Shown here: positions 1 to 64,000 of the stretch, piece by piece
Position numbering within the stretch: position 1 is the first letter of the stretch
Layout: each line of letters starts with the position of its first letter
NCBI RefSeq assembly: GCF_029227855.1
Contig: NZ_CP074356.1
Direction: 5' to 3' (one strand)
Source: Escherichia coli
GTDB taxonomy: Bacteria; Pseudomonadota; Gammaproteobacteria; Enterobacterales; Enterobacteriaceae
Length of the DNA stretch: 64,000 bases
Made by a program: the position numbers and the translations under genes
The notes under the pieces: model-generated
Databases searched by the model: none
What the model saw: only the letters and a program-made list of their open reading frames with translations
Told to the model about the DNA's origin: nothing

Positions 1-5656
<5,656 letters not shown>

Positions 5657-5968
5657 GCTTACCTTCCCTGAACGAGCTAACATAAATGCGCCCTTTCTAG
5701 CACAGCGAAAAAATATAAATCCTGATAGCAATATGATTGAAAATTAATAACTTTTCGTTAGGCAGTTTTGGGTGTGAGTTGCAAGAGGGGAGACTACTGA
5801 ATTACTCAAGTTTTATAATCGAGGGGAAAATGGTGATGGCGTCCATAGCAAAACGCCCTCAACCATAAAGGTCGAGGGCGCTTAAGATGTCAAAAACCCG
5901 CTATCCGTTAAAAAGCAATGCTCAACTAAGGTCAGTGACATTGCGCTAAAAAGCAAATTTTTAGAATT

Positions 5969-6044
5969 TGGCTCCTCTGACTGGACTCGAACCAGTGACA
6001 TACGGATTAACAGTCCGCCGTTCTACCGACTGAACTACAGAGGA
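5969..6044 (-). tRNA. asnT: tRNA-Asn (anticodon GUU)
   Basis: Reverse complement reads TCCTCTGTAGTTCAGTCGGTAGAACGGCGGACTGTTAATCCGTATGTCACTGGTTCGAGTCCAGTCAGAGGAGCCA, 76 nt; K-12 order yeeJ-asnT-mtfA-serU. Confidence 0.9.
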
Positions 6045-6144
6045 ATCGTGTGAACGGGGCGCATATTACTTAGCGGTACCTTGTCTGTCAACACTAAATT
6101 TCATAAGTCATTTCAATTGGTTAATTAATCTGCAAAGTTGTTAA

Positions 6145-6942
6145 TTAATGAACATTCGTCGTCGAAAACGAGTCTGTATCATTAGCGTGGTGCAGTCTCT
6201 GCAAAGGATCTTGTTGATAAAATTGGCAGAAACGTTGCCACAATGAAGGGAAACGAGGAGCAAAAAGTTCTGGGGCGCTAAAGAAATATTCAGAAAGTAC
6301 GGCAAAACATTCAGCAGGATCACTGGCAGCATAAGCATCAATGCTCGCCGCATTCTCGCCAACCAATTCGATTTCTTCCTGAATGTTGTTCATTGCAGCA
6401 TGAAGATCGTATTCCCAGCCAGCAACCTCACGCAACGGAATAAAGGGAACTCCGCTGGCGCGATCGCCGTTACGGGTGTCCAGCTTATGAGCGACTTCAT
6501 GAATAATCAGGTTAAAACCAGAAGCATCAAAAGAATCTTGTATATCCAACCAGTTCAAAACGATAGGCCCTTGCTGCCAGCTCTGACCTGACTGAACAAT
6601 ACGTTGGTTATGCACCAGACCGATATCGTCTTCCCATTCATCATCGACCACAAATGGCGCAGGATAAATTAAGACTTCATGAAAACCATCCAGCCATTCC
6701 AGTCCTAACTCCAGAACGGGCAGGCAAAATAGAAGTGCTATCCGGCAGCTTCTTAATGAATCCAGTTCAAAGCCCTGTAAAGGAACAAGCCGCTTTTGCT
6801 GTAAAAAACGTTCGGCAAGAGTGACTAATTTGCTTTGTTCCTGTTCCGTCAGACACGTTAAAAGGGGGATCGATAGTGCTTCCTGCCAGGGAAGGGCAGT
6901 TTGATGTGCTGATTCTTGTACTTTCCAGGGCCACTTAATCAT
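6145..6942 (-). CDS. mtfA: Mlc titration factor MtfA (YeeI), 265 aa
   Basis: Track ORF 6145..6981 contains [23 protein letters not shown]...; start trimmed to the MIKWPWK methionine. Confidence 0.9.
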
Positions 6943-7035
6943 CGTTTTGCTCGCAAACTCGTCACTTGAACAAAATTGCACGGACAGGGACTGTTAAAAT
7001 GCCAAATTTCCTGGCATCATGGCAACCATCTGAAC

Positions 7036-7125
7036 GGAGAGATGCCGGAGCGGCTGAACGGACCGGTCTCGAAAACCGGAGTAGGGGCAACTCTACCGGG
7101 GGTTCAAATCCCCCTCTCTCCGCCA
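7036..7125 (+). tRNA. serU: tRNA-Ser (anticodon CGA); prophage attachment target
   Basis: GGAGAGATGCCGGAGCGGCTGAACGGACCGGTCTCGAAAACCGG...CCCCCTCTCTCCGCCA, 90 nt with long variable arm; its 3' 62 nt are repeated at 63384..63445. Confidence 0.9.
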
Positions 7126-7177
7126 AAATTCAATCACTTATACATCATTAAGTCAGTGACAAAAATCACACTTGGAA

Positions 7178-8203
7178 TTACTTGGAATATTTTCTTGGAA
7201 TATTTTCAGGTAACGGGACATCAAGTGTCGGTGAAACTTTAACCTTCCTGTCATAGATTAGCACTTGCCCCTCGGTTTTGTGACCAGAGAAAAGTTGCTT
7301 ATCCCGACTGCTTCCTTCATAGTCTGAAATTCCTTTCGCCTTCAGATCATGAAAGGTGAAGTCGGTTAAAATACCTGAAATTTTGCCTGCGCGATTTCTT
7401 GCTTCTACCCACATTTCGTTAAAGCCTTTGTACATATATCGGTTGCCGTACTGATTGCTGATTACATAGGCGGATGTTGGTAACTGTTTTGCTTTTTCGA
7501 TCGCCGCCTGTAATCGTGGACTCCATGCTTTTATCTGTTTTTTTCCTGTTTTCCCTTGCTGGATAAAGATCCCGTCGTTTCCAATCTGCTCCCATTTCAG
7601 CGATAACACATCGGAAACCCTCGCTGCACACAGATAGGCAATTTCCATTGCGATAAAAACAGGAAGAGGTGCAACGCTTAATACTGCCTGGTATTCTTTG
7701 TCGGTTACATATCGTTCGCGGTTTTTGGCCTTGAATTTACTTACACCTGCACATGGGTTAGCCTTCACGTACCCTCGCTCATACCCCCAACTGTAAACGC
7801 GGGACATACTGCTTTTTTCATGGTTGGCTTGCGTTTTACTCTGTTCCCCTCTCTTGTCCATGTATCGACGGATGTGTTCTGGTTTTATGGAATCTGCCGG
7901 CACCTTACCGAATACGGCAAGCAACTTTTTTTGATGTTGCAGATAATCTTTTTGTGTTCTTGGACTGAGGTCACTGTAATAGGCGCTGGCGAGGAATTTT
8001 TCCCACAAGCGACCGAATGTCATTGCACGATCGCGATTATTTACAGTTTCCTCATACTTTTTCCATAAAGCAGCTAAACCATCCTTGATGGCGGTTAGTG
8101 TTACAGATTCTCTGGATGTTGGTTTCCATACATAACTATATTTATTTGGGTATACATTTGGAGGTAATTTTTCGTGTTCAGGATTTTTCCTTCGTCTTCC
8201 CAT
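7178..8203 (-). CDS. int: Prophage tyrosine integrase
   Basis: 341-aa ORF next to tRNA-Ser with a lambda-family integrase C-terminal region (..AWSPRLQAAIEKAK.., ..HDLKAKGISDYEGS..). Confidence 0.9.
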   Translation of the reverse strand: MGRRRKNPEHEKLPPNVYPNKYSYVWKPTSRESVTLTAIKDGLAALWKKYEETVNNRDRAMTFGRLWEKFLASAYYSDLSPRTQKDYLQHQKKLLAVFGKVPADSIKPEHIRRYMDKRGEQSKTQANHEKSSMSRVYSWGYERGYVKANPCAGVSKFKAKNRERYVTDKEYQAVLSVAPLPVFIAMEIAYLCAARVSDVLSLKWEQIGNDGIFIQQGKTGKKQIKAWSPRLQAAIEKAKQLPTSAYVISNQYGNRYMYKGFNEMWVEARNRAGKISGILTDFTFHDLKAKGISDYEGSSRDKQLFSGHKTEGQVLIYDRKVKVSPTLDVPLPENIPRKYSK

Positions 8204-8406
8204 CAGATCGCACCAAAATTCGGCTCTACCTCGCGTGGTGGTAAAGTTTTATTGCAGGTAAATAGATCCCGGCTGACAATCGGTTTGCCACTACGATTGG
8301 TATAGAACGGAAGCCCGTTTTCCATTAACCATTTTCGCTGGTGGCTTGCATATTTGCAGCCCGTTAATATTAGCAATTCATCTTCGGTTAAAAATAAGCT
8401 GCTCAT
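8203..8406 (-). CDS. xis: Excisionase-like small protein
   Basis: 67-aa ORF immediately upstream of int with start/stop overlap; the Xis call is positional. Confidence 0.55.
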   Translation of the reverse strand: MSSLFLTEDELLILTGCKYASHQRKWLMENGLPFYTNRSGKPIVSRDLFTCNKTLPPREVEPNFGAI

Positions 8407-8464
8407 AGCTATATCTCATAACCGCCGCTAACTATATACGGTTAGCGGCAATTAGGGTTGAACA

Positions 8465-10906
8465 TTAAAAATCAGCCTGACTCGGGATCAGTTTTTGCCA
8501 GATAGCTGAAACGTATTTTGCCTGGTAACGAGCGTCATCAAGTGCATTATGGCGCTCACCTTCGAATGGAATAGCCGTTCTGGCATCGAAGTCTATGGCT
8601 TTCCCCAGCTCAACGATTGTGCGTACATCGCGATCGTTGTAGTAACGCCACGGGCAGGGGATCCCCTGCCGTTCGTATGAACGGCGCAAAATCGTGTTGT
8701 CGAAGTTGGCTCCATTTCCCCAGACCTGAACAAAAAATTCACCGGAGTTTTCGTCGATAAATTCCCGCAATTGTAACAGTGCATCATCTAACGGGATTTC
8801 ATCGGTCATAATGGCAGATTGCGCTTCGCGTGATTGCTTAAGCCACCATTTAATGGTGTCCCGATCAATGACTCCGCCAGCAGTTTCCAGATCGATAGTC
8901 TTACTAAATTCCGGTCCCATATCTCCGGTTTGCGGATCGAAAAATATTGCACCTATTGAGATGATCGGGGCATCAGGATTTTTTCCCATGGTTTCAAGGT
9001 CGATCATTAGATGGTCACACGTCCTGCTGGTGGATGTGATTTCGTGATGACCATTCACCGTAATTAAGGGATCTGCCGTCTCGCCAGTTTTACTATCGCT
9101 GGCGTGGTCCTGAGCGCTGCCAGCATTCTCCTTGTGTGGATGTTCAGCGCCTTCCATTTCCTCCGGATCATTTTCCTGAACTTCAACCTGATTCTCTTCA
9201 TCGAATGTTTTCTGGTATGTTGCGTCGCCCATCACCGCGCCACAATCAGGGCAGTTGCCGCCACCGCTCTGACCGCAGGCGGAGCAGACTTTTTCCGGTT
9301 CCTGTTGCGCTACTGGTTCGGATTGTTTCGTTTCTGGCTCGTTTTGTAACGCATTTGGGCTGTTTTGTTCCGCTTTTTGGTCGTTCCGTTCCGATTCATG
9401 CTGGTTCTGGTTCACAGAATCGCGAGTCTGGATCCCCTTGACCCATTTCGGATCATTAGGGTCGCTAATCCCCTCAACAAATTCACCACGCGATACAGCA
9501 AGTAACTTATCGGCGTCAGGCTGGCTGATATTGGCTGCCTGCATAATTTTGTTTACTTCGTCAGCGGTGACTTTTACTTGGTTAGCGGAACTCACCTGCG
9601 ACTGAGCATCCAGCGACTGCGCGTTCTGGCAATGTTCAGTTGTATCCGGTTCCATTGTTTCAGTTGTTGCCTGTTCACCTGCCATTGCGTCAGATGGTTG
9701 TGGTTTTTCTTCTTCTGTTTCACGCTCAGTAACCACCTCGCGGTTAATTTCTTCCAGGATATCTTTTTCCGGCGTATGCCGGGCAGCTGTGAGAGTTTCC
9801 TTGCTGGGGTTCTCGTGATCAGTTTCCGTCAAATAGGCGTTGATATACCCCTGAAGGCGTCCCGGGTAGTGATAAAATTCAGGGTGTGCGCTTCGGATAA
9901 GTGCAAAAATAGCGGCGCGGGAATAGTCCAGAATACCCGGGGTTGCACGAAGTGCTGCGGACCATTCTTTGAACGGACTTTCTTTTTTCAGGACTACTTC
10001 TTTTGCGCGACGATAAACGCTGCCCGGAATTTCATAAATATTAAAATCCATCGGAAGTGTGGCTGCTGCAATCTCCACATCCAGTGTGTCGAGGGTGTGT
10101 ACTAAATTCGGACTGCGATCGGTTTTGTTCCCACCGCCAGCATTAGCACCGGAAGCCGTGCGGGTGATGCGTGAAACACGATTTCCTTTCATCCACTCTT
10201 TTGTCAGCAGACCCCGATCAGTGTAGTCAGCGTCCAGGTATGCTTCGAAAAAAGCAGTTATTAGTCCCAGGTCTGAATTACCAGGATTAGGGAAAACTTT
10301 GTCAGTGTCACGAACCAGTTTGTGGAGGTCGCGAATCTCCAGCGAGTCGAGCAGACTGGTTTTATGCGAAATAGCCAGGGCAGTAACAGCCGGTAGTTCT
10401 TCAGCCCGTGCAATGTGTAATGCCTGGAGTTCGTCGCGTGAAACGTGCGTTACTGGTTTTTCGCTGCCGTGTTGAGCAAGCCAACGAATGGGCAGTTCCT
10501 GACCGGAGACAGGTAGAAGCATGCTCTCCTCAATCTCAGTCATGTCTTCGCCGTTGATGTTGGTATTATCAGTGCTGGCTGATTTGTCCTGAACAGAGGG
10601 GGAAGGGCCGATAAATGTCATTGTGATGCCATCTTTCCCGCCTTTTTCATAGCGGTTGCAGAATTCAGTATCAAACACGCCTTCTGGCGGAAGGTCGTCA
10701 ACAACGGGCAAATTGACGCGGACGGGTTTTTTAAAGTCGTCTTCATCATAATCGTTGTCATCCATTGCGGTAATGCAGCGGGAGATTGCAACAGATAATT
10801 TTTTTGCTGTAGTCCAGTAAAAACCACCTTTAATTCCTAGGCGTTTTCTTACTTTGTCATTTTTTGCTTCGCAATATAGTGCAAATTCTTCTTTATCAGT
10901 GCTCAT
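8465..10906 (-). CDS. Phage exonuclease-domain protein (DEDDh 3'-5' exonuclease C-terminal domain), 813 aa
   Basis: C-terminus has [10 protein letters not shown]...[10 protein letters not shown] and ..[16 protein letters not shown] motifs typical of DnaQ-like exonucleases; large acidic linker region. Confidence 0.7.
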
Positions 10907-10999
10907 TATTGATAAACCTCATCACAGATTTAAGGGTGAACAAATCTCTGCCATTGCTGACATATAAGAATGAAACTGGATATTTATTACGGTGCTGTT

Positions 11000-11191
11000 T
11001 TAAAATCCTGCCGGGATTTCGTTATTATCCTGGTGAATAACTTTATCGACCGGATAACAGTTGCCTGGAATTTTCTGTTCGGTTGCTGCTGCCATACATT
11101 CCTGCATTGTTCTGTGAACACTGACTGCAATATCAACTGGCTCTCCGGAAACAAGAAAAACCGTCAGAATAAGTGCAAATACTGGATTCAT
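11000..11191 (-). CDS. ydfD: YdfD-like small secreted/lysis protein (63 aa)
   Basis: MNPVFALILTVFLVSGEPVD..., directly downstream of dicB as in Qin; start chosen at the internal ATG with hydrophobic N-terminus. Confidence 0.5.
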   Translation of the reverse strand: MNPVFALILTVFLVSGEPVDIAVSVHRTMQECMAAATEQKIPGNCYPVDKVIHQDNNEIPAGF

Positions 11192-11376
11192 TGTGCACAT
11201 CCTTTTGGCATCAGACGTAAACGGGCCAGCATTGAAACAATGCATACTTTATTTAATAACTCCCGTTCGTGTTTTCTTTTGTTAATGGCCTCTTCAGTAA
11301 ATACAGGATTACTGATAGTGACACCAATTTCAAAACAACCTTCAGACGTATTAACGTTTGGTAATAACGTTTTCAT
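11188..11376 (-). CDS. dicB: Cell-division inhibitor DicB (62 aa)
   Basis: MKTLLPNVNTSEGCFEIGVTISNPVFTEEAINKRK...LMPKGCAQ matches recalled Qin DicB; DicF lies just upstream. Confidence 0.7.
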   Translation of the reverse strand: MKTLLPNVNTSEGCFEIGVTISNPVFTEEAINKRKHERELLNKVCIVSMLARLRLMPKGCAQ

Positions 11377-11549
11377 TATCGCGCCCCAACAATGAGTTTT
11401 GTGATGCGGTGCCTGGTGCCTCCAGGTGACGTTAACCAGTTAACAATTAACGCCGGATACAGAGAATCCACCCATAACACTGTTTTTGGTTTTAACTGTT
11501 CCGCGTGCGCTTAGCCGCATTCACCGCATCACAAAATTCACTTTAAAAA

Positions 11550-11602
11550 GGGCGGCAGAGCAGTCACGGAGTAAAACTGATACCGCCAAACGTCACCAGA
11601 AA
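11550..11602 (-). ncRNA. dicF: DicF small regulatory RNA (53 nt) with 3' hairpin and U-tract
   Basis: Minus strand reads TTTCTGGTGACGTTTGGCGGTATCAGTTTTACTCCGTGACTGCTCTGCCGCCC followed by TTTTT; matches recalled DicF. Confidence 0.7.
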
Positions 11603-11943
11603 ATTGATAACAGAGGGCGTTGCAGCGGGGTTGTCACTTAAGCGTATGGTCAACCTGACAACCCGGTGTCCTCAACGGGGGAAGGAATAACCCCGCCATA
11701 CTTACCGCCGCGCCATTTCGCGGATTGCCACAACCGGAAGCGCACGGTCGACGAAAATTTAACGACAGGCTATCTATGAACCAGCTACCTCGCCGTGCGC
11801 TTTCGCGTTATGGTCTGACTTTTCAGGGAAATATCCTTTCAGTAAACTGTCAGTGCCGGATGCTCACCCGTGTCCGGCGCACGCACTCCACCTCACCCGT
11901 GGAGAACTCCTTAATTACTAACCTTAGCTTTGTTGATTAGCTA

Positions 11944-12162
11944 CTAACGCGGGTATGTAATCATTCTGGCAATGCTTAATGCCGCTGCTTTTTCCAGATT
12001 GGTGATATCCTGCTCCAGAGCGGACAGATTTTCAGCCTGCTTAGCCCTGGCTTCATTAGCCCATTTCAGATCCTGCGCTGCATTAATTTTCTGGCGCATC
12101 CACTCATAAAGTTCATCATCGGTATAGTCTGGCGCGATGATGACGGGTTCTCGTTTCTGCAC
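11944..12162 (-). CDS. ydfC: YdfC-like protein (72 aa)
   Basis: ORF MQKREPVIIAPDYTDDELYEWMRQKINAAQDLKW...; position and length as ydfC in the Qin dicB operon. Confidence 0.6.
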   Translation of the reverse strand: MQKREPVIIAPDYTDDELYEWMRQKINAAQDLKWANEARAKQAENLSALEQDITNLEKAAALSIARMITYPR

Positions 12163-12191
12163 GCTGATTCCTCGCGGTGCTGTTTCGCTTA

Positions 12192-12320
12192 TCAGCCGTT
12201 AGATTTTGCCGAACTGGAAAGCGCCTGTTTAAATTCGCTGAAGCTGAGAGCTTCTTCGCCTTCGGCAAGGCCTTCGAAGTATTCTTCGTAAGCCTTTTCC
12301 ATGATTGTGTCGAAATCCAT
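12192..12320 (-). CDS. ydfB: YdfB-like small protein (42 aa)
   Basis: Hand-translated MDFDTIMEKAYEEYFEGLAEGEEALSFSEFKQALSSSAKSNG; below track length cutoff. Confidence 0.5.
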   Translation of the reverse strand: MDFDTIMEKAYEEYFEGLAEGEEALSFSEFKQALSSSAKSNG

Positions 12321-12321
12321 A

Positions 12322-12477
12322 TCACCCACCTGAATTTCTTTCCAGCCAGCGACGCGCTCCAGATTCGGTTTTAAACGTTTTGCTTTTGGTATACGTCATT
12401 GCGGTGAAGGTGCCGTCCTGGTTGGGAAACACGCCGTACACCAGAGATTCGTTGTTGCCAAGATCGATAGTATCCAT
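12322..12477 (-). CDS. ydfA: YdfA-like small protein (51 aa)
   Basis: Internal ATG of track ORF 12322..12558 gives the 51-aa MDTIDLGNNESLVYGVFPNQDGTF... product; first gene of the dicB-type operon. Confidence 0.5.
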   Translation of the reverse strand: MDTIDLGNNESLVYGVFPNQDGTFTAMTYTKSKTFKTESGARRWLERNSGG

Positions 12478-12774
12478 GCTGACCTCATTTCCCCTTAACG
12501 CCGGGGTAGCGGAACAAAAACCTGCTGCATAGTTATTAAAGTTGAACCCTGCCGTCATGTTCTTACGCCTCGGGCTGGCTACTTAACCCCTGACCACTGC
12601 CTGGTAACTCGAAGTATTGCCCTGCATTCTGTGGGGCGGGGTGGGTGGTAGGTATATAATGTACTTTTCGTTCATTGTTGTAAAGTACTTTTAGTACATT
12701 TTGTGTGTAAAAAAATGAGATGGGATAAAGTGAAGCACAAACCCGGAGGAAGGCGCTACCGGATTTATGCTGGT

Positions 12775-13194
12775 TTAAGAGGCTTTTTGTTTTTTCTTTC
12801 GTGCTAACTCTTCGTAAATTGCATTGTACTTCTGTTTTTTCTCTTCAAGAGTTTTTAAAAGTTCATCTGTCTCACTGTCAGGGAGCTCGTCCAGAAGGTC
12901 AATGATGATTTTTTGTCTTGGATTTAACTCCTGATAGAAACGTACCTGTCCACTTTCTTCTGTATCCTCTCCCAAAAGATAGGTTGGTGTTGTTCCTATT
13001 AGTGTTGCTAATTCCCTTAATTTCTCCCGGCGAGGAATTGTTTCGCCATTAAACCATTTGCTAACCGCTTTTGGTGTTAATTTCATTCGACGGGCAATTT
13101 CTGCCTGCCTTCCATGTTGTTCATAACCAGCGTTTTCACAGGCTAGCGCAAGCCTACTGGCGAACTCTTTACGCGCTTTATCTTCATGAACCAT
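12775..13194 (-). CDS. Prophage repressor, HTH XRE family (DicA/RacR-like)
   Basis: 139 aa with N-terminal HTH (..QAEIARRMKLTPKAVSKWFNGETIP..); divergent from a Cro-like gene. Confidence 0.8.
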   Translation of the reverse strand: MVHEDKARKEFASRLALACENAGYEQHGRQAEIARRMKLTPKAVSKWFNGETIPRREKLRELATLIGTTPTYLLGEDTEESGQVRFYQELNPRQKIIIDLLDELPDSETDELLKTLEEKKQKYNAIYEELARKKKQKAS

Positions 13195-13273
13195 AAGTTC
13201 AATGATATTCGCTCTTGAATGTACTGTCAGTTCTGTTATAGCATGTACTCAAAGTTCACATTGTGAGGGTGAT

Positions 13274-13528
13274 ATGAACCAGAAAACACTTGAAGATGTA
13301 ATCAAAACTGTTCGCGTTGCTGTTGTGGCCGACGTTTGTGGTGTCAGCCAAAGAGCAATCTATAAATGGATGGATAACGGAAAATTGCCTCGCACAGAAT
13401 ATACCGGCGAAACAAATTACGCTGAAAAAATCGCTCTTGCATCAAACGGATTATTTTCTGCCGATGCAATTTTAACTATTGGCAGGAATAAAACTACTAC
13501 GAAAAAGCTGATGGGAGTTGATTCATGA
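13274..13528 (+). CDS. Cro/DicC-like small HTH regulator (84 aa)
   Basis: MNQKTLEDVIKTVRVAVVADVCGVSQRAIYKWMDNGKLP..; divergent from the repressor; start set at the ATG at 13274. Confidence 0.6.
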   Translation: MNQKTLEDVIKTVRVAVVADVCGVSQRAIYKWMDNGKLPRTEYTGETNYAEKIALASNGLFSADAILTIGRNKTTTKKLMGVDS

Positions 13529-13950
13529 AAATCAAGCATGAACACATCCGCATGGCGATGAATGCCTGGGCGCATCCGGACGGCGAAAAAGTACCGGCTG
13601 TGAAAATTACCAAAGCGTATTTCGAGCTGGGAATGACGTTCCCGGAACTGTATGACGACAGCCATCCGGAAGCCCTGGCTCGCAATACTCAGAAAATTTT
13701 CCGCTGGGTGGAGAAAGACACCCCTGATGCGGTTAAAAAAATTCAGGCGTTGTTACCAGCTATCGAAAAAGCAATGCCACCTCTGCTGGTGGCCCGAATG
13801 CGCAGTCATAGCTCAGCCTATTTTCGGGAACTAGTGGAGACGCGGGAACGACTGGTGAGAGACGCTGATGATTTTGTCGCAGTGGCGATCGCTGGTTTCA
13901 ACCAGATGAATCGTGGTGGCCCTGCAGGAAATATTGTGGCTGTGCATTGA
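13525..13950 (+). CDS. YdaT-like (CII-like) regulator, 141 aa
   Basis: Position after cro-like gene and before the replication gene, start overlapping the upstream stop; family assignment recalled from Rac ydaS-ydaT-ydaU organisation. Confidence 0.65.
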   Translation: MKIKHEHIRMAMNAWAHPDGEKVPAVKITKAYFELGMTFPELYDDSHPEALARNTQKIFRWVEKDTPDAVKKIQALLPAIEKAMPPLLVARMRSHSSAYFRELVETRERLVRDADDFVAVAIAGFNQMNRGGPAGNIVAVH

Positions 13951-14021
13951 CTCGCAATATTCATACCGGATCACTTCCGGCAATTTGTGAGTAAAAAGAT
14001 TCGGTATCAAAAGAGGTGAGT

Positions 14022-15104
14022 ATGGCTAACGCCTGGCTCAGATTATGGCATGACATGCCAAATGACCCTAAGTGGCGAACAATTGCCAGGGTGTCAGGGC
14101 AGCCAATTGCAACAGTGATGGCAGTGTATATCCACCTCCTGGTGAGCGCGTCACGAAATGTCACGCGAGGTCACATTGATGTCACGACAGAAGATTTGGC
14201 AAGTGCGCTCGACGTGACAGAAGAGGTAATTGATTCAATTTTGCAGACGATGCAGGGGCGGGTACTTGATGGTGATTTAATCACTGGATGGGAAAAACGC
14301 CAGGTGCTTAAAGAGGACAACGGCAATATTTCGCAAACCGCAAAATCTCCTGCAGAGCGCAAGAGGGCGCAGCGAGAGAGGGAAAGAAAGCGGGAACAAA
14401 ATGGCGATTGTCACGGCGCGTCACGAAATGTCACGCACATGTCACGACGAGTCACGACAGATAAAGATACAGATAAAGATACAGATAAAGATACAGATCA
14501 AGAAGATCAAAACACTATGGTCCATGGCGTAAAAAACGCCACGAACCAGGCAGGGGATGTTCAGACCGTCAATCTTGGTCAGCCAGCAGGCACGACACCG
14601 GAAGCCGATTCAGCGTATGCGCTGAAAGCCGATTCGGGCGCTGTGCAGCAGGTGATGACCGCAAGGCCGGAGCAATCACACCAACTGCAGCAGCCCGAAG
14701 CCGATTCCGCCATTCAGCGGGAAGCCGATCGGGTAGTCCCGGAAAACACCGGGCAGTCTGTGGGACGAGTGGATTATCCGGATGTGTTCGAACAGGTCTG
14801 GCGGGAGTACCCGTTGCGTGCCGGAGCAAACCCGAAGAAATCCGCTTTCAGTGCCTGGAAGGCCAGATTACGCGAGGGGGTGCCACCAGAGGCCATGCTG
14901 GATGGCGTGAGGCGTTACGCAAGATACTTGGCGGCTACCGGGAAAACGGGAACGGAATTTGTTCAGCGAGCGACGACGTTTTTTGGACCGGACCGGAATT
15001 TTGAGAACCCCTGGTTGCTCCCGGTAAGCGGCACGAACAACCAGCGTTGTGTGAATCATATTTCTGAACCGGATAACGAAATTCCGCCGGGCTTCAGGGG
15101 GTAA
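14022..15104 (+). CDS. Replication initiation protein (lambda O / YdaU-like) with internal origin-like repeats
   Basis: Long ORF after cro/ydaT-like genes; contains GTCACG iteron-like clusters and a DKDTDKDTDKDTD repeat; ATG at 14022 preferred over the upstream GTG because of AAGAGG RBS. Confidence 0.65.
   Translation: MANAWLRLWHDMPNDPKWRTIARVSGQPIATVMAVYIHLLVSASRNVTRGHIDVTTEDLASALDVTEEVIDSILQTMQGRVLDGDLITGWEKRQVLKEDNGNISQTAKSPAERKRAQRERERKREQNGDCHGASRNVTHMSRRVTTDKDTDKDTDKDTDQEDQNTMVHGVKNATNQAGDVQTVNLGQPAGTTPEADSAYALKADSGAVQQVMTARPEQSHQLQQPEADSAIQREADRVVPENTGQSVGRVDYPDVFEQVWREYPLRAGANPKKSAFSAWKARLREGVPPEAMLDGVRRYARYLAATGKTGTEFVQRATTFFGPDRNFENPWLLPVSGTNNQRCVNHISEPDNEIPPGFRG
14149..14500 (+). 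repeat. Putative replication origin: two clusters of ~10-bp-spaced GTCACG iterons plus (GATAAAGATACA)x3-4 tandem repeat, inside the initiator gene
   Basis: 14149..14190 and 14409..14460 carry 4-5 GTCACG copies at ~10-11 bp spacing; 14459..14500 has the 12-bp AT-rich repeat. Confidence 0.5.
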
Positions 15105-15144
15105 GTGTTAATTTCTGGTCATGAGGTAATTTTCAGGAGGGCTT

Positions 15145-15567
15145 GTGGCAAAAGTTTTTACACAAGAAGAGCGGGAAAAAATTAAAGGGCAGGTTGTTGA
15201 ACTCGTACGCCAGAGTGGGCGCGAGACGTTACGACAACTGGAAACTAAAACTGGGGCAACAAGATATCTGATGAGCGTTCTGGCCAGAGAGCTGGTTGCC
15301 AGTGGCGATGTATACAACTCTGGTTACGGGTTATTCCCGTCTGAACAGGCGCGTAAGGACTGGCAAAATGCCCGTAAAAAGCTCTCAAGGGCAAAGCCGA
15401 AGAAACCATCTGCGGTTGATCCGGACCTAATCTGGTCATTACCAGACGGAGAAATACGCCGCTACGACAGGCGCCTGAATATAATCTGTCGCGAGTGCCG
15501 GAAGAGCGAAGCTATGCAGCGTGTACTGGCTTTCTATCAGGGTAATTTTCAGGAGGCGGTACTGTGA
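15145..15567 (+). CDS. Hypothetical phage protein (140 aa)
   Basis: ORF with good spacing after the replication gene; no recognisable domain. Confidence 0.5.
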   Translation: MAKVFTQEEREKIKGQVVELVRQSGRETLRQLETKTGATRYLMSVLARELVASGDVYNSGYGLFPSEQARKDWQNARKKLSRAKPKKPSAVDPDLIWSLPDGEIRRYDRRLNIICRECRKSEAMQRVLAFYQGNFQEAVL

Positions 15568-15981
15568 GTGAAATTAGCTATCAGGCTTCAATTGCCGCTG
15601 GCATTCGCATCAAAGGAGAGGAGCATGGAAATAAAACCAGAGGATTAGTTAAGCAATATCGTTTTATTTCCGATAAAAGAGGATGACCCTCGTAATCAGG
15701 TTAATTTTCTTTATGAGCCATCGGAAAGACCATATTGCCATCACGCTTCTGTCCGGGTTGACGAAAAAGAGCGTCAGGTCCGCTGTAAAATCTGCGGTGC
15801 AGTTGTGGAGCCATTTGACTGGATGCTCTCTGTGGCGAAAAGAGAAACCAGACTGGCAGATGATGTAAGGCTCTTGCGCCAGGAGGAACGGGAAAGGCGA
15901 AAAAATATAGAAAAGCTAATTCAGATTGAGCGTAACGGGAAAGCGCGGATACGCAGGGTGACAAAATCCAAAACTGAATAA
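15564..15981 (+). pseudogene. Frameshifted gene: 40-codon frame (VSEISYQ...) followed in +1 frame by a start-less Cys/His-rich ORF (..RPYCHHASVRVDEKERQVRCKICGAV..)
   Basis: GTG at 15564 overlaps upstream stop with AGGAGG RBS; frame ends at TGA 15684..15686 inside an A-run (GATAAAAGAGGATGA); downstream frame open to 15981 without any start codon. Confidence 0.3.
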
Positions 15982-16074
15982 TTAAATTTAGCACTGTTAA
16001 AAATTTAATCCTTAACCGGAGGGATTTCTGCACCCTCAGAACAGCAGGAGGCCACCCGAAAGGGCGGTAGTGAA

Positions 16075-16257
16075 ATGCGAAAGTTCAAAATAATTATTGA
16101 AACGGGAATGGCTGGTGGAGATTTCGAGGATGAATTCGAAGTGGATGCTGATGCGACGCCTGATGAAATACATGACGAAGCAAAAGATATTTTCTTTAAC
16201 TACTGCAATTACTCATATCACGAAATAAAAGACGAAGAGGAAGAGCAAAATGGCTGA
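16075..16257 (+). CDS. Small acidic hypothetical protein (60 aa)
   Basis: Track ORF; stop overlaps the next ATG. Confidence 0.35.
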   Translation: MRKFKIIIETGMAGGDFEDEFEVDADATPDEIHDEAKDIFFNYCNYSYHEIKDEEEEQNG

Positions 16258-16426
16258 TTTTGGTTCAACTAAATACAACGTCAGTTTTGAAAAATGGCAT
16301 GAACTGTTAATGGACTATGCAGAGTTACGTGGTGGCAGTGCTGCTGATGCTGAAGCATGGCGTGATGATTATGAAGCAGGAAAAAATCCGGTCGAAGCAT
16401 ATTGTGATGAGTGGGGCGATGAATGA
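16250..16426 (+). CDS. Small hypothetical protein (58 aa)
   Basis: Hand-translated MADFGSTKYNVSFEKWHELLMDYAELRGGS...; translationally coupled on both sides. Confidence 0.35.
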   Translation: MADFGSTKYNVSFEKWHELLMDYAELRGGSAADAEAWRDDYEAGKNPVEAYCDEWGDE

Positions 16427-16533
16427 GCGAGATTAATTATCAGGAAGGGTATGAAACGGCGGGGCAAGCAAAACCAGTGGCATGGCGATATCGCTACGTG
16501 AAAAAAGGCGTTACGGACTTTCAGGAGAAGTAG
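16423..16533 (+). CDS. Small hypothetical protein (36 aa)
   Basis: MSEINYQEGYETAGQAKPVAWRYRYVKKGVTDFQEK; ATGA overlap with the upstream gene. Confidence 0.3.
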   Translation: MSEINYQEGYETAGQAKPVAWRYRYVKKGVTDFQEK

Positions 16534-16964
16534 TGGTCTGTTGACTGGAAATATGTACCGAAAAAAGAGGATTGTAACGACAGGCCGAACTATCAAATTC
16601 AGGCCTTATTCACTGCCTCACCAGCCCTGGTTACATCAGAAGAACTGGTTAAAGCTGTGCACTTTTATGAACAACTAAAACGCGAAAATCCACCAACATC
16701 CGGCAACTAGATTAATGGGTTAACTATGTCGGTTAAACGACCAGCCAACTGAAAAAGCGGAAACCTGATTATAGGTTGCCAGATAAGGCAATAAGCTACC
16801 TGGCGCGGAACGGACTGATAAGTATGGGGAATGTTTTACGATGAACCTTTAGACTAAAGAGTTTGTAACGCTATGTAAGTGATTTTTTCTAGTTTAGATA
16901 TTTATATGTCCGGCCAAATTGAGGTGTGTTTAAATGTAATTGCACATTGATTGTAGGAGGAATA

Positions 16965-17144
16965 ATGAAAAACGCATTGCAGTTTTTGTTTGTTGCGTTC
17001 TGGTTGTTCGTATCATGTATGCCCATCATCTTCACAGCAAGGTATATGGAAAAAGTTGATGTTTTGATATTAATATTTGGATATATAAATGCCCTTTTTT
17101 TAGGGGTGTTCATGGCGGTCATGTGCATTGAATACTGGCGGTAA
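16965..17144 (+). CDS. Small hydrophobic membrane protein (59 aa), AT-rich moron
   Basis: MKNALQFLFVAFWLFVSCMPIIFTARYMEK...; AGGAGG 4 nt upstream of the ATG. Confidence 0.4.
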   Translation: MKNALQFLFVAFWLFVSCMPIIFTARYMEKVDVLILIFGYINALFLGVFMAVMCIEYWR

Positions 17145-17401
17145 ATACAGCGAACTCCATTGGTTTAGTTGGATATTTATTGTGCTGGACAAAAACGGTT
17201 TGCGGGGAAATCTTAGTTAAGTAGAATGACTGCGGGTGCTTGAGGCTATCTGCCTCGGGCATGAACACCAACGGCAGATAGAGAAAAGCCCCAGGTAACA
17301 TTACGCGTCCTGCAAGACGTTTAACATTAATCTGAGGCCATATCTATGCGACACATAGAGATTAGCCTCTTACGGACCGAAAGGTCAAGGAGAAGCAGGC
17401 T

Positions 17402-17557
17402 ATGAAGCAGCAAAAGGCGATGTTAATCGCCCTGATCGTCATCTGTTTAACCGTCATAGTGACGGCACTGGTAACGAGGAAAGACCTCTGCGAGGTACGA
17501 ATCCGAACCGGCCAGACGGAGGTCGCTGTCTTCACAGTTTACGAACCTGAGGAGTAA
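17402..17557 (+). CDS. hokD: Hok/Gef-family type I toxin (51 aa), HokD/RelF-like
   Basis: MKQQKAMLIALIVICLTVIVTALVTRKDLCEVRIRTGQTEVAVFTVYEPEE; single TM helix plus conserved Cys pattern. Confidence 0.75.
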   Translation: MKQQKAMLIALIVICLTVIVTALVTRKDLCEVRIRTGQTEVAVFTVYEPEE

Positions 17558-17625
17558 GAGACCCGGCGAGGGAGAAATCCCTCGCCACCTCTGATGTGTC
17601 AGGCATCCTCAATGCACCCGCACTT

Positions 17626-17649
17626 AACCCGCTTCGGCGGGTTTATTTT
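17626..17649 (+). terminator. Rho-independent terminator after hok
   Basis: AACCCGCTTCGGCGGGTT hairpin followed by TTATTTT. Confidence 0.5.
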
Positions 17650-18015
17650 ATCTGTGAATATTTTTATAAAAATAATGCCCACACACAGCATAAAACAAAA
17701 AGTATCACAGATAAAAAAGGAGCGTAATGTGCAGATTTGTTGTTTTCCATATTTACTCACTTTAACATAATCAATATTGATATGGTTGTTGTTTCGGTGG
17801 TTTCAAACGAGATGTTATGATGATCTGGTAAAATTGCATAACATTAAAATTTAATTTATCTAATCGCTTTTAATAATAAGCGTTGTGTTTATCCCAACAA
17901 TCTGTTGTTTGACTTTTATTCCATTAATGTAGGGGCTTTACACTGGAACCAGTTTATTTATACTTTATACGCCAGCCTGAACAACTGGCACCTGCTGCGC
18001 CAGCAGAGACAACCG

Positions 18016-18294
18016 ATGGCGCACGATACCAAATTACACAATTCTGATGATTCTGCCGTCTTTGCCAGCAGGTGCGGACGGCGTTTTCATGCATTCAAAT
18101 CGGACTGGTTCCAGCATCCACCATGCACTGAAGAGCAGGCTGAATGGATAATTCAGTGTTACCGCAGGCGCGGATACGAGGTTAAAAAAGCCCTTAGCCT
18201 CGACTACCGTCACTGGATAATCTCAGTCAGATTGCCTTACTCCGAACGCCCACCGCGTCCATCCCGCACATTCCAGCAACGCATCTGGAGGTAA
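18016..18294 (+). CDS. Hypothetical prophage protein (Rem-like position), 92 aa
   Basis: MAHDTKLHNSDDSAVFASRCGRRFHAFKSDWFQHPPC...; between hok and the DUF968 gene as in Qin. Confidence 0.45.
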   Translation: MAHDTKLHNSDDSAVFASRCGRRFHAFKSDWFQHPPCTEEQAEWIIQCYRRRGYEVKKALSLDYRHWIISVRLPYSERPPRPSRTFQQRIWR

Positions 18295-18295
18295 C

Positions 18296-19345
18296 GTGCG
18301 GGTATTACTTCGACCTGTTCTGGTACCGGAACTCGGGCTGGTGATCGTTAAGCCGGGCCGTGAATCCATGCCGGTATTCCACAATACCCGGTTACTGGTG
18401 GAGCCGGAACCGAAAAGCATGCGTAATCTGCCGTCCGGGGTCGTTCCTGCCGCTCGCCAGCCGCTGGTGGAAGACAAAACATTGCTGCCGTTTTTCAGTA
18501 ACGCACGGGTGATTCGTGCTGCTGGTGGTGCTGGTGCATTGTCTGACTGGCTGTTGCGCCATATTAAATCCTGCCAGTGGCCACACGGCGATTATCATCA
18601 CAGCGAAACCGTCATTCACCGTTATGGTACCGGCGCAATGGTGTTGTGCTGGCACTGCGACAACCAGCTGCGTGACCAGACATCCGAATCACTCGAGCAA
18701 GTTGCTCATCAAAACCTGTCAGCATGGATGATTGACGTCATCGGTCACGCAATAAGCGGTACGCAGGAGCGTGAATTATCTCTGGCTGAATTATCCTGGT
18801 GGGCGGTCCGCAATCAGGTGGCGGACGCGCTACCGGAAGCGGTATTACGTCGTTCGCTGGGGTTGCGTGCGGAAAAAATCCGCTCAATGTACCGTGAAAG
18901 CGACATCGTACCGGGAGAGCAGACCGCCACCAGCATACTGAAACAGCGCACAAAAAATCTTGCGCCGCTGCCTCACGCCCACCAGCAACAGAACCCACCA
19001 CAGGAAAAGACGGTGGTCAGCATTGCCGTTGATCCTGAGTCTCCGGAATCTTTCATGAAACGACCTAAACGTCGCCGCTGGGTTAACGAGAAATACACAC
19101 GCTGGGTGAAGACACAGCCGTGTGCGTGTTGTGGTAAGCCAGCCGACGATCCCCATCACCTGATTGGTCATGGTCAGGGCGGAATGGGGACAAAATCTCA
19201 CGATATTTTCACGCTACCGCTGTGTCGGGAGCATCACAACGAGCTTCATGCGGATCCGCTGGCGTTCGAAGAAAAGCATGGTTCTCAGGTTGATTTAATT
19301 TTTCGTTTTCTTGATCACGCCTTTGCAACTGGCGTGCTTGGGTAA
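18296..19345 (+). CDS. DUF968-family phage protein (YdfU-like), 349 aa
   Basis: GTG start with GGAGG RBS; C-terminal Cys/His cluster (CACCGKPADDPHHLIGHG...CREHHNELH); typical neighbour of rusA and Q. Confidence 0.75.
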   Translation: MRVLLRPVLVPELGLVIVKPGRESMPVFHNTRLLVEPEPKSMRNLPSGVVPAARQPLVEDKTLLPFFSNARVIRAAGGAGALSDWLLRHIKSCQWPHGDYHHSETVIHRYGTGAMVLCWHCDNQLRDQTSESLEQVAHQNLSAWMIDVIGHAISGTQERELSLAELSWWAVRNQVADALPEAVLRRSLGLRAEKIRSMYRESDIVPGEQTATSILKQRTKNLAPLPHAHQQQNPPQEKTVVSIAVDPESPESFMKRPKRRRWVNEKYTRWVKTQPCACCGKPADDPHHLIGHGQGGMGTKSHDIFTLPLCREHHNELHADPLAFEEKHGSQVDLIFRFLDHAFATGVLG

Positions 19346-19357
19346 AAGAGGTGACTG

Positions 19358-19732
19358 ATGCTCATAGATTTGGTTTTACCTTACCCGCCGACGGTGAACA
19401 CTTACTGGCGACGCCGTGGCAGCACATATTTTATCTCGGAGGAGGGAAAGCGTTATCGCCGTGCTGTGGCGCTTATTGTTCGCCAGCAGCGGCTGAAATT
19501 AAGCCTGTCCGGAAGGCTGGCGATAAAGGTGATTGCAGAGCCACAGGATAAGCGTCGTCGCGACCTGGACAATATCCTGAAAGCACCGCTGGATGCGCTG
19601 ACGCATGCGGGAGTGTTAATGGACGATGAGCAGTTTGATGAAATCAATATCGTTCGTGGTCAGCCAGTATCTGGTGGACGTCTGGGGGTGAAGATTTACC
19701 CCATAATGCATGAAGAGCAGGTCAAAAAATGA
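19358..19732 (+). CDS. rusA: Holliday-junction resolvase RusA
   Basis: 124 aa with ..NTYWRRRG..RRRDLDNILKAPLDALT.. RusA motifs. Confidence 0.85.
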   Translation: MLIDLVLPYPPTVNTYWRRRGSTYFISEEGKRYRRAVALIVRQQRLKLSLSGRLAIKVIAEPQDKRRRDLDNILKAPLDALTHAGVLMDDEQFDEINIVRGQPVSGGRLGVKIYPIMHEEQVKK

Positions 19733-20550
19733 AACTGGAAGATTTACCGAAATACTACTCCCCAAAATCCCCTTGCCTGACCGATGCATCGGCCTCAACG
19801 TCAAAAGATGCGCTGAGTATCACTGATGTGATGGCCGCGCAGGGCATGACACAGAATCGGGCTGAGATGGGGTTTTCTGCGTTCCTGGGGAAGATGGGCA
19901 TCAGTATGAATGACAGGGCGCGGGCAACAGAATTACTGGCAGATTATGCACTCAGTCGGTGCGATCGTGTGGCGGCGTTGAGAAAACTTCCGGCAGAAAT
20001 AAAACCGGTAGTGATGCGCATTATGGCTTCGTGCGCTTTTGAGGATTATGCCCGCAGCGCAGCGAGTAAAAAGCTGTGCCCTTGTTGCTATGGGGAAAAA
20101 TTTATTGAAAGCGTAGTTTTTACAAACAAGGTCCAGTATCCGGATGGTAAGCCGCCGGTATGGGCAAAGTGTACGAAAGGTGTGTATCCGTCTTACTGGG
20201 AAGAATGGAAAAAAGTCAGGGAGGTGGTAAAAGTTGCCTGTCCGGAGTGTGGCGGGAAGGGTGAGGTTTCCACCGCCTGTAAGGATTGCCGTGGGCGTGG
20301 TGTCGCCATTCATCGTGAAGAGTCGGTAAAACGTGGTATGCCTGTTATCAGAGACTGCCAGCGTTGTGGTGGTCGTGGCTATGAAAGGCTACCATCAACG
20401 GAGGCATTTAATGCTATATGCGAGGTGACAAACCAGATAACACGCGCGTCATGGGAAAAAACAGTTAAGAAATTCTATGATGCGCTGGTGACCCGGTTTG
20501 ATATTGAAGAAGCATGGGCTGAGCGGCAGTTAAAAAAGGTAACTAGGTAA
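19729..20550 (+). CDS. Late-gene antiterminator Q
   Basis: 273 aa with Cys-rich zinc-binding region (CPECGGKGEVSTACKDCRGRG..CQRCGGRG); immediately upstream of a promoter/terminator pair and the lysis genes. Confidence 0.8.
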   Translation: MKLEDLPKYYSPKSPCLTDASASTSKDALSITDVMAAQGMTQNRAEMGFSAFLGKMGISMNDRARATELLADYALSRCDRVAALRKLPAEIKPVVMRIMASCAFEDYARSAASKKLCPCCYGEKFIESVVFTNKVQYPDGKPPVWAKCTKGVYPSYWEEWKKVREVVKVACPECGGKGEVSTACKDCRGRGVAIHREESVKRGMPVIRDCQRCGGRGYERLPSTEAFNAICEVTNQITRASWEKTVKKFYDALVTRFDIEEAWAERQLKKVTR

Positions 20551-20555
20551 CAAGG

Positions 20556-20583
20556 TTGATTTTTCCGGAATCTGTGGTAAATT
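20556..20583 (+). promoter_or_regulatory. Putative late promoter (PR' analogue)
   Basis: TTGATT, 16-nt spacer, TAAATT directly downstream of Q. Confidence 0.35.
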
Positions 20584-20631
20584 CGTCATAACGATGGGCG
20601 TTTTATGCCTGACGTTAGAAGAGTTTCTACA

Positions 20632-20656
20632 ACCCGCCGCCGAGCGGGTTTTTTAT
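20632..20656 (+). terminator. Rho-independent terminator (tR' analogue, likely Q-antiterminated)
   Basis: ACCCGC-CGCCGA-GCGGGT hairpin followed by TTTTTT. Confidence 0.5.
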
Positions 20657-20692
20657 TGCGGAATTAATTACGGACCGTTATTATTCTGCTCC

Positions 20693-20769
20693 CGGTCCTT
20701 TAGCTCAGTGGTGAGAGCGAGCGACTCATAATCGCCAGGTCGCTGGTTCAAATCCAGCAAGGGCCACCA
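20693..20769 (+). tRNA. Phage-borne tRNA with CAU anticodon (Met or lysidine-Ile2 type)
   Basis: GGTCCTTTAGCTCAGTGGTGAGAGCGAGCGACTCATAATCGCC...GGGCCACCA; cloverleaf folds. Confidence 0.85.
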
Positions 20770-20874
20770 TCACAAACCGCCATTAGCTTATCAGGAAGAG
20801 CAGACGACACGATAACAGGGGTGTTGGTGCGGGGGGGGGGCGGGTCCCCGATGGCGGTCCATTATCGGTATTCA

Positions 20875-20951
20875 GCGTTGTTAGCTCAGCCGGACAGAGC
20901 AATTGCCTTCTAAGCAATCGGTCACTGGTTCGAATCCAGTACAGCGCGCCA
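20875..20951 (+). tRNA. Phage-borne tRNA-Arg (anticodon UCU)
   Basis: GCGTTGTTAGCTCAGCCGGACAGAGCAATTGCCTTCTAAGCAATCGGTCACTGGTTCGAATCCAGTACAGCGCGCCA. Confidence 0.85.
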
Positions 20952-21061
20952 TATTCATTCTTCCAGATTCCTTCCGGCAGAGCCTTATACTGGAATATAC
21001 CTGGCTCAGGATATTGTTGAAAACATTATATGTTTGTCAAAAATAAAAGTTCTGTTAAGTA

Positions 21062-21415
21062 TTGATTGAGTGTTTGTTATACGGTCTAATGGTTTTTTCA
21101 GTATTAAATATTTATCATTCATATGGTGTGGGTAGAGTGAATATTGATGAGGCGTCGGGGTGTTTCATCCTTAGGCAGCGTATTGATATAGTCAATGCAG
21201 CACGAGCAAAGGCCTTCAGCCGTTTGACAGTTTTGTTCTGTACTCCTGATCGTCTTTCGGGAAGAGACGTTATTCTTCTGAATAGTGATGCTATACAGAG
21301 GGTTTGCGATGAGTTCATGGTTGCTAATTCAGAATTATTTGCTCTTGTTCAGGAGTACAACAGAATAGCCAGGACCTGTGGTATGGATGAACTTCGGATT
21401 ACTCATCTGGGGTAG
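21062..21415 (+). CDS. Hypothetical protein in AT-rich moron region
   Basis: Track ORF only; start uncertain. Confidence 0.3.
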   Translation: MIECLLYGLMVFSVLNIYHSYGVGRVNIDEASGCFILRQRIDIVNAARAKAFSRLTVLFCTPDRLSGRDVILLNSDAIQRVCDEFMVANSELFALVQEYNRIARTCGMDELRITHLG

Positions 21416-21862
21416 ATACATATCTGGATTATCACCTGTTACGGTAAAAAGTGATTGCTTACTGTTTTTGTGAATGGCATTGCAGCAGCCGGATAATGTC
21501 AGTGCTGGCTGACGGTGTGCTGGTGGCGGGTGTGGTGGTTGTTGCTTTCCCGTTGCTGAAAAAGAAAACGCCAGACTGTTAGCCGGGTATCAGTTAGCGG
21601 GAGAAATTTTTAAATACTTCACAATTCAGGCGGTTGACTGTTGTCTGGTTTGCGGGGAGTTTGTTAAAAGAAACTGGCATGGTGAATCCCCCTGTGCGGA
21701 GGGGCAATCAGCGAGTAGGTATATGGGATAATCGCGGATTCAGGTGCTGGTACTGAATTCACCGGGAGGCACCCGGCACCATGCAATGGCACATAGCGCC
21801 ACTCTCCAGCCCCTCTCCGGAGGGGCTGTTTATATTGATTTTGTCAGATGTGAGTAAACTCC

Positions 21863-22198
21863 TTATGGACTTTGTTGTTTTAGTCCATAAGGACATATTT
21901 GCAGAGTGCAACGGTTATTAAAGCATTCATTCAATACGTTATCTGTATTTGTAGGGCATTCCTGGCTGTTTTTGATTAAATTCCAGAATGTTTTATTGAA
22001 TGGTACTACGTTGTAAATGGTTACAGGTAGCACTTTGTTATTGAGCATGATACCTGTGTGAGTCAGTGTAAATATACTTTCAGGAGGTAAGAAAGCATCC
22101 GATTGATACCAGATTATTAATTTTACTTTACTCCATATGACTGAAAAAGATATTCCGCATGATGGCTGGATAACTGTATCAATCACAATCCACTTCAT
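21863..22198 (-). CDS. Hypothetical protein in AT-rich moron region
   Basis: Track ORF only. Confidence 0.3.
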
Positions 22199-22458
22199 TT
22201 AGCTTCCTTGTTTATGCCTTGCTGGTGATGTTCTGAAAAGTATAAATGATATTTTTGAATGTAAACCATAGCGCAGAATTATTTTTCTGATGTTGTTTAT
22301 TGTTTATTTAAATGCAGGGTGGTTTATATCTCGTCTTGTAGTTTATCCATGCATATCTGCTTGATAATCAGGTTTTTATTTAAGGTATGGTTTTGTGTTT
22401 TTTCTGTATTACATATCCGGTATTTTAAAGAATTATTTTTCAGATAGTGGAAAGAACC

Positions 22459-22647
22459 ATGGCATTTAAACACTATGATGTTGTCAGGGCGGCGCCGCCG
22501 TCAGATCTTGCGGAAAAGCTGACACATAAACTGAAAGAGGGCGGGCAGCCGTTTGGTAGTCCGGTGGCCATAACCCCTTATACCCTGATGCAGGCGATTG
22601 CAGCAGAAGGTGATGTGGTGGTCAGTGGTGCAACTGAGCCGGAGTGA
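22459..22647 (+). CDS. Small conserved prophage protein upstream of lysis genes (DUF1737-like)
   Basis: MAFKHYDVVRAAPPSDLAEKLTHKLKEGGQPFGSPVAI...; family assignment recalled. Confidence 0.5.
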   Translation: MAFKHYDVVRAAPPSDLAEKLTHKLKEGGQPFGSPVAITPYTLMQAIAAEGDVVVSGATEPE

Positions 22648-22954
22648 TACTACGTCATCGTACTGGCCCGGCATTCCAGGCCATAAAAGACAGTCTGGCA
22701 GTGGGACTAAATGCACTGACGCTGATGGATATTACCAAAAATGTAACGTATGGCGTTGAGATAGAAAGTCTGGCGCTGGAGATAAATGCACCGGCATCAT
22801 CATAAAAAGTGAGCCAGTCAAATGGAAGGTATCGTTAAACTCACCGGTAGTGTCAGTGGGTCGTCTGAGACGCTTGCATGAGTTATCAGAGCCATCAGTA
22901 GTTAACTGGTGGCTTTTTTATTGTTTTCAGCTTCCGGATAACGGGAGACGGGGT

Positions 22955-23170
22955 ATGGACCAGATGGAAAAAATCACAACAGGTGTGTCATACACCACGT
23001 CAGCGGTGGGAACGGGCTACTGGTTCCTGCAGTTGCTGGACAGGGTTTCCCCGTCTCAGTGGGCGGCAATAGGCGTGCTGGGGAGTCTGCTGTTTGGGCT
23101 GCTGACATATCTGACTAACCTGTATTTCAAAATCAGAGAGGACCGTCGTAAGGCGGCACGGGGAGAGTAA
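22955..23170 (+). CDS. S: Holin, phage-21 S (pinholin)-like, 71 aa
   Basis: [71 protein letters not shown]; two TM segments, charged C-terminus. Confidence 0.8.
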
Positions 23171-23174
23171 TTCA

Positions 23175-23519
23175 ATGACTCAAAACTATGAACTGATTGT
23201 GAAAGGGATCCGCAATTTTGAGAATAAAGTTACGGTAACTTTAGCATTACAGGACAAAGAACGCTTTGACGGTGAAATTTTTGACCTGGACATCTCGCTG
23301 GACCGTGTTGAAGGTGCTGCGCTGGAGTTTTATGAGGCAGCGGCCAGAAGGAGCATCAGACAGGTCTTCCTGGATGTCGCTGCCGGGTTATGTGAAGGGG
23401 ATGAGCAGTCGCCGGAAAAGCGCCCCGTAATTTTAGAGGCGCAGAATGTATGGATAACCTACAAAGGAAAGCTACCGGGAAGGATTACTGGTTCCCTGAA
23501 GACTCCGCCGAAATGGTAG
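23175..23519 (+). CDS. Hypothetical protein between holin and endolysin
   Basis: 114-aa ORF starting 5 nt after the holin stop. Confidence 0.5.
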   Translation: MTQNYELIVKGIRNFENKVTVTLALQDKERFDGEIFDLDISLDRVEGAALEFYEAAARRSIRQVFLDVAAGLCEGDEQSPEKRPVILEAQNVWITYKGKLPGRITGSLKTPPKW

Positions 23520-23757
23520 TTTTGCCAGCATAATTTTCTTCCAGCAATGCCGCCAGCCACTTGAAAGAATTTTGTTGTTCCTGGGACCATTTGGGGTTGC
23601 GTGATTCAAAATGAATGGATGCCAGCGTTGGCAGCATTTGCTCCCTGGGAATTGATAAGGCCAGATGTGAAAATGCAACAGTGAGGGCATTTACATCATC
23701 CCGAAGCCTGAAAATGCAGTCGAGCAACTCCTGTAGAGAAATGGTGCTATTGTCCAT
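23485..23757 (-). CDS. Hypothetical protein (antisense orientation within lysis cassette)
   Basis: Track ORF filling the 340-bp gap before the endolysin; may be spurious. Confidence 0.3.
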   Translation of the reverse strand: MDNSTISLQELLDCIFRLRDDVNALTVAFSHLALSIPREQMLPTLASIHFESRNPKWSQEQQNSFKWLAALLEENYAGKTTISAESSGNQ

Positions 23758-23862
23758 AAATAATCCTCTTGATTGTCTTTACCTTTTCCCCGCCTGATTC
23801 AACAGGCCGGGACAGATAAACATATCCAGGGTTCAGAAACCGATAAATCCTGATAAATATCC

Positions 23863-24396
23863 ATGAACGCAAAAATCAAATACGGCCTGTCAGCTGCAGT
23901 TCTGGCGCTGATTGGAGCAGGCGCATCAGCTCCTCAGATACTTGACCAGTTTCTGGATGAAAAAGAGGGTAACCACACTACGGCATACCGCGATGGTTCC
24001 GGCAACTGGACCATCTGTCGGGGGGCCACGATGGTGGATGGAAAACCCGTTTTTCCCGGTATGAAACTGTCGAAGGAAAAATGCGACCAGGTCAACGCCA
24101 TTGAGCGTGATAAGGCGCTGGCATGGGTGGAGAAAAACATCAAAGTGCCATTGAGCGAACCCCAGAAAGCGGGGATCGCGTCATTCTGTCCGTACAACAT
24201 TGGTCCCGGTAAGTGTTTCCCGTCGACGTTTTATAAACGAATTAATGCAGGTGATCGCAGGGGAGCGTGTGAGGCGATTCGCTGGTGGATTAAGGACGGT
24301 GGCAGAGACTGCCGTATTCGTTCAAACAACTGCTACGGTCAGGTATCCCGTCGTGACCAGGAGAGCGCGCTGGCGTGCTGGGGTATCGACAGATAA
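23863..24396 (+). CDS. R: SAR endolysin (phage lysozyme, R21/P1 Lyz type)
   Basis: N-terminal signal-anchor (LSAAVLALIGAGASA) and E..D..T catalytic spacing (EGNHTTAYRDGSGNWT). Confidence 0.9.
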   Translation: MNAKIKYGLSAAVLALIGAGASAPQILDQFLDEKEGNHTTAYRDGSGNWTICRGATMVDGKPVFPGMKLSKEKCDQVNAIERDKALAWVEKNIKVPLSEPQKAGIASFCPYNIGPGKCFPSTFYKRINAGDRRGACEAIRWWIKDGGRDCRIRSNNCYGQVSRRDQESALACWGIDR

Positions 24397-24694
24397 GCAG
24401 AATATTTTGCTGAAAAATAAGGCATGGCCACGCGGGCGGATAACATGAAATCCTGCGAAGTGGCGAAACGTAAGTGAATAAAAGTAAAAACCCCGTTTGT
24501 TGGCACCAAGCGGGGTTTTGTGTTTCCTGACTCCGGAAAAGTCAAAGGAGAAAGTGTGTTTGATTTTAGCAAACTGATTCGGGAGATTCGAGTGATGGCT
24601 GAAAAATTATCCACCTGGAAGTTCATTCTTATCTGGCTGGTGTTTGTGATTATGGCCTCTGGTTATTTCATCGGTCAGATACGCTGGTGGTGAA

Positions 24695-25159
24695 ATGAAC
24701 CGCGTACTGTGCGTGGTCATCATTGCCCTGCTGGTGGCCTGTGGTGCGCTTAGTCTGGGGCTGAATCATTACCGTGATAACGCCATTACCTACAAAGCCC
24801 AGCGCGACAAAAATGTCAGAGAACTGAAGCTGGCGAACGCGGCAATTACTGACATGCAGATGCGTCAGCGTGATGTTGCTGCGCTCGATGCAAAATACAC
24901 GAAGGAGTTAGCTGATGCGAAAGCTGAAAATGATGCTCTGCGTGATGATGTTGCCGCTGGTCGTCGTCGGTTGCACATCAAAGCAGTCTGTCAGTCAGTG
25001 CGTGAAGCCACCACCGCCTCCGGCGTGGATAATGCAGCCTCCCCCCGATTGGCAGACACCGCTGAACGGGATTATTTCACCCTCAGAGCGCGACTGATAA
25101 TAATGCAAAAACAACTTGAAGGGGCACAGCTATACATTCGAGAGCAATGCCTCAGATAA
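24695..25159 (+). CDS. Rz: Spanin inner-membrane subunit Rz
   Basis: N-terminal TM helix and coiled-coil; Rz1 embedded in +1 frame. Confidence 0.85.
24915..25097 (+). CDS. Rz1: Spanin outer-membrane lipoprotein Rz1 (embedded in Rz)
   Basis: Lipobox LVVVGC followed by proline-rich segment ([15 protein letters not shown]). Confidence 0.8.
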
Positions 25160-25466
25160 AAACCGGCCAAGGATAATCCGCTGAAGATTCGCCGGTGGCT
25201 AAAGTGTGCCAAGAGTTCAATTTACGCAATTACTCCTGTCGATGCTATGTACCGTCTTTGTGAAGTCAATGGATACCTGATTTATTTCTGTGCGCTGTAT
25301 CGTCGCTGTACTCTTGCATTAATTATGACTGTAGCCTGACGGGGAACTCCTTCTGCACAAGTGTGGGGGAATAATCAAAAACGATGCACACCGGGGTTAC
25401 CGGGTACACATATTTCATCATGCCAGCGAGTCCGGTTCTGGCACGGAAGAAACCGGACGTTATGAT

Positions 25467-25892
25467 TTAGTGCGGAAATATTTGTGTAGTGTTCTGAATG
25501 TTCTCAGTAAAGAGTAATGAATTATCAAAGGTATAGTAATACCTTTTGTTTTCGTGGATATTTGTAATCCATCTGAAAACCCCTGCTGTAGCAAGATTTT
25601 TCCTGTATTCGTAAAATGATAACTCTCCTGATTTGAATCCTTTTAAGGTGGCTTCTATAAGGCATTTATTTTTTGAAAATCTTACATTTACAACCTTACC
25701 CTGTCCTTTTATTAAAACCGTATTATCGTTTTCAAGAACAAGATGAATATTCTCTGTGGCTAAATAGTAAATGTAATGTGAGACATTGTGACGTTTTAGT
25801 TCAGAATAAAACCAGTGATAGTTTAAATTATTTCGCACTTTATCGAATATTTGTTTAAAAATGGCAATCTGAGCCATTGTAGTACCTTCCAT
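25467..25892 (-). CDS. Hypothetical protein, AT-rich moron
   Basis: Track ORF; likely start at the MAQIAIFKQ methionine. Confidence 0.4.
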
Positions 25893-25934
25893 GTGATATG
25901 AGGGGGCGTAGTCTGCACGATTATCTAAATTGCT

Positions 25935-26168
25935 TCAATCTGGTCTGACCTGTTTTCTGAGCAATTCAGTAATGTCACTCTTTTCTTTGTTTGCTTCAGG
26001 CGAAACTCTTTTTTCTGAGCACAGTCTCCGGCGGCAGGCTTCAATGACCCAGGCTGAGAAATTCCCGGACCCTTTTTGAACAAGAGCGATGTTAATTTGT
26101 TCAATCATTTGGTTAGGAAAGCGGATGTTGCGGGTTGTTGTTCTGCGGGTTCTGTTCTTCGTTGACAT
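25935..26168 (-). CDS. Small basic putative DNA-binding protein (77 aa)
   Basis: MSTKNRTRRTTTRNIRFPNQMIEQINIALVQKG...; RHH-like pattern. Confidence 0.45.
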   Translation of the reverse strand: MSTKNRTRRTTTRNIRFPNQMIEQINIALVQKGSGNFSAWVIEACRRRLCSEKRVSPEANKEKSDITELLRKQVRPD

Positions 26169-26339
26169 GAGGTTGCCCTGTATTCAGTGTCGCTGATTTG
26201 TATTGTCTGAAGTTGTTTTTACGTTAGGTTGATGCAGATCAATTAATACGATACCTGCGTCATAATTGATTATTTGACGTGGTTTGATGGCCTCCACGCA
26301 CGTTGTGATATGTAGATGATAATCATTATCGCTTTACGG

Positions 26340-26540
26340 GTCCTTTCCGGTGATCCGACAGGTTACGGGGCGGCGACCTCGCGGGTTTTCGCTATTTATG
26401 AAAATTTTCTGGGGAAAATCATGTCGGTACTTCTCGAACATAACTATTTGTTTTTTCTAATATCGAATCCGTAAAAGGTCCGACATGAAAACGCCTAAAA
26501 AAGTCATTTTCGGGCACTTTCATGTCGGCCCCTGTATTTA
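26340..26540 (+). other. Prophage cos site: lambda-identical cosN (cohesive end GGGCGGCGACCT at 26369..26380) with a non-lambda cosB (three CATGTCGG-type elements)
   Basis: ACGGGTCCTTTCCGGTGATCCGACAGGTTACG|GGGCGGCGACCT|CGCGGGTTTTCGCTATTTATGAAAATTTTC matches lambda; downstream repeats differ from lambda R sites. Confidence 0.8.
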
Positions 26541-26555
26541 TTGTGAGACTGTTTC

Positions 26556-27075
26556 ATGAAGGTTAATAAAAAGAAACTTGCCGAAATTTTCAACGTGGAT
26601 CCGCGAACGATTGAACGCTGGCAGTCTCAGGGACTCCCTTGCGTCTCCGGAGGTGGTAAGGGCGTTGAATCTGTATTTGATACCGCCATGGCAATTCAGT
26701 GGTATGCGCAGAGGGAAGCTGATATCGAAAATGAAAAACTCCGTAAAGAGGTTGAGGATTACAGGGCTGCCAGTGAGGCAGATCTCCAGCCTGGGACTAT
26801 TGAGTACGAACGCCATCGACTTACGCGTGCGCAGGCCGACGCACAGGAGCTGAAGAATGCCAGAGACTCCGCAGAGGTGGTGGAAACCGCATTCTGTACT
26901 TTCGTGCTGTCACGGATCGCAGGTGAAATTGCCAGTATTCTTGACGGGATCCCTCTCTCGGTACAGCGGCGTTTTCCGGAACTGGAAAACCGACATGTTG
27001 ATTTCCTGAAACGGGATATCATCAAAGCCATGAACAAAGCAGCCGCGCTGGATGAACTGATACCGGGGTTGCTGA

Positions 27076-27101
<26 letters not shown>
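26556..27101 (+). CDS. Nu1: Terminase small subunit
   Basis: 181 aa collinear with lambda Nu1 (C-terminal two-thirds nearly identical; N-terminal DNA-binding region diverged). Confidence 0.9.
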
Positions 27102-30782
<3,681 letters not shown>

Positions 30783-30802
<20 letters not shown>

Positions 30803-32102
30803 TCTCCCGCATATTGCCAGCATGGCCTTTAATGAGCCGCTGATGCTTGAACCCGCCTATGCGCGGGTTTTCTTTTGTGCGCTTGCAGGCCAGCTTGGGA
30901 TCAGCCGCCTGACGGATGCGGTGTCCGGCGACAGCCTGACTGCCCAGGAGGCACTCGCGACGCTGGCATTATCCGGTGATGATGACGGACCACGACAGGC
31001 CCGCAGTTATCAGGTCATGAACGGCATCGCCGTGCTGCCGGTGTCCGGCACGCTGGTCAGCCGGACGCGGGCGCTGCAGCCGTACTCGGGGATGACCGGT
31101 TACAACGGCATTATCGCCCGTCTGCAACAGGCTGCCAGCGATCCGATGGTGGACGGCATTCTGCTCGATATGGACACGCCCGGCGGGATGGTGGCGGGGG
31201 CATTTGACTGCGCTGACATCATCGCCCGTGTGCGTGACATAAAACCGGTATGGGCGCTTGCCAACGACATGAACTGCAGTGCAGGTCAGTTGCTTGCCAG
31301 TGCCGCCTCCCGGCGTCTGGTCACGCAGACCGCCCGGACAGGCTCCATCGGCGTCATGATGGCTCACAGTAATTACGGTGCTGCGCTGGAGAAACAGGGT
31401 GTGGAAATCACGCTGATTTACAGCGGCAGCCATAAGGTGGATGGCAACCCCTACAGCCATCTTCCGGATGACGTCCGGGAGACACTGCAGTACCGGATGG
31501 ACGCAACCCGCCAGATGTTTGCGCAGAAGGTGTCGGCATATACCGGCCTGTCCGTGCAGGCTGTGCTGGATACCGAGGCTGCAGTGTACAGCGGTCAGGA
31601 GGCCATTGATGCCGGACTGGCTGATGAACTTGTTAACAGCACCGATGCGATCACCGTCATGCGTGATGCACTGGATGCACGTAAATCCCGTCTCTCAGGA
31701 GGGCGAATGACCAAAGAGACTCAATCAACAACTGTTTCAGCCACTGCTTCGCAGGCTGACGTTACTGACGTGGTGCCAGCGACGGAGGGCGAAAACGCCA
31801 GCGCGGCGCAGCCGGACGTGAACGCGCAGATCACCGCAGCGGTTGCGGCAGAAAACAGCCGCATTATGGGGATCCTCAACTGTGAGGAGGCTCACGGACG
31901 CGAAGAACAGGCGCGCGTTCTGGCAGAAACCCCCGGTATGACCGTGGAAACGGCCCGCCGCATTCTGGCCGCAGCACCACAGAGTGCACAGGCGCGCAGT
32001 GACACTGCGCTGGATCGTCTGATGCAGGGTGCACCGGCACCGCTGGCTGCAGGTAACCCGGCATCTGATGCCGTTAACGATTTGCTGAACACACCAGTGT
32101 AA
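30783..32102 (+). CDS. C: Head maturation protease / scaffold C
   Basis: GTG start giving VTAELRNLPHIASMAFNEPLMLEP..., 439 aa as lambda gpC; track ORF begins further upstream in the same frame. Confidence 0.9.
31707..32102 (+). CDS. Nu3: Scaffolding protein Nu3 (in-frame internal start within C)
   Basis: Internal ATG giving MTKETQSTTVSATASQ..., 131 aa, same frame as C. Confidence 0.6.
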   Translation: MTKETQSTTVSATASQADVTDVVPATEGENASAAQPDVNAQITAAVAAENSRIMGILNCEEAHGREEQARVLAETPGMTVETARRILAAAPQSAQARSDTALDRLMQGAPAPLAAGNPASDAVNDLLNTPV

Positions 32103-32111
32103 GGGATGTTT

Positions 32112-32444
32112 ATGACGAGCAAAGAAACCTTTACCCATTACCAGCCGCTGGGCAACAGTGACCCGGCTCATACCGCAACCGCGCCAGGCGGATTGAGTGC
32201 GAAAGCGCCTGCAATGACCCCGCTGATGCTGGACACCTCCACCCGTAAGCTGGTTGCGTGGGATGGCACCACCGACGGTGCTGCTGTCGGCATTCTTGCT
32301 GTTGCTGCTGACCAGACCAGCACCACGCTGACGTTCTACAAGTCCGGCACGTTCCGTTATGAGGATGTGCTCTGGCCGGAGGCTGCCAGCGACGAGACGA
32401 AAAAACGGACCGCGTTTGCCGGAACGGCAATCAGCATCGTTTAA
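32112..32444 (+). CDS. D: Head decoration protein D
   Basis: [27 protein letters not shown]...; lambda gpD. Confidence 0.9.
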
Positions 32445-32499
32445 CCTTACCCTTCATCACTAAAGGCCGCCTGTGCGGCTTTTTTTACGGGATTTTTTT

Positions 32500-32775
32500 A
32501 TGTCGATGTACACAACCGCCCAGCTGCTGGCGGCAAATGAGCAGAAATTTAAGTTTGATCCGCTGTTTCTGCGTCTCTTTTTCCGTGAGAGCTATCCCTT
32601 CACCACGGAGAAAGTCTATCTCTCACAAATTCCGGGGCTGGTAAACATGGCGCTGTACGTTTCGCCGATTGTTTCCGGTGAGGTTATCCGCTCCCGTGGC
32701 GGCTCCACCTCTGAATTTACGCCGGGATATGTCAAGCCGAAGCACTTAGCATGGCTTTCTGAGGCTTTCGTGTAG
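32500..32775 (+). pseudogene. E: Major capsid protein E, 5' fragment (codons 1-82) disrupted by insertion
   Basis: MSMYTTAQLLAANEQKFKFDPLFLRLFFRESYPF...EFTPGYVKPKH matches lambda gpE, then reads into foreign sequence (LAWLSEAFV, stop at 32775). Confidence 0.85.
32735..32744 (+). repeat. Left copy of 10-bp direct repeat AGCCGAAGCA (putative att core of the inserted element)
   Basis: Identical 10-mer at 43864..43873 exactly where E homology resumes. Confidence 0.6.
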
Positions 32776-32907
32776 CTGCTGGTTTTTACACTTAATCTTT
32801 TGATAATAAAGAATAAGTTTATCTGGCGCTTTCACTGAATTTTCCTCGTTATCTGTGTGTTGCAATCATCTCTGTATTGCAGCTTGTATTGCTTTTTGGG
32901 GCTAAAA

Positions 32908-34143
32908 ATGGCTGGCGAGAACAAACTGAGCGACAAAGCGCTTAAAGGATATCTGGGGAAACCCAGAGAAAAGCAGATCACCATTGCTGATGGAAAGGGG
33001 CTTTCTATTCGTGTGAGTACTAAAGGGGCTGTGAGCTTTGTTTTCTTCTACAGGTTAGCAGGTGGCCGGGCTGCTCCGGTCTGGCTAACGTTGGGTAAAT
33101 ATCCTGATATGTCACTCAAACAGGCAAGGGAAAAGCGCGACGAGTGCCGTGGTTGGTTGGCTGACAAACGTGATCCGCGTATCCAGATTAAGATTCAGGC
33201 TGAAGAACGCTTAAAGCCGGTCACAGTGGAGGATGCACTAAATTACTGGTATGAAAATTACTGTAAGGTGCGTCGTAAAACTCATGCTGTAACGCTTGGC
33301 AGATTTCGAAAGCATATCTTTCCCTATATCGGTCATTTGCCCGTAAATGACACTCACCTATATGAATAGCTGGACTGTTTTGACCGAATTAAACGTAATG
33401 CACCAGTTATGGCGGCGTATGTTTTTTCTGACACTAAATTAGCTCTTCGTTTTTGTCGGGTACGCCAGTACGCGACGTGTGATGCTTTAAAGGATTTGCG
33501 CATGAGTGATGTGGGGCAGATTGCAGGTAAGCGGGATCGGGTTCTGGATGAGGTCGAACTCGGCCAGCTCTGGAAGGCAATTTTTGTCGAGCCTGATTTA
33601 AAACTAATGTCTGAATACACGCGAAAAATGTTTGTGCTTTGTACAGTATTTGGATGTCGAATGAGTGAAGCCCGATTATCAGAATGGAGCGAATGGGATC
33701 TCGAAAGTTGGGTTTGGACTGTGCCAAAAGATCACTCAAAAACTGGTGTTGAAATCGTCAGACCAGTACCTGAAATTCTACGACAGTGGGTAACGGATGT
33801 TCACGAAGAGACAAAACATACTGGTTATGTGCTGGGAAGTCTGCGAATTAGAGAAAGCGTAAGCAAGATTGGGGGGAAAATCGGTAAACGTTTGGGCCAT
33901 GAAAAACAATGGTCACTACACGACCTTAGAAGAACGCTATCTACTCATCTAAGTGATCTCGGTGTTGAATTTTATGTAGTAGAACAACTGTTAGGCCATG
34001 CGCTACCTGGCGTGGCAGGTGTTTACAACCGGAGTAAGTTTATGGCTAAAAAACTGGATGCTCTGGAACTCTGGACTACATATCTCAATAGCATCGCAGC
34101 TGCTGATTCAAAAGTGACAATCCTCAAACAAAAGGCTGGTTAG
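32908..34143 (+). pseudogene. int: P4-type tyrosine integrase interrupted by an in-frame amber codon (TAG at 33367..33369)
   Basis: Track ORFs 32857..33369 and 33409..34143 are in the same frame; P4-int-like N-terminus (..KGLSIRVSTKGAVSFVFFYR..GKYPDMSLKQAREKRDE..); TAG sits where homologues have Trp. Confidence 0.8.
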
Positions 34144-34144
34144 C

Positions 34145-34375
34145 ATGAAAAAAATGGCAATTGTTGATAAAAAGGGTCTGGAGTACATTCCTAACATTGA
34201 CCGAATGATCCGTGAGAAAGAATGTCGGGAGCTAACTACTCTTGCGAACAGCACACGCTGGAAGCTGGAGAAGGAAGGAAAATTTCCTAAGCGGATCAAG
34301 ATTGGTTCCACTGCTGTTGCATATCGTCTTTCAGAAGTGCAGGCATGGATTCGAGGTGAGTGGGAAACAACTTAA
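34145..34375 (+). CDS. alpA: AlpA-family transcriptional regulator / excisionase-like protein
   Basis: 76 aa, HTH (..CRELTTLANSTRWKLEKEGKFPKRIKIGSTAVAYRLSEVQAWI..) directly after int. Confidence 0.75.
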   Translation: MKKMAIVDKKGLEYIPNIDRMIREKECRELTTLANSTRWKLEKEGKFPKRIKIGSTAVAYRLSEVQAWIRGEWETT

Positions 34376-34382
34376 CTATTAG

Positions 34383-35213
34383 GTGGGCATTGTGGCTATA
34401 TTTCATTATACAGATCTTTTTGGTTTGAAAGGTATATTAGACTCTAATTCTTTATGGGCTACAAACATATATTTCTTAAATGATAAAGAGGAGTCTAACC
34501 ATGGATGTGAATGCTTTCGAAATACAATTAAAATAGTTGATGACAATATCATTCCAAAAGATAAGAAAACTATTTTGCTCAAGTCTCTTGACATGTATGA
34601 GAAAGGGAGGTTACAAAAAGAAAAAGGGATTGATAAACATGTTTATAGCATCTCTTTTTGTAAGGAAAACGATAAGTTAAGTCAGTGGAGAGGTTACGGA
34701 AATAAACAGGGTGTTTGCATTGAGTTTGATGCGGATGAACTTGTGAGCTTTTCTCAAAATATTTATTTAAATTGTGTTGCACATGATGTTATATATTCAA
34801 ATAATAACGATATTACTAAGATGAGTAAGGAGTTGGGAGAGTTTTTTTCTTGTAATGGTATTAATATTAAAGAAATGAATGATCATTTTGTAACAATGGT
34901 CTCTACGTATCAATTTATATCTAAATACATCCCATTTTTTAAACATCCTAGTTTTATCGAAGAGAATGAATTTAGATTGGTATTTACTCCGTGGATGCAA
35001 ATGCCAGATGTGCACTTCAGAATAAATAATAATGGGATCATCCCTTATATCATCATTGATAATAAAGATAATAGAAAGTTACCAATTAAAAGCATTACAA
35101 TTGGCCCGACAAACGATTATGATTTCATTGAGGCTGGTATAAAAATGTTCTTGGATTCAAGAGGATTTAGTTCTGTGGAAATTAAATCCTCATCAATTCC
35201 ATTCAGGGGGTAA
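34383..35213 (+). CDS. DUF2971-like protein (276 aa), AT-rich cargo gene
   Basis: N-terminal IFHYTDLFGLKGILDSNSLWATNIYFLNDKEE resembles the DUF2971 signature; very low GC; start could be GTG 34383 or GTG 34391. Confidence 0.6.
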   Translation: MGIVAIFHYTDLFGLKGILDSNSLWATNIYFLNDKEESNHGCECFRNTIKIVDDNIIPKDKKTILLKSLDMYEKGRLQKEKGIDKHVYSISFCKENDKLSQWRGYGNKQGVCIEFDADELVSFSQNIYLNCVAHDVIYSNNNDITKMSKELGEFFSCNGINIKEMNDHFVTMVSTYQFISKYIPFFKHPSFIEENEFRLVFTPWMQMPDVHFRINNNGIIPYIIIDNKDNRKLPIKSITIGPTNDYDFIEAGIKMFLDSRGFSSVEIKSSSIPFRG

Positions 35214-35258
35214 GGATTAACACTTTTAATCTATGATATTATAAAAATGGTGGATAAA

Positions 35259-35278
35259 GGCGACCAGAATTGGTCGCC
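35259..35278. terminator. Bidirectional hairpin between convergent cargo genes
   Basis: AGGCGACCAGAATTGGTCGCC perfect inverted repeat. Confidence 0.4.
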
Positions 35279-35344
35279 AATGTGAGTATATAGTTAGCCT
35301 TAATCAGAATACGAGGTTATCGCCTGATAGGCAATGTGAACAGT

Positions 35345-35701
35345 TCAATATTTAGGTGGTTCAACAAGAGCGTTTATCATTGCTCTCAAATTATCGCGAA
35401 CACTTATCCAAGTCTGTTCTGCTCGTTCTAACTCATCAGTGTACAACTTTAATGTTTTATCTATGCCATATGTGGCTATTAAATTTATAGCTTCTTGTAA
35501 TTTTTCAGGATTATTCCTTCTTGGGGGAGTGAATATACCACGGATTTTTCCGGTAATTAAAGCTTTACGGTGTCTACATAGAATACCTTTACTTCCTGCT
35601 GGACAATTACAAGTCATGATTAGCGAGCCAGAATCGTTTGATACAGTGACTATGTATACATCCAAACTACTGCTACTTGTTGCGAAGAATTCGTATTTCA
35701 T
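35345..35701 (-). CDS. Small SWIM-type zinc-finger protein (118 aa)
   Basis: CNCPAGSKGILCRH (CxC..CxH) motif; AT-rich. Confidence 0.55.
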   Translation of the reverse strand: MKYEFFATSSSSLDVYIVTVSNDSGSLIMTCNCPAGSKGILCRHRKALITGKIRGIFTPPRRNNPEKLQEAINLIATYGIDKTLKLYTDELERAEQTWISVRDNLRAMINALVEPPKY

Positions 35702-35728
35702 GTGTTAGCTCCTTGACTTCAATTATTC

Positions 35729-35860
35729 TTATCCTTTTGGTTCAATACCGCGCCGTAGCAGCTCTTTGCGCCCTAATTCTTTAAGCCAGTTGGCTAGGCT
35801 TATGCCGTCGCTCTGCGCTTCTTTGTCGAATTGCTCTTTTAGCTCTGGAGAAATTCGCAT
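35729..35860 (-). CDS. Small ribbon-helix-helix-like protein (43 aa; longer in-frame form to 36043 possible)
   Basis: MRISPELKEQFDKEAQSDGISLANWLKELGRKELLRRGIEPKG; immediately upstream of the SWIM gene on the same strand. Confidence 0.45.
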   Translation of the reverse strand: MRISPELKEQFDKEAQSDGISLANWLKELGRKELLRRGIEPKG

Positions 35861-36059
35861 TCTGAATTGTGGAGATTGCCCATCACCCTTAGGACTTTTA
35901 TCGCGTTTGATCGTTGACAAGTGACCACCTATTGAATTAGCCTTTTCATTGTTAGGTGACCACCTTAACACGGGGGCACTTAAAAAAGCAAAGCCCGAAG
36001 GTGCTGGGAACACCAACGGGCTTCTAACCACCAACGATAGCAACAGTATCGAGGTAGCT

Positions 36060-36263
36060 ATGAGAAATCATACCACACACCCGCAAGGGCGGGACCCGCA
36101 CAACCTGAATAAATACATCTGGCGTTTTATCGCCTTGAGTACGGCACAACCGCGCATGATTACCATCGAGGCCATCAGCGAACAGGAAGCCCGCCAGCAA
36201 TCCCCAACTGGCTGCGTGATGGTATTCGCCGCCCGTATTCGTCAGGAGGTGTGCCGTGCTTAA
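36060..36263 (+). CDS. Small hypothetical satellite protein (67 aa)
   Basis: ATG with GAGG RBS; first of five tightly coupled small genes preceding the primase. Confidence 0.4.
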   Translation: MRNHTTHPQGRDPHNLNKYIWRFIALSTAQPRMITIEAISEQEARQQSPTGCVMVFAARIRQEVCRA

Positions 36264-36441
36264 AACCTTCCGTGTATTTGCCCGAGCTGTTAACCCACTG
36301 GGCCACACAATTGGTATCACTCAGAACGTGAAGGCTGTTAATGTTCAGACGGCTATTGCTGCGGTGAGAAGCGAATCATCAGAATATGGCTTATCACAAG
36401 TCATTATTTCAGCAGTGTATGAATTAAAAGAGGTGCATTAA
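36256..36441 (+). CDS. Small hypothetical satellite protein (61 aa)
   Basis: Track ORF, overlaps neighbours by a few nt. Confidence 0.4.
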   Translation: MLKTFRVFARAVNPLGHTIGITQNVKAVNVQTAIAAVRSESSEYGLSQVIISAVYELKEVH

Positions 36442-36632
36442 TGCAGGAAATCACATTACACGAAGCCGCTGAACGTGCGCACCAGACAGAAATTATTTGC
36501 CGCCTTCTTGAGGTATACCCGAACAAAATTACAGATGCTGATATATCCGCGCTGGCGAGCCTACTGGCGCGCCTTTCGGGAAGTGTCGCTAGTTTCCTGA
36601 TTGAGGAAGAAAGTAAGCTGGTGGGGGATTAA
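36441..36632 (+). CDS. Small hypothetical satellite protein (63 aa)
   Basis: Track ORF, start overlaps upstream stop. Confidence 0.4.
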   Translation: MQEITLHEAAERAHQTEIICRLLEVYPNKITDADISALASLLARLSGSVASFLIEEESKLVGD

Positions 36633-36854
36633 ATGAATACAGAACGGGAAGTCTTTTTTAAATTGTTAGCATGTGCAGAAAGTTCATTAACTTTAAATAA
36701 TTCAGCAAAAGCAATATTAAATATGTGGCTTGATTGCATAAATGACAATGAAGATGCAAATATTGCTTATGGCCTGTTGTCACTTATTGATGAATCAGCA
36801 GAAAAACTCAATGACGCAATAAATAGTGCCCTGCTATCAAATAAGTCGAGTTAA
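36633..36854 (+). CDS. Small hypothetical satellite protein (73 aa)
   Basis: Track ORF. Confidence 0.4.
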   Translation: MNTEREVFFKLLACAESSLTLNNSAKAILNMWLDCINDNEDANIAYGLLSLIDESAEKLNDAINSALLSNKSS

Positions 36855-36871
36855 GTCGAGGAATAAATAAT

Positions 36872-37171
36872 ATGGAAATGAAAAATTCTGGCTTTATTGC
36901 CAGCGGCCCCGCTCGGCCTGAATTTATGAACGGCGATATTTACCGCGATAAATACGGCGGCACGGTAACGATTAAAGGCGTGGCAGAACGGCGCATCACT
37001 TACCGCCGTGAGGGGTATAGCTATGACTGCGTGATGCCTGTTTATCAGTTCCGGCGTGATTTTTCCCTGGTATATGCCGCACCCCGCAGTAAGCCCATCA
37101 GCAGGGAAAAAGCGCGGGGAAACATCCAGAAAATGAAAAGCATGATTAACGCATTCAGGGGCAAAAAATGA
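36872..37171 (+). CDS. Small hypothetical satellite protein (99 aa)
   Basis: Track ORF, stop overlaps primase start. Confidence 0.45.
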   Translation: MEMKNSGFIASGPARPEFMNGDIYRDKYGGTVTIKGVAERRITYRREGYSYDCVMPVYQFRRDFSLVYAAPRSKPISREKARGNIQKMKSMINAFRGKK

Positions 37172-38919
37172 AACTGGCACCGAACTTAAAAAAACAGCCA
37201 CGCGACAGACTGACAGAGGTAATCATCTTTGCAGGTAGTGATGCGTGGAGCCATGCGAAAGAGTGGCGGGAATGGGCGGGTAAACATATTGCCGCCGACG
37301 ATGTGCCGCCTGTCGTGCTGGCTGATGAGCAACTGAAAAATATCACCGATTACCGGATCATTGATGAAGATCGTCAGTGTGTGCGTGTTTACCGCGCAGG
37401 ACATATCACAGAGCACAGCATGACGCAGATTGTTACGTTACTGGCTGTGGCTGGAGTGAAGACCGTACACGAATACGCGGGGATTACTGACACCAGCCCA
37501 GTGGATTTATCCGAGCAGTTGCCGCGACTCAAAGAGGAATGCGAGCGTGGGGAAAGTCTGGTGCTTAATCTTCCGACGAAGCAAAAGGCGCAACTTTCAC
37601 AGATGGCAGACAGTGAACGTGCACAACTACTTGCCGATCGCTTTGATGGTGTGTGTGTTCATGCAGAAAGTGAAATCGTCCACGTATGGCGCGGCGGGGT
37701 ATGGTGTCCGGTCAGCACAATGGAGCTGAGCCGCGAAATGGTGGCGATCTATTCAGAGCACAGGGCCACGTTCAGCAAACGTGTAATCAATAACGCCGTG
37801 GAAGCGTTAAAAGTTATTGCCGACCCCATGGGGGAGCCGTCCGGTGATTTGCTACCGTTCACTAATGGTGTGCTTAACCTGAAAACGGGGGAATTTTCTC
37901 CGCACTCGCCGGAGCACTGGAGCACCACGCACAATGGCATTGAGTACACGCCACCAGTAGCAGGGGAAAACATCCGCGATAATGCGCCAAATTTCCATAA
38001 ATGGCTTGAACATGCTGCAAGAAAAGACCCGCGCAAGATGATGCGTATATGTGCCGCGTTATACATGATTATGGCGAACCGCTACGACTGGCAGATGTTC
38101 ATTGAGGCCACCGGAGACGGGGGAAGCGGTAAGAGTACATTTACCCATATTGCCACCCTGCTTGCTGGCAAACAGAACACCGTAAGCGCGGAGATGACAT
38201 CACTCGATGATGCAGGAGGGCGCGCGCAGGTTGTCGGGAGTCGTCTTATCGTCCTTGCCGATCAGCCGAAATATACGGGGGAAGGCACGGGCATCAAGAA
38301 AATCACGGGAGGCGATCCCGTTGAAATTAACCCGAAATATGAGAAGCGATTCACGACGATAATAAGGGCGGTGGTACTGGCAACCAATAACGACCCGATG
38401 ATCTTTACCGAACGGGCCGGAGGTGTGTCACGCCGTCGGGTGATTTTCCGGTTCGACAACATTGTAAGGGAGGACGAAAAAGACAAGGAATTACCGGAAA
38501 AGATAGCGGCAGAAATCCCCGTAATTATCCGCCGCTTGCTGGCTAATTTTGCTGACCCTGAAAAGGCACGGGCTTTATTACTGGAACAGCGTGACGGTGA
38601 TGAAGCTCTGGCAATAAAGCAGCAAACGGATCCGGTTGTTGAGCTTTGCGCGGCGCTGGAGTTTCTGGAGGAAGCTCGTGGGCTAATGATGGGCGGTGGT
38701 GGTGACACCGTGAAGTACACGACCAGAAACAGCCTTTACCGTGTCTATATGGCCTTCATGGCATACACAGGAAAGGGGAAATGTTTGAGCGTGAATGAGT
38801 TCGGAAAGGCTATGAGGTCAGCGGCGAAAGTTTACGGATATGAATATATTACGCGAAAAGTTAAGGGAGTCACGCAGACCAACGCAACGACTACTGATGA
38901 TTGCGATGCGTTTTTATAA
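37168..38919 (+). CDS. Primase/replicase (P4 alpha / D5-type), 583 aa
   Basis: Walker A GDGGSGKST in the C-terminal half; large N-terminal domain; followed by iterons. Confidence 0.8.
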   Translation: MKLAPNLKKQPRDRLTEVIIFAGSDAWSHAKEWREWAGKHIAADDVPPVVLADEQLKNITDYRIIDEDRQCVRVYRAGHITEHSMTQIVTLLAVAGVKTVHEYAGITDTSPVDLSEQLPRLKEECERGESLVLNLPTKQKAQLSQMADSERAQLLADRFDGVCVHAESEIVHVWRGGVWCPVSTMELSREMVAIYSEHRATFSKRVINNAVEALKVIADPMGEPSGDLLPFTNGVLNLKTGEFSPHSPEHWSTTHNGIEYTPPVAGENIRDNAPNFHKWLEHAARKDPRKMMRICAALYMIMANRYDWQMFIEATGDGGSGKSTFTHIATLLAGKQNTVSAEMTSLDDAGGRAQVVGSRLIVLADQPKYTGEGTGIKKITGGDPVEINPKYEKRFTTIIRAVVLATNNDPMIFTERAGGVSRRRVIFRFDNIVREDEKDKELPEKIAAEIPVIIRRLLANFADPEKARALLLEQRDGDEALAIKQQTDPVVELCAALEFLEEARGLMMGGGGDTVKYTTRNSLYRVYMAFMAYTGKGKCLSVNEFGKAMRSAAKVYGYEYITRKVKGVTQTNATTTDDCDAFL

Positions 38920-38935
38920 AAAATGGCAATGGTTA

Positions 38936-39170
38936 TCTACCTTGTCTACCTGACTGAAAGAAAATACTTTTATTTCAATGTATTAATGCAGGTAGATAAC
39001 TATTTTTCACTGTCTACCTGTTATCTACCTTATCTACCCATTTTTGTAGACAGGTAAGGAGACGGGTAGAGATGAGGTAGACAGCTATTTGGGGCTGTCT
39101 ACCTCCCTGAAACCCGCGCCATTACTGGCCTGATAACTAATCAGGTAGACAAGGTAGACAAGGTGGTGGT
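38936..39170. repeat. Iteron array (putative satellite replication origin)
   Basis: About 12 copies of (A/G)TCTACC / GGTAGA(C/T) in both orientations within ~235 bp. Confidence 0.7.
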
Positions 39171-39208
39171 GCACAAAAAACTTTTTAAACGAGGGGGTAA
39201 AAATAAAA

Positions 39209-39466
39209 ATGCACACTTCAGGAAAACTGAACAAACATATAAAGCCACATTACCGCGCCCTTGATATGGCTGAACACTGGCTAAGGGTGGCGATTAAGGC
39301 AATAGACCGCAACGCCGGGGAAGGATACGCGAAAGCACATCCCGAACTGATAAGCGCATTCATGACAACGGCGGCTGCAAACTTTGCCACGCTGACCGAA
39401 CGGGAGATTGCTGAAGCGGAGGAAGTGACAACAATCAATATTAAGTCCGGAGAGCAGGCAGCATGA
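39209..39466 (+). CDS. Hypothetical satellite protein (85 aa)
   Basis: Track ORF, translationally coupled to the SSB gene. Confidence 0.45.
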   Translation: MHTSGKLNKHIKPHYRALDMAEHWLRVAIKAIDRNAGEGYAKAHPELISAFMTTAAANFATLTEREIAEAEEVTTINIKSGEQAA

Positions 39467-39912
39467 CGGCGCAAATATCAGTTTACGGGCGGTTGGTGGA
39501 CGACCCGCAGACAAAACAGACCAGCAAGGGCACCCCCATGACGCTGGCGCGTATGGCGGTATCACTGCCCTGCAGTCAGTCGGATGACGGTCTGGCGACG
39601 TTGTGGTTATCTGTCCTGGCGTTTGGCAGACAAGCCGACGCGCTGGCAAAGCATCACAAAGGCGAACTCCTGAGCGTGGCGGGTAACATGCAGATGAGCC
39701 AGTGGACTGGACAGAACGGCGAAACGCGGCAGGGCTGGCAGGTTATCGCAGACAGCGTAATCAGTGCGCGATCGGTGCGACCGGGCGGCAAAAAAGGCCA
39801 ACAGGGGCAGGCTACTGACGCACTGAACAGAGCAAAACAACAGGCAGATCAGCAAGGAAGCCAGCCACCAGAGGGAGATAATGAGCAATGGGGAGATGAT
39901 ATCCCGTTTTAA
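39463..39912 (+). CDS. ssb: Single-stranded DNA-binding protein
   Basis: OB-fold-like N-terminus, Gly/Gln-rich linker and acidic C-terminal tail ending DDIPF. Confidence 0.8.
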   Translation: MTAQISVYGRLVDDPQTKQTSKGTPMTLARMAVSLPCSQSDDGLATLWLSVLAFGRQADALAKHHKGELLSVAGNMQMSQWTGQNGETRQGWQVIADSVISARSVRPGGKKGQQGQATDALNRAKQQADQQGSQPPEGDNEQWGDDIPF

Positions 39913-40128
39913 ATATTGCCAATAAAAAAAGCCGGAAAAAATAAATTTTCCGGCATGCTACATAAATCCCGACCAAAGGGAGTGAAGATATTAACACTAA
40001 TTGTCCGCACTGAAGTTGTCACACCAAAACTTTATACAACATTGCACTCGGTTGCATGTGTTCGCATGACAAATATCGGTGATAGCATATATCCACAATT
40101 ATTTTTAATGAATGCAAAGAGGATGCGT

Positions 40129-41169
40129 ATGGTTGATTTATATTCGCCTACTCAGCTTGTACAGGTAGTTAATGCTGTAGATGTACAAAAACAACTAAAT
40201 GCGTTGTTTACCAGTTTGTTTTTTACTCGCTCGGTAATGTTTGAATCGCGCGATATTATTCTTGATACAATCGACGATCCAAATATCCCAATTGCAGCGT
40301 TTTGTTCTCCTATGGTGGGTAGTAAAGTTTCACGTGACGAAGGGTACGAATCAAAAACAATTCGTCCAGGCTATATGAAGCCGAAAAGCAGCATTGATCC
40401 AAATAAGTTAGCTGTGCGCCCTGCTGGTGTGTCACCTGAGCAATACAATGCTTTTGGGGCGCGTAATATTAAAGTTAAACAGGCGATTGTAAATCAGGCT
40501 AAAGCTATTCGTGCACGTATTGAATGGCTTGCTGTTCAGGCAATCACAACGGGGAAAAATATCATTGAGGGCGATGGTATTGAACGTTATGAGCTGGACT
40601 GGAATATAAAACCACAAAATATCATCACTCAGTCTGGCGGTACTGAGTGGTCAGGTAAGGATAAAGAAACTTTTGATCCAAATGATGATATTGAGAGCTA
40701 CGCAGAATTTAGTGAGGGCGTCACTAATATCATCATTATGGGTGGTAATGTATGGAAGAAATACCGTTCATTCAGAGCGATAAAAGAGGCTTTGGATACC
40801 CGTCGTGGTTCTAATTCCGAACTGGAAACGGCCCTTAAAGACCTTGGTGATTCGGTGAGTTTTAAAGGGTATATGGGCGATGTTGCGATTGTTGTTTACA
40901 GCGGGCGTTATACCGACGAGGACGGAACAGAAAAACATTTCCTTGATCCTGATTTGATGGTGCTTGGCAATACGGCTCTTCAGGGGATTGTCGCCTATGG
41001 CGGTATTCAGGATCCGGAGCTAATCCGAATGGGGCTGACTAAAGCCGAACTTGCACCGAAAAACTATATTGTGCCTGGTGATCCGGCTATTGAATATGTG
41101 CAGACACATTCAGCACCACAGCCAATACCGGCCCGCATCAATCGTTTTGTTACCGTTCGCATTGGCTAA
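40129..41169 (+). CDS. Satellite-encoded major capsid protein, lambda gpE family (346 aa)
   Basis: Collinear similarity to gpE (ITQSGGTEWSGKDKETFDPNDDIESYA..., ..LDTRRGSNSELETALKDLG..GDVAIVVYSGRY..MVLGNT..); start set at MVDLYSPTQ with AGGA RBS. Confidence 0.8.
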   Translation: MVDLYSPTQLVQVVNAVDVQKQLNALFTSLFFTRSVMFESRDIILDTIDDPNIPIAAFCSPMVGSKVSRDEGYESKTIRPGYMKPKSSIDPNKLAVRPAGVSPEQYNAFGARNIKVKQAIVNQAKAIRARIEWLAVQAITTGKNIIEGDGIERYELDWNIKPQNIITQSGGTEWSGKDKETFDPNDDIESYAEFSEGVTNIIIMGGNVWKKYRSFRAIKEALDTRRGSNSELETALKDLGDSVSFKGYMGDVAIVVYSGRYTDEDGTEKHFLDPDLMVLGNTALQGIVAYGGIQDPELIRMGLTKAELAPKNYIVPGDPAIEYVQTHSAPQPIPARINRFVTVRIG

Positions 41170-41178
41170 GGGGGAGCA

Positions 41179-41520
41179 ATGGCTACTCATTACACTGAAC
41201 TCATGGCTGGCACTGAAGCACTGGTGACTACGCTGGGGATATTTTCAGCTAATAAAGGGGTAATTCCTGCATTTACGCCACTGATGCAGGAAGATGCAAC
41301 AGGTGCACTGGTGGTATGGGATGGTTCGAGCGTAGGTAAAGCGGTTTATGTTTCCGCTGTACAAATCGACACCGCGAAAAAAACACAGGCTCAGGTCTAT
41401 AAGACAGGTGTCTTAAATGTTGATGCTCTGAACTGGCCTGAGTCTGTTAAAGAACTGTCAGTAAAGGTTGCAGCGTTTGTTGGCTCAGGTATTTCTGTTC
41501 AGCCGCTGGCTCGTGTGTAA
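41179..41520 (+). CDS. Satellite-encoded head decoration protein, lambda gpD-like (113 aa)
   Basis: Shares THY, TPLM, LVVWDG, YKTG, WPE, AF.G..IS motifs with gpD at matching positions. Confidence 0.7.
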   Translation: MATHYTELMAGTEALVTTLGIFSANKGVIPAFTPLMQEDATGALVVWDGSSVGKAVYVSAVQIDTAKKTQAQVYKTGVLNVDALNWPESVKELSVKVAAFVGSGISVQPLARV

Positions 41521-41531
41521 AGGGGGATACA

Positions 41532-41915
41532 ATGCAGAATGATTACAATGACCTTAAGCCAATTGCCGAAATGATGTACCCGAATCAAGCTGTAGAGGAA
41601 TTAAAAGCTATCGCTGACAAAATGTGTTTAAGCGAGCGCCTTGTTGATATGAATCAGGTGATGGAAATTACAACCCTGAGTCGTCGTACACTGCTAAACC
41701 TTGAGGCTAGTGGAGAGTTCCCGGAGCGTGTGCAGGTTACGGAAGGGCGTAAGGCCTGGTATTTAAGTGAAGTGATCGACTGGATAAATAATATTCCTCG
41801 CGCTTCTGAATATTGCCGCGTACCTGTCCCAAAAAAGCCAGATGCGGCGCTATGCCTCAAGATTGAGCGTGTACGCCGCAATGCACGGGATGGTCGCTAT
41901 AAGCTGATTGGTTGA
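41532..41915 (+). CDS. AlpA/MerR-like winged-HTH protein immediately upstream of the satellite cos
   Basis: 127 aa with HTH (..MNQVMEITTLSRRTLLNLEASGEFPERVQVTEGRKAWYLSEVIDWINN..). Confidence 0.6.
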   Translation: MQNDYNDLKPIAEMMYPNQAVEELKAIADKMCLSERLVDMNQVMEITTLSRRTLLNLEASGEFPERVQVTEGRKAWYLSEVIDWINNIPRASEYCRVPVPKKPDAALCLKIERVRRNARDGRYKLIG

Positions 41916-41939
41916 TGAAATTAGGACCCGCTCTGGCTG

Positions 41940-42145
41940 GCGGGTCCTTTCCGGCGATCCAGAACGTTACGGGGCGTCAGGCGCGCAGTTTTTCGCTATT
42001 TGTGAAAATTTTCCTGTTTAAGGCGTTTCCGTTCTTCTTCGCCGTAACTTAATGTTTTTATTAAAAACACCCCCTAAAAAGAAAGGAAACGACAGGTGCT
42101 AAAAACAGGCTTTTTGGCCTCTGTCGTTTCCTTTCTCTGGTTTTG
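41940..42145 (+). other. Second cos site, belonging to the satellite: altered cohesive-end sequence (GGGCGTCAGGCG at 41972..41983) with lambda-type cosB elements
   Basis: GGGTCCTTTCCGGCGATCC..GTTACG|GGGCGTCAGGCG|CGCAGTTTTTCGCTATTTGTGAAAATTTTCCTGTTTAAGGCGTTTCCGTTCTTCTTCG..GAAAGGAAACGACAGGTG..TCTGTCGTTTCCTTTCTC tracks lambda cos closely. Confidence 0.75.
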
Positions 42146-42481
42146 TTGCCATCCGTCGCGGTCTATCACCAGAAAAAATCTTATCCCTGAGTTGAATCAG
42201 GCCCTATTCAGAAGCGGCCAATAACGCGCCGCTAGCTTCACTTCATAGTTATGGCCTACTTCTGCGCCATTGCAATTGCTTTATGCGCCTTGATGGTGGA
42301 ATATAGAGCAAGCAGTTTGCGAATAACAAAGTTTCATATGTTTTTTGCTGTGTGGCTAGACAACTTTACAGCAGAGTTTTGTGTCAGTTCTTTATGTGTG
42401 CAAGCAAGCTTGAGGGGGAATTACTTCTGGCTGTATCTTTGCTTAAGAACAGCAATAATTTAATCATAAGGAAATGTATAT

Positions 42482-42504
42482 AAGCCTGATTAAATTTCAG
42501 GCTT
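42482..42504 (-). terminator. Hairpin terminator after the TIR gene
   Basis: AAGCCTGA-TTAAATT-TCAGGCTT just 3' of the stop. Confidence 0.4.
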
Positions 42505-42513
42505 ATTGAAATG

Positions 42514-43656
42514 TTAACTCCTTATTAGAGAGTAAATTCCATCCTCTTTAAGGAAGTCTATTACTTCAAAGAATGAGATAAAGAATTCCCAAGAACCAAA
42601 AGCATATGCATGAATTTCGTAAGGTGCAAAATGGAATCTAAATCCATCACTATTTATTGTGAACGAGTCTAAGTTACTATCCATGATACCCGTTGCAAAC
42701 GTACTAATGTCGTCCTCACTTGGTTTTTCACCAGTTTTCTCCCAAAATTCACGAGCTGATTCAGAGATTATTTTTTGTTTTATCTTATTAATCGCTTCTT
42801 GCTCTTTCCCTTCGGTAAATACATCCCATAAACTAAATTTGTATGCGTAGTCATCCTTGGTTATTACGAAATTACTAGTTTCAAAATGACTGTTAGGGTG
42901 TGCTGCTCCCGCACCATACCAATGTACGGAATGAAGGATGCTCATGACATTTTCGTTACAGTATGAGATGTTATAACTTTCATTATAGGAACTAGTGTAA
43001 GTGTGTTTATATTCTTCATCCCAATATGGTGTTCCTGGCCATAGTGATGTGCGTTCAGAAAAAATATGTAAAGCCGCTTTTCCTGAAAAGTAATCACTAA
43101 TGAGTTTTGCTGATTTCGGTAATGTATGGCTTTCAATTCTTGGATATGCTATTTCAATTTCATGCCCTGGGATCTTGTTATATTCTTCCTTGAAAACCTC
43201 GCTGCTAAAGTTAAATGGCCCATAAGTGATACCTTGAGATATTTCAAGTTTTTGTTGCGATGCTGCTAATCTTAAAGATCTAGATAAAATGTCCCAACCA
43301 TCATTTCTCTTAAAATCAATGAATTGGAGCTTGCTTGATATGTAGGCGGGTACTTCGCAATCATCAATAAGTAATGGTATCACGAACACATCATCTGGTT
43401 TGTAATACTTTAGTTTATCAATGGCGTCATTTATTTCGCGGCGAATATAACCATTTTTCTGAGTGCTCACTTTGCTAAGGATAAGGATTATCAAGTTTGA
43501 ATTAGCGAAGTTTTTTTGGATTTCATAATCCCAGTTTACGCCAGCGGGTATATCTTTTACATCCATCCAAGGGGAATATCCTCCACTTTTTAGCCTTTCA
43601 TAGATTTCTTCAGTTATCGTTTCATCTTCTTTTGCATGAGCAAGAAAAATTTTCAT
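42514..43656 (-). CDS. TIR-domain protein with ~250-aa C-terminal domain of unknown function (380 aa); candidate anti-phage defence gene
   Basis: N-terminus MKIFLAHAKEDE...SNLIILILSKVS..YIRREINDAIDK..VIPLLIDD fits the bacterial TIR pattern; AAGGA RBS; AT-rich; between satellite cos and right att repeat. Confidence 0.75.
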   Translation of the reverse strand: MKIFLAHAKEDETITEEIYERLKSGGYSPWMDVKDIPAGVNWDYEIQKNFANSNLIILILSKVSTQKNGYIRREINDAIDKLKYYKPDDVFVIPLLIDDCEVPAYISSKLQFIDFKRNDGWDILSRSLRLAASQQKLEISQGITYGPFNFSSEVFKEEYNKIPGHEIEIAYPRIESHTLPKSAKLISDYFSGKAALHIFSERTSLWPGTPYWDEEYKHTYTSSYNESYNISYCNENVMSILHSVHWYGAGAAHPNSHFETSNFVITKDDYAYKFSLWDVFTEGKEQEAINKIKQKIISESAREFWEKTGEKPSEDDISTFATGIMDSNLDSFTINSDGFRFHFAPYEIHAYAFGSWEFFISFFEVIDFLKEDGIYSLIRS

Positions 43657-43863
43657 TGAATATTCCTTTATAATTTAACTAATTAAGTGAAGGAGGCTTT
43701 ACTTGGCTGTGTTAGAAAAAATTCGGTTTGTTTTTTGTACGATGCCAAGAAGGCTTTTCCCTAACCATGTATTGCAGCATGTATTGCTACGTAATTCTGC
43801 ACCCTCTCATTTATAAAATAAATCTCTGTTAAATCAAGTATCTTTTTTCTATTTGACTCATGT

Positions 43864-43873
43864 AGCCGAAGCA
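43864..43873 (+). repeat. Right copy of 10-bp direct repeat AGCCGAAGCA
   Basis: Identical to 32735..32744; E reading frame resumes immediately after. Confidence 0.6.
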
Positions 43874-44699
43874 TGAGGTGAATCCGCAGATGACCCTGCG
43901 TCGCCTGCCGGATGAAGATCCGCAGAATCTGGCGGACCCGGCTTACCGCCGCCGTCGCATCATTATGCAGAACATGCGTGACGAAGAGCTGGCCATTGCC
44001 CAGGTCGAAGAGATGCAGGCAGTTTCTGCCGTGCTTAAGGGCAAATACACCATGACCGGTGAAGCCTTCGATCCGGTTGAGGTGGATATGGGCCGCAGTG
44101 AGGCGAATAACATCACGCAGTCCGGCGGCACGGAGTGGAGCAAGCGTGACAAGTCCACGTATGACCCGACCGACGATATCGAAGCCTACGCGCTGAACGC
44201 CAGCGGAGTGGTGAATATCATCGTGTTTGATCCGAAAGGCTGGGCGCTGTTCCGTTCCTTCAAAGCCGTCAAGGAGAAGCTGGATACTCGTCGCGGCTCT
44301 CATTCCGAGCTGGAGACAGCGGTGAAAGACCTGGGCAAAGCGGTGTCCTACAAGGGGATGTATGGCGATGTGGCCATCGTCGTGTATTCCGGACAGTACG
44401 TGGAAAACGGCGTCAAAAAGAACTTCCTGCCGGACAACACGATGGTGCTGGGGAACACTCAGGCACGCGGTCTGCGCACCTATGGCTGCATTCAGGATGC
44501 GGACGCACAGCGCGAAGGCATTAACTCCTCTGCCCGTTACCCGAAAAACTGGGTGACCACCGGCGATCCGGCGCGTGAGTTCACCATGATTCAGTCAGCA
44601 CCGCTGATGCTGCTGGCTGACCCTGATGAGTTCGTGTCCGTACAACTGGCGCAATCGTGGCCCTTCGGGGCCATTTTCTCTCTGTGGAGGAGTCCATGA
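43866..44699 (+). pseudogene. E: Major capsid protein E, 3' fragment (codons ~80-341) plus 15-codon readthrough extension
   Basis: PKHEVNPQMTLRRLPDEDPQNLADPAYRRRRIIMQN... matches lambda gpE to ..DEFVSVQLA; the lambda stop position reads CAA here, so the frame runs to TGA at 44697..44699. Confidence 0.85.
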
Positions 44700-45091
44700 C
44701 GAAAGATGAACTGATTGTCCGTCTCCGGTCGCTGGGTGAGCAACTGAACCGTGATGTCAGCCTGACGGGGACGAAAGAAGAACTGGCGCTCCGTGTGGCA
44801 GAGCTGGAAGAGGAGCTTGATGACACGGATGACGCTGCCGGTCAGGATACCCCTCTCAGACCGGAAAATGCGCTGACCGGACATGAAAATGAGGTGGTAT
44901 CAGAGCAGCCGGATACCATGATTGATACGGCTGCTCTGGTCACGGTCGTGGCACTGGTGACGCTGCATACTGATGCACTTCACGCCACGCGGGATGAACC
45001 TGTGGCATTTGTGCTGCCGGGAACGGCGTTTCGTGTCTCTGTCGGTGTGGCAGCCGAAATGACAGAACGTGGCCTGGCCAGAATGCAATAA
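44696..45091 (+). CDS. FI: DNA-packaging protein FI
   Basis: MTKDELIVRLRSLGEQLNRDVSLTGTKEELALRVAELEEELDD...; lambda FI. Confidence 0.9.
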   Translation: MTKDELIVRLRSLGEQLNRDVSLTGTKEELALRVAELEEELDDTDDAAGQDTPLRPENALTGHENEVVSEQPDTMIDTAALVTVVALVTLHTDALHATRDEPVAFVLPGTAFRVSVGVAAEMTERGLARMQ

Positions 45092-45102
45092 CGGGAGGCG
45101 CT

Positions 45103-45456
45103 GTGGCTGATTTCGATAACCTGTTCGATGCTGCCATTGCCCGCGCCGATGAAACGATACGCGGGTACATGGGAACGTCAGCCACCATGACATCCGGTGA
45201 GCAGTCCGGCGCTGTGATACGTGGTGTTTTTGATGACCCTGAAAATATCAGCTATGCCGGACAGGGCGTACGCGTTGAAGGCTCCAGCCCGTCCCTGTTT
45301 GTCCGGACTGATGATGTGCGGCAACTGCGGCGTGGAGACACGCTGACCATCGGTGAGGAAAACTTCTGGATAGATCGTGTTTCGCCGGATGATGGCGGAA
45401 GCTGTCATCTCTGGCTTGGGCGGGGCGTACCGCCTGCCGTTAACCGTCGCCGCTGA
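45103..45456 (+). CDS. FII: Head completion protein FII
   Basis: 117 aa, lambda FII-like; GTG start. Confidence 0.9.
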   Translation: MADFDNLFDAAIARADETIRGYMGTSATMTSGEQSGAVIRGVFDDPENISYAGQGVRVEGSSPSLFVRTDDVRQLRRGDTLTIGEENFWIDRVSPDDGGSCHLWLGRGVPPAVNRRR

Positions 45457-45467
45457 AAGGGGGATGT

Positions 45468-46046
45468 ATGGCCATAAAAGGTCTTGAGCAGGCCGTTGAA
45501 AACCTCAGCCGTATCAGCAAAACGGCGGTGCCTGGTGCCGCCGCAATGGCCATTAACCGCGTTGCTTCATCCGCGATATCGCAGTCGGCGTCACAGGTTG
45601 CCCGTGAGACAAAGGTACGCCGGAAACTGGTAAAGGAAAGGGCCAGGCTGAAAAGGGCCACGGTTAAAAATCCGCAGGCCAGAATCAGGGTTAACCGGGG
45701 GGATTTGCCCGTAATCAGGCTGGGTAATGCGCGGGTTGTCCTGTCCCGACGCAGGCGTCGTAAAAAGGGGCAGCGTTCATCCCTGAAAGGTGGCGGCAGC
45801 GTGCTTGTGGTGGGAAACCGTCGTATTCCCGGCGCGTTTATTCAGCAACTGAAAAATGGCCGGTGGCATGTTATGCAGCGTGTGGCCGGGAAAAACCGTT
45901 ACCCCATTGATGTGGTGAAAATCCCGATGGCGGTGCCACTGACCACGGCGTTTAAACAGAATATTGAACGGATACGGCGTGAGCGTCTTCCGAAAGAGCT
46001 GGGCTATGCGCTGCAGCATCAACTGAGAATGGTAATAAAGCGATGA
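45468..46046 (+). CDS. Z: Tail completion protein Z
   Basis: 192 aa, lambda gpZ-like. Confidence 0.9.
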   Translation: MAIKGLEQAVENLSRISKTAVPGAAAMAINRVASSAISQSASQVARETKVRRKLVKERARLKRATVKNPQARIRVNRGDLPVIRLGNARVVLSRRRRRKKGQRSSLKGGGSVLVVGNRRIPGAFIQQLKNGRWHVMQRVAGKNRYPIDVVKIPMAVPLTTAFKQNIERIRRERLPKELGYALQHQLRMVIKR

Positions 46047-46438
46047 AACATACTGAACTCCGTGCAGCCGTACTGGATGCACTGGAGAAGCATGACACCG
46101 GGGCGACGCTTTTTGATGGTCGCCCCGCTGTTTTTGATGAGGCGGATTTTCCGGCAATTGCCGTTTATCTCACCGGCGCTGAATACACGGGCGAAGAGCT
46201 GGACAGCGATACCTGGCAGGCGGAGCTGCATATTGAAGTTTTCCTGCCTGCTCAGGTGCCGGATTCAGAGCTGGATTCGTGGATGGAGTCCCGGATTTAT
46301 CCGGTGATGAGCGATGTCCCGGCACTGTCAGATTTGATCACCAGTATGGTGGCCAGTGGCTATGACTACCGGCGCGACGATGATGCGGGCCTGTGGAGTT
46401 CAGCCGATCTGACTTATGTCATTACCTATGAAATGTGA
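46043..46438 (+). CDS. U: Tail terminator protein U
   Basis: 131 aa, lambda gpU-like. Confidence 0.9.
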
Positions 46439-46445
46439 GGACGCT

Positions 46446-47186
46446 ATGCCTGTACCAAATCCAGTAATGCCGGTGAAAGGGGCCGGGACCACACTGTGGG
46501 TTTATAAGGGGAACGGTGACCCTTATGCGAACCCGCTTTCAGACGTTGACTGGTCGCGTCTGGCTAAAGTTAAAGACCTGACGCCCGGCGAACTGACCGC
46601 TGAGTCCTATGACGACAGCTATCTCGATGATGAGGATGCGGACTGGACTGCGACCGGGCAGGGGCAGAAATCTGCCGGAGATACCAGCTTCACGCTGGCG
46701 TGGATGCCCGGAGAGCAGGGGCAGCAGGCGCTGCTGGCGTGGTTTAATGAAGGCGATACCCGTGCCTATAAAATCCGCTTCCCGAACGGCACGGTCGATG
46801 TGTTCCGTGGCTGGGTCAGCAGTATCGGTAAGGCGGTGACGGCGAAGGAAGTGATCACCCGCACGGTGAAAGTCACCAATGTGGGACGTCCGTCGATGGC
46901 AGAAGATCGCAGCATGGTAACAGCGGCAACCGGCATGACCGTGACGCCTGCCAGCACCTCGGTGGTGAAAGGGCAGAGCACCACGCTGACCGTGGCCTTC
47001 CAGCCGGAGGGCGTAACCGACAAGAGCTTTCGTGCGGTGTCTGCGGATAAAACAAAAGCCACCGTGTCGGTCAGTGGTATGACCATCACCGTGAACGGCG
47101 TTGCTGCAGGCAAGGTCAACATTCCGGTTGTATCCGGTAATGGTGAGTTTGCTGCGGTTGCAGAAATTACCGTCACCGCCAGTTAA
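46446..47186 (+). CDS. V: Major tail protein V
   Basis: [22 protein letters not shown]...; lambda gpV with C-terminal Ig-like domain. Confidence 0.9.
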
Positions 47187-47201
47187 TCCGGAGAGTCAGC
47201 G

Positions 47202-47624
47202 ATGTTCCTGAAAACCGAATCATTTGAACATAACGGTGTGACCGTCACGCTTTCTGAACTGTCAGCCCTGCAGCGCATTGAGCATCTCGCCCTGATGAAA
47301 CGGCAGGCAGAACAGGCGGAGTCAGACAGCAACCGGAAGTTTACTGTGGAAGACGCCATCAGAACCGGCGCGTTTCTGGTGGCGATGTCCCTTTGGCATA
47401 ACCATCCGCAGAAGACGCAGATGCCGTCCATGAATGAAGCCGTTAAACAGATTGAGCAGGAAGTGCTTACCACCTGGCCCACGGAGGCAATTTCTCATGC
47501 TGAAAACGTGGTGTACCGGCTGTCCGGTATGTCTGAGTTTGTGGTGAATAATGCCCCTGAACAGACAGAGGACGCCGGGCCCGCAGAGCCTGTTTCTGCG
47601 GGAAAGTGTTCGACGGTGAGCTGA
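47202..47624 (+). CDS. G: Tail assembly chaperone G
   Basis: 140 aa, lambda gpG-like. Confidence 0.9.
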   Translation: MFLKTESFEHNGVTVTLSELSALQRIEHLALMKRQAEQAESDSNRKFTVEDAIRTGAFLVAMSLWHNHPQKTQMPSMNEAVKQIEQEVLTTWPTEAISHAENVVYRLSGMSEFVVNNAPEQTEDAGPAEPVSAGKCSTVS

Positions 47625-48040
47625 GTTTTGCCCTGAAACTGGCGCGTGAGATGGGGCGACCCGACTGGCGTGCCATGCTTGCCGGGATGTCATCCACGGA
47701 GTATGCCGACTGGCACCGCTTTTACAGTACCCATTATTTTCATGATGTTCTGCTGGATATGCACTTTTCCGGGCTGACGTACACCGTGCTCAGCCTGTTT
47801 TTCAGCGATCCGGATATGCATCCGCTGGATTTCAGTCTGCTGAACCGGCGCGAGGCTGACGAAGAGCCTGAAGATGATGTGCTGATGCAGAAAGCGGCAG
47901 GGCTTGCCGGAGGTGTCCGCTTTGGCCCGGACGGGAATGAAGTTATCTCCGCTTCCCCGGATGTGGCGGACATGACGGAGGATGACGTAATGCTGATGAC
48001 AGTATCAGAAGGGATCGCAGGAGGAGTCCGGTATGGCTGA
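47202..48040 (+). CDS. T: Tail assembly chaperone G-T fusion made by programmed -1 frameshift at GGGAAAG (47600..47606)
   Basis: Canonical lambda slippery heptamer near the end of G; T frame open from there to 48040. Confidence 0.75.
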
Positions 48041-50594
48041 ACCGGTAGGCGATCTGGTCGTTGATTTGAGTCTGGATGCGGCCAGATTTGACGAGCAGAT
48101 GGCCAGAGTCAGGCGTCATTTTTCCGGTACGGAAAGTGATGCGAAAAAAACAGCGGCAGTCGTTGAACAGTCGCTGAGCCGACAGGCGCTGGCTGCACAG
48201 AAAGCGGGGATTTCCGTCGGGCAGTATAAAGCCGCCATGCGTATGCTGCCTGCACAGTTCACCGACGTGGCCACGCAGCTTGCAGGGGGGCAGAATCCGT
48301 GGCTCATCCTGCTGCAACAGGGGGGGCAGGTGAAGGACTCCTTCGGCGGGATGATCCCCATGTTCAGGGGGCTTGCCGGTGCGATCACCCTGCCGATGGT
48401 GGGGGCCACCTCGCTGGCGGTGGCGACCGGTGCACTGGCGTATGCCTGGTATCAGGGCAACTCAACCCTGTCCGATTTCAACAAAACGCTGGTCCTTTCC
48501 GGCAATCAGGCGGGACTGACGGCAGATCGTATGCTGGTCCTGTCCAGAGCCGGGCAGGCGGCAGGGCTGACGTTTAACCAGACCAGCGAGTCACTCAGCG
48601 CACTGGTTAAGGCGGGGGTAAGCGGTGAGGCTCAGATTGCGTCCATCAGCCAGAGTGTGGCGCGTTTCTCCTCTGCATCCGGCGTGGAGGTGGACAAGGT
48701 CGCTGAAGCCTTCGGGAAGCTGACCACAGACTCGACGTCGGGGCTGACGGCGATGGCACGCCAGTTCCATAACGTGACGGCGGAGCAGATTGCGTATGTT
48801 GCTCAGTTGCAGCGTTCCGGCGATGAAGCCGGGGCATTGCAGGCGGCGAACGAGGCCGCAACGAAAGGGTTTGATGACCAGACCCGCCGCCTGAAAGAGA
48901 ACATGGGCACGCTGGAGACCTGGGCAGACAGGACTGCGCGGGCATTCAAATCCATGTGGGATGCGGTGCTGGATATTGGTCGTCCTGATACCGCGCAGGA
49001 GATGCTGATTAAGGCAGAGGCTGCGTTTAAGAAAGCAGACGACATCTGGAATCTGCGCAAGGATGATTATTTTGTTAACGATGAAGCGCGGGCGCGTTAC
49101 TGGGATGATCGTGAAAAGGCCCGTCTTGCGCTTGAAGCCGCCCGAAAGAAGGCTGAGCAGCAGACTCAACAGGACAAAAATGCGCAGCAGCAGAGCGATA
49201 CCGAAGCGTCACGGCTGAAATATACCGAAGAGGCGCAGAAGGCTTACGAACGGCTGCAGACGCCGCTGGAGAAATATACCGCCCGTCAGGAAGAACTGAA
49301 CAAGGCACTGAAAGACGGGAAAATCCTGCAGGCGGATTACAACACGCTGATGGCGGCGGCGAAAAAGGATTATGAAGCGACGCTGAAAAAGCCGAAACAG
49401 TCCGGCGTGAAGGTGTCTGCGGGCGATCGTCAGGAAGACAGTGCTCATGCTGCCCTGCTGACGCTTCAGGCAGAACTCCGGACGCTGGAGAAGCATGCCG
49501 GAGCAAATGAGAAAATCAGCCAGCAGCGCCGGGATTTGTGGAAGGCGGAGAGTCAGTTCGCGGTACTGGAGGAGGCGGCGCAACGTCGCCAGCTGTCTGC
49601 ACAGGAGAAATCCCTGCTGGCGCATAAAGATGAGACGCTGGAGTACAAACGCCAGCTTGCTGCACTTGGCGACAAGGTTACGTATCAGGAGCGCCTGAAC
49701 GCGCTGGCGCAGCAGGCGGATAAATTCGCACAGCAGCAACGGGCAAAACGGGCCGCCATTGATGCGAAAAGCCGGGGGCTGACTGACCGGCAGGCAGAAC
49801 GGGAAGCCACGGAACAGCGCCTGAAGGAACAGTATGGCGATAATCCGCTGGCGCTGAATAACGTCATGTCAGAGCAGAAAAAGACCTGGGCGGCTGAAGA
49901 CCAGCTTCGCGGGAACTGGATGGCAGGCCTGAAGTCCGGCTGGAGTGAGTGGGAAGAGAGCGCCACGGACAGTATGTCGCAGGTAAAAAGTGCAGCCACG
50001 CAGACCTTTGATGGTATTGCACAGAATATGGCGGCGATGCTGACCGGCAGTGAGCAGAACTGGCGCAGCTTCACCCGTTCCGTGCTGTCCATGATGACAG
50101 AAATTCTGCTTAAGCAGGCAATGGTGGGGATTGTCGGGAGTATCGGCAGCGCCATTGGCGGGGCTGTTGGTGGCGGCGCATCCGCGTCAGGCAGTACAGC
50201 CATTCAGGCCGCTGCGGCGAAATTCCATTTTGCAACCGGAGGATTTACGGGAACCGGCGGCAAATATGAGCCAGCGGGGATTGTTCACCGTGGTGAGTTT
50301 GTCTTCACGAAGGAGGCAACCAGCCGGATTGGCGTGGGGAATCTTTACCGGCTGATGCGCGGCTATGCCACTGGTGGTTATGTCGGTGGCACCGGAAGTC
50401 CGGCACAAATGCGGCGTTCAGAGGGTATCAGATTTGAGCAGAACAACAACGTGGTGATTCAGAACGACGGTACGAATGGTCTGCCAGGTCCACAGATGCT
50501 GAAGGCGGTGTATGACATGGCCCGCAAGGGTGCCCGTGATGAAATTCAGGCACAGATGCGTGATGGTGGTCTGTTCTCCGGAGGTGGACGATGA
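48033..50594 (+). CDS. H: Tail tape measure protein H
   Basis: 853 aa, lambda gpH-like. Confidence 0.95.
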   Translation: MAEPVGDLVVDLSLDAARFDEQMARVRRHFSGTESDAKKTAAVVEQSLSRQALAAQKAGISVGQYKAAMRMLPAQFTDVATQLAGGQNPWLILLQQGGQVKDSFGGMIPMFRGLAGAITLPMVGATSLAVATGALAYAWYQGNSTLSDFNKTLVLSGNQAGLTADRMLVLSRAGQAAGLTFNQTSESLSALVKAGVSGEAQIASISQSVARFSSASGVEVDKVAEAFGKLTTDSTSGLTAMARQFHNVTAEQIAYVAQLQRSGDEAGALQAANEAATKGFDDQTRRLKENMGTLETWADRTARAFKSMWDAVLDIGRPDTAQEMLIKAEAAFKKADDIWNLRKDDYFVNDEARARYWDDREKARLALEAARKKAEQQTQQDKNAQQQSDTEASRLKYTEEAQKAYERLQTPLEKYTARQEELNKALKDGKILQADYNTLMAAAKKDYEATLKKPKQSGVKVSAGDRQEDSAHAALLTLQAELRTLEKHAGANEKISQQRRDLWKAESQFAVLEEAAQRRQLSAQEKSLLAHKDETLEYKRQLAALGDKVTYQERLNALAQQADKFAQQQRAKRAAIDAKSRGLTDRQAEREATEQRLKEQYGDNPLALNNVMSEQKKTWAAEDQLRGNWMAGLKSGWSEWEESATDSMSQVKSAATQTFDGIAQNMAAMLTGSEQNWRSFTRSVLSMMTEILLKQAMVGIVGSIGSAIGGAVGGGASASGSTAIQAAAAKFHFATGGFTGTGGKYEPAGIVHRGEFVFTKEATSRIGVGNLYRLMRGYATGGYVGGTGSPAQMRRSEGIRFEQNNNVVIQNDGTNGLPGPQMLKAVYDMARKGARDEIQAQMRDGGLFSGGGR

Positions 50595-50920
50595 AAACCT
50601 TCCGCTGGAAAGTGAAACCCGGTATGGATGTGGCTTCGGCCCCTTCCGTAAGAAAGGTGCGCTTTGGTGATGGCTATTCCCAGCGAGCGCCTGCCGGGCT
50701 GAACGCTGACCTGAAAACGTACAGCGTGACGCTTTCTGTTCACCGTTGGGAGGCCACGGCGCTGGAGTCGTTTCTGGCTGAGCACGGGGGCTGGAAGGCC
50801 TTTCTGTGGACGCCGCCTTATGAGTGGCGGCAGATAAAGGTGACCTGCGCAAAATGGACGTCGCGGGTCAGTATGCTGCGTGTTGAGTTCAGCGCAGAGT
50901 TTGAACAGGTGGTGAACTGA
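50591..50920 (+). CDS. M: Minor tail protein M
   Basis: 109 aa, lambda gpM-like. Confidence 0.9.
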   Translation: MKTFRWKVKPGMDVASAPSVRKVRFGDGYSQRAPAGLNADLKTYSVTLSVHRWEATALESFLAEHGGWKAFLWTPPYEWRQIKVTCAKWTSRVSMLRVEFSAEFEQVVN

Positions 50921-51618
50921 TGCAGGATATCCGGCAGGAAACACTGAATGAATGCACCCGTGCGGAGCAGTCGGCCAGCGTGGTGCTCTGGGAAATCGAT
51001 CTGACAGAGGTCGGTGGAGAACGTTATTTTTTCTGTAATGAGCAGAACGAAAAAGGTGAGCCGGTCACCTGGCAGGGGCGGCAGTATCTGGCGTATCCCA
51101 TTCAGGGGAGTGGTTTTGAACTGAATGGCAAAGGCACCAGTACGCGCCCCATGCTGGCAGTCTCTAACCTGTACGGCATGGTCACCGGGATGGCGGAAGA
51201 CCTGCAGAGTCTGGTCGGCGGAACGGTGGTCAGGCGTAAGGTTTACGCCCGTTTTCTGGATGCGGTGAACTTCGTCAACGGAAACAGCGATGCCGATCCG
51301 GAGCAGGAGGTGATCAGCCGCTGGCGCATCGAACAGTGCAGCGAACTGAGCGCGGTCAGTGCCTCTTTTGTACTGTCCACACCGACGGAAACGGACGGCG
51401 CTGTTTTTCCGGGGCGCATCATGCTGGCCAACACCTGCACCTGGACCTATCGCGGTGATGAGTGCGGTTATAACGGTCCGGCGGTCGCGGATGAATATGA
51501 CCAGCCGACGTCCGATATCACGAAGGATAAATGCAGCAAATGCCTGAGTGGCTGTAAGTTTCGCAATAATGTCGGCAACTTTGGCGGCTTCCTTTCCATT
51601 AACAAACTTTCGCAGTAA
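50920..51618 (+). CDS. L: Minor tail protein L
   Basis: 232 aa, lambda gpL-like. Confidence 0.9.
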   Translation: MQDIRQETLNECTRAEQSASVVLWEIDLTEVGGERYFFCNEQNEKGEPVTWQGRQYLAYPIQGSGFELNGKGTSTRPMLAVSNLYGMVTGMAEDLQSLVGGTVVRRKVYARFLDAVNFVNGNSDADPEQEVISRWRIEQCSELSAVSASFVLSTPTETDGAVFPGRIMLANTCTWTYRGDECGYNGPAVADEYDQPTSDITKDKCSKCLSGCKFRNNVGNFGGFLSINKLSQ

Positions 51619-51623
51619 ATCCC

Positions 51624-52367
51624 ATGACAGAGACAGAATCAGCGATTCTGGCGCACGCCCGGCGATGTGCGCCAGCGGAGTCGTGCGGCTTCGTGGTGAG
51701 AACGCCGGAAGGGGAAAGATATTTTCCCTGCGTGAATATCTCCGGTGAGCCGGAGGCGTATTTCCGGATGTCGCCGGAGGACTGGCTGCGGGCAGAGATG
51801 CAGGGTGAGATTGTGGCGCTGGTCCACAGCCACCCCGGTGGCCTGCCCTGGCTGAGTGAGGCTGACAGGCGGCTGCAGGTGCAGAGCGATTTGCCTTGGT
51901 GGCTGGTCTGCCGGGGTGAGATTCATAAATTCCGCTGTGTGCCGCATCTTACCGGGCGGCGCTTTGAGCACGGGGCGACGGACTGTTACACGCTGTTCCG
52001 GGATGCTTATCATCTGGCGGGGATTGAGATGCCGGACTTTCATCGTGAGGATGACTGGTGGTGTAACGGCCAGAATCTCTATCTGGATAATCTGGAGGCC
52101 ACAGGGCTGTATCAGGTGCCGTTGTCAGCGGCGCAGCCGGGCGATGTGCTGCTGTGCTGTTTTGGTTCATCGGTGCCGAATCATGCCGCCATTTACTGCG
52201 GCGACGGTGAGCTGTTGCACCATATTCCTGAACAACTGAGCAAACGAGAGAGGTATACCGACAAATGGCAGCGACGCACACACTCCCTCTGGCGTCACCG
52301 GGCATGGCACGCATCTGCCTTTACGGGGATTTACAACGATTTGGCCGCCGCATCGACCTTCGTGTAA
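51624..52367 (+). CDS. K: Tail assembly protein K
   Basis: 247 aa, lambda gpK-like. Confidence 0.9.
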   Translation: MTETESAILAHARRCAPAESCGFVVRTPEGERYFPCVNISGEPEAYFRMSPEDWLRAEMQGEIVALVHSHPGGLPWLSEADRRLQVQSDLPWWLVCRGEIHKFRCVPHLTGRRFEHGATDCYTLFRDAYHLAGIEMPDFHREDDWWCNGQNLYLDNLEATGLYQVPLSAAQPGDVLLCCFGSSVPNHAAIYCGDGELLHHIPEQLSKRERYTDKWQRRTHSLWRHRAWHASAFTGIYNDLAAASTFV

Positions 52368-52912
52368 AAACGGGGGCTGAAGCCATCCGGGCGTTGTCCA
52401 CACAGCTCCCGGCGTTTCGTCAGGAACTGAATGACGGCTGGTATCAGGTGCGCATTGCCGGGCGTGATGCAGGTGAAACCGAATTATCTGCCCGTCTTAA
52501 TGAGCCGCTGGCAAATGGTGCCGTGATCCACATCGTGCCGCGTCTGGCGGGAGCTAAAAGTGGCGGTGTGTTTCAGGTGGTGCTGGGGGCGGCGCTGATT
52601 GCGGTGGCATGGTGGAACCCTGTGGGCTGGCTGGGAGCCGCGGCTGTATCGGGTATGTATGCGGCAGGGGCCAGTATGATCCTGGGCGGAGTGGCGCAGA
52701 TGCTGGCACCGAAAGCCAGGACGCCCACGGCAGCAAGTACAGATAACGGCAAACAGAACACCTATTTCTCCTCACTGGATAACATGGTTGCCCAGGGCAA
52801 TGTTCTGCCCGTTCTGTACGGTGAAATGCGCGTGGGGTCGCGGGTGGTCTCTCAGGAGATCAGCACGGCAGACGAAGGGGATGGTGGTCAGGTTGTGGTG
52901 ATTGGCCGCTGA
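52265..52912 (+). CDS. I: Tail assembly protein I
   Basis: 215 aa, overlaps K as in lambda. Confidence 0.85.
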   Translation: MAATHTLPLASPGMARICLYGDLQRFGRRIDLRVKTGAEAIRALSTQLPAFRQELNDGWYQVRIAGRDAGETELSARLNEPLANGAVIHIVPRLAGAKSGGVFQVVLGAALIAVAWWNPVGWLGAAAVSGMYAAGASMILGGVAQMLAPKARTPTAASTDNGKQNTYFSSLDNMVAQGNVLPVLYGEMRVGSRVVSQEISTADEGDGGQVVVIGR

Positions 52913-52972
52913 TGCAAAATATTTCATGTGAAACCGCCTCCGGGCGGTTTTGTCGTTTATGGAGTATGACGA

Positions 52973-55900
52973 ATGGGCAAAGGAAGCAGTAAGGGGCATA
53001 CCCCGCGCGAAGCGAAGGACAACCTGAAGTCCACGCAACTGCTGAGTGTGATTGATGCCATCAGCGAAGGGCCGATTGAAGGTCCGGTGGATGGATTAAA
53101 AAGCGTGCTGCTGAACAGTACGCCAGTGCTGGACACTGAGGGGAATACCAACATCTCCGGCGTCACGGTGGTGTTCCGGGCCGGTGAGCAGGAGCAGACA
53201 CCGCCGGAGGGATTTGAATCCTCCGGCTCCGAGACGGTGCTGGGTACGGAAGTGAAATACGACACGCCGATCACCCGGACCATCACGTCGGCAAACATTG
53301 ACCGACTGCGTTTTACCTTCGGCGTGCAGGCACTGGTGGAAACCACCTCAAAGGGGGACAGGAATCCGTCGGAAGTCCGCCTGCTGGTTCAGATACAACG
53401 TAACGGTGGCTGGGTGACGGAAAAAGACATCACCATTAAAGGCAAAACCACCTCACAGTATCTGGCCTCGGTGGTGGTGGGTAACCTGCCGCCGCGCCCG
53501 TTCAATATCCGGATGCGCAGGATGACGCCGGACAGCACCACAGACCAACTGCAGAACAAAACGCTCTGGTCGTCATACACCGAAATCATCGATGTGAAAC
53601 AGTGCTACCCGAACACGGCACTGGTTGGCGTGCAGGTGGACTCGGAGCAGTTCGGCAGCCAGCAGGTGAGCCGTAATTATCATCTTCGCGGGCGCATTCT
53701 GCAGGTGCCGTCGAACTATAACCCGCAGACGCGGCAATACAGCGGTATCTGGGACGGAACGTTAAAACCGGCATACAGCAACAACATGGCCTGGTGTCTG
53801 TGGGATATGCTGACCCATCCGCGCTACGGCATGGGGAAACGTCTTGGTGCGGCGGATGTGGATAAATGGGCGCTGTATGTCATCGGCCAGAATTGCGACC
53901 AGTCAGTGCCGGACGGCTTTGGCGGCACGGAGCCACGCATCACCTGTAATGCATACCTGGCCACACAGCGCAAGGCGTGGGATGTGCTCAGTGATTTCTG
54001 CTCGGCGATGCGCTGTATGCCGGTATGGAACGGGCAGACGCTGACGTTCGTGCAGGACCGACCGTCCGATAAGGTGTGGACCTATAACCGCAGTAATGTG
54101 GTGATGCCGGATGATGGCGCGCCGTTCCGCTACAGCTTCAGCGCCCTGAAGGACCGCCATAATGCCGTTGAGGTGAACTGGATTGACCCGGATAACGGCT
54201 GGGAGACGGCGACAGAGCTTGTGGAGGACACGCAGGCCATTGCCCGTTACGGTCGTAACGTCACGAAAATGGATGCTTTTGGCTGTACCAGCCGGGGGCA
54301 GGCACACCGCGCCGGGCTGTGGCTGATTAAAACGGAGCTGCTGGAAACGCAGACCGTGGACTTCAGCGTGGGCGCAGAAGGGCTGCGCCATGTACCGGGT
54401 GATGTTATTGAAATCTGCGATGATGACTATGCGGGGATCAGCATTGGCGGGCGCGTGCTGGCGGTGAACAGCCAGACCCGGACGCTGACGCTCGACCGTG
54501 AAATCACGCTGCCATCCTCCGGTACCACGCTGATAAGCCTGGTTGACGGAAGTGGCAATCCGGTCAGCGTGGAGGTTCAGTCCGTCACCGACGGCGTGAA
54601 GGTAAAAGTGAGCCGTGTTCCTGACGGCGTTGCCGGATACAGCGTATGGGGGCTGAAGCTGCCGACGCTGCGCCAGCGCCTGTTCCGCTGCGTGAGTATC
54701 CGTGAGAACGACGACGGCACGTATGCCATCACCGCCGTGCAGCATGTGCCGGAAAAAGAGGCCATCGTGGATAACGGGGCGCACTTTGACGGCGAACAGA
54801 GTGGCACGGTGAATGGTGTCACGCCGCCAGCGGTGCAGCACCTGACCGCAGAAGTCACTGCAGACAGCGGGGAATATCAGGTGCTGGCGCGATGGGACAC
54901 ACCGAAGGTGGTGAAGGGCGTGAGCTTCCTGCTCCGTCTGACCGTAACAGCGGACGACGGCAGTGAGCGGCTGGTCAGCACGGCCCGGACGACGGAAACA
55001 ACATACCGCTTCAGGCAGCTGGCGCTGGGGAACTACAGGCTGACAGTCCGGGCAGTAAATGCCTGGGGGCAGCAGGGAGACCCGGCGTCGGTATCGTTCC
55101 GGATTGCCGCACCGGCAGCGCCGTCACAGATTGAGCTGACTCCGGGCTATTTTCAGATAACCGCCACGCCGCATCTTGCGGTTTATGATCCGACGGTACA
55201 GTTTGAGTTCTGGTTCTCGGAAAAGCGGATTGCGGATATCAGGCAGGTTGAAACCACAGCACGCTATCTTGGCACGGCGCTGTACTGGATAGCCGCCAGT
55301 ATCAATATCAAACCGGGCCATGATTATTATTTTTACATCCGCAGTGTGAACACCGTTGGCAAATCGGCATTTGTGGAGGCTGTTGGCCAGCCGAGTGATG
55401 ATGCATCCGGCTATCTGAATTTTTTCAAAGGAGAGATAGGGAAAACCCATCTGGCTCAGGAGCTGTGGACGCAGATTGATAACGGTCAGCTTGCGCCTGA
55501 CCTGGCGGAAATCAGAACGTCCATCACGGATGTCAGTAATGAAATCACGCAGACCGTCAATAAGAAACTGGAAGACCAGAGTGCGGCAATCCAGCAGATA
55601 CAGAAGGTTCAGGTTGATACAAATAATAACCTGAACAGCATGTGGGCTGTGAAGCTGCAGCAGATGCAGGACGGACGCCTTTATATCGCGGGTATTGGTG
55701 CCGGTATTGAGAATACCCCTGACGGTATGCAGAGTCAGGTGCTGCTGGCGGCGGACAGGATTGCGATGATTAATCCTGCGAATGGCAACACAAAACCGAT
55801 GTTTGTTGGTCAGGGCGATCAGATATTCATGAACGAAGTGTTCCTGAAATATCTGACGGCTCCCACCATTACCAGCGGCGGTAATCCTCCGGCATTTTCC

Positions 55901-56452
55901 CTGACACCGGACGGGCGGCTGACGGCGAAAAATGCCGATATTAGCGGTAACGTGAATGCGAACTCCGGGACGCTCAACAACGTCACGATTAACGAGAACT
56001 GCCGGGTTCTGGGAAAACTGTCCGCGAACCAGATTGAAGGCGATCTCGTTAAAACAGTGGGCAAAGCTTTCCCCCGGGACTCCCGTGCACCGGAACGGTG
56101 GCCATCAGGGACCATTACCGTCAGGGTTTATGACGATCAGCCGTTTGACCGGCAGATTGTTATTCCGGCGGTGGCATTCAGCGGCGCTAAACATGAGAGA
56201 GAGCATACTGATATTTACTCCTCATGCCGTCTGATAGTGCGGAAAAACGGTGCTGAAATTTATAACCGTACCGCGCTGGATAATACGCTGATTTACAGTG
56301 GCGTTATTGATATGCCTGCCGGTCACGGTCACATGACGCTGGAGTTTTCGGTGTCAGCATGGCTGGTAAATGACTGGTATCCCACAGCAAGTATCAGCGA
56401 TCTGCTGGTTGTGGTGATGAAGAAAGCCACCGCAGGCATCAGTATCAGCTGA
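52973..56452 (+). CDS. J: Central tail fibre / host specificity protein J
   Basis: 1159 aa, lambda gpJ-like. Confidence 0.95.
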
Positions 56453-56519
56453 ATTTTATAACCCATATACGGGCGCCAGAAATGGCGCCTTTTTTATTGC
56501 AGAAAAGCGAGAGGTAATT

Positions 56520-57119
56520 ATGCGTAAAGTTTGTGCCGCCATTTTTTCCGCAGCCATTTGTCTGGCCGTATCCGGTGCGCCTGCATGGGCATCTGAACAT
56601 CAGTCCACGCTGAGCGCGGGGTATCTTCATGCCTCGACGAACGTTCCCGGCAGCGATGATCTGAACGGGATTAACGTGAAATACCGTTATGAGTTTACGG
56701 ACACACTGGGGATGGTGACGTCATTCAGCTATGCAGGAGACAAGAATCGCCAGCTTACCCGTTACAGCGATACCCGCTGGCATGAAGATTCCGTGCGTAA
56801 CCGCTGGTTCAGCGTGATGGTGGGGCCGTCTGTGCGCGTGAATGAATGGTTCAGCGCGTATGCGATGGCGGGTATGGCTTACAGCCGTGTTTCGACTTTC
56901 TCCGGAGATTATATCCGCGTAACTGACAACAAGGGGAAAACGCACGATGTGCTGACCGGAAGTGATGACGGTCGCCACAGCGACACGTCTCTGGCATGGG
57001 GGGCTGGCGTGCAGTTTAACCCGACCGAATCCGTGGCCATTGATATTGCTTATGAAGGTTCCGGCAGTGGCGACTGGCGCACTGACGGTTTCATCGTGGG
57101 TGTCGGTTATAAATTCTGA
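56520..57119 (+). CDS. lom: Outer-membrane protein Lom (Ail/Lom family)
   Basis: 199 aa with signal peptide and beta-barrel ending ..GVGYKF. Confidence 0.85.
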
Positions 57120-57177
57120 TTAGCCAGATAACACAGTGTTATGACAGCCCGCCGGTTCAGGCGGGCTTTTTTGTGGA

Positions 57178-59583
57178 GTGGATATGGCAGCAGTAAAAAT
57201 CTCAGGTGTGCTGAAAGATGGTGCGGGAAAACCAATACAGAACTGCACTATTCAACTGAAGGCAAAGCGTAACAGCACCACGGTACTGGTGAACACGGTG
57301 GCCTCTGAAAATCCGGATGAAGCCGGGCGTTACAGCATGGATGTTGAGTATGGCCAGTACAGCGTCACCCTGCTGGTTGAAGGTTTTCCGCCTTCGCATG
57401 CCGGGACCATTACCGTCTATGAAGGTTCCAGACCAGGTACGCTGAATGATTTTCTCGGTGCCATGACGGAAGAGGATGTCATGCCGGAGGCATTGCGCCG
57501 TTTTGAGGAAATGGTGGAAGAAGCGGCACGCAACGCCGAAGCCGCCTCTCAGAGCGCAGCGGCGGCAAAGAAATCCGAAACGGCTGCGGCATCATCGAAG
57601 AACGCGGCGAAAACCTCAGAAACGAATGCAGCTAATAGTGCACAGGCGGCAGCGACCTCAAAGACTGCATCGGCAAACTCCGCGACAGCAGCCAAAAAAT
57701 CAGAAACCAACGCGAAAAATAGCGAGACAGCCGCAAAGACGAGCGAAACCAACGCAAAGTCCAGCCAGACGGCAGCGAAAACCAGCGAAACGAATGCCAA
57801 AGCCAGTGAAACTGCGGCAAAAAACAGCCAGGTTGCAGCAGCCCAAAGCGAGAGCGCGGCAGCCGGTTCTGCGACTTCAGCAGCTGGATCAGCAACTGCT
57901 GCGGCTAACAGCCAGAAAGCTGCGAAGACGAGTGAAACTAACGCAAAGTCCAGCCAGACGGCAGCGAAGACCAGCGAAACGAATGCCAAAGCCAGCGAAA
58001 CTGCGGCGAAAAACAGCCAGGTTGCAGCAGCCCAAAGCGAGAGCGCGGCAGCTGGTTCTGCAAGCGCGGCGGCTGCTTCTGCCACTGCATCAGCCAACAG
58101 TCAAAAAGCGGCAAAAACCAGTGAAACCAATGCAAAGACAAGCGAGACTGCAGCGGCGAACTCGGCGAAAGCATCGGCAGCAAGCCAGACAGCAGCTAAA
58201 GCAAGTGAAGACGCAGCCAGAGAGTATGCAAGTCAGGCAGCAGAGCCGTATAAATATGTCTTACAGCCACTGCCTGATGTGTGGATACCGTTTAACGATT
58301 CACTGGATATGATTACGGGCTTTTCGCCGTCATATAAAAAAATTGTTATTGGTGATGATGAAATAACGATGCCTGGCGACAAGGTTGTTAAGTTTAAACG
58401 CGCATCAACTGCCACATATATCAATAAATCAGGCGTATTTAGTGTTGCTAAAATTGATGAGCCACGATTTGAAAAAGAAGGTTTATTGATTGAAGGACAG
58501 CGCACTAACTATTTTGTTAAATCCAATACTCCCGCTGAATGGACGAGTACCAGCAATATCGATAAAACTAATAATGGTGTTGATGAATTTGGTTTTTCAT
58601 ATGCCAAAATGCGAACAAAAGATAATATGACAGGACAATCATCTGCACTTAGTCTGCATACATGCAGTGCATCCCGGGGGATTGATGTTAGTGGCGATAA
58701 TAAGTATTGCACTGTTTCATGCAGGGTTAAAGCTCCTGATGGTCTTCGTTGTCGTTTGCGTTTTGAAAAATACGATGGGTCGGTTTATACATTTTTAGGA
58801 GATGCTTATTTAACTTTCGGAACTCTGATAATAGAAAAAACTGGCGGAGCAGCCAATAGAATAGCAGCTACTGCAACTAAAGATCCGGTTACAGGGTGGA
58901 TTTTCTATGAGGCAACTATAGAAGCTGTTGAAGGTGAAGCCTTAATTGGCGCAATGATTCAGTATGCGCCGAAAAAAGGTGGTATAACTGAAGCGGGAGA
59001 TTATATTTACCTTGCAACACCACAATTTGAAAACGGCGGATGTGCTTCATCTTTTGTTATTACGACAACTGCACCCGCAACCCGCTCCAGTGATATGGTG
59101 ACGATCCCAACTGAAAATAATATCTATAATAGACCGCTTACGTGTCTTGTCGAGGTCAATAGAAATTGGGGCGATATTCCTCCTAATGTAGCACCGCGTA
59201 TTTTTGATTTTTCTGGTGTGCCACCTATTGAGTCAATTACATACGCTTTTAACACAACTGAGAAATATTACGGTCAGCTTTATATACAAACTTATAAAGC
59301 GTCGACAAGTACTTACGTTTCTAGTGTGTTTGCTGGTCGAACTGATGTTCGAAAATTCATTGGTGGTTTTAATATTTATTCTGATGGTACTAAACGAGTA
59401 GTTTCTAACGGTGAGGCTACTAAAACTATGAAAACGGAGTGGACGGGCGTAAAAACACGGACCTTTATTCGAATTGGAGGTCAAGCCACATCGGGAACTC
59501 GTCATCTATTCGGCCATTTGAGAAATCTTCGTCTCTGGCATAAAGAATTAACTGATGCGCAAATGGGGGAGAGTATTAAATGA
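57178..59583 (+). CDS. stf: Side tail fibre protein with internal tandem repeats
   Basis: 801 aa; lambda Stf-like N-terminus; Ser/Ala/Thr-rich repeats; lower-GC C-terminal domain. Confidence 0.8.
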   Translation: MDMAAVKISGVLKDGAGKPIQNCTIQLKAKRNSTTVLVNTVASENPDEAGRYSMDVEYGQYSVTLLVEGFPPSHAGTITVYEGSRPGTLNDFLGAMTEEDVMPEALRRFEEMVEEAARNAEAASQSAAAAKKSETAAASSKNAAKTSETNAANSAQAAATSKTASANSATAAKKSETNAKNSETAAKTSETNAKSSQTAAKTSETNAKASETAAKNSQVAAAQSESAAAGSATSAAGSATAAANSQKAAKTSETNAKSSQTAAKTSETNAKASETAAKNSQVAAAQSESAAAGSASAAAASATASANSQKAAKTSETNAKTSETAAANSAKASAASQTAAKASEDAAREYASQAAEPYKYVLQPLPDVWIPFNDSLDMITGFSPSYKKIVIGDDEITMPGDKVVKFKRASTATYINKSGVFSVAKIDEPRFEKEGLLIEGQRTNYFVKSNTPAEWTSTSNIDKTNNGVDEFGFSYAKMRTKDNMTGQSSALSLHTCSASRGIDVSGDNKYCTVSCRVKAPDGLRCRLRFEKYDGSVYTFLGDAYLTFGTLIIEKTGGAANRIAATATKDPVTGWIFYEATIEAVEGEALIGAMIQYAPKKGGITEAGDYIYLATPQFENGGCASSFVITTTAPATRSSDMVTIPTENNIYNRPLTCLVEVNRNWGDIPPNVAPRIFDFSGVPPIESITYAFNTTEKYYGQLYIQTYKASTSTYVSSVFAGRTDVRKFIGGFNIYSDGTKRVVSNGEATKTMKTEWTGVKTRTFIRIGGQATSGTRHLFGHLRNLRLWHKELTDAQMGESIK

Positions 59584-59861
59584 AAGATTTAACACTCAAA
59601 TTTGCAGACAGGGCCGACTTTTCGGCCTTTATGGAGAGCATTGGCTATTATGATGACGAGTCGATGCAGGATGATATTCTTATTGACGTGATAGGTAATG
59701 TGTACAAAGAAACCGGAGAACTGACTGAAGATGGCGAACCGGTATGTGTTAAGGAAGACGGATATTTTGTAAACGTGCGCATCATTAATGATTCGCAAAT
59801 ATCGTCAATATTCGATGAATACGTGGTTGCTGTTGAGCATCAACTTCGTGGCTGGATGTGA
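59580..59861 (+). CDS. Hypothetical tail-fibre-associated protein (93 aa)
   Basis: Start overlaps the stf stop. Confidence 0.45.
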   Translation: MKDLTLKFADRADFSAFMESIGYYDDESMQDDILIDVIGNVYKETGELTEDGEPVCVKEDGYFVNVRIINDSQISSIFDEYVVAVEHQLRGWM

Positions 59862-59870
59862 GGAAGAAAA

Positions 59871-60911
59871 ATGGCTACATCGACAGTAATTCCTGATGAC
59901 ATCAAAACGCTAAAATCCGACGTTAGCAAATTAAAAAACGATCAAGGAAGCTACGCAACAAAATTATATGTAGACAGCAAAGATGAAATCGTTGGTGACT
60001 GGTCTGTTTCATGGTATCAGCAGGTATTGCCAACTAGCGGAGCTATATTTGGGAGAAAACTCCGCTCAACTCACAGGACGGCAGGTGTTGAGGATGCGTA
60101 TTGCGAACTATACCTCAAAAAATGGATAGACAGTCCAGGTAACGCAATGGCGCGCCTTAACCTGAACGATAACGGGACAAACATTTGCTGGGACTTTACC
60201 AACCTTTATGGCGGTACGATGATTTTTCCCGGTGACAGCGGATACCTCAAAATGGGTAACTGCCTTATGTCATACAGCAAGCGTGGAAGTAACGCGCTTA
60301 TTAAATTTGATTACACCGACACATTACAGATCAAATATGCCAATCATGGGTCAACCATGACATTAAACACACAGGGAACCGCTTATGCTGGTGTTACTGC
60401 TCAATTGTGGGGCAACTCCAGCCGTCCTGTTGTTTATGAAGTCGGTGTTGATGGTGGCGCTTATATGTTCTATGCGCAGAAAAATACCGATAACACCTAT
60501 ATGTTAAGCGTTAATGGTGCATGTCATGCCACCGCATTTAACCAGCATTCCGACCGGGATCTGAAAGACAACATTCAGGTGATCGATAATGCAACCGACC
60601 GCATCCGTAAAATGAACGGCTATACATACACGCTTAAAGAAAACGGTATGCCCTATGCTGGTGTCATTGCACAGGAAGCTCTGGAAGCAATCCCAGAAGT
60701 TGTAGGTTCCGCAATGAAATATCAGGACGGTGCGAGCGGATCGGAAGGTGAAGAAGGTGAACGTTATTACACAGTAGATTATTCTGGTGTTACTGGCTTG
60801 CTTGTTCAGGTAGCCAGAGAGTCAGACGACAGAATAACAGCACTGGAAGAAGAAAACGCAGAATTAAGACAAAGATTATCTGCAATTGATGCGGCGCTTG
60901 CGTCTAAATAA
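59871..60911 (+). CDS. Second tail fibre/spike protein with C-terminal intramolecular-chaperone (S74-like) domain
   Basis: C-terminus ..HQHSDRDLKDNIQVIDNATDRIRKMNGYTYTLKENGMPYAGVIAQEALEAIPEVV.. resembles the autoproteolytic chaperone module. Confidence 0.65.
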   Translation: MATSTVIPDDIKTLKSDVSKLKNDQGSYATKLYVDSKDEIVGDWSVSWYQQVLPTSGAIFGRKLRSTHRTAGVEDAYCELYLKKWIDSPGNAMARLNLNDNGTNICWDFTNLYGGTMIFPGDSGYLKMGNCLMSYSKRGSNALIKFDYTDTLQIKYANHGSTMTLNTQGTAYAGVTAQLWGNSSRPVVYEVGVDGGAYMFYAQKNTDNTYMLSVNGACHATAFNQHSDRDLKDNIQVIDNATDRIRKMNGYTYTLKENGMPYAGVIAQEALEAIPEVVGSAMKYQDGASGSEGEEGERYYTVDYSGVTGLLVQVARESDDRITALEEENAELRQRLSAIDAALASK

Positions 60912-60938
60912 TATTAAGGGGCCGAGCGCCCCGTTTTA

Positions 60939-61247
60939 TTGGGTAGGATGAAAATGGATATAACACCTTTCCTTCATGCGCTTTGTGCTGTGGCTGCGCA
61001 GCTACTGATTGGTCTTTTTACCGGGAACTGGGCTTACGGGGCGATAGCCGGTTGTACGTTCTTCATTGCGCGTGAACACACCCAGGCAGAATATCGCTGG
61101 ATCGAAATGTTCGGGCATGGCAAGCGAATGAATATGCCGTGGTGGGGCGGTTTTGATCCACGCGCGTGGGATGTGGCAAGCCTGATGGATTTTGCTGTGC
61201 CGGTGGTGGCGTGTCTGCTGGTCTGGCTGTTGGTTAATCGTGGGTGA
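60939..61247 (+). CDS. Hypothetical membrane protein (102 aa)
   Basis: Two predicted TM helices. Confidence 0.4.
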
Positions 61248-61386
61248 AAAAAGGTGGGCTGTATATGCAACGGAGGAAGAAACCACGTTGCTGGAAGCCT
61301 GGAAGAAGTATCGGGTGTTGCTGAACCGTGTTAATACAACAACTGCACCGGATATTGAATGGCCAACAGTACCCATTATCGAATAG
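61240..61386 (+). pseudogene. tfa: Tail fibre assembly protein (Tfa) C-terminal remnant
   Basis: ..[34 protein letters not shown] matches the conserved Tfa C-terminus; no N-terminal region. Confidence 0.5.
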
Positions 61387-61459
61387 TGCATTACGAACTG
61401 CAGGATATTATATGGGATAATATTCTGCAGTTTATTGGGGCTGTATTTTAAAAAGGTGT

Positions 61460-62791
61460 TTATTTTGAGTGAATTATCACCTTGTTTTTTCCGGTTCTTT
61501 TGGCTTGATATAACGCTTTGTCGGCATTGACTAACATTTCAGATGGACTGAGATTATTCTCTTTTGAAGCAAAGCAACCAATACTGACAGTTATTTTCTC
61601 AGGTCCATGCGATAATAATTTTTCCGAGCATTGCTCTTCAATGTTTTTTCTGATTCGCTCTGCAATTGATAGCAAGAGTTTTTGAGTATTACCTTTAATG
61701 ATAATACCGAACTCCTCACCGCCTAAGCGCCCTAATATATCCTCTTTCCTGATGGATTTTTTTATTATTCTGGTAACCATTACTATGACTTGATCACCCA
61801 TATGATGCCCCCATTTGTCATTGATGCTTTTGAAACTGTCAATATCTAACATTATTACTGAGAAATCATGGTGTTTTGATATATTCTTCAATGAGTCAAT
61901 AAAGTATCTTCTATTGTATGTATTCGTTAGTGGATCATGAATTGCCATATGATTAGCATGATTTAATTTCCTGAAAACATAATACATGAGTGTTGAAATG
62001 ATATAAATCATTGATATCAATTCAAGAAATTTTGTCATGTACCATGCAGGATGGGATTTATCAATAAAATACAATAAAATTAGATTATTGCATACTGACA
62101 CTATACTAATAAGTATTATACACAACCATATTTTTGAGTAATTACGTATGCTGATGCATGAGCTGATAAGTAATACAAGCCAAAATACTGATATTATTTT
62201 GGTGTACACGATATTCCACGTCGACAAATGACGATTCAGCGAGTATTGTATAATATTAAGACTATATTTTATATGGTCACTGCTTAGATTTTTTGCTACA
62301 AACGGAGTAATAAAAAGAATTAATATTGACAAAACAACAATTATTATGTTTCTTTTATCTTCTAAAATACTTTTATTTTTAACATTGGTGGAATAAACAG
62401 CCAGAAAGATTATAGATATAAAGCTGAACTGACGGAATAGATAATATATTGCGATATCATTTGATTTCTGATAGATTGTAGATAAATCGTTACCTAACGG
62501 AGATAAAGAAATAATAGCCACTTCTAATAAATAATACGTGTTGCTCAAAAACGCGAATGAAAGAATTAAGAGATAACTTTGTCTCTGATTAGAAACATAG
62601 TAAAGCAATAGAAAAATAAAAATCATCAGGTTTATGAAAAAAAGCCCAATAATGAAAACACTATAACTTATTTGTGTTGTTTGTGTTATGTATATTCCAT
62701 TATTTTCATGCAGTAACAAAAATATAATAGAGATGCATGAAAATAAAAAGATGAAGATTTTTATTTTTATAGGTACCTGGTTGATAATCAT
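61460..62791 (-). CDS. Membrane-anchored diguanylate cyclase (GGDEF domain), AT-rich moron at prophage right end
   Basis: N-terminal multi-TM region; C-terminal GGDEF with RLGGEEFGII active-site motif. Confidence 0.8.
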   Translation of the reverse strand: MIINQVPIKIKIFIFLFSCISIIFLLLHENNGIYITQTTQISYSVFIIGLFFINLMIFIFLLLYYVSNQRQSYLLILSFAFLSNTYYLLEVAIISLSPLGNDLSTIYQKSNDIAIYYLFRQFSFISIIFLAVYSTNVKNKSILEDKRNIIIVVLSILILFITPFVAKNLSSDHIKYSLNIIQYSLNRHLSTWNIVYTKIISVFWLVLLISSCISIRNYSKIWLCIILISIVSVCNNLILLYFIDKSHPAWYMTKFLELISMIYIISTLMYYVFRKLNHANHMAIHDPLTNTYNRRYFIDSLKNISKHHDFSVIMLDIDSFKSINDKWGHHMGDQVIVMVTRIIKKSIRKEDILGRLGGEEFGIIIKGNTQKLLLSIAERIRKNIEEQCSEKLLSHGPEKITVSIGCFASKENNLSPSEMLVNADKALYQAKRTGKNKVIIHSK

Positions 62792-63383
62792 GTACGCACC
62801 TGAGAATGATATATATATAATATGTATCGCTACAAATAACGATAATTTCTTACTGGTGATAGTATACTATTATTCTGGTTAATCGCTGTCAAATTGATGA
62901 TTTTGGTTAGTATTGCAATAGCGAAGGGTTTGATCCGGTAAGACTGGCTAGGCAAGGCTATACCAAAAAATCAGTGTAGGTTCAGAAAACGATGCACCAT
63001 ACAATCATCAATAATTTCAAATTGTCCATTGTGCATAAATCATAAAGAAAACCGCAGCACGTCGTATGCAAGAACGTGCTGCGGTTGGCTGGTGAGCTTT
63101 CGATAGTGCGAGTATTGAATGATTTCCAGACGTTACCGATTTTATATAACTGCAGTGGAATTATTCAACACACAGGCAAAACGGAATAAGCTGAGAAAAA
63201 AGCGTGCTTTCCCAATCTGGGGCAAATCACGTCTGAATGACACCTGAAAACAGGTGGTAGCCTCAAGAAGGCTTGGAATATTCTTCTTTAATGTTATGTA
63301 ATTCATTGATTTTTCTTGTACGATTTTAAGACATTTATTCCAAGAAAAATTTTTAACTCTTTGATTTTTCGACTCTGTATCAT

Positions 63384-63445
63384 CGGTCTCGAAAACCGGA
63401 GTAGGGGCAACTCTACCGGGGGTTCAAATCCCCCTCTCTCCGCCA
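63384..63445 (+). repeat. Prophage right attachment site: 62-bp copy of the serU 3' end
   Basis: CGGTCTCGAAAACCGGAGTAGGGGCAACTCTACCGGGGGTTCAAATCCCCCTCTCTCCGCCA identical to 7064..7125. Confidence 0.85.
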
Positions 63446-64000
63446 CTTTATCAATGACTTATCTCCCGACTTCCCGCCTTGCTTTTCCTAAACAGAACAA
63501 TCGTAGAATATTCTTGAAGGGTTAGATCGTCACTGTTTTCTGTTCGATACTGTGACATTCAGCACTTGATTCGCTATGGATCTGACAGGAAGGTTTCGAG
63601 CGAAAATCTGCAATTATTCAGTCGTTTTCTTATCGGTCACCATTATTCTTTTAGACATTGATCCTACAAAGCTGCCGCAAAGTTGGTGGTGGGAACTGAA
63701 GTTGCGTAGAGAAGGGGGCAATAATTGAGCAAAAAAAGGAACGCGGCCGTCAGATTAAAGCCGCGGGACAAAGTCCATAATTTCCAAGAGTTGTTGAATT
63801 TCCCAGCTTTTTTGAAAGCCTTTGTATCATACTAACAAGTAAAAAAGGTTTAAATACCAAAATTAACCTATATTTCTGGTTAGCTTTACCATGACAGATG
63901 ACTTGCTCCTGGAGACATTGGCGCAGCCAGTCTGTATTGGTGAGTTGTGTATTTATTGTTCGCCGTTTTCTCAGTTTTTTTCTACAGACGTAATAAAAAA

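Follow-up and report, generated by a model that had tools for sequence, protein, structure and literature searches.

Helper-embedded phage-inducible chromosomal islands (PICIs), or HE-PICIs, were published in 2023 with, as their founding example, a satellite residing in the capsid gene of a prophage (Tommasini, Mageeney & Williams 2023; PMC10111431). The founder, Eco567.11capE of E. coli NRG857c, is an 11-kb island in the major capsid gene E, with a 10-bp identity block and a capsid gene of its own, and after mitomycin C both the composite and the satellite were recorded to excise (qPCR and deep sequencing). Neither the founder satellite nor its helper has ever been recovered as particles (PMC10111431), so we infer packaging, capsid use and transfer for the whole family. 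The site group, E:Phage_cap_E:80, comprises 201 instances, in which a 10-bp identity block, either agccgaagca or aacccaagca, lies at about position 80 of the Phage_cap_E model; in the supplement, 85 entries for E_Phage_cap_E_80 elements give agccgaagca as this block. Two co-oriented doubled motifs flank the attP centre, one 81 ± 2 bp upstream of it and the other 132 ± 2 bp downstream. The published gene plan has four successive zones, namely integration (Int, AlpA), a dynamic Bro/immunity zone, replication (Primase, SSB) and a late zone, and a Bro-N protein or a CI-type immunity RNA is reported for some HE-PICI members only (PMC10111431).

The 64-kb stretch of E. coli DNA analysed here (the window) contains a lambdoid prophage whose E gene is split at codon 82 of the lambda gpE homologue by an insert of 11,119 bp (32745-43863). 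With a probability of about 0.93, the insert is an HE-PICI of the E:Phage_cap_E:80 group, a close relative of Eco567.11capE that is probably stranded at its present location. The preliminary description did not recognise the arrangement as described, a view that falls with the published founder, which has the same 10-bp block (PMC10111431). The features of the locus are collected in Table 1.

Table 1. Features of the prophage–satellite composite, in window coordinates.
Feature	Position	Strand	Basis or remark
tRNA-Ser(CGA)	7036-7125		ARAGORN
62-bp direct repeat, left copy (3' part of tRNA-Ser(CGA))	7064-7125	+	blastn against window, 100%
Prophage cos: lambda-type cosQ/cosN, then phage-21-type cosB	26337-26555	+	cos comparison
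Prophage small terminase (Nu1/TerS)	26556-27101	+	N-terminal DNA-binding domain phage-21-like; C-terminal two-thirds lambda-like
Prophage E 5' fragment, codons 1-82	32500-32744	+	translation; rebuilt E against Pfam
attL core, 10-bp identity block AGCCGAAGCA, E codons 79-82	32735-32744	+	repeat search; PMC10111431 supplement
Doubled TGTATTGC motif, HE-PICI-specific putative arm-type site	32871-32893	+	starts 131.5 bp downstream of core centre
P4-type tyrosine integrase, pseudogene here	32908-34143	+	identity to NRG857c 11capE; Pfam
AlpA-family excisionase/regulator	34145-34375	+	PHROG 2790 E = 6e-18; RefSeq annotation of identical relatives
Variable cargo 1, DUF2971 protein	34383-35213	+	RefSeq annotation of 99%-identical relative L001; PHROG 1762; weak PADLOC match
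Variable cargo 1, SWIM zinc-finger protein	35345-35701	-	RefSeq annotation; PHROG
Icd-like cell-division inhibitor ORF, P4-like early-region feature	36060-36263	+	transferred from L001 11316-11519
DUF4222 protein	36872-37171	+	RefSeq annotation of L001; PHROG
Primase/DUF5906 replication protein	37168-38919	+	PHROG 864 E = 3e-161; RefSeq annotation
Iteron array, 10x YRTCTACC, both orientations; putative satellite origin	38934-39160		motif count
Single-stranded DNA-binding protein	39463-39912	+	PHROG 44 E = 2e-37
Satellite major capsid protein, gpE family	40129-41169	+	42% identical to helper's E; PHROG
Satellite head decoration protein, gpD family	41179-41520	+	38% identical to helper's D; PHROG
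Second AlpA-family HTH protein, directly upstream of satellite cos	41532-41915	+	PHROG 2790 E = 3e-49; PDB 8c3t E = 2e-9
Satellite cos: cosQ-like, variant cosN, lambda-type cosB	41941-42146	+	comparison with NRG857c cos
Variable cargo 2, TIR_2 + DUF3298 protein	42514-43656	-	Pfam; PADLOC
Second doubled TGTATTGC motif	43766-43788	+	ends 80.5 bp upstream of core centre
attR core, 10-bp identity block AGCCGAAGCA	43864-43873	+	repeat search
Prophage E 3' fragment	43874-44699	+	usual stop TAA is CAA at 44652-44654; 15 codons added
62-bp direct repeat, right copy	63384-63445	+	blastn against window, 100%

Interruption of the capsid gene

Translation from 32500 yields residues 1-82 of lambda gpE (..EFTPGYVKPKH) followed by 10 unrelated codons and a stop. 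From 43866 the gpE reading picks up again (PKHEVNPQMTLRRLPDEDPQ..) and runs on as far as the C-terminus of gpE; the two halves are as the preliminary description had them. Residues 5-339 of the rebuilt E match positions 1-328 of the Pfam model Phage_cap_E, with E residues 79-82 falling at approximately model position 75-80, as judged from the alignment ends. Deletion of the insert restores an intact E, and the rebuilt site is found elsewhere in E. coli with 100% identity over 240 bp and is covered to at least 80% in 3,102 genomes. The satellite does not supply a replacement 3' end for E, and the late gene is truly disrupted.

The window contains exactly two copies of AGCCGAAGCA, against a shuffle expectation of 0.10 (0 of 100 shuffles reach two), which upholds the claimed 10-bp direct repeat flanking the insert, and both junctions match the attL and attR sequences of the published supplement (PMC10111431). 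The doubled TGTATTGC motif is likewise present exactly twice in the 64 kb, where 0.01 is expected, at 43768-43787 and 32873-32892; measured from the core centre, the closer end of the 23-nt motif lies 80.5 and 131.5 bp away, respectively. Of 5,426 complete E. coli genomes, 172 contain the attL junction and 174 the integrase, thus nearly every copy occupies the E site.

That the split could instead stem from chimeric assembly or from an isolated rearrangement, rather than a site-specific insertion, has a negligible probability: the identical junction between the E 5' part and the element recurs in these 172 genomes, the 10-bp duplication is exact, the empty site produced by precise deletion is 100% identical to that of other genomes, and precise excision of the founder has been demonstrated experimentally (PMC10111431). 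The shared junction and the empty sites refute an assembly artefact as the cause of the split and, together with the duplication, sustain the suggestion that a mobile element uses the capsid gene as its attachment site.

Backbone, cargo and class of the satellite

The genes run in the order int-alpA, a variable zone, primase-origin-SSB and capsid-decoration-cos, and int, alpA, the primase gene and the capsid gene all lie on the plus strand, as does E. The gene order of the backbone matches that of the founder and nine other genomes, with variation confined to two cargo slots. Consistent with the earlier reading of a P4-type integrase and AlpA at the start of the insert, the integrase consists of Arm-DNA-bind_3, SAM-like and Phage_integrase domains, a P4-type architecture, and the regulator matches PHROG 2790. 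The integrase is identical at 407 of 411 residues (99.0%) to WP_000896726.1 of NRG857c 11capE, and on this sequence identity its placement in the capE subclade of the HE-PICI clade is unambiguous.

The replication functions named in the preliminary description (a primase, an iteron origin and an SSB) are corroborated by PHROG matches and by the clustering of TCTACC/GGTAGA hexamers, 11 of the window's 22 lying inside the 289-bp iteron gap, although the origin remains putative. Its capsid genes and separate cos are likewise confirmed, as gpE-like and gpD-like genes and a cos-like region. The satellite cosN cohesive end is GGGCGTCAGGCG (41972-41983). The satellite cos is 90.3% identical over 206 bp to the helper cos of NRG857c, whereas only 73 bp at 82% align with the cos of the resident prophage, and its R3 region is the same as in lambda-type helpers. 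The match published for the founder's satellite cos and the cos of its helper (258 bp, 90%) was reproduced.

Eco567.11capE and the present element share the target codon in a lambdoid E, orientation, the 10-bp core (one of the two published variants), doubled TGTATTGC motifs at equal spacings, a variant cosN (GGGCGTCAGGCG) followed by a lambda-type cosB, and a backbone of int, alpA, Icd-like, DUF4222, primase, hypothetical, SSB, gpE-like, gpD-like and HTH genes and cos. They differ in cargo slot 1, which holds DUF2971 and SWIM genes here but a hypothetical and a YlcI/YnfO protein gene in Eco567.11capE, and in cargo slot 2, where a TIR-DUF3298 gene takes the place of HEPN and DUF262; a 64-codon 5' remnant of nu1 after cos is kept in Eco567.11capE and absent here. 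In the TIR_2 + DUF3298 protein, the match to PADLOC TIR models is confined to the N-terminal 120 residues; its gene is, from its sequence, likely an anti-phage defence gene. No Bro-N protein is named among the annotations of this copy, and no C4/isrK RNA (P4 CI-type immunity, Rfam) was found at gathering score or E <= 1.

P4 has in common with this element an Arm-DNA-bind_3-type integrase, an Icd-like ORF, a primase/DUF5906 protein (P4-alpha-like here), cos packaging and defence-cargo hotspots, and these likenesses, with the satellite's own major capsid and decoration proteins, would favour a P4-like satellite or a capsid-forming PICI (cf-PICI) over an HE-PICI. Either class is very improbable, given that the integrase, the att site and the doubled motif are all those that define HE-PICIs. 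No psu, sid, delta or epsilon is named among the PHROG matches or in the RefSeq annotation of near-identical copies, and cos and the head genes are lambda-type (E/D), which led us to reject a P4-like satellite; in addition, the helper of P4 is P2 and not a lambdoid phage, and P4 integrates at a tRNA gene and not in a helper gene. A cf-PICI was rejected because the head module consists of major capsid and decoration genes only; with terminase, portal, protease and head-tail connector genes absent, there is no cf-PICI packaging module.

Gram-negative PICIs of the EcCICFT073 type (Fillol-Salom et al. 2018, 2019; PMC9026076) resemble the HE-PICI described here in their length of ~11 kb, their int-alpA-primase layout, their use of a lambdoid helper terminase for cos packaging and a late zone that includes a capsid-family gene, but classical PICIs integrate in chromosomal genes whereas this element lies in a prophage gene. 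EcCICFT073-type PICIs have a lambda-like cosN and no lambda cosB, followed by rpp, the product of which redirects TerS (PMC9026076); the present element has a diverged cosN, a retained lambda cosB and no detectable Rpp, and no Rpp-sized ORF is found on the plus strand after the satellite cos. On these features the element is not of this Rpp type.

The resident prophage and the state of this copy

The composite spans ~56.3 kb, made up of a ~45.2-kb prophage and the 11.1-kb satellite, is bounded by the 62-bp direct repeat, and occupies tRNA-Ser(CGA), whereas the helper of Eco567.11capE occupies icd. The prophage cohesive end is GGGCGGCGACCT (26368-26379). Its cosB/TerS is of the 21 type, in contrast to the lambda type of the Eco567.11capE helper: the Nu1 protein shares 83% identity with the lambda-type NohD of NRG857c, the differences clustering in residues 1-70, and the DNA of cosB and the Nu1 N-terminus matches phage 21 records at 87.5-88%. 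All eight reference helpers for which cos was captured are lambda-type. Phage 21 TerS binds cosB-21 specifically (PMC9026076), although the mismatch argument draws on lambda/21 specificity measured with model phages while the TerS here is a 21-like hybrid.

The 21-type cosB and TerS domain facing a lambda-type satellite cosB, together with the truncated integrase, make it doubtful that the surrounding prophage is a helper exploited by the satellite. The preliminary proposal that the insertion both disables helper capsid production and places the satellite inside the prophage it exploits is therefore upheld in its first part, E being split without replacement, and weakened in its second.

The integrase truncation results from an in-frame TAG at 33367-33369 (codon W154, TGG to TAG), which is absent from Eco567.11capE; codon 154 is TGG in ten of ten relatives, and the amber precedes the catalytic domain (residues 232-377, Pfam). 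The amber codon, the stop codon lost from the E 3' fragment and the mismatch between the prophage's 21-type specificity and the satellite's lambda-type cosB lead us to consider this copy probably stranded. Excision, and hence the rejoining of E, is expected to fail except under amber suppression or with an integrase acting in trans. The amber and the loss of the E stop are each single-base changes and could be sequencing errors. It is accordingly conceivable, if rather unlikely, that the satellite is functional here (by suppression, integrase in trans or such an error) and that the prophage around it is a genuine helper. Apart from int, the element is intact and shows 98-99.8% identity to relatives, the late-gene ORFs of the helper are lambda-like in length, and 21-type TerS reportedly serves Rpp-type PICIs, a precedent for cross-specificity; yet when the cos-adjacent HTH protein was searched by sequence against PDB, an AlpA-family regulator was the only match and no Rpp homologue came up, and the TAG ahead of the catalytic domain, the missing E stop and the pairing of a lambda-type satellite cosB with a 21-type TerS DNA-binding domain all oppose a working satellite.

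Life cycle and implications for the family

A life cycle can be proposed for the family, its experimental steps coming from PMC10111431 while the remainder we infer. The attP would consist of the 10-bp core between two doubled TGTATTGC motifs at fixed spacing, and E, having no replacement 3' end, would remain split for as long as the satellite is integrated. Prophage induction would cause the composite to excise and replicate, and, with all core satellite genes co-oriented with the late operon, helper late transcription could enter int and alpA. Late excision of the satellite would then restore E. The satellite may replicate from its iteron origin with its own primase and SSB, and a lambda-type terminase may package it through the satellite cos into heads of satellite-made gpE/gpD-type proteins, with helper tails completing the particles. 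Regulated gene integrity elements of the sigK/skin type similarly split a gene that is restored only by precise excision, but the interrupted gene here belongs to the helper phage and regulation would serve the satellite, not the cell.

This probably stranded copy raises the possibility, for which we hold no great expectation, that capE-type HE-PICIs enter any lambdoid prophage whose E site is conserved, irrespective of that prophage's ability to package them. Insertion into mismatched prophages is an aspect not covered by the 2023 paper (PMC10111431). If such insertions are common, the element would often knock out non-helper prophages rather than act as an embedded parasite of its helper, and it could decay in place, as the integrase amber and the loss of the E stop codon suggest here.

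The split capsid gene and its recurrence

The resident lambdoid prophage's gene for the major capsid protein, E, is interrupted by an insert of 11,119 bp (32745–43863). The ORF from 32500 encodes lambda gpE residues 1–82 (..STSEFTPGYVKPKH) followed by 10 unrelated codons and a stop, and the gpE frame picks up at 43866 as PKHEVNPQMTLRRLPDEDPQ.. and continues to the gpE C-terminus; these translations confirm the preliminary description of E as following lambda gpE through codon 82, with the rest of the homology after the insert. The 10-bp direct repeat said to border the insert, AGCCGAAGCA, is indeed found at both ends (32735–32744 and 43864–43873), its only two occurrences in the window, with a chance expectation of 0.10 by shuffling and two copies reached in 0/100 shuffles. 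Joining the halves of E with a single copy of the repeat restores a protein that aligns with Pfam Phage_cap_E over the full length, and the joined 240-bp E DNA is 100% identical to unbroken capsid genes of other E. coli genomes, which establishes both that the insertion is precise and that the empty site exists.

The same element was sought in 5,426 complete E. coli genomes by megablast and is at least 80% covered in 25 of them, with many more carrying the backbone with other cargo. A 240-bp left-junction probe is covered to at least 80% in 172 genomes, and the joined, uninterrupted E DNA to the same extent in 3,102. With coverage of the integrase region in 174 genomes, nearly all copies of this integrase lie at the capE site (the E:Phage_cap_E:80 group of insertion sites). 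An assembly chimera is ruled out by the recurrence of the junction in these 172 genomes together with the exact empty site. Each of the ten relatives inspected has the element in the same orientation, flanked on both sides by a lambdoid-prophage pseudogene fragment annotated ‘major capsid protein’. Among 50,697 phage records, megablast matched only a 207-bp cos segment, so the element is part of no deposited phage genome.

Some composites are decaying: in ET670 (locus L011, 3093–3790 and 9755–10735) IS1 replaces the helper terminase region and IS5 lies inside the satellite, and in ABW_A19 (locus L012, 4563–7178) an IS66 element sits within the E 5′ fragment. In the window, the stop codon of the E 3′ fragment is gone: CAA stands at 44652–44654 where three relatives keep TAA, so that the ORF is 15 codons longer and ends at 44699, within the beginning of the next gene downstream, FI.

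Prophage and satellite form a composite of ~56.3 kb, with a copy of a 62-bp direct repeat at each border (7064–7125 and 63384–63445); the repeat corresponds to the 3′ end of tRNA-Ser(CGA). The late-gene ORFs of the prophage have lambda-like lengths, and by ORF length no late gene other than E is seen to be disrupted. The prophage also carries the sRNAs DicF (11550–11601, -) and STnc100 (21648–21837, +), a sok antitoxin RNA of a hok/sok-type module (17234–17404, +) and, upstream of the lysis region, phage-borne tRNA-Met and tRNA-Arg(UCU) genes (20694–20951, +).

Gene content and membership of the HE-PICI family

The components listed for the insert in the preliminary description are all present, as set out in the table.

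Features of the element within E
Feature	Position	Strand	Basis
Tyrosine integrase, P4-type architecture (Arm-DNA-bind_3, SAM-like, catalytic domain)	32908–34143	+	Domain search
AlpA-type excisionase	34145–34375	+	
DUF2971 protein	34383–35213	+	
SWIM zinc-finger protein	35345–35701	-	
Icd-like ORF, three small ORFs after	36060–36263	+	
DUF4222 protein	36872–37171	+	
Primase/DUF5906 protein	37168–38919	+	PHROG 864, E = 3e-161
289-bp gap with 10 YRTCTACC iterons, both orientations	38920–39208	.	
Small hypothetical protein	39209–39466	+	
SSB	39463–39912	+	
gpE-family capsid protein, 42% identity to prophage E	40129–41169	+	
gpD-family decoration protein, 38% identity to prophage D	41179–41520	+	
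Second AlpA-family HTH protein	41532–41915	+	PDB sequence search
cos-like region	41941–42146	+	
TIR_2 and DUF3298 protein, 380 aa, alone on opposite strand, cargo slot before attR	42514–43656	-	

Of the 22 TCTACC/GGTAGA hexamers in the window, 11 fall within the iteron gap. Assignment of the cos-adjacent HTH protein as Rpp was rejected, the PDB search having returned only an AlpA-family regulator.

The reading of this insert as a satellite within its helper's capsid gene was correct in biological terms, and the feature is real. The relationship is notable, yet the arrangement, which had been thought undescribed, is already in the literature: helper-embedded PICIs (HE-PICIs) that share its site, core sequence and integrase were published in 2023 (PMC10111431). 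The founder of the capE group, Eco567.11capE, is an 11-kb island of E. coli NRG857c; it is integrated in, and interrupts, a capsid gene of the lambda E kind, encodes a capsid protein itself and shows an identity block of 10 bp (PMC10111431). HE-PICI integrases form one clade (PMC10111431), and the window integrase is identical to that of the founder (NC_017634.1) at 407 of 411 residues. The supplement of the same study lists ‘agccgaagca’ 85 times as the E_Phage_cap_E_80 identity block, and its attL and attR sequences agree with the window junctions; the ten sampled relatives include carriers of each published variant of the core, AGCCGAAGCA as well as AACCCAAGCA. The attP of the family carries a family-specific doubled motif, tgTGTATTGCantgTGTATTGCa, on either side of its centre, upstream at 81 ± 2 bp and downstream at 132 ± 2 bp (PMC10111431). 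The window has just two copies of this 23-nt motif (expected 0.01), at 32873–32892 and 43768–43787, and their near edges lie 131.5 and 80.5 bp from the core centre, in agreement with the published spacings. The backbone genes stand in the same order in the window copy and the founder, and the published statement that the founder cos and that of its helper have a 258-bp stretch in common at 90% was reproduced. The sole published feature not seen in the window copy is the Bro-N protein or CI-type RNA of the dynamic zone, content reported for only some members (PMC10111431); Rfam returned no P4 CI-type immunity RNA (C4/isrK), at gathering score on the whole window or at E ≤ 1 on the element, where sub-threshold matches were only to miRNA models, on the cosB inverted repeat. 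It is close to certain (probability about 0.93) that the element is an HE-PICI of the capE group.

The backbone has only two variable slots in the founder and relatives compared, after alpA and before attR. The founder carries a hypothetical/YlcI pair and a HEPN and DUF262 pair, whereas the window copy has DUF2971 and SWIM proteins and TIR-DUF3298 instead. Other family members have HEPN and DUF262, a hypothetical protein or, in relative L008, a different TIR protein in the post-alpA slot. In the 380-aa protein, PADLOC recognised nothing beyond the TIR domain, and for the DUF2971 and SWIM proteins it gave only weak candidate-family matches. The two slots look like defence-gene hotspots, and the cargo swap fits the known habit of satellites of carrying defence genes in such hotspots.

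In the satellite's own capsid gene, the att-homologous position (40366–40390) reads AAGCCGAAAAGCAGC against AAGCCGAAGCATGAG in the helper, and the equivalent of the core is AGCCGAAAAG, where the match stops after 7 bases. Self-targeting therefore seems unlikely from the sequence, and the 7-base match agrees with a remark in PMC10111431.

Excision and packaging of the window copy

Codon 154 of the window integrase (W154) is an amber TAG (33367–33369), whereas in the founder and in the other nine relatives sampled this codon is TGG and the 411-codon ORF is intact. The stop precedes the catalytic domain (residues 232–377); therefore the integrase should be inactive, and excision and restoration of E blocked. 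On the strength of this single base, the window copy is probably unable to excise.

The satellite cohesive end (41972–41983) is GGGCGTCAGGCG, as against GGGCGGCGACCT in lambda and the helper, a difference at 5 of 12 positions. GGGCGTCAGGCG followed by a lambda-type cosB is found in the satellite cos of the window, the founder and a 99%-identical relative (L001), and the R3 region of this cosB is identical to that of lambda-type helpers. This variant end is common to capE satellites (founder locus L003 ~9757, L001 ~17228 and relatives L005 ~3033 and L007 ~1023). A related end, GGGCGGAAGGCG, occurs as cosN in phage PhiR46_1 and in one sampled helper prophage (strain VCSW7), indicating that cosN varies naturally among these phages.

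The resident prophage has a lambda-type cosN, while its cosB and the first ~70 residues of Nu1, the small terminase (TerS), match phage 21 (26380–26760). Its Nu1 joins a phage-21-type DNA-binding domain to a lambda-type C-terminus, a naturally occurring lambda/21 hybrid TerS. The satellite inside this prophage retains a lambda-type cosB (41984–42146), and all eight reference helpers with cos captured are of lambda type. Phage 21 TerS is specific for cosB-21, and the N-terminal half sets the DNA specificity of lambda/21 hybrids (PMC9026076); by analogy, the resident terminase may not recognise the satellite cos. In the founder, a 64-codon ORF directly after cos (L003 9946–10140) has a nu1-like start (MEVNK..) and corresponds approximately to the DNA-binding domain of TerS. 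This ORF, which the window copy lacks, may be a remnant of capture or may mimic TerS.

Significance for satellites and their helpers

Use of the capsid gene as attachment site ties helper capsid production to satellite excision, and an embedded satellite is replicated and transcribed passively with its helper. Excision and replication rest on an induction experiment with the founder (PMC10111431). The other steps would be late read-through into the satellite, use of the capsid and decoration proteins that it encodes, and packaging through cos by the helper terminase; they are likewise deduced in PMC10111431, since no particles were recovered there. Promoter and terminator consensus counts in the element were not above those of shuffles, and are uninformative on late-operon read-through.

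The DUF2971/SWIM and TIR-DUF3298 proteins are a new cargo combination for a catalogued family. The window copy is an example of a probably immobilised satellite in a prophage of other packaging specificity, and bears on how often such satellites become stranded, disabling their prophages permanently. This stranded and mismatched state could prompt a survey of how frequently satellites reside in prophages unable to package them.

Follow-up and report, generated by a model that had tools for sequence, protein, structure and literature searches.

A single nonsense mutation in the integrase gene of a phage satellite appears to have stranded both the satellite and the prophage that houses it. The window (the whole 64-kb stretch of Escherichia coli DNA analyzed here) contains a lambdoid helper prophage whose major capsid gene, E, is split by a PICI of the helper-embedded kind (HE-PICI), and the integrase gene of this satellite has an amber codon (TAG) at a position where its relatives have tryptophan (TGG). 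In the reading that we favor, to which we assign a probability of roughly 85%, this G:C to A:T knockout of the integrase (Int) immobilizes the satellite and probably cripples the helper as well. Taken by itself, the finding is an ordinary, lineage-specific pseudogenizing mutation in a satellite of an already published type, with a knock-on effect that is neat but predictable.

The amber codon and the integrase domains around it

The features of the integrase gene are as follows.

32908..34143 (+): HE-PICI tyrosine integrase gene, 411 codons, now a pseudogene
33367..33369 (+): premature amber codon, TGG to TAG (W154*), by G to A at 33368
32908..33366 (+): 153-codon N-terminal product that can still be made, with the full arm-binding domain and part of the core-binding domain

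The TAG shares its reading frame with the start codon (ATG, 32908) and the terminal stop (34141-34143); with 32908 as the first base, it is codon 154. The plus strand around it reads ...CAC CTA TAT GAA TAG CTG GAC..., which is the in-frame context HLYE-TAG-LDCFDRIKRNAPVMAAYVF at codon 154 that the preliminary description had reported. The length of 428 codons given there for the same frame was in error: 32908..34143 spans 1,236 nt, or 411 codons plus the stop, and 428 amino acids are obtained solely by starting from an upstream GTG at 32857. The intact homologue is annotated at 411 amino acids in RefSeq. In this single frame, 176 and 257 open codons lie on the two sides of the amber, and the remainder of the ORF has no second lesion.

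Further in-frame ambers could have pointed to a suppressor host or to poor assembly. In a six-frame scan of the 64 kb, the integrase TAG is the sole one that has long open flanks and lies within a real gene. The only other TAG with long open flanks, at 1814, was discarded; it is antisense to the yeeJ repeats and outside any gene. When 50 proteins of a related composite were compared with the window by tblastn, the integrase was again the only gene with an internal stop, all others being full-length and stop-free. This pattern exceeds chance. A mutational hotspot at 33368 was also considered; by reading of the sequence the site is outside a Dcm (CCWGG) context, so a hotspot explanation is unneeded.

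Is tryptophan really the expected residue? The two closest complete genomes have TGG at codon 154 (G at 33368) and encode an intact protein. Among the best 120 homologues (48-99% identity; from Escherichia, Klebsiella, Salmonella, Serratia, Xenorhabdus and others), column 154 of the alignment holds Trp in all 119 that have a residue there, and a gap in the other one; the position is among approximately 70 near-invariant positions. A comparison with homologues had been proposed at the outset as a check on the expected Trp, and the expectation is borne out, with TGG in every close relative examined. The earlier statement that P4-type integrases have Trp at this position holds for the integrase's own clade but does not extend to P4 Int itself, which is 25% identical and has a Lys aligned there by BLASTP. 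The other clone-specific change in the integrase, A216V, occurs at a variable position and is uninformative.

Pfam assigns an arm-binding domain to residues 7-93 (Arm-DNA-bind_3), a central core-binding domain to residues 113-198 (Phage_int_M) and a catalytic domain to residues 232-377, and residue 154 falls within the central one. The residues R251, K278, H338, R341, H364 and Y373 are invariant, and all six are downstream of codon 154. The arm-binding, core-binding and catalytic (R-K-H-R-H-Y) domains, which an uninterrupted ORF would link, are split by the stop at 154. There are in-frame ATGs 3' of the amber at 33409 and 33502; as judged from the domain layout, starts at these codons could at most give products with no arm-binding domain and with, at best, a portion of the core-binding domain.

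A rare allele shared by independent assemblies

How widely is the amber allele distributed? With a 55-mer query designed so that each 28-nt seed must contain the A, the TAG allele was absent from 5,426 complete E. coli genomes, 175 of which have the integrase region at 120/121 identity or slightly lower. Searches of IMG/VR with 35-mers found TAG in 0 contigs and TGG in 48, and the TAG 35-mer had no exact match among GTDB representative genomes. A one-base difference from all 175 complete-genome relatives is what one would see if the true base at 33368 were G, the integrase were intact and the A were a sequencing or assembly error, a possibility raised in the preliminary description. However, the same TAG allele is present in contigs of four to five independent runs (SRR5866348, SRR24058701, SRR18105866 with one further sample, and DRR063306). 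These contigs were found by exact-product look-up of the shortened products of 153, 244 and 213 amino acids, and the exact 153 amino acid product is called on Logan contigs. Over 1.6-6.5 kb at the site, the TAG contigs and the window agree at 100% identity, except that two contigs have a 7-bp deletion elsewhere. Further contigs of the TAG clone differ from the window at other sites, by 1-2 substitutions per 8-13 kb; since the clone-mates carry these differences, they represent separate isolates and assemblies, and the mutation has been inherited and is no artifact. Because the independent runs share the TAG allele, a sequencing error is effectively excluded, and we find it scarcely credible. 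Judged from these assemblies, the TAG is a real, rare and clonally inherited nonsense allele.

Three further contigs were tried as carriers of the 153 amino acid product and rejected; their sequence breaks off at the variable base, in two cases with TG, which is the TGG allele. Exact-protein look-ups with the repaired 411 amino acid protein and with GTG-started fragments gave no match, and the literature yielded nothing on the four SRA run accessions.

An HE-PICI inside the helper capsid gene

The helper prophage is marked out by the following features.

7064..7125 (+): left 62-bp repeat, 3' part of the tRNA-Ser gene serU, helper boundary
63384..63445 (+): right 62-bp serU repeat, helper boundary
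32500..32744 (+): 5' fragment of the helper major capsid gene E, codons 1-82
43874..44699 (+): remaining 3' part of this gene, with the TAA stop mutated to CAA at 44652

The satellite interrupts the lambda-like gene E after codon 82, as had been supposed in describing the element as trapped in gene E, and joining the two fragments at the att core rebuilds a lambda-gpE-like ORF. The rebuilt ORF matches, at 338 of 341 residues, what we take to be the sequence of lambda gpE. The composite of helper and satellite measures 56,320 bp, the helper alone 45,191 bp and the satellite 11,129 bp, with the integrase at the start of the satellite. Just inside the right prophage end, 61460-62791 (-) encodes a multi-pass membrane protein of 443 amino acids whose C-terminus bears a GGEEF motif of the diguanylate cyclase type; this is possibly a moron gene.

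The integrase had been likened to P4-type integrases. By its gene content and attachment sites the satellite is no P4-like element but an HE-PICI of the published Eco567.11capE type, and so of a known kind (PMC10111431). The prototype HE-PICI, Eco567.11capE of E. coli NRG857c, is 11 kb long and occupies the site E:Phage_cap_E:80 (Tommasini, Mageeney and Williams 2023, NAR Genom Bioinform, PMC10111431), at which 201 elements were found. Its attL/attR identity block is 10 bp, and its two doubled motifs, tgTGTATTGCantgTGTATTGCa (TGTATTGC-n4-TGTATTGC), lie approximately 81 bp upstream and approximately 132 bp downstream of the attP center (PMC10111431). The corresponding features of the satellite in the window are listed below.

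32735..32744 (+): attL, 10-bp identity block AGCCGAAGCA, equal in length to the block reported for 11capE
43864..43873 (+): attR, 10-bp identity block AGCCGAAGCA, the same 10-bp core
32873..32892 (+): doubled TGTATTGC motif, putative arm-type site, ~133 bp in from attL, with the int ATG 15 nt downstream
43768..43787 (+): the other doubled TGTATTGC motif, with its end ~81 bp short of the attR core
34145..34375 (+): satellite AlpA-family regulator or excisionase
37168..38919 (+): satellite primase (D5_N/DUF5906), with iteron-like repeats after it (38932-39104)
40129-41169 (+): the satellite's own gpE-like major capsid gene
41179-41520 (+): the satellite's own gpD-like decoration gene
42514..43656 (-): cargo gene beside attR, encoding a TIR_2 + DUF3298 protein

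The two TGTATTGC copies on the attL side start at 32873 and 32885, the first of them 133.5 bp after the center of the attL core, and those on the attR side start at 43768 and 43780 and end 81.5 bp before the center of the attR core. The satellite agrees with the 11capE group in its gene E site, 10-bp block, doubled-motif spacing, integrase clade and gene organization. It shares with Eco567.11capE itself the site, the block, the distances of the doubled TGTATTGC motifs, a size of approximately 11 kb and the gene order int, alpA, dynamic zone, primase, SSB, capsid, decoration, HTH, cargo. The same arrangement follows the layout of Gram-negative PICIs: int-alpA, a dynamic zone, primase and ori, and a late zone with a capsid gene. 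Its gene set comprises Int, AlpA, DUF2971, SWIM, Icd-like, DUF4222, primase, SSB, gpE-like and gpD-like genes, together with a second AlpA-like HTH protein and the cargo by attR, and int, alpA and primase are all on the plus strand, the same strand as gene E. The integrase is 99% identical to that of NRG857c, from which it differs at A55D, V216A, A398G and the stop, and it shares a 90% cluster with 1,098 E. coli sequences; the int-alpA DNA is also 99% identical between the two elements.

Apart from W154*, the window satellite differs from Eco567.11capE in its dynamic zone, which has DUF2971 and SWIM genes, in its primase, whose DNA is approximately 74% identical over the sole aligned stretch of 302 nt, and in its cargo, which is TIR + DUF3298 here and HEPN + DUF262 there. 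Since NRG857c has HEPN + DUF262 in this slot beside attR, the slot looks like a variable hotspot with defense-type genes. The TIR N-terminus of the cargo resembles the TIR domains of PADLOC defense models, and the exact cargo protein is listed in approximately 2,600 blocks of a public index. The helpers differ too: that of Eco567.11capE sits at icd, whereas the helper in the window sits at serU, so one type of satellite is carried by helpers that differ in their chromosomal site.

P4 and P4-like satellites have in common with this element an arm-binding (DUF4102-type) integrase beside an AlpA-like gene, a large primase and helper dependence. In contrast to P4, with its distant Int and no Trp opposite residue 154, the window satellite carries gpE-like and gpD-like genes, and the helper around it is lambdoid rather than P2-like. 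The RefSeq annotation of relatives that are approximately 99% identical over the first 9.6 kb lists no sid, delta, psu or epsilon gene.

Two further stretches of the satellite deserve mention. In the LR-50 and NRG857c helpers, the region just upstream of the terminase small-subunit gene (nohD) has 88-90% identity to approximately 206 bp of the satellite (41940-42146), while the match to the window's own helper (26337-26409) is limited to 73 nt at 82%; by this similarity the stretch is probably a cos-like packaging site. The iteron-like direct repeats at 38932-39104, downstream of the primase gene, contain GTTATCTACCTTGTCTACC twice and AGGTAGAxAxCTATTT...CTGTCTACCT twice, and they are probably the PICI replication origin.

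Predicted consequences for the satellite and its helper

We propose that Trp154 (TGG) in the integrase of the 11.1-kb HE-PICI became an amber codon (TAG) by a spontaneous G:C to A:T transition, now fixed in one rare E. coli clone. Translation would end after residue 153, so that the arm-binding domain is kept while most of the core-binding domain and all of the catalytic domain are lost. With no catalytic domain on the 153 amino acid product, recombination between attL and attR would be impossible and satellite excision would be lost. Gene E of the helper would then stay split by 11 kb, and the 56.3-kb composite could not be trimmed to the packageable 45.2-kb helper. The composite has approximately 116% of the length of the lambda genome (48.5 kb), and it is the packaging limit of lambda that makes it presumably unpackageable. 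The amber would in this way immobilize the satellite and probably cripple the helper, as the first step to a fixed prophage remnant. In the prototype 11capE, the composite excises and replicates first, and excision of the satellite restores the capsid gene and is required for its expression (PMC10111431).

The preliminary description had offered, among other possibilities, a recent inactivating mutation that traps the satellite. That suggestion has fared best, given a Trp that is invariant in the clade, catalytic residues that are all downstream and a satellite and helper that are otherwise intact. Because every other gene of both elements is intact, the sequence indicates that the amber is recent.

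Two circumstances could soften the predicted outcome. The satellite's gpE and gpD homologues, which are approximately 45% and 38% identical to those of the helper over the aligned parts, might replace the helper capsid protein, and a possible substitution by the satellite's own gpE and gpD has been raised for the prototype by its authors too (PMC10111431). If so, the crippling of the helper is less certain than the immobilization of the satellite. Int may also be supplied in trans by a second related element elsewhere in the genome.

Could the amber be read through? A suppressor tRNA, as in the amber-suppressor host that had been suggested, or leaky near-cognate decoding of UAG would give some full-length Int and reduced mobility. 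Nothing in the window speaks for this reading, and the rest of the int ORF is free of a second lesion. None of the four tRNAs in the 64-kb window (Asn-GTT, Ser-CGA serU, Met-CAT and Arg-TCT) has a CUA anticodon, and serU, which is the supD locus, has the wild-type CGA anticodon. Other suppressor loci (glnV, tyrT and others) lie outside the window; natural isolates seldom carry amber suppressors. Those that are common put Gln, Tyr or Ser at the stop and not Trp, a poor fit for a position that is Trp in every homologue having a residue there. The clone also carries further lesions in the composite, described below, as expected if selection for transfer is gone. We regard read-through as highly improbable. 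The tRNA-Met (CAT) and tRNA-Arg (TCT) genes, neither of them a suppressor, are borne by the prophage (20694-20951), downstream of the antiterminator gene.

Beyond the integrase, the clone has two lesions in helper genes. The gene E stop codon at 44652-44654 has changed from TAA to CAA; gpE would gain 15 residues, and the extended ORF ends at a TGA (44697-44699) that overlaps the start of FI. Of the complete E. coli genomes, 197 match the surrounding 60-mer at 59/60 and lack this stop-loss; IAI39, which was checked directly, has T at 44652. It is common to GCA_017075055.1 and SRR18105866, the same clone as the int amber. The 7-bp deletion (GGGCGGC, window 30729-30735) is found at position 829 of the contigs from SRR18105866 and DRR063306 and shifts the frame of the helper portal gene close to its 3' end; the window is without it, and it is a lesion of a sub-lineage. 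The stop-loss and the deletion fit relaxed selection after immobilization but do not prove it, and they could be neutral or unrelated.

This integrase has been lost repeatedly, and such a loss is unremarkable. In IAI39 (CU928164.2, 533045-554187; locus 19111-20115), the same integrase is cut to 334 amino acids by an adjacent IS3-family transposase pair, and the 90% cluster contains shortened and frameshifted members. The IAI39 case resembles ours in that the recombinase is lost, the rest of the element is kept and the element is fixed in place. It differs in that IAI39-type pseudogenes result from an insertion or a frameshift, whereas the window has a single nonsense substitution, and in that the lesion in the window also blocks the restoration of a helper late gene.

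It is tempting to ask whether W154* has been kept because it benefits the host. Under such domestication, the satellite would be locked in gene E, an otherwise complete lambdoid prophage would be permanently disarmed and the TIR cargo would be retained; the free arm-binding fragment of Int may in addition sit on the doubled TGTATTGC motifs of the int promoter and the att arms. The allele does persist in a clone that has been sampled several times, the rest of the helper is intact, the cargo protein has a TIR domain, and the 153 amino acid product has a complete arm-binding domain, with a doubled motif 15 nt upstream of the int start. Yet the allele is rare (0/175 complete genomes and 0/48 IMG/VR contigs) and confined to one clone, as neutral hitch-hiking predicts, with no sign that the W154* mutation has recurred. 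Other losses of the integrase are heterogeneous (IS insertions, frameshifts), as random decay predicts. We therefore consider domestication improbable and prefer a simple knockout of Int.

A knockout of Int has several implications. For annotation, the integrase in this copy of the 11capE HE-PICI should be called pseudogenized, and the composite of helper and satellite in the TAG clone is probably non-transmissible. Studies of when HE-PICIs excise could use the isolate as a natural int-null control. More broadly, because the satellite lies inside one of the helper's late genes, one nonsense mutation in int can strand two mobile elements, and the window offers a natural example of this point, which is specific to helper-embedded satellites.

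Follow-up and report, generated by a model that had tools for sequence, protein, structure and literature searches.

A DUF2971 gene in a swappable cargo slot of an Escherichia coli phage satellite is a credible candidate anti-phage defence gene with a predicted ADP-ribosyltransferase fold

What does the very AT-rich gene directly behind the integrase module of an Escherichia coli phage satellite encode, and could it protect the lysogen against other phages? The gene lies in a stretch of 64,000 nucleotides of contig NZ_CP074356.1 (assembly GCF_029227855.1), which is called the window here. The mechanical ORF list contains it as a frame of 276 amino acids with a GTG start (34383..35213, plus strand), and this is the protein read by the first-pass annotation. 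The frame and its N-terminal sequence were recovered, but the true start is probably the GTG at 34392, which results in 273 amino acids. This start is preferred because of the AGGTGGG sequence four bases upstream, the RefSeq start at the same GTG and the N-termini of the close homologs, since the enterobacterial ones begin with M-x-I/V-F/Y/C-H-Y-T in the alignment; distant homologs have longer N-termini. The RefSeq product name is 'DUF2971 domain-containing protein'. The gene starts 7-16 nt after the stop of alpA (34375), with which it is probably co-transcribed. With a GC content of 0.307 and a GC3 of 0.288, it falls far below int (0.454), alpA (0.437), the whole satellite (0.438) and the flanking prophage (0.57), so that the very low GC remarked on at first pass was borne out. 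A consensus scan for promoters and terminators gave background level and did not call the hairpin at 35259-35278. Its RNA fold has -23.9 kcal/mol (z=-2.69) and none of 200 shuffles was as stable, and the hairpin is probably a terminator.

Features of the satellite and of the DUF2971 gene (residue numbers here and throughout follow the 276-aa ORF starting at 34383)
Feature	Coordinates	Strand	Basis or remark
Left att core of 10 bp, AGCCGAAGCA, within the split capsid gene E of the prophage	32735..32744	+	Sequence matches
Satellite tyrosine integrase, clade targeting prophage late genes	32908..34143	+	ORF list, annotation
alpA (AlpA-family regulator/excisionase), immediately upstream of the DUF2971 gene	34145..34375	+	PF05930 in orthologous loci
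Cargo slot 1, 'dynamic zone'	34364..36107	.	Starts 12 nt ahead of the alpA stop and extends to the conserved icd-like/replication block
Shine-Dalgarno-like AGGTGGG	34381..34387	+	Read from sequence; 5 nt past the alpA stop codon
Coding sequence of the DUF2971 protein, 273 aa when read from the likely GTG	34392..35213	+	Pfam, RefSeq start and product, N-termini of close homologs
Codons of His8-Tyr9-Thr10, predicted ADP-ribosyltransferase motif I, predicted strand beta-1	34404..34412	+	Alignment, model
Codons of Asn33-Asp34-x-x-Glu37, invariant 'LNDxxE' loop past strand beta-2	34479..34493	+	Alignment
Insert 1, helical and hypervariable; residues 38-87, between core strands	34494..34643	+	Entropy, model
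Codons of Leu99-Ser-Gln-Trp102-Arg103-Gly-Tyr105, best-conserved segment	34677..34697	+	Entropy, alignment
Hypervariable region 2, residues 117-185, holding helical insert 2	34731..34937	+	Entropy, model
Codons of Glu194-Asn-Glu196-Phe-Arg198, predicted ExE motif III, start of strand beta-5	34962..34976	+	Alignment, model
GC-rich hairpin where the DUF2971 and SWIM genes converge; stem of 8 bp, GGCGACCA/TGGTCGCC, with a GAAT loop	35259..35278	.	RNA fold
Gene for a SWIM zinc-finger protein of 118 aa, transcribed towards the DUF2971 gene	35345..35701	-	phrog_13130
Arc-like ribbon-helix-helix gene (YlcI/YnfO/HicB-like), conserved right neighbour of the slot	35729..35923	-	phrog_228
Right att core copy	43864..43873	+	Sequence matches

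Judged by its sequence, the host element is of a known kind, a helper-embedded PICI in the major capsid gene of a lambdoid prophage. It spans 11,139 bp including both core copies (32735-43873); the core AGCCGAAGCA has two matches in the window, where 0.10 were expected. The features of this class were all found: int and alpA, insertion into and co-orientation with the late genes, the TGTATTGC repeats, and four ordered zones (int-alpA, variable zone, icd-primase-ssb and capsid-decoration). The repeats are paired and of the arm type (32873/32885 and 43768/43780) and match the published attP motif. The integrase gene in the window carries an amber codon at 33367-33369 and is inactivated. The Arc-like gene matches the phrog_228 profile 'Arc-like repressor' with E=1.2e-6. 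Counterpart genes on the minus strand were found at its position in four further satellites (L002, L003, L004 and L098), and unannotated small minus-strand ORFs in three others (L005, L007 and L011). A permissive Rfam search of 32000-44500 gave no match, so that this zone holds no P4-type immunity RNA.

The homology of 98-99% with the sibling satellites L002, L003 and L004 ends at 34363/34364 and restarts at 36108 in L002 and L003, or at 35256 in L004. Compared with the slot allele D, the right edge of the DUF2971 cassette is at 35256, beside the hairpin, and the edges are sharp. The variable zone lies between alpA and the Arc-like repressor gene, and the position is a true cargo slot. The DUF2971 gene is present in 35 of the 174 E. 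coli genomes having this int-alpA module. In other genomes the slot is occupied by a TIR protein or by membrane proteins, and near-identical satellites carry at least four alternative contents, which upholds the earlier description of a variable position right after int-alpA. The TIR protein matches the PADLOC candidate PDC-S35 (E=7e-67), and the two membrane-protein cassettes sharing the slot are uncharacterised. Furthermore, a second slot of the siblings (slot 2) encodes an AbiJ-like protein and a DUF2971 protein that belongs to the candidate PDC-S31. The DUF2971 frame of the window is intact in 32 of its 35 genomes; IS insertions disrupt it in two and one more copy is truncated, as might be expected of a gene that is costly or of one that can be spared.

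Membership of the family, which had been claimed from the N-terminus, was confirmed by a Pfam match to DUF2971 (PF11185, i-E=3.2e-11) that covers residues 101-199 and model positions 1-89 of 89, in agreement with the RefSeq product name. The N-terminal signature itself falls outside this 89-position model; as a mark of the family it holds in so far as it is conserved across homologs. All 54 aligned homologs match DUF2971, and the top matches of the structural model in AFDB50 are all DUF2971 proteins (TM up to 0.97), with at least 1,642 clusters matching. The domain has been reported in 5,981 species (PMC12522546).

In the alignment of the 54 homologs, H8, T10, N33, D34, E37, L99, W102, R103, Y105, E194, E196 and R198 are invariant and Y9 is conserved in at least 90%. 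All motif residues are intact in the window protein, and these motifs do not vary between phyla. The LSQWRGY segment has the lowest mean column entropy of all elements (0.31 bits). Insert 1, modelled as helices 34-51 and 59-77, reaches 3.11 bits, compared with 0.3-1.8 bits in the conserved elements, and region 2, with helices 144-157 and 168-185, reaches 3.0-3.1 bits. The dN/dS among E. coli alleles is 0.11-0.41, with every pairwise value below 1. To judge from this low dN/dS and the conserved core set against hypervariable inserts, the gene is functional and evolves like a conflict gene.

The AlphaFold model is confident and compact (pLDDT 91.7, pTM 0.88). DarT is its best structural match by two methods (PDB 7omv, 7yk3, 7omu and 8baq), and Foldseek ranks DarT entries first with probabilities of 0.77-0.98. 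The predicted model shows the ADP-ribosyltransferase core fold of the H-Y-E clade, in which DUF2971 has been placed as similar to DarT, AbiGi and Tox-ART-HYD1 (PMC12522546). H8-Y9-T10 lies on model strand 5-11, so that the motif I histidine is on strand beta-1, and the published scheme for this motif is [R/H]x[D/T] (PMC12522546). The motif III ExE is found at beta-5, with E194-N-E196 at the start of model strand 196-203, in agreement with the same publication. For the motif II tyrosine there are two candidates, of which Y105 in LSQWRGY is invariant and Y88 in Y88-S-I-S (strand 88-93) is not; Tyr105 may be this residue. On the evidence of the model, DUF2971 forms a divergent branch within the H-Y-E superfamily of ADP-ribosyltransferases. 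Its nearest solved relatives are DarT and Tpt1/KptA, both nucleic-acid modifiers, and the window protein would use NAD+ and transfer ADP-ribose. A profile search against PDB sequences gave no meaningful match (best E=0.18, an unrelated protein), and all matches to NCBIfam were at noise level. A match to Tox-ART-HYD1 (E=1.7) and those of 3 of the 54 homologs to AbiGi, with E=0.014 at best, are weak and serve as leads only.

Other satellites have homologs with 34-60% identity behind int-alpA, and the clade that reaches at least 40% is confined to this position (14 of 14 IMG/VR loci as well as L005 and L007-L010). The Enterobacter versions of int and alpA share 91-92% identity with those of the window and DUF2971 just 43-47%, whereas in K. 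aerogenes the values are 54% for int and 59% for DUF2971. The carriers of homologs are transmissible elements, namely satellites, plasmids (some of them conjugative) and prophages; in phage genome records homologs are scarce (6 of 50,697). The recurrence of DUF2971 at defence positions, which the first-pass annotation had stated for defence islands, could be confirmed by several loci. Besides slot 2 of the siblings, homologs with 37-38% identity are found in the P2 gpA/gpQ defence hotspot, for which a published locus table lists DUF2971 18 times, not among the tested systems (Rousset et al., PMC9122126). An IncI plasmid homolog adjoins a DUF3800 gene and one annotated as 'abortive infection family protein', an Agrobacterium plasmid homolog is located beside or overlapping an annotated QatD gene, and an E. 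kobei homolog lies near a PF14355 Abi_C gene. PADLOC gave no match for a sample of 10 non-structural neighbours of distant homologs on IMG/VR prophage contigs, so that the link to known defence genes rests on individual examples. The window protein itself matches PDC-S31 weakly and partially (E=1.3e-4, 19.9 bits, residues 70-146 only), and the slot-2 DUF2971 protein of the siblings does so with E=7.6e-26.

Several neighbours were considered as a partner or antitoxin of the DUF2971 protein. The SWIM protein was rejected as a dedicated one, as it accompanies unrelated cargo in two satellites (L004 and L019) and is absent beside the DUF2971 orthologs in Klebsiella and Enterobacter; the SWIM gene is an independent module. 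The 254-aa membrane protein preceding the gene in Enterobacter was rejected as well, since its 71% identity to the stand-alone cargo of E. coli allele D marks it as a separate cassette. The Arc-like gene belongs to the backbone of satellites lacking the DUF2971 gene and was not retained as an antitoxin. Across genera, no antitoxin-like or partner gene is conserved beside the DUF2971 orthologs. An antitoxin-free toxic ADP-ribosyltransferase needs some mechanism of control, a point that counts against the defence reading.

Because the predicted fold and motifs are those of ADP-ribosylating enzymes and the gene occupies an exchangeable cargo position in a satellite of a type already described, it is a credible candidate anti-phage defence gene, and not a new kind of system. 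On balance we favour, by a little better than an even chance, a single-gene ADP-ribosyltransferase that is activated by infection and defends the lysogen in the manner of abortive infection. The stand-alone enzyme of 273 amino acids, encoded by an accessory cassette that is probably co-transcribed with int-alpA, would be present in the lysogen in small amounts and kept inactive. A cue from an infecting non-helper phage would activate it, with the two hypervariable helical inserts as the likely recognition surfaces. The conserved core would then use NAD+ to ADP-ribosylate nucleic acid of the phage or host, or the transcription apparatus. Phage gene expression or replication would thereby be stopped, and the clonal population carrying satellite and helper would be protected.

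It seems unlikely that the enzyme serves the life cycle of the satellite or targets the helper, modifying DNA, RNA or proteins of helper or host in favour of satellite replication or packaging. The int-alpA-DUF2971 genes are co-oriented with the terminase-portal-protease-D-E' genes, so that the DUF2971 gene follows the split capsid gene in the direction of the helper late operon, and read-through transcription could reach it on helper induction. A helper-driven late transcription of the satellite has been proposed (PMC10111431), and the confinement of the closer clade to the int-alpA position is also consistent with such a role. However, a core life-cycle function would be less dispensable than a gene that is found in just 20% of otherwise near-identical satellites and is interchangeable with a TIR protein and membrane proteins, and relatives occur in P2 prophages and conjugative plasmids, which have no such relationship to a helper. 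Where the first-pass annotation had offered a defence or an anti-helper gene, family, slot and the precedent of Aristaios, a DUF2971 system of Lactococcus, sustain the defence candidacy, and the anti-helper part found no specific support. We give similarly low credence to an antitoxin-less, DarT-like nucleic-acid ADP-ribosyltransferase whose expression would be coupled in cis to the helper late operon, transcription reading through from the split capsid gene. Such an enzyme would be a timed late-phase weapon against genomes or transcripts of helper or competitors, its inserts setting the target specificity, and not a stand-by sensor of abortive infection.

The gene could instead encode the toxin of an addiction module that stabilises the satellite or the composite prophage, its antitoxin being a small RNA or else the SWIM or the Arc-like protein. 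In line with this, DarT, the closest fold, is the toxin of a toxin-antitoxin pair, the DUF2971 gene always has a small convergent gene behind it, and IS-disrupted copies occur in some genomes. We regard this as quite improbable, as the SWIM and Arc-like genes behave independently of the DUF2971 gene in the way described above, the satellite contains neither an annotated macrodomain or NADAR-type enzyme nor an Rfam RNA in 32000-44500, and Aristaios acts as a single gene. The chances are equally slim for a counter-defence or host-takeover enzyme, which would ADP-ribosylate a host protein, e.g., RNA polymerase or a defence protein, and so aid the satellite or helper in becoming established in new hosts. 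Alt, ModA and ModB of phage T4 are a parallel for host takeover by ADP-ribosylation, and an ExE motif typifies ADP-ribosyltransferases that modify arginine in proteins; the predicted fold, the intact motifs and the distribution of the family on transmissible elements are also in line with this idea. Against it stand the defence-like alternatives in the slots (the TIR protein of PDC-S35, and in slot 2 the AbiJ-like protein and PDC-S31), the P2 homologs in the old/tin exclusion hotspot, the rarity of homologs in phage genome records and the fact that the sole tested family member defends. Finally, the gene might be a functionless passenger, an inactive or decaying AT-rich gene in a recombination-prone zone. 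Its disruption in 3 of 35 genomes, one pairwise dN/dS of 0.41 and the already inactivated integrase of the window satellite can be cited for this. It is nevertheless very improbable in view of the many intact frames, pairwise dN/dS values that all remain below 1, catalytic motifs complete in every residue and invariant across phyla, and the confident, compact model.

DUF2971 is a very large family with Aristaios as its sole tested member. An E. coli member in a defined and naturally swappable slot of a helper-embedded satellite would offer a tractable system for finding the target of a stand-alone DarT-like enzyme, and the same system would address how such an enzyme is kept harmless without an antitoxin and whether satellites embedded in their helper arm a lysogen against competing phages. 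The zone from alpA to the Arc-like gene in these satellites is a place to seek further defence genes.

Among known elements, the host satellite matches the description of the helper-embedded PICIs of site group E:Phage_cap_E (Tommasini, Mageeney and Williams 2023, PMC10111431), in whose scheme the DUF2971 gene sits in the 'dynamic (Bro) zone'. This zone was described as holding mostly Bro-network proteins and immunity RNAs, and defence cargo was not discussed (PMC10111431); the window, in contrast, has an ADP-ribosyltransferase-like gene and no Rfam RNA there. With the P2/P4 hotspots (Rousset et al. 2022, PMC9122126) the slot shares a fixed position, conserved borders and swappable low-GC cassettes of one or a few genes, and PICI-encoded immune systems are similar swappable cassettes (Fillol-Salom et al. 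2022, as cited in PMC11364771). We found no description in the literature consulted of the alpA/Arc-like hotspot of helper-embedded PICIs as a defence hotspot. The PDC-S31 example WP_001117802.1 belongs to the same Pfam family and the same satellite family, where it occupies the variable slot 2 (L002 and L004). It is only 22% identical to the window protein over 169 residues, is encoded in a different slot on the opposite strand, and has an unrelated N-terminal region with no evident counterpart of the His-Tyr-Thr motif.

DarT, which ADP-ribosylates thymidine on ssDNA (PMC12522546) and as part of DarTG modifies invading phage DNA in an anti-phage system (as cited in PMC11381338), shares the H-Y-E-type ADP-ribosyltransferase core with the predicted model. 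It lacks the two large helical inserts and the C-terminal extension of the window protein and has a single catalytic Glu in place of ExE. Pfam models of DarT gave no match at E up to 10, and PADLOC at E up to 1 returned PDC-S31 only. The macrodomain neighbour DarG is absent, with alpA upstream and the SWIM and Arc-like genes downstream, and the annotation of the whole satellite includes neither a macrodomain nor a reversing enzyme of the NADAR type. CmdT of CmdTAC is likewise a nucleic-acid (mRNA) ADP-ribosyltransferase, which blocks phage gene expression in defence (PMC11618068), an activity that is only predicted for the window protein. CmdT requires an antitoxin and a chaperone, neither of which lies beside the window gene, and the PADLOC models of CmdT and other validated defence systems did not match the window protein.

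The closest precedent in kind is Aristaios, encoded on the Lactococcus plasmid pUCCL641_199, a validated single-gene DUF2971 antiphage system of 316 amino acids (Grafakou et al. 2024, PMC11381338). It confers phage resistance of the abortive-infection type (PMC11381338) and interferes with phage transcription (PMC13064643). No Lactococcus record was among the matches listed, or among the ten organisms with the highest counts, in tblastn searches of the plasmid collection, and the two proteins were compared by description. Aristaios comes from a plasmid of a Gram-positive host, whereas the window protein of 273 amino acids comes from an enterobacterial satellite. Both are DUF2971 proteins of about 300 amino acids with an ADP-ribosyltransferase-like AlphaFold model, encoded on a mobile element with no antitoxin, and the window gene thus resembles Aristaios as a single DUF2971 gene of such a predicted fold that has no conserved partner across genera.

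The first-pass annotation had described a DUF2971-like protein of 276 aa at 34383-35213, directly after the integrase module; the ORF list contains this ORF, with a GTG start and the quoted N-terminus. The true start is probably GTG 34392, giving a product of 273 aa, since this codon follows the sequence AGGTGGG at 34381-34387, is the start chosen by RefSeq (WP_016247984.1) and agrees with the aligned N-termini of close enterobacterial homologs (M-x-I/V-F/Y/C-H-Y-T). The very low GC content was borne out, with 30.7% for the DUF2971 gene compared to 45.4% for int and 43.7% for alpA; the satellite overall has 43.8% and the prophage on either side about 57%. Family membership was likewise supported by a Pfam DUF2971 match over residues 101-199 (276-aa numbering; i-E=3.2e-11). 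The N-terminal signature on which it had been based lies beyond this short Pfam model, but is conserved family sequence, as H8, T10, N33, D34 and E37 are invariant in an alignment of 54 homologs.

Confidence in the alignment-based AlphaFold model is high (pLDDT 91.7, pTM 0.88). In the AFDB50 comparison, in which at least 1,642 clusters matched at E <= 0.001, the entire 273-aa fold resembles other DUF2971 proteins (TM 0.7-0.97). DarT entries ranked first in an independent Foldseek search (probability 0.77-0.98, TM 0.34-0.46); judged from the model, the likeness to DarT structures is remote, and a sequence search of the protein against solved structures detected none. H8-Y-T10 lies on strand beta-1 of the model, E194-x-E196 opens strand beta-5, and the block L99-S-Q-W-R-G-Y105 is nearly invariant among homologs. 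In the model, the invariant residues occupy the positions expected for ADP-ribosyltransferase motifs, which agrees with the bioinformatic placement of DUF2971 in the H-Y-E clade, resembling DarT, AbiGi and Tox-ART-HYD1 (PMC12522546). The motif I histidine is poorly conserved across the whole DUF2971 family (PMC12522546), whereas it is invariant within the protein's own subfamily. Candidates for the motif II tyrosine are the invariant Y105 and Y88, which is not invariant. The helical regions at residues 38-87 and 117-185 are both hypervariable, with about 3.1 bits against 0.3-1.8 bits for the conserved elements. By sequence the protein belongs to Pfam DUF2971, and its modelled fold and motifs place it in the ADP-ribosyltransferase superfamily, with a predicted enzyme activity.

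The gene is carried by an 11.1-kb satellite lodged in a lambdoid prophage, inside its major capsid gene. The 10-bp core AGCCGAAGCA occurs twice, and paired TGTATTGC repeats adjoin both satellite ends. First come int and alpA, followed by a variable zone (slot 1), the genes from an icd-like gene through primase and ssb, genes for a capsid E homolog and for a decoration protein, an HTH gene, and finally another variable zone (slot 2). This genomic context is already known, and defence cargo is not discussed in the paper on helper-embedded PICIs (PMC10111431).

While interrupting helper E, the satellite encodes a lambda-E-type major capsid protein of its own (RefSeq start at the equivalent of 40129) and a decoration protein, as described for the 'late zone' in published helper-embedded PICIs. 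In addition, its integrase gene contains an in-frame amber (TGG to TAG, codon 154), the LR-50 copy being intact. If unsuppressed, the satellite could not excise, helper E would stay split and both elements would be crippled. A related satellite with a 59%-identical DUF2971 protein was found in Klebsiella aerogenes YD-K10 (CP142846.1, NZ_CP142848.1), both prophage-integrated (L005) and circular (L006/L098). The circular record of 10,541 bp, deposited as 'plasmid pYD-K10_2', is most simply an excised satellite captured by the assembly.

Features of the satellite and cargo alleles of slot 1 (L001-L004 and L015-L021, E. coli comparison loci; L007, Enterobacter)
Feature	Record	Position	Strand	Assignment
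10-bp core	window	32735; 43864		
Amber codon in int	window	33367-33369		
DUF2971 ORF	window	34383-35213	+	Pfam DUF2971
GC-rich hairpin	window	35259-35278		
Arc-like gene	window	35729-35923	-	phrog_228, E=1.2e-6
Arc-like gene, equivalent	L001	15331-15597		
Major capsid and decoration proteins	window	39916-41520		
Slot 2	window	41916-43877		
380-aa protein, N-terminal TIR domain	window	42514-43656	-	PADLOC TIR models, best E=1.6e-17
Allele A: DUF2971 + SWIM	window, L001, L020, L021			
Allele B: 178-aa membrane protein	L002, L015-L017	8083-8619 (L002)	-	
Allele C: 291-aa TIR protein	L003, L018			PADLOC PDC-S35, E=7e-67
Allele D: 265-aa membrane protein + SWIM	L004, L019			
~255-265-aa membrane-protein cassette (that of allele D)	L004	10501-11298	+	phrog_2611
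~255-265-aa membrane-protein cassette	L007	7212-7976	+	phrog_2611

The int-alpA module, counted when at least 80% of its length was present, occurs in 174 of 5,426 complete E. coli genomes, nearly always with a nucleotide identity of at least 95%. Only 35 of these 174 carry the DUF2971 gene (identity at least 96% throughout). That the position is variable, as had been proposed, was evident from the locus comparison, which revealed four slot-1 alleles. Sibling satellites are 98-99% identical through int-alpA; homology stops at 34363/34364, which is 12 nt short of the alpA stop codon, and resumes at 36108, or at 35256 near a GC-rich hairpin. The left breakpoint is the same nucleotide for three alleles, so that each cassette supplies its own final alpA codons. 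The cargo ORF of allele D overlaps the alpA end by 10 nt (L004 10501 vs 10510), which suggests translational coupling. PADLOC and Pfam give no assignment for either of the uncharacterised membrane-protein cassettes, which are further defence candidates by position. The DUF2971 gene is broken in 3 of the 35 genomes, in two by an IS3-family element near nucleotide 221 (NZ_CM136148.1, NZ_CM192142.1). An IS1414 was found in the same region, with the SWIM annotation lost, in NZ_OW968288.1, NZ_OW968124.1 and NZ_OW967975.1.

The low-GC slot 2 likewise varies among sibling satellites. In the window this slot (GC content 0.376) is occupied by the 380-aa TIR protein; siblings carry a different DUF2971 protein (PADLOC candidate PDC-S31, E=8e-26), a protein resembling AbiJ, or a hypothetical one of 311 aa.

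In Klebsiella and Enterobacter satellites, which interrupt other late genes, homologs of 34-60% identity directly follow int-alpA, and the module lies immediately upstream in 14/14 IMG/VR loci at 40% identity or more. Compared to the window, the Enterobacter loci L007 and L008 show identities of 91% (int), 91-92% (alpA) and 43-47% (DUF2971), and K. aerogenes L005 of 54%, 50% and 59%. From this discordance it follows that the cassette moves between satellite lineages and diverges fast. P2-like prophages contain 37-38%-identical homologs between portal gpQ and replication protein gpA, the old/tin defence hotspot of P2 (PMC9122126); DUF2971 appears 18 times in the P2-loci table of that study and is absent from its tested systems. 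Homologs occur in 547 plasmid records and are rare among phage genome records (6/50,697). On an IncI plasmid the gene adjoins an 'abortive infection family protein' and a DUF3800 protein, and in Agrobacterium it is located beside or overlapping QatD. Around distant homologs in prophages, 10 neighbouring non-structural genes gave no PADLOC match.

GTG 34392 lies 16 nt past alpA and is preceded by a ribosome-binding site of its own, and a + strand consensus scan from int to the DUF2971 stop called no terminator-like hairpin. Because of this arrangement, the gene probably belongs to the int-alpA transcript. Late-operon read-through upon induction, a concept proposed for helper and satellite (PMC10111431), is possible, since the gene is co-oriented with the helper late operon.

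Three neighbours were rejected as dedicated partners: SWIM, which also stands beside an unrelated cargo gene and is absent near orthologs of other genera; the Arc-like gene, which belongs to the satellite backbone; and the 254-aa protein preceding the Enterobacter DUF2971, which shares 71% identity with the stand-alone gene of allele D. With no dedicated partner left, the DUF2971 gene counts as a cassette in its own right. The Arc-like ribbon-helix-helix gene appears intact; RefSeq puts a + strand pseudogene ('hypothetical protein, internal stop') across it, and sibling annotations name it HicB or YlcI/YnfO.

The fold, the motifs, the cassette behaviour and the absence of a partner are established here; for activity, trigger, target and phenotype we infer the following. 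The reading slightly favoured is a single-gene, abortive-infection-type defence by a cue-activated ADP-ribosyltransferase. The enzyme would normally be inactive until an infecting phage other than the helper supplies the activating cue, which the variable inserts would recognise. Once activated, it would ADP-ribosylate nucleic acid or the transcription machinery.

A helper-directed or life-cycle role of the gene is unlikely, and an addiction toxin is a little more so, as is, to the same degree, a counter-defence or host-takeover enzyme. Among E. coli alleles dN/dS is 0.11-0.41 for the DUF2971 gene compared to 0.03-0.12 for int, and dS is higher than for int. This indicates purifying selection weaker than on int, and a functionless passenger is very improbable.

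Earlier publications cover the satellite type, defence genes borne by satellites, and DUF2971 as a defence family resembling ADP-ribosyltransferases. Added here are the finding that a DUF2971 clade occupies the alpA-proximal slot in helper-embedded satellites, the exact limits of the cassette and the set of slot alleles. The protein offers a good experimental handle rather than a surprise. Identity with DarTG was rejected, as no DarT model matched and no DarG is present, and the window protein, with a weak match to PDC-S31 over residues 70-146 (E=1.3e-4), is not a clear member of that group. Parallels to the proposed enzyme are DarT, an ADP-ribosyltransferase with ssDNA as its target, CmdT, whose target is mRNA (PMC11618068), and Aristaios, a DUF2971 protein interfering with phage transcription (PMC13064643).

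What the first reader, a model, noticed from the sequence alone, without database searches (positions are those of the whole stretch)
35345..36043. Convergent two-gene unit: ribbon-helix-helix-like protein followed by a stand-alone SWIM zinc-finger protein
On the minus strand a 43-aa RHH-like ORF (or a longer in-frame form) precedes a 118-aa protein with a CxC..CxH SWIM motif. Both are AT-rich and separated from the DUF2971 gene by a perfect bidirectional hairpin. The arrangement resembles a toxin-antitoxin or small regulatory pair; a stand-alone SWIM protein of this size has no function known to me.
Basis: inference. Interest (0 to 1): 0.5.

Follow-up and report, generated by a model that had tools for sequence, protein, structure and literature searches.

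The report
Satellite repressor gene with SWIM cargo
The two small genes are not a toxin-antitoxin pair: the first is the likely master repressor of a phage satellite embedded in an E. coli prophage, and the second is an uncharacterised zinc-finger passenger gene transcribed with it that may protect the cell against other phages.

Summary
Both ORFs are real. The window is E. coli. The pair lies in an ~11 kb helper-embedded PICI satellite (the published "11capE" type), inserted in a lambdoid prophage capsid gene.

The ribbon-helix-helix (RHH) gene is 63 aa, with a TTG start at 35920. It is neither the 43-aa nor the 104-aa form. It is a conserved core gene of Gram-negative PICIs, including the model EcCICFT073. 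It always sits opposite the early icd-to-primase operon. Two palindromic operators overlap the inferred promoters and change in step with the RHH beta-strand residues. A conserved, covarying antisense-RNA element lies beside it.

The SWIM gene (Pfam SWIM; invariant CxCx8CxH; AlphaFold pLDDT 94) is AT-rich cargo in the slot just downstream of the repressor. Sister satellites carry the validated defence gene PD-T7-1 there, or a small lipoprotein-like ORF, or nothing. SWIM relatives are stand-alone accessory genes in prophages; one lies directly after a cI-type repressor.

The toxin-antitoxin reading is rejected. The best model is a repressor plus a co-transcribed accessory gene, arranged like lambda cI-rexAB. 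A defence or exclusion role for SWIM is inferred, not shown.

The parts
35729..35920 (-). RHH gene, 63 aa, TTG start; candidate master (immunity) repressor of the satellite
   Evidence: PHROG Arc-like repressor 4.5e-6. Pfam HicB (RHH part) 0.002. hhalign to Arc 1.6e-4 and Mnt 8.9e-4, using sequences recalled from memory. Start position, length and the GIEPKG tail are conserved in more than 25 loci. The substitution pattern is that of a coding frame. The gene is not annotated in RefSeq for the identical element.
35702..35728 (-). 27-nt spacer with Shine-Dalgarno AAGGAG; no room for a promoter, so RHH and SWIM are co-transcribed (inferred)
   Evidence: Sequence. The same 27-nt spacing is seen in L002-L009.
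35345..35701 (-). SWIM zinc-finger plus coiled-coil protein, 118 aa; AT-rich cargo gene in the slot downstream of the repressor
   Evidence: Pfam SWIM 3.9e-5. PHROG 13130 full length, 1e-82. AlphaFold pLDDT 93.8, pTM 0.79: three strands, the Zn site, a helix, then helices 65-76 and 80-113. GC 36%. Present in 52 of 5426 complete E. coli genomes.
35919..35930 (.). Proximal operator (AGGTGGTCACTT on the minus strand); overlaps the RHH start codon and lies in the spacer of the inferred early promoter
   Evidence: The 10-mer AGGTGGTCAC occurs exactly twice in 64 kb, both copies here (expected 0.05). An equivalent repeat pair is seen in 24 loci, and its sequence tracks the RHH beta-strand residues.
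35954..35965 (.). Distal operator, palindrome AGGTGGTCACCT, 35 bp from the proximal copy
35914..35943 (+). Inferred early promoter P_E: -35 TTGACA (35914-35919, the reverse complement of the RHH start and Ser codons), 18-nt spacer, -10 TAGCCT (35938-35943)
   Evidence: ATGTCA / TTGTCA / GTGTCA is conserved at every RHH start, giving TTGACA on the other strand. A TAnnnT box follows at 17-18 nt in the loci read. Inference only; not found by the strict consensus scan.
35962..35970 (-). Inferred RHH promoter, extended -10 TGTTAAGGT, overlapping the distal operator (autoregulation)
   Evidence: A similar TGnTAnnnT box is seen at this position in several loci. Inference.
35982..36060 (-). Candidate ~79-nt cis-antisense RNA covering the ribosome-binding site and start of the first early gene. 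It has a 5' small hairpin and a terminator hairpin (arms 35991-36003 / 36011-36023) plus a U-run. A -10-like TGGTATGAT box lies at 36067-36075.
   Evidence: 12 of 13 terminator pairs show compensatory changes. 91% of cells are paired; 0 of 500 shuffles reach this. Pairing is 94.4% on this strand against 83.5% on the other, with 32 G-U cells. Covariance model R1 gives one hit in the window (84.8 bits), hits EcCICFT073 and the Klebsiella satellites that were not in the training set, and gives no hit in phage-only loci. No Rfam family matches.
36060..36263 (+). icd-like gene, the first gene of the early operon (icd-like to DUF4222 to primase at 37168-38919), the presumed target of the RHH repressor and the antisense RNA
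   Evidence: RefSeq annotation of the identical element; ORFs.
35259..35278 (-). Perfect 8-bp hairpin followed by UUUAU on the minus strand; probable terminator of the RHH-SWIM transcript
   Evidence: sequence. Not conserved in sequence in other SWIM loci.

Best explanation
The unit is the leftward 'maintenance' operon of a Gram-negative phage-inducible chromosomal island, here of the helper-embedded type. It has two functionally separate genes.

1. RHH. The 63-aa Arc/Mnt-like RHH protein binds two 12-bp palindromic operators (35919-35930 and 35954-35965). The proximal operator lies between the -35 and -10 boxes of the early promoter and overlaps the RHH start codon. The distal operator overlaps the RHH promoter. 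Binding therefore shuts off the icd-to-primase early operon and limits RHH's own synthesis, keeping the satellite quiescent. A ~79-nt antisense RNA across the ribosome-binding site of the first early gene adds a second lock. Transcription entering from the int/alpA side (AlpA-activated, or helper late read-through) would run antisense over SWIM, RHH and the operators, and is the probable way the lock is opened.

2. SWIM. The SWIM plus coiled-coil protein is horizontally acquired cargo, translated from the same mRNA, so it would be made while the satellite is silent. This is the position rexAB holds behind lambda cI. I think it most likely benefits the host and satellite by interfering with other incoming phages. 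The proposed means is the zinc-finger domain binding a nucleic acid or a phage protein, with the coiled coil assembling the protein into oligomers.

Shown: gene reality, conservation, operator co-variation, RNA covariation, variability of the slot, protein fold.
Inferred: promoter positions, repression, co-transcription, mode of induction, and any defence activity.
For: Context:
- The element has int, alpA, cargo, primase, SSB and capsid E/D homologues, and sits inside a lambdoid capsid gene. This is the type described in PMC10111431.

RHH:
- It shows RHH similarity.
- It faces the early operon in every locus read: L002-L009, L016-L053, and EcCICFT073 in L059.
- A 10-13 nt repeat pair sits next to or over the start codon in 24 loci. 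Its sequence groups with the RHH beta-strand residues.
- The 10-mer is unique to this spot in the window.

Antisense RNA.

SWIM as cargo:
- The slot after RHH holds SWIM, or PD-T7-1 (PADLOC 1.8e-156; validated in PMC9519451), or a 50-aa lipoprotein-like ORF, or nothing.
- SWIM is 36% GC, like the other cargo genes DUF2971 (31%) and TIR (36%). RHH is 46%.
- One family member sits 31 nt after an S24 cI-type repressor (L011). Another is an accessory gene on the cI strand of a lambdoid prophage.
- SWIM and its relatives match the N-terminal region of the PADLOC defence candidate PDC-S62 (4.9e-5 to 1e-6).
Against: - There are no expression, binding or phenotype data. All promoter calls rest on sequence conservation, and the strict sigma-70 scan found none here.
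- The PDC-S62 match is weak, partial, and to an untested candidate.
- No SWIM relative was found in 50,697 sequenced phage genomes, and none is a validated defence gene.
- SWIM and RHH have co-diverged across five immunity types with a fixed 27-nt spacer. That could instead mean they work together.
- Fusions of the SWIM module to a DEDDh exonuclease and to BRCT point to DNA metabolism rather than specifically to defence.
- GN-PICI literature assigns induction to AlpA and does not mention this gene.
Confidence: 0.6

Rival explanations
1. Type II toxin-antitoxin module: RHH is an autoregulating antitoxin and SWIM is a novel toxin that it neutralises.
For: - The layout is typical: a small RHH gene first, a 118-aa gene 27 nt downstream, and palindromes at the promoter.
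- NCBI names many RHH homologues 'HicB family antitoxin'.
- The element is mobile.
Against: - The two genes do not co-occur. None of 29 species-representative RHH loci has SWIM. A ~90% identical RHH is followed by a 50-aa ORF.
- SWIM relatives stand alone in prophages.
- RHH has only a 7-residue tail beyond helix 2, and that tail is conserved whatever follows, so there is no toxin-binding domain.
- SWIM matches no toxin family or fold.
- The operators overlap the satellite's early promoter, which gives RHH another job.
Confidence: 0.04
2. SWIM is a partner of the repressor. It acts as a co-repressor, or as the sensor or anti-repressor that detects a helper-phage protein and lifts RHH repression. 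A 63-aa RHH is too small to do this itself, unlike Stl of SaPIs.
For: - The genes are co-transcribed with a fixed 27-nt spacer.
- RHH and SWIM have co-diverged across five immunity types in E. coli and Klebsiella.
- SWIM domains are described as protein- or DNA-binding modules (general knowledge of PF04434).
- The conserved GIEPKG tail of RHH has no assigned role.
Against: - Most satellites with this RHH, including EcCICFT073, have no SWIM, so the switch works without it.
- The GIEPKG tail is just as conserved without SWIM.
- SWIM relatives sit in phages that use unrelated cI/S24 repressors, or sit in tail-gene clusters.
- The AT-rich composition marks SWIM as acquired separately from RHH.
Confidence: 0.13
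3. SWIM acts on DNA metabolism of the helper phage or the host for the satellite's own benefit. Examples are interference with helper replication or packaging, or an anti-defence or host-takeover factor. On this view it does not protect against unrelated phages.
For: - The same SWIM plus helix module is fused to a DEDDh 3'-5' exonuclease and to BRCT domains in other bacteria (P0197, P0175; AFDB hits 42-45).
- EcCICFT073 interferes with lambda through genes that have not been identified (PMC6092414).
Against: - Being transcribed with the repressor argues for expression in the silent state, not during helper growth.
- Family members are carried by the phages themselves.
- EcCICFT073, which does interfere with lambda, has no SWIM.
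Confidence: 0.2
4. The RHH ORF is not a gene. It is the shadow of a plus-strand gene, annotated as a 247-aa hypothetical protein in O157:H7 and as a pseudogene in the identical E. coli element.
For: - The antisense frame is free of stops in 21 of 25 loci.
- PGAP annotates that strand.
Against: - Substitution statistics favour the RHH frame.
- RHH family profiles match.
- The plus-strand frame is broken in the window, and its translation is rich in Ser, Leu, Cys and Pro, which is not protein-like.
- The RHH start, stop and length are fixed across Enterobacterales.
Confidence: 0.03

Closest known systems
Lambda cI-rexA-rexB immunity operon (and other accessory genes placed just after a prophage repressor, e.g. 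BstA of BTP1); from general knowledge
   Same: A repressor gene is followed on the same transcript by an accessory gene that would be expressed in the silent state. The slot is variable and holds a validated defence gene (PD-T7-1) in sister elements. One SWIM relative sits directly after an S24 cI-type repressor.
   Different: The repressor is a 63-aa RHH protein, not an HTH/S24 protein. The element is a satellite. The cargo is an uncharacterised zinc-finger protein with no demonstrated exclusion activity.
Phage P22 immI region (Mnt and Arc RHH repressors, overlapping Pant/Pmnt promoters, sar antisense RNA); from general knowledge
   Same: A small Arc/Mnt-like RHH repressor (PHROG Arc-like 4.5e-6; hhalign). 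A palindromic operator lies inside overlapping, oppositely directed promoters. A short cis-antisense RNA lies over a ribosome-binding site.
   Different: The controlled operon is the satellite's replication/early operon beginning with an icd-like gene, not an antirepressor. There are two operators about 35 bp apart. Direct sequence similarity to Mnt and Arc is marginal.
Stl / Rpr master repressors of Gram-positive PICIs (SaPIs)
   Same: The position and logic match: a leftward repressor gene faces the rightward replication operon and holds the island silent (PMC6092414).
   Different: The protein is unrelated, tiny, and has no obvious domain for binding a helper-phage inducer. For Gram-negative PICIs the literature says a global repressor is 'unclear' and assigns induction to AlpA.
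RHH antitoxins (HicB C-terminal domain, ParD, CopG-type)
   Same: RHH DNA-binding domain. Pfam HicB hit at 0.002. The NCBI name 'HicB family antitoxin' is given to many homologues.
   Different: There is no HicA or other toxin partner and no toxin-neutralising domain. The neighbouring gene is variable or absent.
P1 immI / P4 immunity (c4 or CI RNA upstream of icd)
   Same: A small regulatory RNA lies immediately upstream of an icd-like first gene in a P4-like or PICI early operon.
   Different: The RNA here is on the opposite strand (cis-antisense). It does not match Rfam C4, IsrK or any other family. It is paired with a protein repressor.
Eukaryotic and bacterial SWIM domains (MuDR transposases, SWI2/SNF2 ATPases, MEKK1, ZSWIM8)
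   Same: The CxCxnCxH zinc-binding signature and the predicted beta-beta-beta-alpha core. A weak profile hit to the ZSWIM8 SWIM domain (E 0.34).
   Different: This is a stand-alone 110-120 aa protein with a C-terminal coiled coil and a conserved SSS/Y motif of its own. No catalytic partner domain is present.

Membership tests
SWIM zinc finger (Pfam PF04434) | CxCxnCxH metal-binding signature | tested here: met
   C31, C33, C42 and H44 are present in the window protein and invariant in 118 aligned family members.
SWIM zinc finger (Pfam PF04434) | Significant match to the family profile | tested here: met
   Pfam i-E 3.9e-5, model positions 1-34 of 38. Precomputed PF04434 hits on homologues.
SWIM zinc finger (Pfam PF04434) | Zinc actually bound | not testable with these tools
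   Needs metal analysis of purified protein.
Ribbon-helix-helix (Arc/MetJ/CopG) DNA-binding proteins | N-terminal beta-strand followed by two helices, recognisable by family profiles | tested here: met
   PHROG 228 Arc-like repressor 4.5e-6. Pfam HicB 0.002. Full-length but weak match to the protein of PDB entry 2kel, which I recall to be the RHH regulator SvtR (E 0.25). hhalign to Arc 1.6e-4 and Mnt 8.9e-4, in register. No structure prediction was run for this protein.
Ribbon-helix-helix (Arc/MetJ/CopG) DNA-binding proteins | Binds palindromic or repeated operators at its own promoter | tested here: inconclusive
   Two 12-bp palindromic sites are present, statistically unexpected and co-varying with the beta-strand residues. 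Binding itself was not tested.
Type II toxin-antitoxin system | Toxin and antitoxin genes are inherited together as a pair | tested here: not met
   RHH occurs without SWIM in 29 of 29 species-representative loci, and also in the Klebsiella, Providencia and Serratia satellites and in EcCICFT073. SWIM relatives occur without RHH.
Type II toxin-antitoxin system | Second gene belongs to a toxin family or fold | tested here: not met
Type II toxin-antitoxin system | Antitoxin carries a toxin-neutralising segment besides the DNA-binding domain | tested here: not met
   Only a 7-residue tail (GIEPKG) follows helix 2, and it is conserved irrespective of the downstream gene.
Type II toxin-antitoxin system | Toxicity of gene 2 relieved by gene 1 | not testable with these tools
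   Needs expression assays.
Gram-negative PICI / helper-embedded PICI (PMC6092414, PMC10111431) | int, alpA and primase co-oriented, ~10-20 kb, often with a capsid gene; the HE-PICI type is integrated in a helper late gene | tested here: met
   Window genes: int 32908-34143 (with a nonsense codon), alpA, primase 37168-38919, SSB, and capsid E/D homologues. The element interrupts a lambdoid major capsid gene that resumes at about 43878. This matches the description of 11capE.
Anti-phage defence gene | Located in a variable cargo slot of a mobile element that carries known defence genes in relatives | tested here: met
   The same slot holds PD-T7-1 in Klebsiella satellites (1.8e-156). The neighbouring slot holds DUF2971, PDC-S35 TIR or Bro-N genes.
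Anti-phage defence gene | Homology to an experimentally validated defence protein | tested here: not met
   The only match is partial and weak, to the untested candidate PDC-S62 (4.9e-5). No paper in the library mentions PDC-S62.
Anti-phage defence gene | Reduces phage plating or burst | not testable with these tools
   Needs phage challenge assays.

The most novel reading that the evidence does not exclude
Two linked novelties are not excluded.

(a) The 56-64-aa RHH protein, its co-varying operators and the adjacent antisense RNA may be the long-sought master switch of Gram-negative PICIs. They are present in the model island EcCICFT073 and across Enterobacterales, and come in many immunity types.

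(b) The small SWIM plus coiled-coil proteins may be a new single-gene anti-phage exclusion or defence family, carried behind repressor genes of prophages and satellites.
Probability: 0.35. Interest if true: 0.65.

Novelty: new variant of a known kind. Interest (0 to 1): 0.5.

Why it matters
The founding paper on Gram-negative PICIs states that a global repressor in these islands is 'unclear' (PMC6092414). Later genomic work on the helper-embedded type treats all informative genes as unidirectional (PMC10111431). The minus-strand RHH gene, its operators and the antisense RNA give a concrete switch that can be tested with reporter fusions, footprinting and a single deletion in EcCICFT073. They also predict immunity types among co-resident satellites.

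The slot behind the repressor emerges as a cargo position: it holds PD-T7-1, a small lipoprotein-like ORF, or SWIM. That makes the uncharacterised SWIM plus coiled-coil family (187 representative clusters) a reasonable candidate for phage-challenge screens.

RefSeq currently misses the RHH gene in this element and annotates its shadow ORF instead.

Tried and rejected
- Rfam, gathering threshold on the whole window and E<=10 on 35100-36500: nothing at the locus. No C4 or IsrK hit.
- Consensus promoter/terminator scan: no site in 35200-36100. Promoters were therefore inferred from cross-locus conservation only.
- tblastn of the window SWIM and of two relatives against 50,697 phage genomes: no match.
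- PDB sequence searches: only coiled-coil noise, ZSWIM8 at E 0.34, and entry 2kel for RHH.
- The first AlphaFold run with 6 sequences was poor (pLDDT 67). The 118-sequence alignment gave 93.8.
- The A4 alignment was too diverged for a viral-contig scan. A scan with A1 returned only near-identical copies of the same satellite.
- Literature searches for SWIM with PICI, prophage defence or anti-phage, RHH with PICI, PDC-S62, and YlcI/YnfO/DUF3950 found nothing relevant.
- I considered that c1499 and c1500 of EcCICFT073 might be the minus-strand genes. They are the capsid and decoration genes.
- I considered the plus-strand ORF over RHH as the real gene and rejected it.
- I considered the 104-aa and 43-aa RHH forms and rejected them on the basis of homologous start positions.
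Full report
**Observation.** Both ORFs exist on the minus strand.
- The downstream ORF (35345-35701, 118 aa) carries C31-x-C33-x8-C42-x-H44.
- It hits Pfam SWIM (i-E 3.9e-5) and PHROG 13130 over its full length (1e-82).
- The upstream ORF ends at 35729 and reads as a ribbon-helix-helix (RHH) protein: PHROG 'Arc-like repressor' 4.5e-6 and Pfam HicB 0.002.
- A perfect 8-bp hairpin lies at 35259-35278 between SWIM and the convergent DUF2971 gene.

Three details of the finding need correction.
- The RHH start is TTG at 35920 (63 aa). It is neither the 43-aa nor the 104-aa form. Homologues from more than 25 divergent loci all begin at that position with (M/L/V)ST.K.
- Only SWIM is AT-rich (36% GC). 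RHH is 46% GC, like the surrounding core.
- Only the minus strand has a (weak) U-tract after the hairpin.

**Where it is.** The window is E. coli. It aligns at 98.8% with strain 10 over window 26700-42275. The RefSeq annotation there shows an element with integrase, AlpA-type regulator, DUF2971, SWIM, icd-like, DUF4222, primase, SSB, major capsid and head decoration genes. The element sits inside the major capsid gene of a lambdoid prophage.

This is the 'helper-embedded PICI' of the 11capE type described in PMC10111431. That paper states that all non-hypothetical genes are unidirectional, so the two minus-strand genes were not discussed. In the window the integrase carries an in-frame TGA at 33367-33369 where strain 10 has Trp.

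**Is the RHH ORF real?** RefSeq does not annotate it in the identical element. It calls a pseudogene on the other strand instead. In O157:H7 a 247-aa 'hypothetical protein' is annotated over it. The antisense frame is indeed open in 21 of 25 loci.

However, that frame is the one whose third codon positions coincide with those of RHH. Its translation is Ser/Leu/Cys/Pro-rich. The substitution pattern favours RHH:
- Nucleotide differences by RHH codon position are 1540/1037/2856.
- Amino-acid identity is 70% against 55%.
- Mean BLOSUM62 score of replacements is -0.04 against -1.0.

Together with the family-profile hits and an in-register hhalign match to Arc and Mnt (E 1.6e-4 and 8.9e-4; sequences recalled from memory), I take the RHH gene as real and the antisense ORF as a shadow.

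**What the RHH gene is.** A profile of five homologues finds at least 558 protein clusters. Almost all are 56-64 aa. They are variously named 'HicB family antitoxin', 'YlcI/YnfO family' or 'Repressor', and end in a near-invariant (R/Q)GIEPKG.

In every context read, the gene lies after int-alpA (plus or minus cargo) and faces an early operon that runs to a primase or helicase. These contexts are E. coli, Klebsiella, Providencia, Serratia, and 29 species-representative genomes from Morganella, Yersinia, Xenorhabdus, Photorhabdus, Pantoea, Citrobacter, Buttiauxella, Tatumella, Rahnella and Rosenbergiella.

The model island EcCICFT073 has the same layout, with a more distant 59-aa YlcI/YnfO protein. 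[quoted passage not shown]

**Operators and promoters.** Upstream of the RHH start, 24 loci carry a 10-13-nt repeat pair with at most one mismatch.
- The proximal copy abuts or overlaps the start codon. The distal copy is usually 31-35 bp away.
- Each copy is itself palindromic.
- The sequence differs between loci in groups that follow the RHH beta-strand residues. For example, F(R/K)MRI(S/T)PE goes with AGGTG(G/A)(T/C)CACCT, FQIRISKE with GTACGTACGTAAC, YQMRLTEE with GGTAATTACCATG, YQIRL(A/Q)HE with TTGTAATTACAA, and FQFRLDPE with GTGTAATTACAC.
- In the window the 10-mer AGGTGGTCAC occurs exactly twice in 64 kb, at 35921-35930 and 35956-35965. The expected count is 0.05.

The conserved start-Ser-Thr codons (TTG/ATG/GTG TCA AC) read TTGACA on the other strand (35914-35919). 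A TAnnnT box follows 17-18 nt further on, TAGCCT at 35938-35943 in the window. I infer an early promoter whose spacer contains the proximal operator, and an RHH promoter (extended -10 TGTTAAGGT, 35962-35970) that overlaps the distal operator. These are inferences. The strict consensus scan found nothing here.

**A neighbouring RNA element.** Between the operators and the icd-like start lies a conserved minus-strand element. It comprises a -10-like box over the icd-like ATG, a small 5' hairpin, and a terminator hairpin (35991-36023) with a U-run.
- In 22 distinct sequences, 12 of 13 terminator pairs show compensatory changes.
- 91% of cells are paired, and 0 of 500 shuffles reach this.
- Pairing is 94.4% on the RHH strand against 83.5% on the other, with 32 G-U cells.
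- A covariance model has one hit in the window (35981-36068, 84.8 bits). It also hits EcCICFT073 (74.6 bits), the Klebsiella satellites and the O157 island, none of which was used to build it. It finds nothing in phage-only loci.
- Rfam has no match.

The simplest reading is a ~79-nt cis-antisense RNA over the ribosome-binding site of the first early gene.

**What the SWIM gene is.** Close relatives are rare: 8 clusters and 52 of 5426 complete E. coli genomes. All sit 27 nt after an RHH gene in satellites of at least five operator types.

The slot itself is variable.
- Klebsiella satellites carry a 449-aa protein there that is PD-T7-1 (1.8e-156). PD-T7-1 is a validated defence gene (PMC9519451).
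- Providencia and Rahnella satellites carry a 50-aa lipoprotein-like ORF, even where RHH is about 90% identical to the window's.
- Most loci carry nothing.

SWIM shares the low GC of the element's other cargo genes, DUF2971 at 31% and the TIR protein at 36%.

A full HMMER scan finds 187 representative clusters of the same 110-120-aa architecture. Members are found in several settings:
- 31 nt after an S24 cI-type repressor (L011).
- As an accessory gene on the cI strand of a lambdoid prophage.
- In a Mu-like tail cluster next to an ORF6N gene.
- In phage-plasmid-like Salmonella contigs beside toxin-antitoxin and Bro-N genes.

**Interpretation.** The toxin-antitoxin reading fails its main test, which is co-inheritance, and SWIM has no toxin features. 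The data fit an immunity operon:
- an RHH repressor that controls overlapping promoters and holds the replication operon silent;
- a second lock provided by an antisense RNA;
- a passenger gene translated from the repressor transcript, as rexAB is behind lambda cI.

I rate 'RHH is the operator-binding repressor of the early operon' at about 0.75, 'SWIM is independent cargo' at about 0.8, and 'SWIM acts in exclusion or defence against other phages' at about 0.4. The rivals for SWIM are a partner or sensor of the repressor (0.13) and a DNA-metabolism or helper-interference factor (0.2).

A plausible route of induction is transcription from the alpA side or from helper late read-through. PMC10111431 hypothesises the latter for this element. 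Such transcription would run antisense across SWIM, RHH and the operators. This is speculation.

**Novelty and weight.** The element type is published. RHH repressors, accessory genes behind repressors, and antisense immunity RNAs are all known kinds. What appears unreported in the searched literature is twofold: Gram-negative PICIs carry this conserved RHH, operator and antisense-RNA module, and the small SWIM plus coiled-coil family travels in the slot downstream of the repressor. Nothing here is experimentally shown. The value lies in making an open question about PICI repression directly testable and in nominating a defence candidate.

Noticed in passing
window 35982-36075 (-): Conserved candidate cis-antisense sRNA (~79 nt) over the ribosome-binding site and start of the icd-like gene. 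It has strong covariation in its terminator hairpin and no Rfam family. It is present in EcCICFT073 and in many Enterobacterales satellites.
   Followed up: yes
window 33367-33369 (integrase 32908-34143, +): The satellite integrase has an in-frame TGA where the near-identical element in E. coli strain 10 has Trp (…HLYE*LDCF… against …HLYEWLDCF…). The satellite in this strain may be unable to excise, which would leave the helper prophage capsid gene permanently split.
   Followed up: partly
window ~32.9-43.8 kb: The whole ~11 kb satellite is inserted in the major capsid gene (lambda E homologue) of a lambdoid prophage and carries its own E and D homologues (about 40.1-41.5 kb). This is the published HE-PICI '11capE' configuration (PMC10111431).
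   Followed up: yes
window 42514-43656 (-): A 380-aa AT-rich (36% GC) protein with an N-terminal TIR domain (PADLOC Aga_TIR-PNTD 1.6e-17; ThsB-like hits) lies at the right end of the satellite. This region differs from strain 10 (L001 16978-18586). It is probably a second defence cargo.
   Followed up: partly
window 34383-35213 (+): The DUF2971 gene (31% GC) occupies a second variable slot after alpA. Related satellites carry there a CAP12/TIR protein (PADLOC PDC-S35, 2e-68), Bro-N or AntA genes, or nothing. DUF2971 itself hits PDC-S31 only weakly (1.3e-4).
   Followed up: partly
window 35731-35997 (+); L057 5558-6301: RefSeq annotates the shadow frame antisense to RHH, as a pseudogene here and as a 247-aa hypothetical protein in O157:H7, and misses the 63-aa RHH gene. 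The antisense frame is stop-free in 21 of 25 loci, more often than my rough estimate from codon usage.
   Followed up: yes
RHH residues 57-63 (window 35732-35752): A near-invariant C-terminal tail (R/Q)GIEPKG runs across the RHH family, regardless of the downstream gene. Its role is unknown; it could be a docking site for an inducer, a protease tag or an oligomerisation element.
   Followed up: no
L059 8242-8415 (-) (EcCICFT073); L020 4196-4348; L051: Other occupants of the slot downstream of RHH: a 57-aa basic ORF in EcCICFT073, and a conserved 50-aa lipoprotein-like ORF (MKAILWILALVLASLFFIRSC…) in Providencia and Rahnella satellites. The latter is reminiscent of small exclusion lipoproteins.
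   Followed up: no
window 11550-11601, 17234-17404, 21648-21837: Rfam gathering-threshold hits elsewhere in the window: DicF, sok antitoxin RNA, STnc100, and four tRNAs. These are ordinary prophage and cryptic-prophage features.
   Followed up: no

Follow-up and report, generated by a model that had tools for sequence, protein, structure and literature searches.

The iteron array that follows the "primase" gene of a prophage-borne satellite is very probably the vegetative origin of a Gram-negative PICI, and the PICI concerned is of the helper-embedded "11capE" type, which is integrated into a lambdoid prophage at its capsid gene. In the window, by which we mean the whole stretch of 64,000 nucleotides that was analysed, the array is present and conserved, and it is orthologous to a fragment of EcCICFT073 that a plasmid needs if it is to be maintained through Pri-Rep. 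Both the class of origin, mapped in 2018, and the type of embedded element, described in 2023, are already known.

An earlier note on this DNA had described about twelve copies of (A/G)TCTACC, in both orientations, immediately 3' of the primase gene, and a recount agreed with it on the motif and the number of copies, on the coordinates and on where the copies lie with respect to the gene. Eleven copies of TCTACC are exact, including one that reads CTCTACC, and a further copy at 39045-39050, TCTACA, deviates by one mismatch; the exact copies are divided between the strands (6 plus, 5 minus), and iteron 1 starts 16 nt past the stop of the ORF at 37168-38919. In the form RTCTACC the motif occurs 10 times on the two strands of 38935-39159 and 3 times in the remaining 63.8 kb, and shuffled sequences gave an expectation of 7.39 per 64 kb, or about 0.026 in 225 bp, from which the Poisson probability of finding at least 10 copies in 225 bp is about 4e-23. 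Likewise, the 289-bp intergenic gap at 38920-39208 contains 11 exact TCTACC/GGTAGA hexamers, and the 63.7 kb of the window outside the gap also contains 11, with a maximum of 2 in any 289 bp. When the whole element was counted, no further TCTACC hexamer was found in the satellite (32735-43873) outside the array, and the satellite therefore has one compact site. If > and < denote TCTACC on the plus and minus strand and the numbers give the gaps in bp, the layout of the array is > 3 > 40 < 16 > 5 > 3 > 26 < 5 < 16 > 40 < 3 <, and the start-to-start distance of adjacent iterons is 9 or 11 bp (Table 1).

Table 1. Coordinates in the window of the array, its iterons and the satellite features discussed in the text.
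Feature	Position	Strand	Remarks
Satellite, about 11.1 kb, helper-embedded PICI of the "11capE" type	32735-43873	+	Inserted in a lambda-like prophage's major capsid gene E
DUF4222-family gene	36872-37171	+	4-nt overlap between its stop and the start of pri-rep; no NCBIfam match
Pri-Rep initiator, 583 aa	37168-38919	+	Annotated "DNA primase family protein"
Complete iteron array	38935-39159	no strand	Taken as satellite ori from motif counts and orthology to the mapped EcCICFT073 ori
Iteron 1 (aTCTACC)	38936-38941	+	Hexamer invariant in 9/9 aligned relatives
Iteron 2 (gTCTACC)	38945-38950	+	9 bp past iteron 1; invariant in 9/9
AT-rich spacer, 40 bp, 78% A+T	38951-38990		Candidate unwinding and helicase-loading site; flanking iterons face each other
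Iteron 3 (aTCTACC)	38991-38996	-	Exact in 4/9; copy displaced by 1 nt or doubled in the remaining relatives
Iteron 4 (gTCTACC)	39013-39018	+	CFT073-like subgroup only
Iteron 5 (aTCTACC)	39024-39029	+	Invariant in 9/9
Iteron 6 (aTCTACC)	39033-39038	+	Exact in 7/9; TCCACC in the other 2
Degenerate copy (TCTACA)	39045-39050	-	1 mismatch; not kept in relatives
Iteron 7 (cTCTACC)	39065-39070	-	Invariant in 9/9
Iteron 8 (gTCTACC)	39076-39081	-	11 bp past iteron 7; exact in 8/9
Iteron 9 (gTCTACC)	39098-39103	+	Exact in 7/9 as aligned; alignment gap in the other two, TCTACC intact
Non-iteron block CTGAAACCCGCGCCATTACTGGCCTG, 26 nt	39107-39132		Near-invariant; invariant columns run 39108-39132
Iteron 10 (gTCTACC)	39144-39149	-	Invariant in 9/9
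Iteron 11 (gTCTACC)	39153-39158	-	9 bp past iteron 10; invariant in 9/9
85-aa ORF	39209-39466	+	First gene past ori
Satellite SSB	39463-39912	+	Part of the replication module; Pfam SSB, E = 2e-15

A column-by-column alignment can be made between the array and the intergenic region that follows pri-rep on its 3' side in EcCICFT073, an experimentally mapped member of the family, whose Pri-Rep is 80% identical to that of the window. The TCTACC core, the number of 11 copies, their order, orientation and spacing, and the position 3' of pri-rep are common to both origins, whereas the sequence between the iterons has diverged (about 79% mean column identity in the family alignment), and EcCICFT073 occupies a chromosomal site, in contrast to the satellite of the window, which lies inside the capsid gene of a prophage. 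In a previous study, EcCICFT073's pri-rep-ori segment was cloned into a temperature-sensitive plasmid (Fillol-Salom et al. 2018, PMC6092414). At the restrictive temperature, deletion of rep abolished colony formation, and deletion of ori reduced it significantly without abolishing it (PMC6092414). We located the primer sequences given in the supplement of that paper on the genome of CFT073. Of the two constructs, "pri-Δori" stops 4 nt past the stop codon of pri-rep, whereas "pri-ori" extends to about 24 nt inside the next ORF, and the published "ori" is therefore the intergenic iteron region. One primer, rep-2c, had no match in CFT073 within 2 mismatches; it contains a 1-nt indel and anneals at about L009:9287-9308. 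The replication test that had been proposed in the earlier note, in which the cloned region is assayed with the primase supplied in trans, has essentially already been performed on the EcCICFT073 orthologue (PMC6092414). It might be held against the origin reading that this experimental support comes from an orthologue with an 80% identical Pri-Rep, in which the loss of ori reduced colonies and did not abolish them.

The origin is found at an identity of at least 99% in 75 of 5426 complete E. coli genomes, and diverged relatives of the primase-ori-orf85 segment are found in 1736 genomes. Because the 75 copies that are at least 99% identical carry no conservation signal, diverged relatives were used: eight of them, including EcCICFT073 from CFT073, were fetched, and conservation was read from a nine-sequence alignment, with Pri-Rep proteins about 80% identical. 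Between 38924 and 39170, invariant columns make up 53 of the 66 iteron positions as compared with 43 of the 181 non-iteron positions (Fisher P = 1e-15), and six hexamers are identical across all nine aligned sequences. The bases that flank the core vary by subgroup, from tgTCTACC to ccTCTACC, and these variable flanks suggest that the TCTACC core is the part that would be read by the initiator.

In CFT073 and AVS0542, where the iteron is TCTACC, the C-terminal domain of the initiator is 84% and 80% identical to that of the window, respectively. The iteron becomes CCCTAC (ATCCCTAC, 11 copies with the layout unchanged) in the related satellite L011, where the domain is 48% identical, GTATACC in L012 at 33%, and GTTCACC in P4 and a P4-like element at 31%. 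The iteron sequence thus shifts with the divergence of the binding domain and the layout is retained, and such a co-change, in a comparison limited to four alleles, is what would be expected of an initiator/iteron pair. If the array marks the place where copying of the satellite starts, the sequence of its iterons would set which initiator allele can fire, and the match between iteron and initiator would bear on whether two satellites are able to share one cell or to cross-activate one another there.

The domain structure of Pri-Rep is that of an initiator carrying its own helicase. Pfam detects D5_N at residues 152-281, DUF5906, which represents the SF3 P-loop helicase core, at residues 315-416, and a weak Pox_D5 match at the C terminus, and the NCBIfam match to TIGR01613 falls just under the cut-off. 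Residues 219-441 match the helicase of SaPI5 PriRep (PDB 7OLA, E = 5e-15), and residues 487-578 match the origin-binding domain of the phage P4 α protein (PDB 1KA8, E = 2e-7, covering 92 of 100 residues), so that, as judged from the sequence, an SF3 helicase initiator is combined with a C-terminal winged-helix origin-binding domain, as in the initiators of PICIs and SaPIs. No primase catalytic domain was detected in Pri-Rep by Pfam, NCBIfam or a protein homologue search. When Pri-Rep was aligned with P4 α and the 814-aa primase of L011, both of which carry zinc-ribbon and TOPRIM motifs (EGYATA, DxD), neither the zinc ribbon (CPxCGG...CNQCG) nor the TOPRIM motifs (AEGYATA, AADxD) were found in it. 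The N-terminal residues 1-133, encoded at 37168-37570 of the window, form a small α/β domain in a model of residues 1-150 (pLDDT 82), and a Foldseek search of the N-terminal model against the PDB gave nothing at E <= 0.001, the top match being a non-significant one to the DnaG RNA-polymerase domain (E = 0.014); a degenerate TOPRIM is one possible reading of this domain. A large protein search with Pri-Rep returned only close E. coli relatives, which are 80-94% identical and have the same two Pfam domains, and it threw no light on the N-terminal domain. Because primase domain and motifs are absent and the N-terminal match to DnaG is non-significant, Pri-Rep probably acts as an initiator-helicase and not as a primase; its ability to prime is doubtful, and "primase" is the label given in the annotation. 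The earlier note had spoken of a "primase-dependent satellite origin". The reading as an origin is supported by orthology to the mapped EcCICFT073 ori; given that Pri-Rep has no recognisable primase motifs, "initiator-helicase-dependent" would be the more accurate term.

Between the outermost plus-strand iterons and the rest of the array lies the AT-rich spacer. Two plus-strand iterons stand to its left, and one minus-strand iteron adjoins it on the right, with four more minus-strand iterons further on, an arrangement that corresponds to the AT-rich region with at least two opposed iterons per side of PICI and SaPI origins. The sequence of the spacer diverges in relatives but stays AT-rich (78% in the window and CFT073, 89% in AVS0542). 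An IHF-like site with 1 mismatch, TTTCAATGTATTA, is found inside the spacer at 38973-38985, and its TTCA...TAA positions are invariant in relatives. A search for DnaA boxes gave a single match to TTWTNCACA, with 1 mismatch. The DnaA-like and IHF-like sites are too weak to serve as the basis of a reading.

Apart from the iterons, the gap contains a conserved block at 39107-39132, which is retained in L011, with its different iterons, as CTGAAAGCC..GCCATT..TGGCCTGA. Searches for a promoter, a terminator, an Rfam family or a good DnaA or IHF site gave nothing that accounts for the block at 39107-39132. A scan of 38700-39400 gave neither a sigma-70-like promoter nor a terminator, and a scan of 32000-44500 against Rfam at E <= 0.1 gave no match; no known RNA therefore accounts for the region. 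Upstream of the 85-aa ORF, AAAACTTTTTAAACGAGGGGG at 39177-39197 is invariant in relatives.

Taken together, a mechanism of initiation can be proposed as follows. The C-terminal winged-helix domain of Pri-Rep is predicted to bind the iterons by recognising their TCTACC core, and the bound domains would be placed on one face of the DNA because the copies are 9-11 bp apart, which is about one helical turn. The SF3 helicase part would assemble, probably as two hexamers, at the 40-bp AT-rich spacer between the opposed iteron sets, where Pri-Rep might open the duplex and, needing no separate loader, load itself. The single strands would be coated by the satellite SSB, which is encoded two genes downstream, and priming would probably be left to host DnaG or to the helper because Pri-Rep is without primase motifs.

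The element that carries the array was assigned from its position and gene content. A 10-bp identity block, AGCCGAAGCA, is found at both junctions of the satellite (32735-32744 and 43864-43873), and gene E is split by the insertion into an N-terminal part at 32473-32775 and a C-terminal part at 43878-44699; an equivalent split-capsid layout is annotated in strain RM14723. The core genes of the satellite are all on the plus strand, in the same orientation as the phage late genes. They encode a tyrosine integrase, DUF2971 and DUF4222 proteins, the "primase", the 85-aa ORF and SSB, and the gene set also includes a capsid protein of the lambda E type, a decoration protein of the D type, an AlpA-family regulator and, on the opposite strand, a TIR-domain protein. 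The Pfam matches are to integrase, AlpA, D5_N/DUF5906, SSB, Phage_cap_E and HDPD. In relatives, the DUF4222-family gene is always located directly upstream of pri-rep. Insertion in a late gene, co-orientation with the late genes, an identity block and a PICI gene set are thus all found here, as they are in 11capE. The 11capE element of E. coli NRG857c has been described as a satellite of 11 kb that occupies a lambdoid prophage's capsid gene (Mageeney et al. 2023, PMC10111431), and by its published description it resembles the satellite of the window in the size of about 11 kb, the lambda-type gene E, the 10-bp block, the co-orientation, the capsid and decoration genes, the primase and the ori. 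The NRG857c element excises, whereas the integrase gene of the copy in the window has a nonsense codon.

Several further observations were made on the element and its surroundings. The integrase ORF at 32857-34143 is interrupted by an in-frame stop at 33367-33369 (...THLYE*LDCFDRIK), given which this copy of the satellite may be unable to excise by itself, and in the near-identical copy of RM14723 integrase and primase are both frameshifted. The listed 417-aa ORF at 39916-41169, with a TTG start, is over-extended, as the corresponding RM14723 capsid protein has 346 aa, which would place the gene at about 40129-41169 here. The protein encoded on the minus strand at 42514-43656 combines TIR_2 and DUF3298 domains, and its TIR part matches TIR models of defence systems (best 1.6e-17); together with the DUF2971 protein at 34383-35213 it makes up accessory cargo. 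At the equivalent cargo position RM14723 has an abortive-infection-family gene, which suggests a variable slot for defence cargo. A 73-bp stretch of the satellite at 41941-42013 is 82% identical to 26337-26409, just upstream of the small-terminase gene of the prophage, and is probably the cos-type packaging site of the satellite. Genes for tRNA-Met and tRNA-Arg(tct) adjoin each other at 20694-20951, about 5.5 kb upstream of the prophage terminase genes.

One alternative, which we consider unlikely, is that this copy of the satellite is decaying and that its origin, although it looks intact, is silent, so that the satellite would be replicated only passively, as part of the helper prophage. The in-frame stop in the integrase gene and the frameshifts in the copy of RM14723 agree with this idea, as does the weak or undetectable replication of 11capE after excision in NRG857c in two of three repeats (PMC10111431). 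However, the integrase is not required for origin firing, the presence of the origin at an identity of at least 99% in 75 E. coli genomes speaks against silence, and the full-length Pri-Rep ORF, the 11 iterons and the AT-rich spacer are intact in the window. The nonsense codon in the integrase indicates that the element may be decaying, which counts against the origin reading, but the Pri-Rep ORF and all the iterons have been spared.

Less probable still is that the array serves mainly as an operator or copy-control site, bound by Pri-Rep or some other regulator, for the transcription of the orf85-ssb-capsid genes or for the pairing of copies in the manner of plasmid iterons, rather than as a replication start. 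Extra initiator sites do play regulatory roles in iteron plasmids and, as crr, in P4, and in the satellite the array occupies the whole gap ahead of the next gene, with an invariant block adjoining the ribosome-binding site of that gene. Against this role stand the lack of any sigma-70-like promoter or terminator in the scan described above and the impaired plasmid maintenance that followed deletion of the orthologous region (PMC6092414); moreover, a regulatory role could coexist with the function as an origin and would not replace it. Finally, a role as packaging signal for the helper terminase (a cos or pac accessory site) was rejected and can practically be dismissed, for although satellites of this family need a helper-type packaging site (PMC6092414), the sole stretch shared by the satellite and the cos-proximal region of the prophage is the one at 41941-42013, 2.8 kb from the array, and no TCTACC cluster is located near the prophage terminase genes.

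The reading of the array as the origin of the satellite is consistent with what is known of the origins of related elements. In SaPIs and other PICIs, 6-12 iterons lie 3' of rep, grouped about an AT-rich centre that has opposed iterons on either flank (PMC9371898; PMC6092414), and the staphylococcal Rep helicases from which the 7OLA structure was obtained load themselves and read the iterons directly after rep through a C-terminal winged helix (PMC9371898). The array falls within the range of six to twelve short iterons of 5-8 bp, with 11 exact and 1 degenerate copies in 225 bp, and the 16 nt that separate it from the initiator gene place it immediately 3' of that gene. It resembles the origins of SaPIbov1, SaPI1 and SaPI5 in the iterons after rep, the AT-rich centre, the opposed sets and the SF3 initiator, but the iteron sequences and the host clade differ, and SaPI5 PriRep is a protein of 797 aa with a primase part that Pri-Rep of the window does not have.

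The iterons of plasmid origins of the RK2, F and pPS10 class, with initiators such as RepA and TrfA, are direct repeats of about 17-22 bp, and those origins have DnaA boxes and need the loading of DnaB/DnaC. They share with the array an initiator with repeated sites beside an AT-rich unwinding element. In contrast to them, the cores of the array measure 6-8 bp and occur in both orientations, a good DnaA box is absent, and the initiator is itself a helicase.

A further comparison is with phage P4, whose α protein provides the match to the C-terminal origin-binding domain of Pri-Rep. In the GenBank record of P4, type 1 repeats (TGTTCACC) are annotated in both ori and crr, the latter being located directly 3' of the α gene; the iteron octamers of the window, TGTCTACC and TATCTACC (T(G/A)TCTACC), resemble this repeat and differ from it at 2 positions. 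The type I iteron itself, the division into ori and crr sites and the N-terminal primase domain of P4 are not found in the satellite: in P4 the two sites are separated by about 4.7 kb, as measured on the GenBank record, whereas the satellite has one contiguous cluster. Iterons 1-6 (> 3 > 40 < 16 > 5 > 3 >) copy the layout of P4 ori, which reads > 4 > 35 < 18 > 5 > 4 > on the opposite strand, with an AT-rich gap of 78% A+T as compared with 83% in P4. Iterons 7-11 resemble one unit of P4 crr, which reads < 10 > 1 > 5 > 35 < (3 <) on the α strand, and in both a CTGAAA follows a plus-strand iteron. This match in layout to P4 ori plus crr would be a small addition to published work.

One tentative possibility, toward which we lean less than away from it, is that the array is a compact fusion of the ori and crr of P4, served by a primase-less initiator derived from α, with the conserved block as a second cis signal and with co-amplification of the helper. 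Iterons 1-6 would then be the P4 ori module, with two iterons, the AT-rich gap, one iteron and three iterons at near-identical gaps, and a crr-like module would be made up of iterons 7-11 and the conserved CTGAAA block. Pri-Rep would be an α-derived initiator whose primase domain has been lost, and the satellite would therefore depend on priming by the host or the helper. Because the block at 39107-39132 is kept where the iterons have changed, it would be a cis signal independent of the iteron allele, for example a priming or host-factor site, and because the origin lies within the helper late operon, its firing could, if this is true, amplify the surrounding helper DNA. For specialists, the points of interest are the match of the layout to P4 ori plus crr and the missing primase motifs in a protein that is routinely annotated as a primase.
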